DNA of 45,627 bases from Phoronis australis (taxonomy: Eukaryota > Animalia > Phoronida): the NCBI GenBank assembly GCA_002633005.1, contig NMRA01000932.1:49704-95330 (forward strand), written 5' to 3'. Below, piece by piece: positions 1-45,627 of the stretch. The notes below the pieces were generated by a model. The model worked only from the letters and a program-made list of their open reading frames with translations. It did not search any database and had not been told where the DNA came from. Positions within the stretch are counted from its first letter, which is position 1. Each line of letters starts with the position of its first letter. The position numbers and the translations under genes were made by a program.

Positions 1-898
1 ATATGCCGGAGTTGCGAATCAGTTGTCTATAATCTATGACGGCACTGAGTCCTCAGTGGAAAGTGTCGGATCCCGCGTGATCCAGATCCAGGGTGATTCG
101 TGCCCATTCAGGGAGTTTTCGAGCGTGACGCCTGTGGCAACACGGCAGTTAAGTGCCGGGACAAACTGGACGAACACATTACCAGAGCAATATTGAAACC
201 TTGAACTGCGCATGCGCGAAAATCACTCAGTCAGCCCCCTCCAGGATACATGGGATTGGCAGAGAACACAGCGTGGGGGTCTTATTTATGAACCAATCAC
301 ATTTGCCGATAGCACATAACATAGATAAGTATTTTATTAAAAACGTGGCCAAGTTTCAGCAAAATTGGAAAAAAATTACGTTTAACATGGTATGGCCAAA
401 ATTTCGACTTATTTTGTCGCTTCGATCAGTGGAATCGCCGCTGAAAACCCGAAAGTGCATGTGAGAAAACGATTTTCGACCAAGCCTTTCATGTGCGGTT
501 AGTTGCCGATAGACCCAAAGTAGCTATGTCAGGAAAACTCCCCTGAGCTGTTTACGGTACACTTCAGAGAAAAAAGTCTTTGTACCTAATAATAATTTGT
601 GTCCGAGTACTTCGGGCATGGTTTAAAATTGAAAGGAGTCATTACAAGTTGAATTTATGAGAATTGTATTGTTGCATTGCGAAAAACTAGTCGATTGAGG
701 TAGTGCGAGATAAGGCAACGAATAAAAAGGACAGCCTTGAGTTGCTCACGAGTGGTGACTGTTGGTATTGGCCAGACATCTGTAATAATATGTTTTGTCT
801 TTCCTTTTAACGGAATATATTTGAACTTTGGTAATTTTGGGCTACAAAATGTAGAACAACCTTCCTGGTGCTTCTCTCAAGCTAGACACGCGGACTGA

Positions 899-926
899 GC
901 AAGGAGTGTAGTAGTACACTCCTTGC
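899..926. repeat. Perfect 12-bp-stem hairpin
   Basis: GCAAGGAGTGTA-gtag-TACACTCCTTGC. Confidence 0.8.
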
Positions 927-1084
927 GCGGAGTGTGAAGCGCTAACTGGTCCATAAGCGATGAGTTTATACAGAGAACCTGGCGGATGACCTAGTTTACG
1001 TATTGCTGGGCCCCGTGCGCGCATGGTACCTCTGCCGTACTCAGTCCTAATGGTTCGGGATCTAAAATTCTCAGGCTATATTAT

Positions 1085-1320
1085 CAGTGACTCACAGGGA
1101 CAATCAAAGTAGAGCTACGGCTTGCTTGTACCGCCACACGGCGCCGGCTACGCGGACCGGCATCCCGGGCGCACACGCCAGTTTTGAACTTCCTAAAACC
1201 TTCCGAGTGTTCCAGGACCAACAAGGATCGCCGCAAGGCGGCTACAGGGCTCACACGCCGGATCGTGCCGGATGTGCATCCGTATTGATCCGGAACCTAT
1301 ATGTGGTCACTGGGGCTTAA
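1085..1320. mobile_element. GC-rich MITE-like fragment
   Basis: Imperfect inverted ends CAGTGACTCACA / TGTGGTCACTG followed by GGGCTTA; GC-rich interior in an AT-rich intron. Confidence 0.35.
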
Positions 1321-1586
1321 TCTGCCGGGGACTCATCGGTGTGCCGATTGTATAACTCCACTTATGTTGCATGTATAGCCAATATACGAGACACTGGAAA
1401 CAGTAAACATATCTGATACTACAATATCCCCCGGGGTTTTATTTATTCATCCCAGGTGGCGTTGTAGGCCTGCGGTCCTGGAAATTTGAAGTATCCTTTT
1501 AAGTGTTACATGATAATGTCTTAAAAATCCGTGAGTTTAACAGTGTGGTGCAGTTACAATACTGAACCAAGCGATTTATCTTTCAG

Positions 1587-4500
1587 GATTCGCTCCATCT
1601 ATTGCCTGAGCGGCGTTATATTTTTCGTCTGCTCTACGTACGTCACGCAACCTATGGGATTCGTGTCACCTATACTAACTGTCGCCACTATAAGTGTGGG
1701 TGCTGTCTTGTTTATTGCTGGTACTAAACTCTACACAGTCAAAGAAAGGAAACGTGAGTAATTCATCTTTGTTAAGAAACTTGAACTAAAGACAACGTTT
1801 TTGAAATACGAAACTTTCAAGTTGGCATATGCATCCGTCATTCCCCATAGCTTTATTCTGAACTGACTCGCTTTGCTAGTAGGTTACATTAAAACAAAAA
1901 AATAATAGTCGAACACAAACAAAATTGTTCAAAAACCAACACATTTTACAGAAACAGCATACAGAATCGTTGAAGACTTAGTGTAGAAAAGGTTGAGCAT
2001 TTGGCTAGAACGAAAAACTGTTCGTGTCCGAATGGTGGAGTTGACTGGAAATACGAAAATACCATGCCTTCGGAAGGAGTGCGGCCAATTGTAGCCTATA
2101 CTTTACTTTAGAAGGGCGAAGTCGGCTGAAATTTCTGGTGGGGATTGGCCAGGGCTAGCCGGCGAAGTGTTTGTCGGTTAATACACGGCCACCTACCAAG
2201 CAGTCCCCGTGAATTTCAGGATTTCGAGTCGCGACTTGGAATGATAAAACTAGTAAAATGTAGGGTAAATTGACCATTCCAATTATAACTAAATCTACCA
2301 GCTAACCCAGTGGCACCCATTCAATTACACACCATATTTCTGCAATTTCAGGATATGTTATCACTGGTCTAGCAGGTTTAGCCGCGCACCGGATTAGTCG
2401 TTGTTTCCACAGAAAAACCGACGATTCTTCCGATGCTCATGTGGAGTGGTCGCCCCTTGTGTCAAGCCCTATTCAACACGCGAATAAGAGGGAATCGGCC
2501 GCAAAAGCCGTGATGGTCACGTTAAAGAAAATTGGCCGTGTGTTTCCCGTGTTTGGAACCATGTTTGTGATTTGTAGCGTTGCGCCACAGGTACTGACGT
2601 CATCTTACTGGGGGTAACCTAGGGATTCCCCTATCTTGGGTCCAACTTCTGCCATTTCTCTATAAGAAATTACTTTAGGTCGAAAGTTGTAATTGAAAAA
2701 TCACCGGTTGAATTCCTCAGAAGCATGTGGTAATTTTGTCTGCATGAACAAATATATGTTAGTGGAATGGGCCACCGCCATATTGTTTGTATCCAATTGG
2801 GAATAACTGCGTGGGGTGTGACGTAATCACATTCCGTTCACTATTTTAAAATATCTATCCAAATAAGTTGATTAAACCAGGCGAACAACTTGGTTGTGGT
2901 AGGATTGTTTGAGTGTCTGCTTACTAACTTATTATAATGTTAAATCTGTTATATAGCCATTTTTTACTTGCGTATTTGCTTGCTTTGAGGTGGTTGTGTA
3001 GTATCGTCATGTCTATTATCTCTGAGTCTCAACGGTTCACACCAACCTCTCACCTATTAACAATGGCACCGACGACGCTGCGGTCGGGCCCAAGTTCAAA
3101 CCCCGGTCACTTTGAACGAAGAAAAAATGTTATCGTCCACGAGTATGCCCGATACCCGTGCTTGTTTTTCTAAGAACGCTGTAACACCTGAAGATGGACG
3201 GAGAAATTCCCGACCGAAACGTAGTGCCAATGTTGATGAAAATAGACTTAAGCATTTTAGACCTGGTGTTAATTTAATTAATTAGCAAGTGGGATATTTA
3301 AATTTCCTTCTTCAACCTGTGCCTTTCCTTTGACTTACTTCAGCTTATATTCGCCATAGAAATACAACTCACTTCCTTAATCCAGCCTCGACTAAATCTT
3401 TGACAGGAGAGGGGTGCAGTTCAAAGCTTAGAGAAAAGGCTCAAAAGGGACCCATTTGTAGGGAGCTTTAATGGGGAAGTCACCCTTCCTGAGGGTTGTG
3501 ATCCAGAAACGCCTAAATTTTGTAAAGATTTATTACATAAACCTGAACCTTTCCTCGGAATTCGTAGACAGCTGTTTTCACTAAGACTGAAACAATACAA
3601 GAAGAGACACTATGTTATCAAAAATTAAAGTTTAAGAAATACAAAATAGGCTTTAATGATAATCCCCTTATAATAAAGATTTTTGAAGTTGGAAAAAATC
3701 TGTGAAGTTAAGTTTCAAACTCCCAATTTAAAATGAACCTATTGCAAGAAATATTTATCAGAGAAGGTACCCTTCTAAGGGAATTTGTGTCGGAATAGTC
3801 ACTCTTAAGTAGGGAGACTTTTCGTGGAAAATCACCCATCTGAGCGATACGTTCCGTATATCCCTTCTATGCGAATACCCCATCCCCTAGGGTCTACTCA
3901 TTTATCTTGTCTTTTACACATCCGCCACAACTCCATTTTGTAGGTACCTCTTGCGTTTCATCAGCTGTTTACGCCCAACATTACCAACGCTCCAGACCAT
4001 TCTGTCATTATCTTTGACCGTTGGTATTACGAGCTTGTTGTAATCACCGGCTGCGTTGTTGTGCTGCTTCCTGTCTTGATCTTCATCGTTGTGCTACCTT
4101 GGAGCGGAAAGATGCCGTCGCTTTATCAGAAAATAGGTATTTGTGCAGCCTCGTCCCCAAACCTCAAGATGGCGCTGATCGGTTTGGCCATTTGGGGCTT
4201 GGTGAGATCATCCCTTATGCGCGTTCATTGGCCGTAGACCTCGTTCACTGCTGACAAGAGCGACACAAGAAACCTTCAAACACTTGAATCTCTGAAAACT
4301 TAAATACTAGTTCTTAGATATTCTTGTCATTGCTTCGTTGATGTGATGAATTTGAGTATTTTTTTCCACAAACTACGCGAGATCCAAATGCAGATTTAAT
4401 TATTTTCACAGAAGACACTGTTTTTGTTATTGCTTGAAACATAGAACTCTAACCGTGGAATGTAAACTTCGATCTCGCGCTGTTGAGGTTGTGCCGCGCA

Positions 4501-7500
4501 TGCTTTACATTTGTTTGCATTCGTTTGTTCCAGTGTTGGTTATTCATGGAATTTGGTGTCACTAAAAACTTTTCGCAACACCGCCGTTTTTCAACCGATT
4601 TGCATAAGAGTCATATCATTAGAAAGAACCGCATAAGTTCTTGATGTAGTATGCTTATAGAAGAAGCAAACGATACGCAATTTAATTCGTAAATAATCGT
4701 CATTTCGTATACCTGGCAGGTTTAAAAAATATGTCCAAAATGCAAAAAATAACGGTGTGTAATAGTAATATCAAAAGGAAATGAACCACAGAGGTTATAC
4801 AAATGCCTAATTAAACCAGAAGGGAAATAATTTCAATGAGTCGGCCTTCATTCAAAATTATACATCTTTATATATTAATCTGACCTTTGATGCCATTTGA
4901 TACAGTTCTTCAGAAAAATTCAGGATGCAATGACATTTACCAAAATGTGATAAACTAATTACTCCCACTGCCTATCCGCAATTTGCAGATAAAGGCTTTC
5001 TGATTGATAAATAATGAGCAAACATCTATTGTGAAGGTTTGAAATGTACTGTGGATAGATCATTATATAGGTTGCAGTGTAGCACTTTCCATAATTGTAG
5101 TTTGTACATAAAGTCACTTCTTCAGAAAGTAAAAATTACTGATCCTAGTGATACATGCAGTGTGTGTCACCCTAAACAAGAGACATTGGAACACATTTTC
5201 AGTACGACTGTTATGTTACTAAAGAAATTGGACTCTGGAAAATAACAATATTCATGACAAAGAGACAAATGAACAGCTGTTTCATAGTTGTCAACATTCG
5301 GGAATGGAAAAAAAAACTGTACAACTGGTTTGCAGTAGAGCATCTGGGATTATGCCAAAACGCAAGGGTGAAATGTTCGTCGCAACACACAGAAACGTCC
5401 AAACAGCGTTTTTTTTGTCAAACAGGAGACGTTACACCCAAAAGCTCCCGACGGCGTTTTTTTTGCCTTTTTAAGTCGAATAGGCAACTGGGTGTGCCTT
5501 AAAACTTCGGGTGCCTCAAAAACCCATGAAACATCCCGTTTCTTTCTTTTTATTAGAACGGGAAAATAGAGCTATGTCGTGTGGGAAATTACATTAGTAT
5601 ATGATAATACGTCAATGGCCGAGTGTCAAAAAGCGGACATTTTGATGGTGTGGCAGGATGTCTGGAAAATTCAAAAAGTGGGATAGTCCACCAAGAGTGA
5701 GAGACAGTTGGCAAGTACACTGTCAGCAACTCTAAGTATTGGATTGGATTTTTTACAAAGTAAACTTTTCATTTTTAAAATTTTATTTCACGGGTATCGG
5801 TAAATACTGCAGATAACATTCACTGATCAGAAATCGAATTAATAAAAAGTATTTGGGCAACAGCCATTGCACAAATTAATCCCAATAAAAACACTCGAAA
5901 ACAGTAATAATTTATACAAACACAAACACACACACTTAGCTCGCAAATGCGAGTAGTAAGTAGGTTCACAACTTTTCATTTGTAATTGCAAAACAAACGC
6001 TCAAAACTTGAGCAGAAAAAAATGTACATTCATGGCCAAACGTCGATATCAATAACATGACCAAATTTTATTCAAGTAAATGTTCAAGATAAAATCTCAA
6101 AAATGCTGTTACAGTTTTCTAAATAATCATTTGCTTTCGTTTTTTGCAACTTCTGATTTTTTTCATAATTGTCATAAATGTCTTAATTTTGATAGACCCT
6201 CATGCAAAAGTGGGACATTTTAAAAGCAATTTCTAGGAGTATTTTGGAAACCGGGGTATAAAGCATATTATCTGAACATTTCATGTCAATCCGATCAGCC
6301 ATTTCTGATATATGATATTCCGAAGTTCCCAAATTTGTAGTGTAGATCGTAAGTAATGAGGAAACTCGCGTTTAATGACGTACATTGAATGTTACAACGT
6401 TTTAATTTCTTACTGTTAAACTGTCTGAACTTTGCTGGAATAGAAATTACGTTTGCATGCTCTCATAAGACCAAGTGTTTACGAACTTTTGAAAAAATAA
6501 CAGCTGTGAAATGTAGTTACCTAAAGTGTCCAGATGTGCTGTTTTTGACTTTACAGGTGCTGCCAACTTATTGCTGTCCGTTTGTGTCGTAATCGGCATC
6601 GTTCTTAGTGCCGTTAAAGCTTACCAACCTTCCATGACATACGACAGAAATGCAAGAGTGTGCTACGAAATAATTGTCACCTTGGGCTTGGTCATGTGTG
6701 GAATCATCGTAACAGTAACAGGTAAGCTGTGGCTCTTTATTGGTTATGGATAACGCTATGTAAATAATATTTTTAAAAATTTAGAAGTAACGTGCATGGC
6801 TGCGTCTCATACCATTACTCAGTATAACAGTCTGAAATCACTCGGAAGGATTGTATCTCTAGCGATGCCAGTAGTCATTGTTTTAATTAGAGTATAAAAA
6901 CATTGACTAGAATTTGAAAGACGTTTTGCATCTGTGTAGTTTGAACCCTGAAACCTGTAGTCGTATTTGACCAGAGCCCCTGCCCAATTAAATAAACGTA
7001 ACACCTAAAATGAAGGAAGACTTATTTGCTAAAAATGATCACTGTTTGTGAACTAATTATCTTTGAAACAAATGCAGATTCTAAGTTGGTGCAACTAACC
7101 TATTACAATGTTGCATGAAGTCGTTCATCTTGTCAGTTTGCCCAAAGAATTTCATTATAGCTCTAGAATTTACACACGTGTAATAATAATATAATCTTAA
7201 AAGACGTTTTGTTTCAATGGAAACAAGTCCACTGGTACTAAACACGTAATGCATAATTAATAACGCATTCAAATCACTTTGTTAGAAATGAAATGAAATA
7301 TTTGTTTCCATTTGTCCGTGGTGTGCAAAATGAGCAGCTGTTTTGGGTTCACTTGTAAGGGATTGTGTAGCGACTGGATGAGCATAATCGAGGGTAATTC
7401 CGTTTTATAACGTCAGCGACGGGGTTTCCAATATAAAAATACCAAGAAACACACTGCTGGCGAGATTACCGAGCAGTTAGTTTTGTCCAAAAATCGGTTG

Positions 7501-8500
7501 CTTATCCCTTCCTTGCTACGGACAATTTTGTACTTTACCGAAAACAAAATGTCAACTGCAGGAAGTAAGCATAAAATCTGTTCTCACAGCGCTGTCCACG
7601 TGCAACAAATACCTGCATCCTTGGAATCTTTATAAACGCCATGCGCAACGCCTTTTGGTCTTAACAATGTTTGGTTGTGAACCAGTGAGGTGTCACGCAT
7701 GTAGCACTTACGAAAACGAGGTTTTACACGCTAAACACACGGTTAATAAAAACTGCCGCTCAATTCCATTTATCGAGTGCCACGCAAGCGAACATAATAC
7801 AGCACATTTTTAAGATAAGCCGTTTTAGATGAAATGTTTTAAATTTGTGTGAATCGAGCTTTAAATTTATATGACATCTCCTTAATTTACTAGTATAACC
7901 AAACTTAAAAAAATAACTTTTAAGAAAAAATTGTGTTTTGACATTAGCGTGTGTGGAGACCTAGTCTCGTTCTGAGTTTTTCCGAAGCACTGCAAAAATC
8001 TACCCATTAGATAAATTTCTCTCTGGATTTATCTCTCAGGTTCGTCTACAGCTTACACAGTGGCCCCCGACGGATTAGAAGTGGTGTTCTATGGACTATT
8101 CTTGTGCTTGGGCGGAGTTGGTAATCTGATGGGATCTGCTGTCTTCAGGATAGCTTGTGGTATGCAGTTAGTTTCTATACTACACCATAATTGTACAAAA
8201 CGCAATTTTTATATTTCGAGAGCATTTCTCATGAAATCGAAATCACGCCACTTCCTCTCACCCTTCATTCGTTTTTTTTAACAGGTTCCGATTTTAAACA
8301 ATGTGCGCTCAGACTAGAACTTCATCAAAGCGTTAGCCTAGAGTTGTATTCTTTCCTTACTTTCAGTTCTGACTGATGAGTTAGCGAAGAACAGAGAGTG
8401 GTATTTTACAGTTCTCTTTTTGGGACTGTTGATCAACTCATTTTATATTGTCTTTATGGCAAAACAACATCAGCATGAACTGCAGCACGAAGGTATGTAA
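1587..8500 (+). CDS. Divergent proton-dependent oligopeptide transporter (POT/PTR2, SLC15A3/4-like), 3' exons; 5' part not resolved
   Basis: Phase-consistent GT-AG exons 1587-1753, 2352-2590, 3944-4136, 6557-6721, 8040-8159 and 8367-8500 (stop TAA 8498-8500, or a further donor after 8492). Translations include LFIAGTKLY, KKIGRVFPVF, PSLYQKIG, AYTVAPDGLEVVFYGLFLCLGGVGNLMGS and WYFTVLFLGLLIN, which follow the order of SLC15A4 motifs such as [29 protein letters not shown]. Possible extra exon at 974-1025. Confidence 0.72.
3185..3226 (+). ncRNA. Candidate minimal type I hammerhead ribozyme (Penelope-like element remnant)
   Basis: cac-CTGAAGA-t[gg.cgg...ccg.cc]-GAAA-c-GTA-gtg; core boxes present, 3-bp stem I, stem III nearly absent (ACGT palindrome). 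Confidence 0.35.
5039..5245 (+). mobile_element. Decayed L1/Tx1-type LINE ORF2 C-terminal fragment (zf-RVT-like)
   Basis: LLQKVKITDPSDTCSVCHPKQETLEHIF matches the CxxC..E..H motif at the end of non-LTR ORF2. Confidence 0.55.
6053..6270 (+). repeat. Interspersed repeat, copy 1 (second copy at about 42650-42845)
   Basis: Shared blocks CATGACC.AA, TTCAAGAT.AAAT.TCAAAAATGCT, TTACAGTTTTCTAAAT and CCTCATGCAAAAGTGG. Confidence 0.7.
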
Positions 8501-9814
8501 ACCGCTGAAGTCTACAAAATACAATGCTTAGCTCGCTGCCCGTGGAGAGCACTGTGTGCTGACGAGGGAACTGTCTAAATGCACGCACCTGCCGAAAGAT
8601 TCAATTTTTTTACCAATAATGACGCATTTTACACGAAATCTAAATTTCAACATTTTGTTATTTTCACCAAATGAATCGACAAATTATACGGAAATGTGCA
8701 ACTTTAAACGCAGGATCGACTTTTTACACGTGGAAAGTTGCCAGGTGAAAGTACTCAAGCATCGTCGATACCGTAGCTCAGGGCCCACTGCCTGACTAAA
8801 CCACGCTCTACCCGAACAGAGTCGGAGCTGTTTAAGCATGAAATACAGTCACCCCAACACCTGTACGACAACTGCGACAATTGGCGATTTGTAATACAAT
8901 CACAATACATAACAGCCTTTGTTTTATAACTTCAAAGCTAGTAACTCTGGGAAGTTTATCTCCCATATAACAAAAAAAATCTCCAAAATGCACTTTTGCC
9001 CGGAAACCGATTCCCTTTAAAAATTATGCAGCAGTTGAAGCCGGACAACTGTGGAGGTGGCGATTCTGAGAAAAAAACATCTGTCTTTTCTTTGCAGTTT
9101 TTTAACTTCAGCGCCATGTAAAAGGAAAGCATGGGATATTTGCAAAACACTGAGATCCTCGACGAACTCTTTTCCCTGTATTTACGTTTTATAGTATTTT
9201 GGGAATATTTTGAAACACTCTTTGTGTTCGAGCTGTGCGAGAAACACCAACAGTATTGCTGCAAAAATCTCCATTTAAAACCGAAAATAGTGTTTGTTAG
9301 ACTAAAATTACGCTCCGGACTGACGGTCGTGTGTTGGGAAATAAACAATTTAGACCTAGTACGGATTTTGTTTTTCGAAAATATACCATTCAAAATACTG
9401 AGATCGCGGTGACAACCACAAAGTTTAAATGTACTAACTCAAAGAAGTATTTTATAACATTTATTTTATGATACATAAATTATTACATATAATAAATTCT
9501 TGAAACCAAAACAAGTTAACAAAGAAAACTTAAAATAAGTCCTTAACTAATACAGACTTGTACAGTGTGCACTGTACATGCGATAGAATAACACACTTGC
9601 ATAATAAAAACAGTATTAAAAGAACCAATATAACATAACACTTAATTATCGTTCTGCAGCACCAACCATTAGATGGCGGTGACAACCACAAACAATAATC
9701 ATAGGTACCAGTTCATAACTTTGAAATTCGCATCTGATACAGCTTTATGTATATTAGATCAATTATTTGCACAAACAATATAGTCTCAATTCAAACACAC
9801 CTAGTGATGCTGGA

Positions 9815-11728
9815 TTAATCAACTTCTTGCACAGTAGGCTCTCCGGATTGAGCGAAGTTCTGAGATCCAACGTTTGCTTTTTCACTACTGTGAATTTTTG
9901 TCATGACAGGAGAGCAAAACTTTTGAATTTGGTTTAGCTGGTGTTCAAACTCTTCTTTTTCAGCTAGTGTATTCTTGTCCAGCCAACTTATAACCTCTTC
10001 ACACTTTTTGACGACACTCTCTTTGTCCGAGTTTGATATTTTAGAATTCTTAGCCCCGTCCTCAGCTGCTTGTTTACAGTTAAATACGTAGCTCTCCAGT
10101 TGGTTCTTGGCTGCCACACGGGCTCGCTGCTTGTCGTCCTCGTCTCGAAACTTCTCCGCGTCATTCACCATTCGCTCAATTTCCTCCTTTGATAGTCTGC
10201 CTTTGTCGTTGGTGATAGTGATGCTGTTAGACTTTCCAGAGCTCTTGTCGTGTGCACTTACTTTCAAAATTCCATTTGTGTCCACATCGAACTTGACTTC
10301 AATCTGAGGCACGCCTCTTGGTGCTGGCGGAATACCAGACAACTCAAACTGGCCCAGGAGGTTGTTGTCCTTAGTCATAGCCCTCTCACCTTCAAACACT
10401 TGGATGGTAACACCACACTGATTGTCAGCGTATGTAGTGAAAATTTGCGATTTATGTTGAGGAACTTTGCTGTTTCTGTCGATGATGTTGGTCATAACGC
10501 CACCTGCTGTCTCGATGCCAAGAGACAAGGGTGTGACATCAACAAGCAGCAAATCGGAAACGGCTTCGTCTTTAACACCGGACAAAATGGCAGCCTGAAC
10601 AGCAGCACCATAAGCAACAGCCTCGTCGGGGTTGATAGACTTGTTCAGTTCCTTTCCATTCATAAATTCCATGAGCAACTTTTGAATCTTGGGAATTCTT
10701 GTCGAACCACCAACCAGAACTACTTCATGCAGTTGAGATTTGTCCAGTTTGGCGTCCTTCAAACATTTTTCAACCGGCTCAAGTGTTTTTCTGAACAAAT
10801 CCGCGCACAGTTCTTCAAAACGGGCACGGGTAATTTTTGTGTAAAAGTCAATTCCTTCAAGCAACGAATCTATTTCTATACTTGCTTCCGATCCAGCTGA
10901 CAGTGTTCTTTTAGCGCGTTCACATGCAGTGCGTAAACGTCTCAGAGATCGGGGGTTCACGCTCAAATCTTTACGATGTTTTCGATTGAATTCCTGGACA
11001 AAATGAGCTACTAGTCTATTGTCAAAGTCTTCCCCACCTAGATGAGTGTCACCAGCCGTCGCCATGACTTCAAACAGAGAACCGTCACTGATGTTTAGGA
11101 TAGACACATCGAAGGTTCCACCACCAAGATCGAAAATCAAAACGTTTTTCTCGCCCTTCAAATTTTTATCCAGTCCATAGGCCAGAGCAGCTGCGGTTGG
11201 CTCGTTGATAATTCGCATAACATTCAACCCAGCAATCGAGCCGGCATCTTTTGTCGCCTGTCTCTGAGAGTCATTGAAATACGCCGGAACTGTTACAACA
11301 GCATTTGTGACCTTCTGACCTAAATATGCCTCAGCTGTCTCCTTCATACTGGTCAACACCATAGAACTGATTTCCTCTGGCGTAAATGTTTTTGGTTCGC
11401 CCTTGTAGTTGACTTTAAGTTTTGGTTTACTTCCAACGTTCTCCACTTTAAACGGCCAGTGTTTCATATCTTCTTGCACAGCTGTGTCGTTGAACCGCCT
11501 TCCAATCAGACGTTTGGCATCAAAAATGGTGTTCAGGGGATTCATGGCGACCTGGTTTTTCGCACCATCCCCGATCAGTCGTTCAGTGTCAGTAAAAGCG
11601 ACGTAACTCGGCGTGGTCCTGTTTCCCTGATCGTTGGCAATTATCTCGACCTTGCCGTGCTGAAAAACTCCAACACAAGAATAGGTTGTACCCAGGTCTA
11701 TGCCGATAGCAGGAGCTTTCTGTGCCAT
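9815..11728 (-). CDS. hsp70: Cytosolic heat shock protein 70, intronless, inducible type (637 aa)
   Basis: Family signatures [22 protein letters not shown] and [14 protein letters not shown]; RARFEEL; no GGMP repeats; extra Ser in DGSLFEV; C-terminus EPTVQEVD; HSE-rich promoter. Confidence 0.98.
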
Positions 11729-11849
11729 AGTTCTCAGTATGTCGTGATCGGCGATGAAAATGTACTCTGTAGATTGCGCTGACAGATCTCTCGATCAAGT
11801 TTTGTTCGCAGTTTGTAACAATGAACTAACGCAAGGTACACGGAATGTC

Positions 11850-11988
11850 TTTATATAGTCCCACCAAAGGAAATTTCTAGAACATCACTCTGATTTCGTC
11901 AGAATTTAGCCCGTAATGTGATTGTCTCGAATGTTCTAGTGTTTTCTACTTAGGGGGTTTCCACTCACATGGGAGAATCTTCTAGAAA
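11850..11988 (-). promoter_or_regulatory. hsp70 promoter: TATA box plus three heat-shock elements
   Basis: TATATAAA on the minus strand at 11850-11857; perfect HSE gGAAa-tTTCt-aGAAc 11869-11883; HSE with one mismatched unit cGAAt-gTTCt-aGTGt-tTTCt 11928-11947; perfect HSE aGAAt-cTTCt-aGAAa 11974-11988. Confidence 0.9.
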
Positions 11989-12051
11989 CTAGGTTAAAGG
12001 TCACACGATGTAAACATAACCTTAGAATCACGGGAGATAATTCAACTACCA

Positions 12052-12112
12052 CGCTGGTTCCCTGCGTGCCGCTAGCTGGTCGGTAGCTGGCTAGGCACGT
12101 AGGGAACCAGTG
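12052..12112. repeat. 61-bp hairpin / micro-MITE
   Basis: CGCTGGTTCCCTGCGTGCC ... GGCACGTAGGGAACCAGTG; 19-bp arms with 2 transition mismatches. Confidence 0.75.
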
Positions 12113-12130
12113 AGCCTAAACTACACAGTA

Positions 12131-12565
12131 AAGCCCCGTACTAAGTAGAAGGGATTCCCTAAACACGGTCACGGAAGCAAAAACATGACTCACCCGTACC
12201 TGCAAACATTGTTCACTGACTCACATACTGGGAATCGGACTCACAAGACACGCTTAAGGGATCGCCAAACACGGTTCACTCCGATATATAAAGCATGTCA
12301 AATACACGGTCATGTACTCATTCGCTTCCCGCCGGAGTTGCCTCCCGAGTCGGCCTCGTCCGGCCGGCCCAAGCCTCGCCTTGATCGATCAGTTTAGCGT
12401 GTTTGGCGGTCCGTTAACCGCTCTTCGAGACCGCGAGTCCGTGACCATGTATTTGGGGCGTGAATGGGCCGTGTTTTGTCAGTCCGATCCGTGTTTATGA
12501 CTGAGTCAGTCGGAACGGAGTTTTCAGTCGTCGTGAGTCGAGTTTTTGAGTCCGTGACCGTGCTG
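12131..12565. mobile_element. Foldback-type non-autonomous DNA transposon with modular inverted repeats
   Basis: CACGGTCACGGAAGCAAAAAC (about 12164) pairs with GTTTTTGAGTCCGTGACCGTG (about 12542); AAATACACGGTCATGTACTC pairs with GAGTCCGTGACCATGTATTT; GATCGCCAAACAC pairs with GTGTTTGGCGGTC. Confidence 0.55.
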
Positions 12566-13771
12566 CACCGGGGTCAGTAGTGTCGCGCCCCGGCCGCCGG
12601 GCGAGCTCACGCGTTTCCGGCGGTCTCACACGGCCGCACCTCAGTGTCAGCCAGGAACGGATATAATGCATTGTTCACTCTAAGCAAAATTTCTGATCAG
12701 TCTCACTTTCCAAGGCAACAGCTCGAGGAACCCTGTTTATTTGTGATGGGCAGAAAACATGCGCGCACCCAGCCTTCAATATGCGGGGGGCTCGAATTCC
12801 TGACGTTCAGTGTGGACCTTTGGGTAACAAAATAGCACCACTGTGAATTGCACGTTTGTGCTTGTTTAGTGGACTTTTCTCGGACTTTTCGTTCAGTCTC
12901 ACAGCTAGGCGGAGCCGTTTGCCCTCTTCGCCATATTGGGGGGAGCTCGTTCGACCCTCCCCCCCGGGTGGACGCATGGAAAAGAAGCACCGGGTGCCGA
13001 CCGTTGGACCCATGATGACCGTCAAGCGGAGGCGCTGGGCCGCGGACTTAATGCGACAGTTTCAGTTGCCGGGGATGCGCCTTTCGGTGGCCGAAACTGA
13101 GAGCACAGTACTCGCAGGTGACAATTAAAAGTGTCTGACGAACTACACTGCAGATTGTGTAAAACGTGCAACCATCCCGGCAGTGAAACCCCCCGCCGGG
13201 GCGAACACACTGATACATCTCAATACTCGGCCGGCGGCGGCTCCGTCGCATATATTCGGGCTCGTCTACTGGACCTTCATTGAGCCCCTCACTGAGAGAG
13301 CCGGACATTAGCTGACGGACTCTTCAGATTTTTAGAATCGTAGCCAGGACTACCATGACAATCATAGCAAGACGACCTTTAGTTCACGGGCCGTGAGCAT
13401 GCCACTCAGGTTAATTAAGCTAAGCGGCGGCTTTGTTAGTCGATTTTGGACCGGTTCCAAACAACTGACTTAGGTAAGACAAAGCTTAAATTTAAGCCAA
13501 TTTTAAGACAATTAAAGTCTTCATATCGTCAGCATGAAAAAAAAGTGATCTTGTTGAGTTTGCGGACTTGAGTTTTCAGTGGTAGCGGCCTACTAAACCC
13601 TGTTTTGATGATTTCCACTAATCCTCGTTCTGTTACCTGCTAATGTATCATTGGCGTCAAATGAATCTTCCAACTGGGGCGGGAATCGAAACATCCCGGC
13701 TTTTGTCACAGACTGGGCATCGTATTACTTAAAATTCATCGTTCGCGCAAACTCCGCCGGCCATTCATTGA

Positions 13772-16704
13772 TTCAATGGGCGTATATGTCCCGAACAAGA
13801 TAACTATACATTCGTATCTGGAAGGGGTTCTTCTCTTGTTGATTACATCCTTACGCAACATGAAAATTTATCTAATTGTCTGAAATTTGAAATTTATACA
13901 CCCGTAGCATTGGTAGACAAATCTGATCTTCTGAGGGAAATTTCTGGCGTTTGCCATATGCCAGATCATTCTTTACTTGCCCTTGATTTTTCCGTACATT
14001 ATAATGGCAACTTTTCACAATTAAATGAAGCTTGCATCGATTCCCAGAGATATAAAGTTCGGTCAATTCCCGTAGACTTTATGAATTCTGAAATTTTTAA
14101 TGCTGCTATGCGAGAATTAATTAATTCTATTTTGGTCTGCAGAGCAACCCAAGAAAACATTGACTGTATGTACAGTAGGTTTTGTAAGTGTATATTTGAT
14201 GAGATGGACAGAAAATTATTTTGTTCTAACTCAAAGAAGGTGAAAAGGAAATTTAAAACAAGCAAACCCTATTGATGTGCTGAATTGTCCGAGCTTTGGA
14301 AAGATGTAAGTTTAAAGGAAAAAAAATTGAAATGCAGCGGCTCTCGAGAAGAACGCTCTTTACTGAGACGTCAATTTCAAAATGCCCAGGTTCTATTTGA
14401 TAAAGTCCACAGGAGATCGAAAGAAATTTTTTGAGAGATCAAGCTGACCTCATAGAATCTTTAAATTTCAATAACCCAACAGAATTTTGGAAGTCCAACT
14501 GTAAATAATTTTGACCAGGGATTTTATGCTGATATGCTTCTCAAAAAAGCTCATCTCGAGTCGTTTAATAATCTTTACTTTGATGAAAATAGTAGTTTGA
14601 ATAAGAATATTACTCGCGATGAAGTAAAGCGGGTAGTGATGAAATCTAAATACAATAAAGCAGTAGGAATTGATCATATTTGTTATGAAGTATTAAAAAA
14701 TGATACCGCTATTGACCTTTTGACTTATTTGTTCCAAATGGTTTTTCGTTACGGTATGGTTCCTAGTTTATGGGCTAAATCCGTTATTATGCCTATTCCA
14801 AAGGGGTCAGAGAAGGACCCGCGCGTCCCGCTGAGTTATAGAGGTATCAGCTTGTTGTCTAACGTATACAAGTTGTATAGTAGTGTATTGAACAATAGAC
14901 TGGTTGAGTACGCGGAGGAAAACGGGCTCCTTGTTGATGAGCAAAATGGCTTTCGTCGTGACAGAGCATGCCGTGTTGATAACGTCTTTGGTGTGACCTC
15001 GATTATACGTAATCGCTTGAATAACAAACAATTCACATTTGCGACTTTTATTGATATGCAAAAAGCTTTTAACTGGGTAGATAGAAATAGTTTACTTTTT
15101 AAAATGTTGGATCTTATGATAGTTGGAAAATTTTATGAATCGGTTAAAAATATTTATGCCAAAACTCAATCCTGTGTTAAGATTAATAATACCTTTACGG
15201 ACTGGTTTTATACATCTTGTGGGGTCAAACAAGGAGATGTTTTATCATATACTCTTTTTGCACTATTTATCAATGATTTGGCAAAGGAATTAAAACAGTC
15301 AAATTTAGGAATTCCTATCGGTGCTGATGTATCATCTTTGTTTTATGCTGATGATATAGTGGTACTTGCCGAGAGCGAAGAAAATTTACAGGGTTTATTG
15401 AATATAGTTGATAAATGGTGCTCTAAATGGAAGCTAATTGTCAATCAGGAAAAAACTAATATTATTCATTTCAGATCCAAGCATGTCTCTCGTAGTTTAT
15501 ATCCATTTCGGTTGGGTCAACTAGACCTAGAATATGTACCCAAATATAAATATTTAGGAACAATTTTAAATGAACATTTGAAGTTTTCTGAAACTGCTAA
15601 AACTCTATCCGAATCTGCCGGAAGAGCTTTGGGCGCTTTAATTAATAAATTAATTTAAAAAGAATAAAAATGAGGTGCAGAACATTCACTACATTATTCA
15701 ATGCTTGTGTTGTGCCTGTTAGAGATTATTGCGTAGGTGTCTGGGGCGGCTCTAGTCTACAGGATTATGATGTCATTCAGAATAGAGCCGCGCGATTTTT
15801 CTTGGGCGTTCACAAATTCGCTCCTAATCATGCTGTTATGGGTGACATGGGGTGGGAATTCCCCAGTGTTAGGCGGAGCTTTTGAGAATGTGGAATCGTA
15901 TTATTAATTTCGAGGATGATAGACTAACATACCGAATATTTTGGTGGAACTACACTACTTGTACTAATAATTGGTCTTCTGAAGTTTTGAGCATTTTTGA
16001 AGAATTAGGGATTTCGGATTGTTTTCATAACATACGTTCAGTTAATCTGTCTCACTGTAAGAATATTTTGCATAATTTGGCCTGTAATAGGTGGTTGTTT
16101 GAAAACCGTTCGAAACCAAAGTTAAGAACCTATGTTTTGATGAAGAATGTCTTTGAAGTTGAGCCTTACGTGCTTTTAGACTTAACTCGGCCTAGTAGGT
16201 CAATTCTTGCTCAAATTAGAACCGGAACCCTACAGCTATTGTTTGAGGTTGGCGTTTTCGTTCTCTAGAATTTGATGACAGAATTTGCTGTCTTTGTCAC
16301 ACTGGTCAGGTCGAAACTGAACTACATTTTCTGTTTGAGTGTCCGTTTTTCTTAGATGCCAGAAACACCTTTTACTGTTAAGTTGAGATTAAATATCCAC
16401 GATTCCGTGCAGAAAAATGTGAAAGTAAATTAATTACAATCATGCAAAAAGATGTTATTAGAAAAGCTTCAGTTTTCATCAAAAATATTTTTGAAGTAAG
16501 GAAAAATTATATTTTTGATCACTTTTATCTCGGCCTTCTCTTTCTGGTCCTCTTGCAATGCGTGTACACTTGTCTTTTCTTTTTTGTATCATGTATCTAA
16601 AGTGACTTATAAGCCCCGTGAAGGGCTGGGTGTTCCTAGTCTTTGTAACGTAATCATTGTTTAAATTCATTTGAACACGTCACTATAATAAAAAAATTAC
16701 TTAC
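13772..16704 (+). mobile_element. 5'-truncated, frameshifted non-LTR retrotransposon (RTEX-like LINE): APE endonuclease tail, RT, C-terminal CCHC finger, 3' UTR
   Basis: NGR..NYTFVSGRGSSLVDY..PDHS (endonuclease end); YRGISLLS, EQNGFR, FIDMQKAF, GVKQGD, FYADD, YKYLG (RT, 14534-15658); KPKLRTY; RICCLC..ETELHFLFECP (about 16280-16345); several stops and frameshifts; AATAAA at about 16687 followed by an A-run and (TTAC)2. Confidence 0.92.
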
Positions 16705-17931
16705 GATAACTAAATAAGCAATGCCAATGTTCGCGAGTTCACCCGCTTTTCGTGCAGACTCGCTGATGTACATAAATGCTCGTGAATATACAAGTACTAT
16801 TTGCACGAGCTGAACAAGCGCATGAGACAGACGAGGCATAAACTTGTAAAGATTACAACCGTTGACAATATGTCAAGAAGTTGTCTGGTAATCTGAAGTC
16901 CTTTTGGAATAACCTTTTCTTCTTACACGATTTCCGGAAGCCTGTGTTCCGTGTCCAACCACTTGATTTTCAAGATGTTTATAACTCTACGATAGCGTTA
17001 TCCATAATTAAGAATTACATGTGTCGTGACCAGATCAAATGAGACTGCTTCTGTTGCTACTGAACGCCATACGACCACTCTTTTTTGTTAAAAATCATGA
17101 TCAGTACACGAGGATTTTCAGTGTTTGAGTTCACGTACGTGTTTCAACACCTACAGAGCTCGTAGACGAACTAAAGACTCTAGTCTCCAAGGTCTATCTT
17201 CAGGTCCCGAAATGTGTGTAGGCCTACTGTACAATTTTTTACTAAACTGAATAATGAGTTTTATCACATAGTCACCGAGTGTGATGACAATGTATTACAG
17301 ATATCGAAACTGACGTCAGCAATGTTAATAGGGTGCCCCAGGACGCTATGACGGAAGACACCGTGAGTCAAGTGAGAACACGTGGTCATGTGTCACACAC
17401 CTTTGCCTACCACTCAACTTGGACCGGAGTCACCAATTAAAGACAATAAGGATTTATGGAAATACAACCTTGAAATCGCTTTGAGACTTTTCCAGATAAA
17501 AATAGGGGGAATCCTGTCTTTTAAAACAAATTTCAAATGAGATATGCATGCAATATTTAATTTAGTAACAGTAACATCTTCCCAGACCGTAAAAGTGCAC
17601 TAGTAGAGTCCAGTTAAATTAATAATTCATTGAAATCGAATTTTGTTAAGTGTGAAGGTGGATTTAACAGTAATTTCTGTGATAAATAAACATTCGTTAA
17701 TTTTTAATTACTTCTACATAATTTGTTTTCCTGCCTGCATCAAGGACATTCATCAATGTGTTTACCAGTATTGCTACAGCAACTGTCCACTTATTTTGCA
17801 CACTCCGTTGTTTCGCACACCCAAAATTATTTGAAAATTTTCATGTCCCAACTCTAGTTGAACCATACATCCACATTAGGTTGACACGCATGCAAGCGTA
17901 TGTCAAGCTGCCCACATCACATGGCCCACTG

Positions 17932-18260
17932 CATGCGCGCACCCAGGGGGGGGGGGNNNNNNNNNNNNNNNNNNNNNNNNNNNNNNNNNNNNNNNNNNNN
18001 NNNNNNNNNNNNNNNNNNNNNNNNNNNNNNNNNNNNNNNNNNNNNNNNNNNNNNNNNNNNNNNNNNNNNNNNNNNNNNNNNNNNNNNNNNNNNNAAAACG
18101 AGTCAAAAGTGCACTAAAAAGGCAGGAATTCGACACGAATTCAGAATTCGTAGCTTTGATGGTAGACCCCGTTTTTTAGTCCACGCTTTTGTTTTTTTAG
18201 TAAAACTCCACATTCTGAACCATTTGAGCCCCCCTTTATTTCAGCCTAGGTGCGCGCATG
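17932..18260. mobile_element. MITE spanning an assembly gap
   Basis: TIR CATGCGCGCACCCAGG / CCTAGGTGCGCGCATG with a G-tract; N-run 17957-18094. Confidence 0.6.
17957..18094. other. Assembly gap (138 N)
   Basis: Run of n directly after a poly-G tract. Confidence 1.
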
Positions 18261-19369
18261 CACAGTACATGAAAAAAGTAACCTGGCAAAACAACGTTTC
18301 CATCATAATGACCAATTCTGTAAACAGCAAAAATGACTGGTCATGACTATTTTGTAGGCAAAACTCTAATATTATGAAATGTCTAGTAAGCACCCATATC
18401 AACTTTCCTGATCATATTCAGTCATGATGGAATACTACTTTCACTATAATCTTGACTTTTGTCCAGTTGTCATGACAATGAATTCTCAATAATTTTGACA
18501 AAATATGTTTGACCTGCATCTTTATGTGGAACCCACAAGTAAACACCAAGCAGTAATTTTCAAAACAGCAGTTGAGTGAAAGTTGATTTAAAATAACAAA
18601 ATAGTTAATATTGACATGTATTCAATTTAAAATGGACTAAATAAAGAAAAAGTCTTACCAACAGACAAAATGGTGAGGAATATTAAAAAAGGTCTTACCA
18701 GAGTAAAGGCTCAAATCAATTTTTGCATTTTAGCCAGCTAAACAGGGCGAATTGCAGCTTTAAGCCTAGACCAACAACTGTATTTCGCAAACATTCTGCT
18801 CATTTCATTAGAATGTAATGCATAAACATTCTCTGACATTATCTGATAGGTAAACCAGACTTTTGGGTTGTTAGTTTAGGATCATACAATGACCTGAACT
18901 CTAACCTCTGCACCGACTATACACCTTTCAGCTCAATTTTTCTACCAAGCAAAAATATCATCTAGAGCAAAATATTCACGGCCAAAACATGAAACTTTCA
19001 TCTTGCCCTTGCGCAACAGAAGTCTGTAAAAAAAACCCCAAAAGTCACAGAGCTTTCAGAATAGAGTCTAGATATTACTCAATTATTTAATGTTTAGTAA
19101 CCTTCAGTAACTGATACTATTTGCATAAAACATTAATTTTCAAACCAGCGATAGTTACATGTACTTCTATATTTGAGACCCAACTTGGGCATGACATTTG
19201 TCATTGCAAGATGATTGTTTTTTTGTTTTTTTTGCAAGATGATTGATGGTACCACCTCGAAGCAGACTTGCAAAAAGACTAACCCAAGGATGGTAGTCTG
19301 CCATTGAGACCTTGCAGCTTTCTTGCAACACAGACTAACCGAGATGGCAGGCTGCCAAAGAAAACTTTT

Positions 19370-21050
19370 AGTGGGGAATGCCACCCGATTTAATTAGTCT
19401 TTTTTACCGTCTTGATTGGTCTATATTCACATCGCCTCTTATACGGTCGATCGACCTCACCTTGCCGAGAAGTGTCGCGTTAACCTGTGAGGAAGGTGAG
19501 AAGCGACGCAGCGCCGTCAGTGGTTCGTCTGCAGAGTGAATGCTGCTATATTGCGGTGCATCGGTTCCCGCTTGTCCGAACCATGAAGCTGCGAGGAAAG
19601 CGGGTATATCGTTTTTTCGACTTCCTTGAGAGCGAAAATGCTTAGGAAGTGGCTCGCGGTAGTGAAGAATGAAAGGTACGCTGTTAATAGCAAATTTGAG
19701 GCAGCCGAAACATCTCCGTGTGTGTGGCCGGCATTTCGTCGACAGTGATTTCTCTGACGAATTCCGGCTTACCAAAGAACTATCCATACGTTCCGTTGCA
19801 TATGCATGTTGACGGCTCTCTCTAGTATTTTTTGATTAGTGTATTCCGGTTCGAACTGATAGCCTGCGAAACCTAACGATTCGACTCGTGAAGTCTTCGT
19901 CGGATGCGCTCTTGATTAAGTCGGGATTGGCGCCGTGAAGACGTTTATTATTCTGCGTTCTGTTTCAAAATGATTTATTCTCATCCTAAAATGATCATAA
20001 CCAATGCAATTTGTAATGCCTTGGAGTGCTCGGGAGTGCAAATGTTTTGAGAAGCCAGCAATGAATAAACCACTGCGTTACCGGCTTTTGATGCCGGCAA
20101 CAAAGGTAATTGACCGGGCACCGAGGCCGTGTGAGTGAGCGCATGCTAATTCCCAGTGTTTGCTGACAGAAGGCTGTTGTGAAACAATTACTCGATTTTA
20201 TATGCTATGGTCACATGTTAGGGAAATCTTTATTTAGAAATGCAAATACATTATTCAAATCATTGTTACTGTACAACCTTTGCCCTGACGGTCTGTGGAA
20301 GGGGAACCCGACTTCGCGGCCCATGGCCGACGACAAGTAGATTTTCAGTTTCGTGGCTAATTCACATAATTAATTACGTGCACATTTATCTCTTTGGCTC
20401 ACTAGTATAGTCTTTTTGTCAGGAGGTTTAGTTTCCAACTGGTTTATGTTCGTGCCAGACCCGGCGGCAGCGACGGGCCTGATCGGGTTCCGAGCCACCG
20501 ACTGGCCGGGATAACAAGCGTTTTGTGTGTTTAGAACTAAAAAATCACAAGTATAAACAACACAGATCCAGGTTCTCCTGTCTGTATTTCATAGAGAATA
20601 ATTTGAATTTATCTCCGAACAGACCCCAAACTCCTGCTACGGACCTTGGTAAATTGGCCTGCCCGCGAACTTTGTAGGCTAGGGTGTGTCCAAATACCAG
20701 TAAATCCGTAACTGCGAAATAAAACAACACGTTTTTATAAGAACTGGGGGTATTTTTAAGGGTTTTACATCGAAGTTTGATGATTTATTGGTGTTAAACG
20801 ATGAATTCAAGCGATTAAGCTGACAACACCACTAACCCATGTTGTGAACTGCTGAACAGACTGCGTGTGAAACCAATTACGTCATTGGATAAGTTCAACA
20901 CAACTATTATTAAAATCTCTTGGTCTATTTACACCGAATTCTAGTCAGGTGTCAGGTAACGCAACCGAACCTGCCGTTATCGAGTAGAACTACTCCATAA
21001 GGCTAAATTGATACAAAGTAGGTTGTTTTTTGGGTGGCATTCTCACTCCT
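19370..21050 (+). mobile_element. Kolobok-like DNA transposon deletion derivative, copy 1
   Basis: TIR GAATGCCACCC / GGGTGGCATTC, right end followed by TTAA; degenerate THAP fragment on + (19540 to about 19770: C..ACPN..GISFFRLP*..LRKWL..HLRVCGRHFVDSDF); convergent GYQFEPEY fragment on - (about 19815-19876); colinear with 27907-29003 apart from an extra segment at about 20351-20943. Confidence 0.75.
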
Positions 21051-21927
21051 TTAATAATTCTTCACCAAATTACTCTTCTGAGTAAGGTTTAAACCTCTAT
21101 TTCACCAATTTCAAATTTGCAGTTTAAAAGCTGGCCAGCACCAATGAACTCTGAAGAATTTTCTTGAGTCACTGATAGTCTTCCTGTTCTTGTTTGTAAA
21201 TAGAGTCAGATCACTGCAAGGAATGTTATGAGACTAATTTTGTCATAAAAGACCCAACTTGTCTTTGGCCAACTAAACAGGGTAAAAGATAGCTTTATTT
21301 GATTTTGTATTTGAGTGATAGGTTGTGCATGCAGAATGTCCTCACAAAGAACTATTGCACATGTGTGAAAATTTTTACAAGAATGCACATTTTTGGATTC
21401 AACTTCATTTTGTAATTGGCCTTTTTGCAACAAATTGAACATAATGAGCATATGATATTTCTGTATATAAACTTTGCAATGTCTCAAGATTGATTTGATC
21501 GCTACCAATCAATGCAAAATAAAACAAAGATGCTTTTGAAAGACACGTCCTGGTAAATTTGTAGAAAGACTTGCTACATTAAGAATTAATGCAAAACAAT
21601 TGGATATTGAGTAAGCCCCAGCTATTGTTTGACGTCATCATGCTCGGTTGAACATTAATACATTGGAGGCAAGCAGAAAAACGAGAACAGGTTAAAGTAA
21701 ACCAAATTCACCTCACAACATCTTTCAAAGTCAGTTCTAGAATTTCACCACTAATCTAGAGCAGTGCAGCTGTGTATGAATTGCATAAACCAACTAATAA
21801 AGATTCATTGTTGACTGAATGACCCAACACCATGTAGGTCACCTTGCCCTTGAGTAAACTGGAGGCCCCGAAAAGTCAGCCTTGTTGTTGTTGTTTTCAA
21901 CTGTAAAATCCACCCCTCTTTCCAAAA

Positions 21928-24900
21928 TCACAGACTGCCATTCAATTCTGCCCAAAATGAGCTGGGAATGTTCTTCAAGTTTTTAATGTTAGACAAAGAA
22001 TGCTGGGTTGCACCACATTCACCAACAGATGTCTCCCAACAGTCAAATCCAAGGGCAGATAACTCCTGCTGAACGGCAACTATAGTTGTATGTGGCGTAT
22101 CTAGAAAAGTTAAATACCACTTACTAACGTGAAAGTTGCAACATTTGGTTTGTCGTTAAAAAAACGGACACTTACATATTACCGGTAGGCATGTTTGAAA
22201 AAATATCACAGGCGATGCCCACAAACATCCTTTTTAAATAATATGTTAAGTTGGACACTAAGGAAGTGTGGTGGTTCATCTTTGGTTCTATGCACATTTG
22301 TCACAAGTCTACAAATTTTTCAGTCTCAGCAATATCAGGTCACAACAAAATTTTCATACTTAAGTCAAATTTTCATAAAAATAAATCACAATACAAAATG
22401 ACTTTAATGCACACTTAGGCAGTTCGGGGACTATAAACTAGTCATGCTACTATCACCAATTTGAGAGAGCTAGACCATCAAAATAGTGAAAAGTGAAAAC
22501 GAACGTGTCTTAATTCACCGCCAAGCTCTTATGTTAATAACAACAGCGAATGTGTCTGAGTGTGAAAATGCATGTCGTCCACCATACAAAAACTTGGTTT
22601 GCACAAGAATTTCGATCATACCAAGTAAGTGAGCTAACAACTTGGGATGGTCTATCACCACGATATTGCGTTACACTTATCGGCCTGAAGTAAAGTAACA
22701 TAAGCACTCACTAGGTGGCACTATGGTGAACACGCATCCTCCTCCTCCCGCTCCTGTCAGTTTGGACTGAAGGTTGTGTCTGCTTGTGACATTACACACT
22801 TGATCTATTGCGGAATGGCCGACGCCTATTAAACGTAACAAGTGTTGATTCATTTCAACCAAGTCCTGATAAAAAACAAAAGATAAGAATTAATAGGCCC
22901 AACCTCAGTACAGACGGCAATAGTCCCTTACAGGGTCTAGCATTGTGAGAACCAGTTTTCTACACTGAAGAACAGATGTCATCTGGTTCTCAAAATGCCA
23001 GACTCCTGTAAGTGATTATTGCTGTACATAGGAGCAACAGTAATTTGCGTTACAAATAAACACTTAATTATTTCAATATATTCAACGTGTTCAAATAAAC
23101 AACTCCAACTTTTTGTAGCTCAAATGAGCTGGCTACTCGGGACAGTCTATCACGAAGGAATTGCATTTCATTTAGCAATTTACATGGCATTTCTAAAACC
23201 CGCATCCAACCACCAGTTTCTACTAGTACCTCAAAGACAGAGGCTAGCTGTTGATCTGAGTCCACCTTATCCTCTATTGCCTTCACTGCAGTTTGTGCAA
23301 CAGCCTCCATGGCTTCCAACACTGGGCTCATTATGGCACTGTACTACAAGGGGAAAGAAAAAGTATGCAGGAAAATAACACTTTAAAGTGCTTAAAACAC
23401 CATTTACCTTGTTTTGAAAAGTGACTACATTGTCACCATCATTTAACATTCATTTACAGCTCTGCAAAACACAATTGTGAATTCAATATCCCAAAAACGA
23501 GAAAATCAACTTCAGTTGAATGTTTTTTAGCTCCATGGACATGAGTGTGACGTACGAACGAACCCCGCAGTGCCAGTATTTAAGTCTTGTACTAACTTGT
23601 GTCATATCCGTGGTTCTCCAATGTCGCACGGAAAAGTGACAAGAGCCACAGCGTGGTCTAATACTAAGCTGTCACAACCACAAACACAACACATCGCCAT
23701 TCCTTATTTTACCATATGTCAGATAGTGTTTGCAGGAGTTTGAACGCTGATCAACTGGTGGGATTGTTTCTTGGTGTTTTTTTGAAATGAAATTGATGAT
23801 TTTAAACAATTTAAAGGTATTTAGGCCAATGTGGCTATATTTGAAATATTAGGTATTTTGTATGCTCAAGCAAATTAAAGAGAAGATGTCAGTCCCAGCA
23901 AGAAAACGAAACTAGCACCTTTAAATGCTCTGCTGTTGGACATAAATCCTACTTGAAAAACAAGTATTTTAAGCTGATAAAATCACCAGAGCAATGTCTG
24001 GCGGACAACAGCAAGAAACAACAGATTTTATTGTTGTGTGGCCAATGTCAAATGTCAAAGCTAATAAGTTCAAAAAGAGTCTACCCCACCTTACAATAAT
24101 CCCCAATTGCTATTTTCTTCTGACAAAACGATAAGATCCCTTCAACACAAATGAACAAGTAAAAGTGATTATGTTTCTGGTATTTACACATTGCTTTGGC
24201 AATTAATAAATCTTAGAGTAAATTTCAAATCAAAACATCTGCATTGATATTCAGAGGCGTTTTCTGAGAAAACCTGCAAGACGTGATAATGTTGGCAGAT
24301 CAACTTTCACCCCTGGAAACTATGTGACAATATGGTTGAGTTAAGAATCATTATATACTCATTATACATCAGAACTGCTTTATTCCCTAGGTGCAGTAGT
24401 CGATCTTTGGACGACCTGTACTTGATTAAACAGTTTGCTACTATTTTACTGATGAGTTCTTTAAAGTGAACCACTTTTCTGTAACATACCTCCATTTTGA
24501 CATGCGTATAAAGAGGTTTGGAGGTGGTCCAGGAATGCCACAGTTATTTTTGAATTTCATTACATACATTATGTTTTGGTAATGGGGTGCTATCTCCATC
24601 ACAACTGCATGGTTAATACTTTAAATGGGGTGCTATCTCCATCACAACTGCATGGTTAATACTTTAAATGGGGTGCTATCTCCATCACAACTGCATGGTT
24701 AATACTTTAAATGGGGTGCTATCTCCATCACAACTGCATGGTTAATACTTTAAAACTTTGACGTGGTTCCGCCGACTTTTGCAGGTTTTCTCAAAAAACT
24801 TCTTAAATATTGAATTACCAGCCATATCAAAAATATGTATTGATATATGATAAACGTAATAGCACAGTGTCAGAGTGTTAATCTGATTTTTTGTATTGAT

Positions 24901-27900
24901 GAACACGAACCTTAAACTGTTATTGAATGCAACAGTACCTACCTTGTTATATTTTTCTCTCACCCCGGCTACCAGCACCTTTGTACTTCTTGGAACTTTT
25001 GTATTTGTCAACATGATACGCAACTTGGGGACTCTCTCAAGTGGCTTGATGGAGCCGTTGCAAAATACTAAAGCACCACCTGTAGGCAAATAAAACAATT
25101 ACGCTGACCATGAGCATTTTACCATGATGTTTTTTATTCTTATTACCACTTGAGTTGCCTTTCTTAAAAGGTACACCATGGATTTCCATTTCACAGACAG
25201 TCCCAGCCTCATTTTTATGGAAAGTTTCCGTTACAAGGGACCAAGGGACAGTTGTTTTTTACAAGGTCCCACTGAATGTTTAAATAGGTCAGAAAACTGT
25301 AAAAATTCAGGATTTTATACCGTATGTGCTGACAGAGTTGTCTATCCCTGACGGCTTGCCATGAATTATAACTTCTGACTGAAAAGCCCAGTCGTTTATG
25401 AGCTTTCGGTGTTCGTCTGACCACTGGTTACCATCAGAATTATCACCTGCAATGAACTACATGCATTATGTTGCCAACAAATTGAATTAAAATACCGGAA
25501 AGCAACCAACAAAATCCACTTGGTCAATGGCGTAATAGGGCAGATCAGTCAAAAACACTTTGATACAGATAAACCCTTAGAAAAATTCCAAACTAAGACA
25601 GCTTTGCCACAATACATCTCTGAAATGGGTTATCAGATTCTTAGGAAACTTTCAGAAAGTATGTCTCATGCATCATTCCCCATAACGTTTTTCTACTGAT
25701 TTCAAAGCATTATTCTCAAAGTTGTGGTAATTTTTAACAACTCAGTTTTCAAGAAATGAATTTGAATTCGCAAGTGTTTGACCAAGACATGCTGTAATGC
25801 AATGCCAATTTTCAAAAAAGTACTTTCTGGGCTTGAAACGAATTGACCATTAGTGTTTGCTTGAGATCATGCTGGATACATAAACTAAGAAAATGAATTG
25901 CAAAGGGAGAAGACAGCATTTTGAGCTTGGTCTCACTATCACTAGTGAACAGTCTCACTACCATTTAATGAACAGTCTCACCAGCACTAATGAACAGTCT
26001 CCCAACCACTAATGAACAGTCTCACACGCACTAATGAACAGCCTCACTGATGAACAGTCTCACAAGCACTAATGAACAGCCTCACTAATGAACAGGCTCA
26101 CTAATGAACAGCCTCACAAACACTAATGAACAGTCTCACAAGCACTAATGAACAGTCTCACCAGCACTAATGAACAGTCAGTTGTTTACAAGCTCAGAAA
26201 TATGAAGTTTGATCTTAATTAACAAGCAGAGAAACATGGCTAACTCATGTTCATTATCTCAACTGCTGCTTGACTTCTCAGCTTTTCCTACCTATGTGTT
26301 GATTCATTGGTATAGTCTTGGAATGTAAGAGCAGACTAGCAGCTAAGCAGACAGAGAAAGCAGCAGACGAGCCTAAACCAGCACTGGTTGGTAGACTGGA
26401 GCAGACGTTTATTTCAAGTGGTTGAAAACTGGAAGACAAAGTCACAGACTAGTATCAACAGTTGACAAAACAATTCTTAAGTTGAAACGTTTACAATAAC
26501 AGAAGAACTCTAGAATGGAAAACCAATCAAGTAGAGCAGGCAGTTACTGGTATTTTACCATTACATAATTTCTGCACTCAGGAAGAACTGACAATTTGTA
26601 ATTTTTAAGAATAATCTCATGAAATTTCACGCCATGACCTGAAATTGTACGTGCCTTATCTCAATCAATAATGAACGGTCAGTACCTGCAGTCCAATTCT
26701 ATAATCATGGTAAGTGGCCTAAATTGAAACTTGTTTTTGACAGAAACCATGAGTTTAAATGTCGCTTTAGTTAGTGTACAACAGTTAGTATTAAGTAGGC
26801 AAACAAGAGCAGAACCTTTTGATAGCTGAAGTTCAGCAGCCTTACACACAACATTGAAATGCCATCCACACACAGACTTGCCCTGACAAGTTACGCTAGG
26901 TTTGGAGGCTATCTGGACTTTAGTTAAACGAGTACAACTTGCCCCACTTGTGACAACTTACTCCACCTTATTGAGGTTGGGTACTTTGTTCTAGGGTAAC
27001 TTTCGCCACTTCTAATCGCTGTGTGGCCACAAACGTGGTGCAAAGTAGTAATTATCAGCTGCGCGCTTGCATAGTTACATACATATAAGGTCAATACCCT
27101 GAACTCCCACCATTTTTGTGAAGGTACACAAGTGCAGAGCGACAACTTATGCCTTGCACCAGTTATTGGATATACGCGTGTAAATGCTTTGCTTAAAGTG
27201 GAGCAAGTTGCACAAGTGCAACTTGTTGTAGGGTAAGTCTGTGTGTGGGTGGGACTTACCCATCAGTGATGTATAGATATAGATACAAGAAAGACACAAT
27301 AGCCAAGCTTTTTGTGTCACAGTTATCCGCAATACCAGCAATGCTTTTCAAGTGTGTAATAACACCCTCATCAACTCTGTCAGGTTTGGTATTCTTACCT
27401 GAAAAACATTAGAGAATAAATAGAAATGAAAAACCATCTAAGAAGTTTATCATTTCTGTAAAGACTGCGGTAATAATTCGCAGCAAAGGAGATAGCCTTT
27501 GCTTTGAACATAGGACAAAGTACTGACAATTTCAGCAATCATTTATGCACTACAATGGAAGAATTATCCACAAGACAGTTTGTTGTACTCTTACACATAG
27601 GAAGAAGTGATTTGACTTTCTGTTCAATCTCTGGCAGGCTCCATGATATATTCACCCCTATGTCTGGCAAAGTCAAAATAAGTAGGTTTCCAGTGGCAGG
27701 CTTAAGTCTCAAGAAGGTCCTCAAGTTAAGGCTTGATGCTAGCGCCATCTGCAAAAAGGAAACATACAAGCATATGTCACTTTAATTTACAACAGCAGGA
27801 TTACACGGTATCCGCCTCCACAGGCCTGAACAGTGGTGTGCCGTAATGTACAGACGTACAACCACCACATCCATTTATAGTATATCACATTCTGGTTAAG

Positions 27901-29188
27901 ACTTAAAGGAGAATACCACCCGATTTAGTTAGTCTTTTTTGCCATCTTAATCGGTCTATATCCACATCGCCTCGCATACGGTCGACCTTAACTTGCCAAG
28001 AGGTGTCGCGTTAATCTGTGAGGAAAGTGAGAAACGACGCTAGCGACGTCAGTGGTTCATATGCAGAGTGAATGCCGCTATGTTGCGGTGCAATGTTACC
28101 GCTTGTCCGAACTAAGCAGCTGCGAGGAAAGCGGGTATATCGTTTTTTTTTTACTTCCTCAAGAGTCCGAAATGCTTAGGAAGTGGCTCATGGTAATGAA
28201 GAATGAAATGTACGCTGTAAATAGCAAGTATGAGGCCGTGAAGCATCTCCGTGTCTGTGGCCTGCAGACGTCGACAGTGCCTGACGAATGCCGGCTTACC
28301 AAACAACTCCATACGTTCCGTTGTCTGAGCTTGTTCACGGCACCTCTCTAGTATTTCTTCATCACTGTATTCCTGTTCGAAATGATAGTCTGTAAAACTT
28401 AACGATCCACCTACGAAGTCGGGACTGATGAGCTCTAGCTTGTCCTAAGACGGGATTGCGAGTTGCCATCGTTGGCGTTTATTACTGAGCGTTCTGTTTC
28501 AAAATGAATTATTCTCACCCTAACCAATACTTATATAAAACTGAAATGAAGTCTGTCTCATTAGATGCAATTTGTAATACCTTTGGAGTGTTCGTGAGTG
28601 CAAATGATTTGACAAGCCACCAATGAATAAATCACTGCGTTACCGGCTTTAGGTGCAATAAAACTAATTGATGGGACACCTAGGCCGTGTGAGCACATGC
28701 TAATTTAGTGTTTGCTGGCAGAAACTGTTGTGAAACAACTCGATATCCATCCCATGGCCAGGTGTTAGGGAAATCTTTATTTATATTTACATTATTAAAA
28801 TAATGATTGTCAATGTACAACTTCTGCATTGACGGTGCTGTGGCCAAAGCGGAGCCTGAATTAGTTCGCGGCCCCCGACGAGTAAGTAGATTTGCAGTTG
28901 TCAGGTGTCAGGTAGCGCAACCGTACGTGTCGTTATGGAGTAGAACAACTCGATCTAAATTCAGTTGATACAAATTAGGTTGTTTTTTGGGTGGCATGCT
29001 CCTTTAAGTTCAAAACAGACCGGCAAAACAATGCCAATGGCTAACTACTGACACTAGTCGGACACTGAGACTAACTCAAGAACGATTACCTTTCCGTATA
29101 CAACAGAATGTTCTCCATGAAGAATAACTTTTCCCGGAGCCGACACAACAATCTCTTCATTATTCGCAGGAATCTGGCTGCCCATCAT
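21928..29188 (-). CDS. MVK: Mevalonate kinase, complete, 9 coding exons, about 410 aa
   Basis: Exons (minus): 29188-29090, 27748-27595, 27398-27260, 26428-26292, 25446-25321, 25079-24943, 23343-23230, 22865-22712, 22100-21928; all GT-AG and phase-consistent, 1233 nt. Motifs [69 protein letters not shown]. Confidence 0.96.
24581..24753. repeat. 43-bp tandem repeat x4
   Basis: AATGGGGTGCTATCTCCATCACAACTGCATGGTTAATACTTTA, identical copies. Confidence 0.95.
25930..26180. repeat. Variable minisatellite (units of about 15-22 bp)
   Basis: Core CACTAATGAACAG(T/C)CTCAC repeated about 13 times. Confidence 0.9.
26864..27250. mobile_element. MITE family 'GTCCACACACAG', copy A
   Basis: Ends CCACACAGACTTGCCC / GGGTAAGTCTGTGTGTGG; interior similar, in reverse, to 43080-43145 and to the 31694 array. 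Confidence 0.6.
27907..29003 (+). mobile_element. Kolobok-like DNA transposon deletion derivative, copy 2, in an MVK intron
   Basis: TTAA at 27903-27906 and 29004-29007; TIR AGGAGAATACCACCC / GGGTGGCATGCTCCT; THAP-like ORF 28052-28351 ([22 protein letters not shown]); [13 protein letters not shown] on the minus strand at about 28350-28390. Confidence 0.8.
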
Positions 29189-29500
29189 AGCTTCGAAATG
29201 ACACCTGAGGTATAAGCAAGTGGGGTGATAAATATGACCTGATTTTTAGTTCAGAGGTCATGGGAATATTCTACTTTAGAAATATTTTGGGGGGGTTAGT
29301 TTTAAGTCGAACAAGTTTTTGTATAACTCTGAGCACAGTTTTGTTTATTAAAAAGTTAAATAATTTTTAAAAATCCGTTGATTTATAATTTTCTTTTATA
29401 TTATAGCTAGTATCATCGAGCACTGTTATTTTTTAAGAATAATTACTAACTGTGCTTACCTCTCAAGATTGTGATAGGCAATAATAACAAAGATGGCGGC
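29189..29500. promoter_or_regulatory. MVK/MMAB bidirectional promoter region with SRE-1 and YY1 motifs
   Basis: Start codons 304 bp apart and divergent; ATCACCCCAC (minus) at 29220-29229; AAGATGGCGGC over the MMAB ATG; candidate MVK 5'UTR intron on the minus strand from donor GAG|GTAAGC (29460/29459) to acceptor CCTCAG|G (29205/29204). Confidence 0.7.
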
Positions 29501-32500
29501 CTCCAGGTTCGGAAAAGTTTGCTCGTCTTTCATGAAAAGACCAACAGTTTTTAACTGGTTACATGTCTTGAAACCAAGCACATTGCATATTTGCAACCAC
29601 ACGCGACACTCAAGGTTATTTCTATCACCAGCTATTAGTCATTTACTGTATGATGGTCAAATAGCGGTGTCCAAGTTAGTTAGGCCTACCGTTAAACGCG
29701 AGCCGAGCCATGCGTGGATGAGCCTAGCCTTAGCGCGAAGCTGTATATACTATATAGCCAGCCAGCTAGCTGTATGAAGACTATCGTCAAAATACAGCAA
29801 GGGGTAATTGTTAACAATATGACGACATTGACTTACACATATGATTTTGGTATCATTCAATTCCTTGCAACATTTTCTTTCCAGAAACAAACTGAAATTT
29901 CTCCTACCCCGTTCCCTAGTATTTTATCTTGAAATTTCTGCTCGCACTATTTCCCAATACTTGGTAGTAATACCGCCATATTGAATGGAAAGAGTCACCC
30001 GATGGTCAAAAACTAAACTACTCTACCGACTTCTGCAGATCGTCGCTCTCCATAAAGTCAAATTGACAGAGACCCCAGCCCGGGTTACGGTCCCAAGGGT
30101 TCAGATTCGATCTTATGGTGACTCTGGTACCAGTACACATCTGCTAGCAAGAATCCACGAAAAAAGCGGAAGTTGTTTTTGAGGTCCAAATTGGTGAAAA
30201 ATGTATCACTTCAGACAATTTCGTGAAAAAATGGTCAAATGATTATAATTCTAAAAAAATGAAAAAGGTGAAATGCTGCTAATTGTTCCTCCATATTATG
30301 TCAGTAATGTCAGGAAAACTTTAGCGGGAATCTCGTGCGGACAAACACCATTCAGAATCGATGATACTGTTTCATTCATTAACAACAGATGTCGCTGTAA
30401 TCTTGAGTTGACAATCGGGAAATAGTGCGAACCGAAATTCGACGATAAAATACGGAGGAAATGTGGTAGGGGATACATTCATTTATTTTTGGAAAGACAA
30501 CGTTGCAAGGAATCGAACGATACCAAAACATGTGTAGGTCAATGTCGTCATATTGTAAACAAATACCCAGCAAGGTACCACTGTGTGTTTTTCTTCCATA
30601 GACCCCGAAATTGCACACAGCCAGGGTAGTTCTGCTCGTCAAGTGGCCGGGAAACCTGTATCAACATTTAGAGCTAAAGACCGGATGGGGTGCATGTAAA
30701 ATCTGGCAATCAAAGGACACTCGCCTTGCTCGTTACAGCTGTTTAAGTGGAAAGCAATCTAATAAACGTCATTTTCTTGCGTAATCCTCCACATATTCTA
30801 ACAAAGAAAAGTTATGTCGTCATATTGAAAACAGTGCGCTCATGACACACGCATGCGCCATTTCCTAAATTTTTGCGACATCTCTCAGGAGATGATGATA
30901 GCTTGGCAGCAGCAAAGTTTCTTCTGAAATTCGTTTTTTTTTTGGTATCAAAATTCTAAAGACGTATAATGAAGTGAAACCAGTTCCGATAATTTGTCGG
31001 GACGTGTATGCAACCTCGTGAAAGAACAACAGTTGATTGAAGAATCGGCGAAAAAAGAAACTGGCCAATAGGTGGCACAATATTTCATGGCTCCGAAAGC
31101 CATCGCTAAAGATCGCTCCACAACTTAAGCAGCAGAATGCCATTTTTTGCAACACGGTTAAATAATTTAGTTTACTCAAGGAAGGCTAGTTTTTAATGAC
31201 ACTAATTTTGTGTCAGATTTCATCTTGCCACTTTTTAGTACCCACATCGGTTCAAAGCTGTATATTTCAAGAATACAACTTTGTACCAAGGCTAAGCTGT
31301 ATACTAAATGTTGTATTTTGACAACAGTCTTCATACAGCTATCTAGCTGACTAGGATGAGCAGAGACTCTGAGAATAAGATTCACAACCAACCTCTATTA
31401 GCTTGGCAGTCTGGTGAATAACTTTATTGGTCAATCAAGGATGTGACCAACTTAAATCAGCTGAGCATAAAAAGCATGCTTTGGCATGAGATAAGCTCCC
31501 GTTGTTCCCCAAACTCTAATGCTAATAGAGGCTGGATGTGAAACTGAGTGAGAGTCTGCCTGTCTGATTGTCCACATGCGTGTACTTGTTACCAAGATAT
31601 GTGCTGTTCACACTACGAGTTATCCTAGAACAAGTTACTCCTGGAAAAAATTCTCACTAGGTTTGGTAGAAGAGTGGACGGAACTTGCACTGGGACAACT
31701 TATCCCACTTCATCAAGGTGGCTAACTTGTCACATGTGTGACAACTTACCCCATTTCATCAAGGTGGCTAACTTGTCACATGTGTGACAACTTACCCCAT
31801 TTCATCAAGGTAGGGCAACTTGTCACATGTGTGACAACTTACCCCATTTCATCAAGGTGGCTAACTTGTCACATGTGTGACAACTTACCCCATTTCATCA
31901 AGGTAGGGCAACTTGTCACATGTGTGACAACTTACCCCATTTCATCAAGGTGGCTAACTTGTCACATGTGTGACAACTTACCCCATTTCATCAAGGTAGG
32001 GCAACTTGTCACATGTGTGACAACTTACCCCATTTCATCAAGGTGGCTAACTTGTCACATGTGTGACAACTTACCCCATTTCATCAAGGTAGGGCAACTT
32101 GTCACATGTGTGACAACTTACCCCATTTCATCAAGGTGGCTAACTTGTCACATGTGTGACAACTTACCCCATTTCATCAAGGTAGGGCAACTTGTCACAT
32201 GTGTGACAACTTACCCCATTTCATCAAGGTGGCTAACTTGTCACATGTGTGACAACTTACCCCATTTCATCAAGGTAGGGCAACTTGTCCTAGTGCCAGT
32301 CTTAGTGTGGACACAATAATGCAGACAAGGCAGAAATAATTACCACCTGTGCAATTGCTCAGTTACACACATAGTGTTTTCTAATCATTTTTGCACCATA
32401 TTTGTCACATGATGTAAGATTTGTAAGGTGGCCCCTCGGCTAAATGAGGGCAAGCTGCTCTAGGGCAAGTTACTGTAGGGCATGTTGCTCTAGTGCAACT

Positions 32501-35500
32501 GGTGCTGTGGACACGATTGTACAGACCTGTTATTCTGGGAATGCCAGGCTTTTTGATTCATTGAGTCTGCCTTACTTTGACTTTGGCACAGTTCATATTG
32601 TACAGCTGTCATCATTAAACATATGATTATCATAGATTGATAGATTAATATGGTATTTCATACAAGTATTTATTTTGTATATCGTTTAAATTTATTGGTG
32701 AGTTTCGCGAACTGAAGATTTCAGAGAGTATGATATTCATATGAAGGATTGAATGCCTGGGCATTTTTTCCAGTGTGTTATTTATTAATGAACTTGATCT
32801 GTTTCAGTTCGTCAGCAGAAAAGAAGAGTGGACCAAAAATTTACACGAAGACTGGAGATAAAGGTTAGTAGTATGCTTTCACATATTGTTAGTTCTTGTG
32901 TTTGTGACTGTGTGTAGAAATATTGCCAATAGGACAAAATTCACAACATCACACCAAAACTTCACTACATTAAGAATTCCAATTCGCTTTATTTACAGGA
33001 ACCTCGGGAACCTTCACTGGTGAACGACGATCTAAGGATGACGTAATATTTGAGGCCCTTGGTGCTACTGATGAGCTCTCTTCAAATGTCGGGTAAGTCT
33101 TCTCACCCACTGAACAGGAACTCTTTTTTAAGGGTGCTTGTTCCATTCTTTTGACCAATTTTGAACACAGAAAGTGTTTTGTCAATATTGAGAGACATCA
33201 CTGAAATACTGGAAACAGGTCTACTTGTATTTGCACTTTTTACTAAACAATTCGCAAAAGGTGAAATTCCATGACGTCCAATGGTAGCAGTTATTTTGGT
33301 GGTGTTTCACCAGAAATAACTGAAAATTCAATATTCTGTTTATTTTGAAAACATTTGATTGTTGAAAGTCAAGAGCATTATTTAGGAATTAGTTAAAACT
33401 AGATTCGCTTGTGGTCAAATTTCATTTATGAACAGATTAAGTTTTTATCTGAAAAGAAATGGAAAGAGTATCTTTAAGAGCAGAATCATTTTTAGGTTCT
33501 AAGTTTCTTTGTAGTCTTATCAAAATTATTGCCAAAATTGTCATTTTTAAAGTATTCAAAGGCTGGTTACCATTGTGCAAATTATGGAAACATTACCAAA
33601 TATTGTTTAATGACATCTACACACTGCAAACAATGCTAGGAGTGTACTAAAGCTATCTTAAGCTTTACTTTCGATGGAAAAATTTGACACAACAGAATTT
33701 CACTTGTCAACCATATTGTGTGTTTAATAAATGGAGAATTACTGTACAATAACCGTCCAAAATGCTAATTTACTGGCCAATCATGTGCTTTCAATGTTGC
33801 TGAACAGAGCCTAATAACCACAAATCATGTGTTTTCACTGGAATGTAAGCTTCTTATGGTTAGAAGGTAAATCTGTTGTTTGATTTGGTGTACTAGGACT
33901 TGAAAGTGTTAGACCTTCAAATAAAATGTGTAACCTTCAAGTAAAATATGTGACCTTCAAGTAAAGTGTGTGATCTTCATGTAAAATATGTGGCCTTCAA
34001 GTAAAATGTGTGATGTTGAAGTAAAATGTGTAACCTTCTTGTAAAATTTCATCTTCAAGTAAAGTGTGTGATCTTCAAGTAGTGTGCTATGTTCTAGTAA
34101 AACTTATTGACTGACACTCATCAAAAAAAAAACGAATTCAAAACATGACTATTGTACTAAGTATGTGTGTCCAAATGTGGTAACTGGGAACAAACGTTTG
34201 TTTTTCTTGTTATTATCTGGTGGACGTTGGAAAGGTTTTCCTAAATTTTGAGCAGCTGAAGTACGGGCATGTATTTAAACATTAAACGCGTCTCTATAGA
34301 ATTGGTAGTGTTGCATACATATTTTAACCCTTAGTAATGTATTTGTCAGTTTCAAATTGCTTCTCAGTGTGTAAGCAGTGCAGTACACAGTATACCCCAA
34401 CATAATTGGACAAAATGAAGTGGAGTTCAGTGACATAGTATCTATACCTCATTACTGAGAATGACCAGACATGAAGCTGAATGTTTGTGATTTTTGCTGT
34501 TTCCGCTGGTATTCACCATGACAGGGAAGTGTCTAATCCGATTTTTTAGCCTATACTGTGTGAAAACAATCATTTTTGAAATTGAATGTTGGTTAGAGAA
34601 GAAGCTATTTTTAGAATAGTTGTCAACTGGGGCTGTCACTTTTATACTTTTATTTCAGACTCGCCCTCTCATTTTGTCAGATTTCATCTTTAGCAGAAAA
34701 GTTGGAAAAGGTAAGTGCTGATGTGTGCCTCAGTTTCTTCTTAGTGAAGTTCTATAGAGAAATGGATTTTCCAAGATAATACAAAGAGACGAAATTCAGA
34801 GAATCTGATTTTTCCATGTAATTTGAGGTTTGGCAGGGATAGCATAATTTCAATAATTTGGGGCTTATTTACCTAAACTTAAGAATGTATTCCATCAAAT
34901 TCCACGATTATGGCCACAGATCAATCATCATGCAGCTGACATGATCAAACAGTTGTTCATTCTTTTTCTTATTTTGAGGAGCACCAAATGTGGCTTGCAG
35001 TAAGATATTGATAAAACAAAGCCGTGACGTAATTCATCACAAAAAGTAAGGCAATTCCCATTTCATTTTGATTATGAGCCCACCTATTCATATGTAGTGA
35101 TCAACAGTCAAATATTTTTATAAGCACTATAAATCCTTATCCCCGGATACAAGCATACTTTCTAACCCCCTATGTGGGGTACCTTCTATTCAATGATAAC
35201 CTCCAAACTGGAGTAAAATAAAAATGTCTCAGATGTGTAGGTTGTTCATAACTCTGGAGCTAAAGTTGAGACCGTTCCATCACAGAATGAACTCCCACTA
35301 ATCCTCTGCTGAAGACTTTGTGTCACGTTTTTCCCCGTGTGTGGGTGGGCGCAGGTTGTTACAGACCGGTGCTAATAGCTTTCGGTGCGAAGATTGACTG
35401 AAGACTGGTTCGAGTTAATCCTTTATTAATCCCGACCGTATACGTTCACAAGCCTACTCAAACAAAACGTCCGACGTAATGTCTGTTTATGCTCCAGCCA

Positions 35501-37384
35501 GTGCTGCGAAGCCGTGACTTGTATTGAACTTCTGAGATACTTCCAGCAACTGTTACACTCGATTCAATAACCTGCTGTCTCTATAGCTGGCTCTCTATTG
35601 ACTATCGCTGTAACTGCTGATTCTGCAACTCAACTGTAGTTCTCCTGATTAACTTACTTGAACTCACTTGATCTCTTGACTTGATCTTCTTGGACTCAAC
35701 TGACTTAAACTGACTAACACAAACCCGTGCTTGTGTATTTATAGCCTAACGCATTGTTCTGGAACTTTTCATCAATTCAAGCACATACCAGAACTTTCTG
35801 GAACCTACCCAATCATTCTACAAACATGTACTAGTCTCTAGAATATTCCAGACTTCATCAATCACTGTCATGCTACAGAATTCTAGAAAGTTCCACACTA
35901 TACTGTAGTAAACAAATTACATCATCACTGTTCTGACCTCAGTCTTCTAGAAAGTTCCATACTATTCTGTAGTAAACAAATTACATCATCATTGTACTTA
36001 ACTCAGGGGTCATGCAAATCAAACTGAATAACAAAACAAAACAATACAACTAATAATACTGTCAGACTATATTCTGACACTTTGAATTGGGTGCCTGTTA
36101 AGAAACATGTGATGTTTTGGTTCTCTGTCTTCAAACGCTTCAGGAACACAAAATACCTTTTGCAATTGCTTGTGGTTATGACCTGTATCTAGAAGCGTGC
36201 ATGCAACTGTCCAAAACTGGTTTGACTTAATAACGTTTTTTCGCAGTGTAGTATGATTTTTAAAGCCATTGTTTACTACTTACAAGAATGTTTGTCATAT
36301 GACCCTTACCATTATAAGAGTGGTATTAAGTAGTTTGTTACTCAGGTTATGAATGATCGTTAGTTTTGGGAAATATCGAGATTAACTACTTGAGATCAGG
36401 CGCAATAATTTTTTCTGTCATGGAGGATGAATTTAAATGCCGAGCCTGGTCTTGAACACTAATGAACTATCGGATCTTGCCTAGTGCAAAAATTTCTCAG
36501 TTGGGCGTGGAATGAGTCGAGACCAATTTTATAGCGGTAAGTGGCCTAAATCAAACGAAGGCAGGTTTGTAAGAGAGAGTTTCCATCATGGAATTTTTAT
36601 GTCTCTGCATTCTGCTCATTCCAGATCTTGTCGATATTATTGGATGCTGGTGCTGCCATAGCAACCCCAAATAGTTCGGCACGAGATGCCCATAAAAGTA
36701 TGTATTGGTAGACTTTGTTGTACAGTAATAGTGCCAATGGCTGTGAACAACAATGGTTGTCTGTCGTCAGCCTAAGATTTCTGGTTGGTGTGCTTGATGT
36801 GTGCTTGTTGAGATTTTTCAAAAAGTGTATAACTGTTTCTCATATACCAATTCGTTCCTGTTGATGCTTTTAACCCTGAGGTGAAACCTCTGCATAGACA
36901 GTATTAAGGTGAACAGTGTGTCAATATAGCTGTTACTGATTAGTTGCTGCTGTCTTTTGAACTGAGGAAGGAATAAGGTGAGGCCTTTTTGAATAAGGTG
37001 AGGCCTTTTTGAATAAGGTGAGGCCTTTTTGAATAAGGTGAGGCCTTTTTTATACTGATTAAGCAGCTTAAGTCGAAAGTTTTTTGACGGAAAGTGTGGA
37101 TTTCATGCTGCTTGCAATTATCACAGAAAGTCTAGTCATGGAATAAGACAAGTTTTAAGACGTTTGAAAATGTTTTCATAATGAAGGTGTTTGGGCTTAA
37201 CAAATTTCTTTGTTCTTATTTTGTTTCACTTGTTTGGCCTGCTGATGTGGCTTAAAGCTCTCATGTTTATGTTTTATTGGTTGCAGAGAGGACACTTTTT
37301 AGTGACAGCCATGTAACGGAGCTGGAGAGGTGGATTGATGAGATGGACAAGTCGTTACCTACATTGAAAAACTTTATATTACCT
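29493..37384 (+). CDS. MMAB: Cob(I)alamin adenosyltransferase, mitochondrial; exons 1-6 only, 3' exons not found in window
   Basis: Exons 29493-29614 (basic transit-peptide-like; donor uncertain), 32808-32863 ([11 protein letters not shown]), 32999-33092 ([25 protein letters not shown]), 34659-34710, 36625-36697 (DAGAAIATP), 37287-37384 ([16 protein letters not shown]); all phase-consistent. Confidence 0.93.
29720..31350. repeat. Nested inverted repeat pair in MMAB intron 1
   Basis: About 29760-29800 pairs with about 31310-31350 (TAGCTGTATGAAGACT..GTCAAAATACA); about 29808-29958 pairs with about 30413-30563 (ACAATATGACGACATTGAC..TTCCTTGCAAC..CGCACTATTTCCC). Confidence 0.7.
31694..32289. repeat. 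Higher-order tandem repeat: alternating 46/47-bp monomers (93-bp dimer x6) inside a MITE copy (about 31603-32315)
   Basis: GACAACTTACCCCATTTCATCAAGGT[GGCT|AGGGC]AACTTGTCACATGTGT, 13 monomers. Confidence 0.95.
33914..34086. repeat. Degenerate 20-bp tandem repeat, about 9 copies
   Basis: Consensus CCTTCAAGTAAAATGTGTGA. Confidence 0.85.
35321..36079 (-). mobile_element. Solo LTR (759 bp) of an LTR retrotransposon in MMAB intron 4, antisense
   Basis: TGTCA...TGACA termini; 5-bp target duplication CTTTG at 35316-35320 and 36080-36084; on the minus strand TATAAATA (35736-35743) precedes AATAAA (35422-35427), giving U3-R-U5 order. Confidence 0.88.
35736..35958 (-). promoter_or_regulatory. TATA box plus heat-shock element cluster in the LTR U3
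   Basis: Perfect 3-unit HSEs at 35790-35804, 35880-35894 and 35944-35958; imperfect ones at 35756-35770 and 35835-35854. Confidence 0.8.
36971..37050. repeat. 20-bp tandem repeat x4
   Basis: GAATAAGGTGAGGCCTTTTT, identical copies. Confidence 0.95.
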
Positions 37385-38202
37385 GTAAGTTTATGTTTAG
37401 TGAGCAGAGTGAAATGATCTTTTGGTGAATTATAGCCTTTGGACTCCATGTTTTTATGAAATGTTGAACTGGGCATTGGGTGGAATGAGCAATAAAATAA
37501 AAGGTTAATTTATATTTTGCTGGGGACTTGTCATGTTGGTTCTGGTCTATGTTTATTTTTTTTGAAAATCGCGTCTCTGGTGTGGTATTTTTTAGTTGAT
37601 CGCTTTCTCAAAAAATGCAATCAAACTGAGAAGAGCAAAACTGATCCATGATTTTTCCTCATCACTTGGCAGATGATGGTAGTTCATTTCAGTCCTTGTT
37701 TATGTGCCTTTGTGTAGCTTTCTAAAACTACATGGCCTTGGCTGAAATTGATGCTAGCAGGCATTTTCAGTTGGTGAACACATGTCTCAAAATTCATTGG
37801 GGTGCACACCAGAACCAAGTGTGCTTTTGGCCTCATCACCTACTGTCAGACAGCATTTTCTCGTCCATGTCATTGTAGTCTGCTCATCTATCCTGATCCC
37901 AAACACTGCTTCTCCTGCGTCCTGTGATCACTTGCCCCAATAGCTGGTAACTTACCAGCAGGACAGCAACTGATACAACCATGATTGTATTGGTAGCAGC
38001 TGACAATGTATCTACTGCTGTAAAATGCATTCCAGTGGTTATCTTCAGAGCTTGGAATTTTCTGCGGAAACGCGGATTTCCGCTTTTTTCAAATGTTCTG
38101 TCCGCGCATTTTATTATGCGCCCACATATTTATATGTGGACGCATTATGCCGTCATCTCCGTCCGTCCGTCTGTCCATCCGGGCGGCGTCCGGCGTCCGC
38201 AG

Positions 38203-38496
38203 ATGGATTCCTAAGTAAGATGTCTGGAAGGAGTGATAAGATGGGATGGATTCCTAAGTAAGATGTCTGAAGGAGTGATAAGATGGGATGGATTCCTAAG
38301 TAAGATGTCTGGAAGGAGTGATAAGATGGGATGGATTCTTAAGTAAGATGTATGGAGGGAGTGATAAGATGGGATGGATTCCTAAGTAAGATGTCTGAAG
38401 GAGTGATAAGATGGGATGGATTCCTAAGTAAGATGTCTGAAGGAGTGATAAGATGGGATGGATTCCTAAGTAAGATGTCTGGAAGGAGTGATAAGA
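38203..38496. repeat. 42/43-bp tandem repeat, about 7 copies
   Basis: ATGGATTCCTAAGTAAGATGTCT(G)GAAGGAGTGATAAGATGGG. Confidence 0.95.
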
Positions 38497-39067
38497 TTCA
38501 GTGTCAGATTTCCATTTTTTAACCACATTGTCAGCATTATATTTATGTGCAAGTGAGGGTTTACTGTGTCAGTGGACATTTTCAGTAAGCCTGCTTTGGT
38601 CAAACTAACATGAGGTAAACATTCATTCACGTATCACCACTTGCCCGTGGGGTGCAATTGAGAACTCGAAATTCACTAGATGGTACTAGTGAAACTGGTG
38701 TCTTACTTGTAGAAGTACCTGCATTCTGATCACTTTGAGTGGACTGTTTATGCCCCACTGATGAATTACTCTCAATCTATTTAGATGTATCTACATTTAA
38801 TTAGCACCACCCAGTGAATATTGTGAATCCATAAAGTGCTCAAGAACATTATTCTTCTTTATTTCTGGCAATAATACAACTCATGGGTCTGATCACTAAA
38901 ATCTTACTTGCATTCAATATCACCAAAGTTCATTACTGCCACGAATATGAACATGCTGCAAAAAGGTTTTAGTGGAGAGTAAAAGTTTAGCGTAAATTTG
39001 TGCATCAGCAAGAAACGTACAACTTGAAAGTTTTGTTGGCGATTACGTGACTGATGTAACCATTAAA

Positions 39068-39310
39068 TAATGGCTGTATGACTATTGGTTACTAGCTTTT
39101 GGAGGGTGGTGGATAGTAATGGCTGTATGACTATTGGTTACTAGCTTTTGGAGGGTGATGGATAGTAATGGCTGTATTACTATTGTTTACTAGCTTTTGG
39201 AGGGTGATGGATAGTAATGGCTGTATTACTATTGGTTACTAGCTTTTGGAGGGTGATGGATAGTAATGGCTGTATGACTATTGGTTACTAGCTTCTGGAA
39301 GGTGATGGAT
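39068..39310. repeat. 49-bp tandem repeat x5
   Basis: TAATGGCTGTATGACTATTGGTTACTAGCTTTTGGAGGGTGATGGATAG. Confidence 0.95.
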
Positions 39311-39437
39311 GGATAGGATTTTGACTTTGTGAATGGCAACTAAATTTGTCGAAACAGCACTAAAATTGCTTTTATTTTAAAACAGCTTTATGGTGGTGTG
39401 AATCACTCTCATGAATTACACAAGTTAGAAAAGTGTC

Positions 39438-39643
39438 AGTTTGTTCTTCTCTATATAGTCACGTGGCTGTCACCTCTCTACACACAGAGTTTGTTCTTCT
39501 CTATATAGTCACGTGGCTGTCACCTCTCTACACACAGAGTTTGTTCTTCTCTATATAGTCACATGGTTGTCACCTCTCTACACACAGAGTTTGTTCTTCT
39601 CTATATAGTCACGTGGCTGTCACCTCTCTACACACAGAGTTTG
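39438..39643. repeat. 50-bp tandem repeat x4
   Basis: AGTTTGTTCTTCTCTATATAGTCACGTGGCTGTCACCTCTCTACACACAG. Confidence 0.95.
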
Positions 39644-39707
39644 ATCCACTCCACTTAAATACTGTCCTTGTTGGTTAATTGTAATCTGGCTGTTGACTGT
39701 TTTATAG

Positions 39708-42700
39708 GCTAGAAGACAATCGGAAGTTATTTGAAGAGTTAAAGGCTGAATATGGTGACCATTTGCCCGTGTATTCATCTTGGTTACAAGCCATTGATGG
39801 TCACAAGGTACTTGATTAATTCTACTTTATATTACAGTTAAGGACCTTACATTTATCACATTAGGTGGTTTCATACTCCAGTGAACAGTTCTGGCCAGGA
39901 GTTCTGTAGAGATAGATTTCAAGAGATCATTGATTTTTATTGAATGTAAAACTGTGCCCAGCACAAAGAAAACTCGCAACTGGCAAGATTGGAAAGATCT
40001 GAGATCTCTAATCCAAAATTGGTAGTACCTCAAATATCCAATGGGTTTCTCAGTGCGAGGCAGCAATTGATATGCCACTTTCGATGCTCCGTGGATGAAA
40101 TTCTGCAATTTGGAAGTTAGGTCAAAAACAGCAAAGCTGGTTCTGGTTTTTACCCCAACTCTGTGCTCACCATTAAAAAATATCCTCCTTTATTTCTTTC
40201 TGCCAAGGTTTCGTGTTTTGTTTTGGAAAGCTGTAAAAAGGCGCATTAACAAGGTTAAGCAAGGTTTGAAACTGATTTGCCAAGCAACGAATAAAAAAAT
40301 CCCACATCATATTTCCTTGTACCGGGGAGATTTCTGTTATTGAAAAAAGTGAGCAACTAAAAATACAGCACTGCCAACTCAATTTTCAAAAAAAGAACAT
40401 AGACCAGAATCAGTTAGGGCTGTTCCAGCAAAATCTGTATGGGAGGGGGGAAGGCACTTTTATTTCGTACCCACCGCCCATATTTTTCATTTATTTCTCC
40501 GACCCATGACCCATAATTTTTTTATTATTTTTATAGATTGAAATATAAAATCCAATACTTGCAAACAAATTGCCTCCAGGAGGACCTGTTAAGAACTTAG
40601 ATGATTGACAGACAAGAACTAGTTGTCTTGTCCAATATTGTCAAAAACTAAAGTAGCCTGTGAGCAATACTTTTGGCAGCCACCAGGTGTCTCTGTTCAC
40701 CATGTGTCTATAATTTCAATGAACATTTTTTCAATTATAAGGATCTATGAATCTCAAACTGTCTCCACGAACTCTTTTATACTTCTATGTCAAGTGAATA
40801 TTGGAACTTGTTTATCTTACTCCTCATACTTTTTATTTAAAAATCATCAATTTTCTTATATGTGTTAACACCAGTTTAGTGTTGCATAACTTTTCAATTC
40901 AATAGGACTGCAGACTAACAGTTGGCTCAAATCAAGTTGCCCATGACTTGATTAATGGCTTAGTGAAGATATTGCACTCTGTTCACTGGCAATATGGGCT
41001 TTTTTGTATTGGGATAAGTTAGGATGTATGCCAATTGCATTTATTTTTTAGTTTTGACGCTGAAGTAACCAACTTGTCAACATTAACAGGTCAAAAAATA
41101 CCACCCCGCATTTTTAATGCATCACTTCTTACAGGAACGACCACCCATAATTTGAGTTTTTTTCTGAAGACCACCACCCATGAATTTTTATTTCTACTGC
41201 CATTCACCCCTCCCACACGGATTTTACTGGAACAGCCCTTATGCTTTTTTGCCCAAACCGTTTTTCTTGGAAAATCATTGTGAAATACTGACAGTTTTAG
41301 TGTTGCCGTAAATGCGTTCCTTTAATTTTTTCTAACTGCAGGTCATGCAAATAAAAATTGAAATCCCAAAAAAGTTTAAAGTACCCTTACTTGAAAATGG
41401 CACAATGATCGGTCAAGGTGGCAGGCATAACGTTTTTGCGTTACAGGTTTCATGAACTTACCAGAAGCTCGGATTTCCCAGAAATGATAGACTAGATTCT
41501 TTTGCCTTGGATTGGTCCGAATCTATAATACCTTTGTACAATCAGACAATAAGACCTATGAGACCTCATTTCACCAAGCGGCAAGCGACTGCAAAAATAA
41601 AACATTTTGATGCCTGTGTGTTCTGGAAAACTTCAAAATTATGTAGACGAGTTTGTTGGAAAACAAAGCACCGGAAAATGTTGTGTCTTGAAGATATGCT
41701 TAGTAAGTTGAGCGACACAATTTTGAGGTCTTGTTGAGCATGTGAAGTTCAGATTGGAACGGCCACAGACAATCTGAGGTCATAGTGGGTGAGCTGGTAC
41801 TTGCCAAATCGGTTGCTGTAAAAGGAACAAAGTAAAAACAAATACTTCTCATTTATTTAGTCTTCAAACTGCAAAGTTTGGTGACTGGAACAAAAAATTA
41901 CATTATGGTATTTTTCAGTGTTCGATGGATATCAAAAGTGTTTGTTCAACTACTAGACACTAAAATCTCAACGTCGTTGGATGTAATATGGATGACAAGC
42001 AACATTTCATATTTTGTGAAACATATATTGTGCAAAATTATATGACATTTCCCTTTTCAAGTTCTGGTCCATGGCTTCCATGAAACACAGTACTAAATGT
42101 GGGCATTCACTGCAATGTTGGAAACCCGTAGAAATGAAAAAGGGTCATTTTCGGCAATTTATTTTGTTGAAAGTTAGTGAGGTTTTGCCGTATTTTGCTG
42201 AGAACTCTAAATAGCATTGGGATGCCTAAGATGATGGATGATTTGTGTTATTTTTGAAATTTTGTTTGATTTAACAATATTATGTAATCATGGTGTTGTT
42301 TACAGGATCGGTTGAAGAGGCTCCCTGAAGTTATAGCCGCTGCCCGAGAAGTTGTCTCCCGTGTCGACCAGGGAGTACTAGCTACGTATTATGGAACAAA
42401 GAATAACGACAGTAGACCTGATGCAGCATTAGTCAAAATGTAAGCTTTGTTTCCTTAATCTAAGAACCATTTGCTTTCTAGTTATGTAGGGCCTTATCCA
42501 AAAGTCATTTAGCAAAATCTTTACACAAAAAATGTAGAATTTAACTTGGTAAAAGAATATATTTTCTGAAAGCAGAAATTCCGTAGCATTTGATTTTTGA
42601 CTTAATAATGTCATTAGTTGGTACACTCAGCGACACAACAGGATCAACGACATGACCGAATTTCATAATATTCAAGATGAAATGTCAAAAATGCTTTACA

Positions 42701-45285
42701 GTTTTCTAAATTATCGTTTGGTTTTTGGCATTAAAAAATCATAAATATCACATAAGTCTTATTTTTGATAGCTCCTCATGCAAAAGTGGAAGATTGTAAA
42801 CACAATTCCTAACAACCTTTTGGTTAATAGTGTGCATAAAGCATTAGTCCCGTCCACACACAGCCTACCCTAGTGCAACTAGTGCACTAGTGCAACTTAC
42901 CAGACTTTTAAGTGGAGCGTCCACAACATAGGCAGAAATTGCCGCTCTGTGCATGACAAAGAACACCTGATACGAGTATGACACGCAAAAGAAAACCCGT
43001 CTGTATGTAACCACAGCTGATATTTACTTCTGCCTTGCCCCATGTTTGCGGTCATACACAAATTAGAAGTGGCAAAAATTGCCCTAGAACAAGTTACCCC
43101 ACCTCGATAAGGTGGAGTAAGTTGTCACAAGCGGGGTAAGTTGGACAAATTTAAAGAGCATCCCCAAAGTGTCCAAACCTTGCGACAATTTGCTTCAGGA
43201 GTAACTTGTTCTATGGTAAGTCTGTGTGTGGACAACACTATAGTGTCTGTGTGTTGACGCCACTGTAGTGTCTGTGTGTGGACGACACTGTAGTGTCTGT
43301 GTGTGGACGACACTGTAGTGTCTGTGTGAGGACAACACTATAGTGTCTGTGTGTGGACGACACTGTAGTGTCTGTGTGAGGACAACACTATAGTGTCTGT
43401 GTGTGGACGACACTGTAGTGTCTGTGTGAGGACAACACTATAGTGTCTGTGTGTGGACAACACTATAGTGTCTGTGTGTGGACGACACTGTAGTGTCTGT
43501 GTGAGGACAACACTATAGTGTCTGTGTGTGGACGACACTGTAGTGTCTGTGTGTGGACGACACTATAGTGTCTGTGTGAGGACAACACTATAGTGTCTGT
43601 GTGTGGACGACACTGTAGTGTCTGTGTGTGGATGACACTGTAGTGTCTGTGTGTGGACGACACTGTAGTGTCTGTGTGTGGACGACACTGTAGTGTCTGT
43701 GTGTGGACGACACTGTAGTGTCTGTGTGTTGATGCCACTATAGTGTCTGACAGTTTCATGTGAATTCATTTCTGACATATGATGCTCTGAAGTTGGCTAA
43801 AATTGAACATTTTTCTAGGAACCCACCTAAGCTTAACAAAGGCTTGTATCACAATCATAAGTTAGGATAGATGCGGGACTATTATAAACACAGTGTAGCT
43901 TTGTAAAGTCCTTCATTTTGACGCTGTGCATTTTGTTGTTACGAAGTCTTAATCCATTTTGCTTCAACATATAAACGACTACCTATCTTGTCAAATCTAC
44001 TTGCAAAATGGAATGTTAATTTTGTATATCACGTCTATTCCAAGTTTGGACAGTGCTACTATTCGTCCTTGTTAAGATGACATAAATGGTGAGTAAGTAT
44101 CTAGATTTTGGGCCAGATTCATATACATGAATTATTTTTCACTGCTTCAAACTGAATAATTTTTACTGTGTTTTTGGCATGTTATCATGTTTTTCTCACC
44201 ATTTTTGTGCCATCTGTTTAGTGAAATGGACAAAAACAAGACTAGCCTCATTGACGCGTTGGTGCGACTGGGATGTGCACAGGCTGACATCTTGCAGGAA
44301 AAGTTAAAAGGCAATGGGGGTGGTGACACTGTAGAAGGGGAGATAACTCTGAAGACTCTGGATGAGACATTAGCTGAGCTACAGAAGTGGACAGATATAA
44401 ATGACTCCAAGGTGAATCATCATTTTTGTGATTAATTGTAATCAATTAATTTTTAAAAGCCACGCGAGGTTTAAAATACTGGCTTTTTATGGCCATAAAA
44501 CATTAATTCTATAAATACGTTTATTAGTATATATACTTAGAATTTCAGAAATTCAACTATAAGTAATAATTCGGTATTTTCTTTAAAAGTCGCTTACTGA
44601 AAGTCTGCATTGCTTCATTCATGCGGTGACCTTTAGTGTAGAATGTTTGGCATAGCAATCAAGAAGTTTTTAACCTTTGCCGTCCAAAGCAGTTGGTTTA
44701 CTGGTGCTCATATGCCAGTTTGACTAAAGGATTGCTTCGTGTGTTTGCCAGCCAGTTGAATGACTTCATTGTCTGTCATTTTATCCTGACCACCCTGCTC
44801 GTGAAGGTTTTTGTCCAGAATGTGATGACTCACATCTGTGTGCTACACATGTTACTGTTTTGGGTTTTAATTCAAATTGAATTTAGTTCATGTAGTGCAG
44901 AAATTGGATAGCTTAAATAGAAAAAACGATTTTACTTGAAATAATTTCTTTTCACTTCCTTATTTATTCCCACACGAACATATTAAGCAGAGCTTGTAAA
45001 CTGCCTCACTGAAGCCTGTGTTTAACCGAAACTGCAAATCTCAGTGTTGCGTGGAACATACCAATGCCATGTTTGTAGAACACAAGTCAGTTCATGTGGG
45101 CGTGTACAGGTCTATCTACCTTTTTTGATGTGCTGTACTCTACTCGGGTGTCATGTCCGTTACAGGTATTCCAGTTTAGTGTTCGTCATGCCAAAGCTTA
45201 CCAACATCATGGACGGGCACTGAAGATGCTTCTTAAACAACAAGAAGACAAACCCACCAAGGAACAGGAGCGGAAGGTGATAGCT
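39708..45285 (+). CDS. TPP2: Tripeptidyl-peptidase II, C-terminal exons only (partial)
   Basis: Exons 39708-39807 (LFEELKAEYGDHLPVY), 42306-42439 (DRLKRLPEVIAAAREVVSRVDQ..RPDAA), 44222-44411 (EMDKNKTSLIDALVRLGCAQAD..KWTD) and 45166-45285 (HGRALK..KPTKE); phase-consistent and colinear with the recalled vertebrate TPP2 C-terminus ([43 protein letters not shown]). Confidence 0.9.
40417..41238. mobile_element. PIF/Harbinger-type (Tourist-like) MITE
   Basis: TIR of about 30 bp GGGCTGTTCCAGCAAAATCTGTATGGGAGGGG / CCCCTCCCACACGGATTTTACTGGAACAGCCC; TTA duplication at 40414-40416 and 41239-41241. Confidence 0.85.
42650..42845 (+). repeat. Interspersed repeat, copy 2 (see 6053-6270)
   Basis: Colinear similarity; ends where the next MITE begins. 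Confidence 0.7.
42845..43240. mobile_element. MITE family 'GTCCACACACAG', copy C
   Basis: TAGTCCCGTCCACACACAGCCTACCCTAG / CTATGGTAAGTCTGTGTGTGGACAACACTA. Confidence 0.7.
43220..43750. repeat. 25-bp tandem repeat, about 21 copies, derived from the MITE terminus
   Basis: GTCTGTGTG(T/A)GGAC(G/A)ACACT(G/A)TAGT. Confidence 0.95.
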
Positions 45286-45627
45286 GTAAGTTGCATCATA
45301 AAATTGTTTGTTCTAGTTATTAATACAATTCCTCATAGTCCAATGATCATTCAGAACACCTTGAGCCTGGTAGGCTTAAATTTTCCCTCAGAGGCGAACG
45401 TTGTGTGCGCATGTGGAGTCTTTAGTCATATGGAATGTCATGCGACCTTTGAACTACAGAATGATTGGCTGTGTTACTGTACTTCCCACATGCACAGGTA
45501 ACGTTCACCTCCAAGAGGAAATTTTGAGACTGTGAAATTACCTGTTTTTTAGTTACTCTGAATGTCCAAAGCAGTATCTCACCTGGAGCTGTGTACATGT
45601 AGCATACCTCCTGAATTTTCTTACTAT

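Follow-up and report, generated by a model that had tools for sequence, protein, structure and literature searches.

HSE-bearing LTR retrotransposons (HSE, heat shock element) of the Ty3/Mdg4 group have been described in the flatworm Macrostomum lignano, where they include Mlig-id115 (Mag), id36 and id55 (CsRN1), and id38 (Gmr1/Osvaldo) (PMC12801592). As that report describes them, these families comprise 4-20 clustered copies with known internal domains and are induced approximately 250-fold by heat; mutation of the HSEs abolished the heat response of one LTR, and two of the six HSE-bearing families were not heat-induced. According to the report, ONSEN was the first validated instance of LTR elements capturing HSEs and Macrostomum is the second, with more expected to follow. 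ONSEN (ATCOPIA78) is a Ty1/Copia element of Brassicaceae whose LTR contains HSEs that recruit the host heat-shock factor (HSF) (PMC13602373, PMC8376061, PMC12801592). A similar case is provided by the Caenorhabditis Helitrons, a transposon family from which many of the HSEs in a genome derive: they are described as holding 61.4% of the HSEs of C. elegans and as able to draw nearby genes into the heat-shock response (PMC6927752).

The element from Phoronis australis that we describe here resembles the Macrostomum LTRs, as reported, in being an animal LTR whose TATA box is preceded upstream by canonical HSEs, defined by the same pattern, with three perfect and two imperfect HSEs compared with one to four per LTR in Macrostomum. 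The two cases are set apart by their descriptions: the Phoronis family apparently numbers in the hundreds to thousands, most copies being solo as judged from their flanks, and it is known from its LTR sequence alone, with a predicted heat response. Like ONSEN it has HSEs in the LTR, although direct binding by HSF is shown for ONSEN, a Copia element of plants, whereas the Phoronis element comes from an animal and has putative HSF sites. The Helitrons, as described, belong to the rolling-circle DNA transposons and bear their HSEs in tandem arrays, whereas the Phoronis copies carry a full cassette of HSEs, TATA box, initiator-like motif, and AATAAA; an effect on neighboring genes has been shown for the former and is only a candidate for the latter (PMC6927752). 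We found no publication tied to this family in the openly accessible literature.

The window, that is, the whole stretch of 45.6 kb that we analyzed, contains a 759-bp minus-strand element at 35321-36079 with the termini TGTCA (35321-35325) and TGACA (36075-36079), flanked on the left (35316-35320) and right (36080-36084) by the 5-bp target-site duplication CTTTG; these coordinates agree with the element that an earlier sequence-only reading had delimited. Its inverted ends of 5 bp fit the short TG..CA inverted ends of a solo LTR, and its 25-base flanks contain host sequence and the duplication alone, with no PBS or PPT, matching the solo state. The TATA box and AATAAA, both on the minus strand, follow the U3-R-U5 order at the motif level. 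No ORF longer than 52 codons lies within the 759 bp, and the window contains neither a second copy of the element nor a tRNA gene. We consider it probable that the element is a solo LTR of a high-copy LTR retrotransposon family whose copies have retained an HSE cluster, through which HSF is predicted to drive transcription of the element under heat or stress. The solo LTR likely arose when the two ends of such a retrotransposon recombined with each other. A reverse transcriptase (PF00078) at 14465-15658 was considered as a partner and rejected, being 20 kb away with no such repeat adjoining it and no link to the element. We also rejected a retrozyme or Penelope pseudo-LTR, since no hammerhead ribozyme was found and the absence of any Rfam match (E<=1, 35200-36700) gives no sign of a ribozyme-bearing end of either kind, although minimal ribozymes can escape such detection.

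Five HSE arrays lie within 215 bp of the TATA box TATAAATA (35736-35743, minus strand, starting at 35743). Moving away from the TATA box, these are the imperfect HSE a (35757-35769; 8 of 9 core bases), array b (35786-35808), which has a perfect triplet at 35791-35803 with an imperfect unit on either side, the imperfect four-unit array c (35836-35853), and the perfect three-unit HSEs d (35881-35893) and e (35945-35957). HSEs d and e occupy the first and second units of a 64-bp tandem duplication (35876-36003; units 88% identical) that doubled one HSE, and as copies from a single duplication they are not independent. Initiator-like motifs at 35708-35717 on the minus strand lie approximately 28-32 bp behind the TATA box, and on the initiator consensus that we assume, transcription presumably starts near 35711-35715. 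The predicted poly(A) signal, AATAAA at 35422-35427 on the minus strand, is near the R/U5 border. The pattern scan thus recovered both the three perfect and two imperfect U3 HSEs that had been claimed and the AATAAA placed downstream of them (at 35427). None of 2000 dinucleotide shuffles of the element reached three perfect triplets (mean, 0.0065), and none of 500 reached the eight triplets with at most one mismatch that were observed.

The five perfect HSE triplets of the window comprise the three in the element and two in the promoter of an hsp70 gene (9815-11728, minus strand). The 120 best-scoring relatives of this hsp70 share 68-82% identity with it (up to 79% for those close to full length) and come mostly from molluscs, annelids, and arthropods; in a tree of 101 sequences it fell on a long, unsupported branch (0.48), and a search with an MVK exon yielded 21 hits from mixed eukaryotes. 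That promoter (11850-11987, minus strand) has its TATA box at 11857-11850, perfect HSEs at 11870 and 11975, and an imperfect HSE at 11924; the sequence-only reading likewise gave hsp70 fewer HSEs than the element. The nearest HSE of the element had been placed 12 bp from the TATA box, compared with 11 bp in hsp70. It does lie 12 bp away (13 bp from the core edge) but is imperfect, and the nearest perfect triplet is at 47 bp; in hsp70, by contrast, the HSE next to the TATA box is a perfect one. We rejected the idea that the LTR captured the hsp70 promoter, since the homology is limited to 11-18-base HSE words (E>=0.098). It was likely within the LTR that the HSEs originated and increased in number, in part through the 64-bp duplication. 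HSF trimers would bind arrays a to e and activate the TATA/initiator promoter on the minus strand, a model based on how the motifs are arranged and on the precedents of Macrostomum and ONSEN, and the predicted trigger is heat or another protein-damaging stress.

Other members of the family, whose existence had been predicted, were revealed by read depth, sharp ends, and diverse flanks. Among reads at least 85% alike to the element, which were the only ones aligned, the summed contig depth was 4,400-32,000 on the element and 5-10 in most flank bins, with a median ratio of approximately 2,600; the element/flank ratio ranged from 600 to 4,500, a ratio of summed contig depths and not a copy number. 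The depth edges were sharp at 35321 and 36079, and 86 contigs ran past the left end and 33 past the right, with a flank agreement of just 0.36-0.42; the depth step and the loose ends at both positions are those of dispersed copies with fixed ends and differing flanks. In X11, the last five letters of the majority flank before 35321 were identical to the first five of the flank after 36079, which points to a putative second solo copy, the source of the dominant flanks, with its own 5-bp duplication. The copy in the window has approximately 12 near-private differences and lacks a fourth perfect array-b unit that is common in other copies. No empty-site allele was present among the joints listed (15 of 98 in the first read set and 7 of 7 in the second, which is without organism A DNA).

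Pieces related to the whole length of the element were also present in a second organism (organism B, X6). A single contig of organism B ran past 35321 into 2 letters and then 18 letters that we take to resemble the complement of the 3' end of tRNA-Arg. By eye, the majority flanks of organism A agreed with this junction at 16 (X9), 11 (X10), 6 (X11), and 8 (X1) of 30 positions, and X9 alone is clearly above chance. No polypurine tract was visible among the loose ends listed at 36079. In a full-length element, for which this one contig offers a primer-site-like junction, the heat-driven start would supply the genomic RNA. A 5-bp duplication and an Arg primer are known from both a Mag-lineage element and non-autonomous elements of Culex (PMC3286476), so these features do not decide among Ty3/Gypsy, BEL/Pao, and Ty1/Copia.

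No internal gag-pol region was recovered for the family, and six scans of viral, metagenome, and prokaryote contig collections gave no exact match to the element patterns; these collections are not expected to include this animal, so such blanks say little. The lack of an internal region in those scans, the very high copy number, and the mostly unrelated flanks at both ends would also suit a non-autonomous 759-bp mobile unit, either a MITE-like DNA element or one without a coding partner, that did not arise by LTR recombination. We regard such a unit as quite improbable: the inverted repeat at the termini spans just 5 bp, whereas approximately 10 bp or more is expected of a MITE; the TATA box, initiator-like motif, and AATAAA are in LTR order on one strand; the primer-site-like junction of the single contig is on the side expected of an LTR; and Rfam gave no match.

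The copies share their HSEs, as had been anticipated. We counted 45 distinct differing positions among those listed for two read sets, a listing beyond which a further 81 and 34 rows lie. None of the 45 hit any of the 49 HSE core bases that match the pattern, compared with 6 hits among 26 spacer bases (Fisher p=0.0011). Among the same listed differences, the core also differed from the other HSE-zone positions (p=0.015), and the comparison with the whole rest of the LTR (0/49 versus 44/705) was not significant (p=0.11). One listed difference falls on a mismatched HSE core base, and that change completes the unit; none of those listed affects the TATA box. The fourth perfect unit of array b is present in about half or more of the family reads, and one X7 contig has an insertion within this array. 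Some low-depth joints delete the TATA region or one unit of the 64-bp repeat, and our data suggest that a single-unit form of the repeat exists in some copies. The HSEs are likely maintained by selection that acts at the level of the element and not at the locus in which this copy resides. Since a heat-shock promoter layout is kept across copies, the family is likely switched on by heat, as in the flatworm and plants.

Three raw RNA runs (X9, X10, and X11), for which no treatment or genotype is stated, all contained RNA from both strands of the element, which is mostly as expected of copies carried in host transcripts. None of the three showed a start pile-up at the element or a fall in sense depth behind the AATAAA; the sense/antisense depth ratio increased behind the predicted start in all three (1.11 to 1.80, 0.90 to 1.33, and 0.61 to 0.83). 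In X11, one block of differences occurred in antisense reads only, a pattern that a single host transcript would give. The two-strand coverage, the missing pile-up, and this block could indicate that the solo LTR carries real motifs that are silenced or insufficient, that the family is not heat inducible, and that its RNA is host read-through; the two HSE-bearing Macrostomum families reported to be unresponsive to heat agree with this (PMC12801592). Such a silent family is unlikely in our judgment, however, because the listed differences affect spacers but leave the matching core bases intact, five arrays cluster near the TATA box, the RNA runs have no stated treatment, and the unresponsive Macrostomum families are reported to have carried just one HSE each (PMC12801592).

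The solo LTR lies in intron 4 of MMAB, between exon 4 (34659-34710, plus strand) and exon 5 (36624-36697, plus strand, start approximate), and is antisense to this gene, as the sequence-only reading had placed it; MVK is on the minus strand, head to head with MMAB. The same reading held that this copy could drive antisense transcription toward MMAB, which the RNA runs do not support: X9 contained antisense reads at 34674-34821 and 35044-35265 with a mean depth of 1-2, and the antisense depth at 34600-35288 was zero in X10 and X11. Those X9 reads, the orientation with intact promoter motifs, and the undiminished sense depth of the family behind AATAAA would accord with a co-opted or cis-acting copy, in which heat triggers antisense transcription across MMAB exons 4-1 in the direction of the promoter shared by MVK and MMAB, or in which the copy serves that promoter as an HSF enhancer, with a change in cobalamin or mevalonate gene output. 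We find this very unlikely, given the zero depth in two runs, the near-private differences and missing fourth unit of this copy, and a distance of approximately 6.2 kb from the predicted start to the MMAB start codon, with the AATAAA of the LTR and eight more on the same strand in between. The splice joint 34708>36623, found in X5 and X9, joins exon 4 to exon 5; with the intron thus still being spliced out, the copy is likely a passenger, and the claim of an effect on MMAB/MVK has little support at present.

The HSE-driven LTR is itself a known mechanism, reported from an invertebrate, Macrostomum lignano (PMC12801592), and from ONSEN; what is new may be its scale, with hundreds to thousands of copies compared with the 4-20 described for Macrostomum. 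The shuffle mean corresponds to a chance expectation of approximately 8.6 perfect triplets per Mb, or roughly 3,600 in the 422 Mb of X1 contigs. As a rough estimate, 600-4,500 copies with approximately three triplets each would have added 1,800-13,500 perfect HSEs. It is possible, and we propose it only tentatively, that one LTR family has dispersed complete heat-shock promoter cassettes, in numbers of hundreds to thousands, across the genomes of Phoronis and a relative, provides at least a third of the perfect HSEs, and rewires the heat-shock regulon between individuals as an LTR counterpart of the Caenorhabditis Helitrons, with the MMAB copy as a candidate site. The family would add an independent example of HSE-bearing LTRs in animals, apparently far more abundant than that described before. 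If heat induction is true, one could examine in a non-model invertebrate whether genes join the HSF regulon through solo LTRs, and test directly whether a retrotransposon family is awakened by marine heat waves.

The element antisense in intron 4 of MMAB begins with TGTCA at 35321 and ends with TGACA at 36079, and the sequence read on either side of its 759 bases is CTTTG; these coordinates and ends agree with the sequence-only reading. It contains no reading frame longer than 52 codons, and its terminal inverted repeat is limited to five bases. On the minus strand, five heat-shock element (HSE) arrays (35957 to 35757) are followed by a TATA box match (TATAAATA at 35743), by initiator-like motifs near 35711-35715, where the start is predicted, and by an AATAAA match at 35427. 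The termini, the duplication length, and this motif order fit those expected of an LTR.

Three of the five arrays contain perfect HSE triplets, and the three perfect and two imperfect HSEs and the downstream AATAAA that had been claimed were all located in the element. Only two other perfect triplets occur in the window, both in the hsp70 promoter, and none of 2000 shuffles of the element contained three. A single 64-bp tandem duplication accounts for two of these three triplets in the element. The reported distance of 12 bp between an HSE and the TATA box was also reproduced, but that array is imperfect and the closest perfect array lies at 47 bp. The hsp70 gene itself (9815-11728) is intronless and of the inducible type, with no close relative among its 120 best matches, suggesting that its animal lineage is thinly sampled. 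Since the homology of the LTR to the hsp70 promoter is limited to HSE words, capture of that promoter by the LTR is unlikely. Upstream of hsp70, a reverse-transcriptase frame at 14465-15658 (PF00078, E 9e-36) and the frames adjoining it (13772-16268) likely represent a broken LINE.

A junction in organism B bears on the retrotransposon parentage of the element. One contig of run X6 extends past 35321 by two letters and then, on the side expected for a primer-binding site, by 18 letters that appear similar to the complement of the 3' end of a tRNA-Arg. The majority flanks of organism A agreed with this contig, by eye, at 16, 11, 6, and 8 of 30 letters in X9, X10, X11, and X1, respectively, and organism A therefore supports the junction in one of four runs. 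A polypurine tract was not visible among the loose ends listed at 36079, and pattern scans of viral, metagenome, and prokaryote contigs, collections not expected to include the animal, yielded no long-flanked copy. A unit mobile without an LTR parent would accommodate the scan result; set beside the short terminal inverted repeat, the motif order, and the tRNA-like junction, we regard it as improbable. In the available text of PMC3286476, a 5-bp duplication with an Arg primer is found in both Mag-lineage and non-autonomous elements of Culex, and this combination is therefore not decisive for the clade.

Of 11 public runs, eight contain the window or part of it, from four studies (X1-X4 possibly being its source sample), and eight were compared with the element using reads or contigs at least 85% alike. 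In X1, the element reached a summed contig depth of 4,400-32,000, compared with 5-10 in most bins of the flanks (median ratio approximately 2,600, range 600-4,500), with steps at 35321 and 36079; because summed contig depth is no copy number, we take it to indicate copies in the hundreds to a few thousand. The contigs leaving the element (86 at the left end and 33 at the right) agreed in their flanks at only 0.36-0.42, and the many copies that the proposed family required are thus present at diverse loci. In X11, the same five letters are duplicated in the prevailing flanks of the two ends, as would be left by another solo copy at a different locus. Related pieces were present in organism B and in two marine metagenomes (X7 and X8). 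The window copy departs from nearly all others at approximately 12 listed positions and is therefore young but not new.

The differences among copies fall on at least 45 distinct positions within the element. None of those listed affected the 49 matching HSE core bases, whereas among the 26 bases of the spacers six were variable (Fisher p=0.0011), with array borders chosen by the analyst on the window copy; the core deficit gave p=0.015 against other HSE-zone positions and p=0.11 against the entire remaining element. One difference lies on a mismatched core base, where approximately half or more of the reads have a complete unit, and none of those listed lies in the TATA box or AATAAA. A repeat unit or the TATA region seems to be missing from some copies, and in one X7 contig the array at 35786-35808 is interrupted by an insertion. 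The HSEs are shared among copies, as had been anticipated, and intact cores beside variable spacers are the pattern expected, as indirect evidence, from selection for HSF binding. That the motifs are present but silent we consider unlikely in view of the core-spacer pattern. The most probable reading, which we hold with fair confidence, is that the element is a solo LTR derived from a family of retrotransposons, in which the HSEs of the U3 would recruit HSF and heat would then drive transcription of the element itself. The anatomy, the abundance, and the retention of the motifs are observed, and the retrotransposon parent, HSF binding, and heat induction are predicted.

The RNA runs X9, X10, and X11 were stranded, as judged from MMAB exon reads; approximately one fifth of each was examined, and the treatment was not given. 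In the three runs, both strands of the family were represented in RNA, at depths from tens- to 150-fold, and read starts did not pile up anywhere, which mainly fits copies carried within host transcripts. The sense/antisense ratio rose behind the predicted start in all three (1.11 to 1.80, 0.90 to 1.33, and 0.61 to 0.83), which hints weakly that some transcription is driven by the LTR, and sense depth did not drop behind AATAAA. A 134-base skip without GT..AG ends (35465-35600), seen only in LTR-sense reads (13 in X9 and 18 in X10), probably reflects a deletion in a single expressed copy.

MMAB lies on the plus strand (exons at approximately 32836, 33061, 34659-34710, 36624, and 37322), and its exon 4-exon 5 junction was present in X5 contigs and seven X9 reads. 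A motif search of 37340-45627 found no exons past exon 6 (37322); the final ones may lie beyond the window end or be divergent. MVK, on the minus strand, is head to head with MMAB, their start codons approximately 305 bp apart (29188-29493), an arrangement known from vertebrates. Antisense flank reads at MMAB appeared in X9 only (34674-34821 and 35044-35265, mean depth 1-2) and were absent in X10 and X11, whose animals need not carry the insertion; the suggested antisense transcription into MMAB from the window copy is not supported by these data. The predicted start is approximately 6.2 kb from the MMAB start codon, with eight further AATAAA between them on the strand of the antisense RNA. 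A cis effect of this copy on MMAB or MVK would draw on the X9 reads and seems the least probable of the readings.

Other repeats are present in the window. Intron 4 of MMAB also contains a stretch of 41 bp (36515-36555), common to many loci (X1 depth approximately 1,000-2,500) with loose ends on both sides, that showed strand bias in X9 RNA and no Rfam match; it likely represents the conserved core of a different abundant repeat, for example a SINE. In intron 1 of MMAB, nested inverted repeats (29755-30568; arms 29802-29840/30530-30568 and 29845-29917/30456-30528) are likely a foldback or MITE element. Related elements at 26851-27257, 31601-32480, and 43030-43874, which have inverted ends and enclose tandem arrays of 46/47-bp and 25-bp units, are likely a MITE-like family with minisatellites. 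Another repeat, of approximately 1-1.6 kb, has two related copies (19368-20998 and 27903-28954; 84-93% alike in blocks) in or near MVK.

HSE-bearing transposable elements have precedents. The available text of PMC12801592 reports canonical HSEs in six of 137 LTR families of Macrostomum lignano, with four HSE families induced approximately 250-fold by heat and the response of one abolished by HSE mutation, and cites ONSEN as the case that had been validated before; in that of PMC6927752, Helitrons provide 61.4% of C. elegans HSEs. In its layout the element resembles the Macrostomum and ONSEN LTRs, and it is a candidate member of that group by heat response. In the literature searched, outside Repbase, Dfam, and subscription journals, no published account was tied to the family. 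The element is real and well-built, and likely a new example of a kind already known. The HSE families of Macrostomum have 4-20 copies according to PMC12801592, whereas contig depth suggests a far larger size for this family, and scale may be what distinguishes it.
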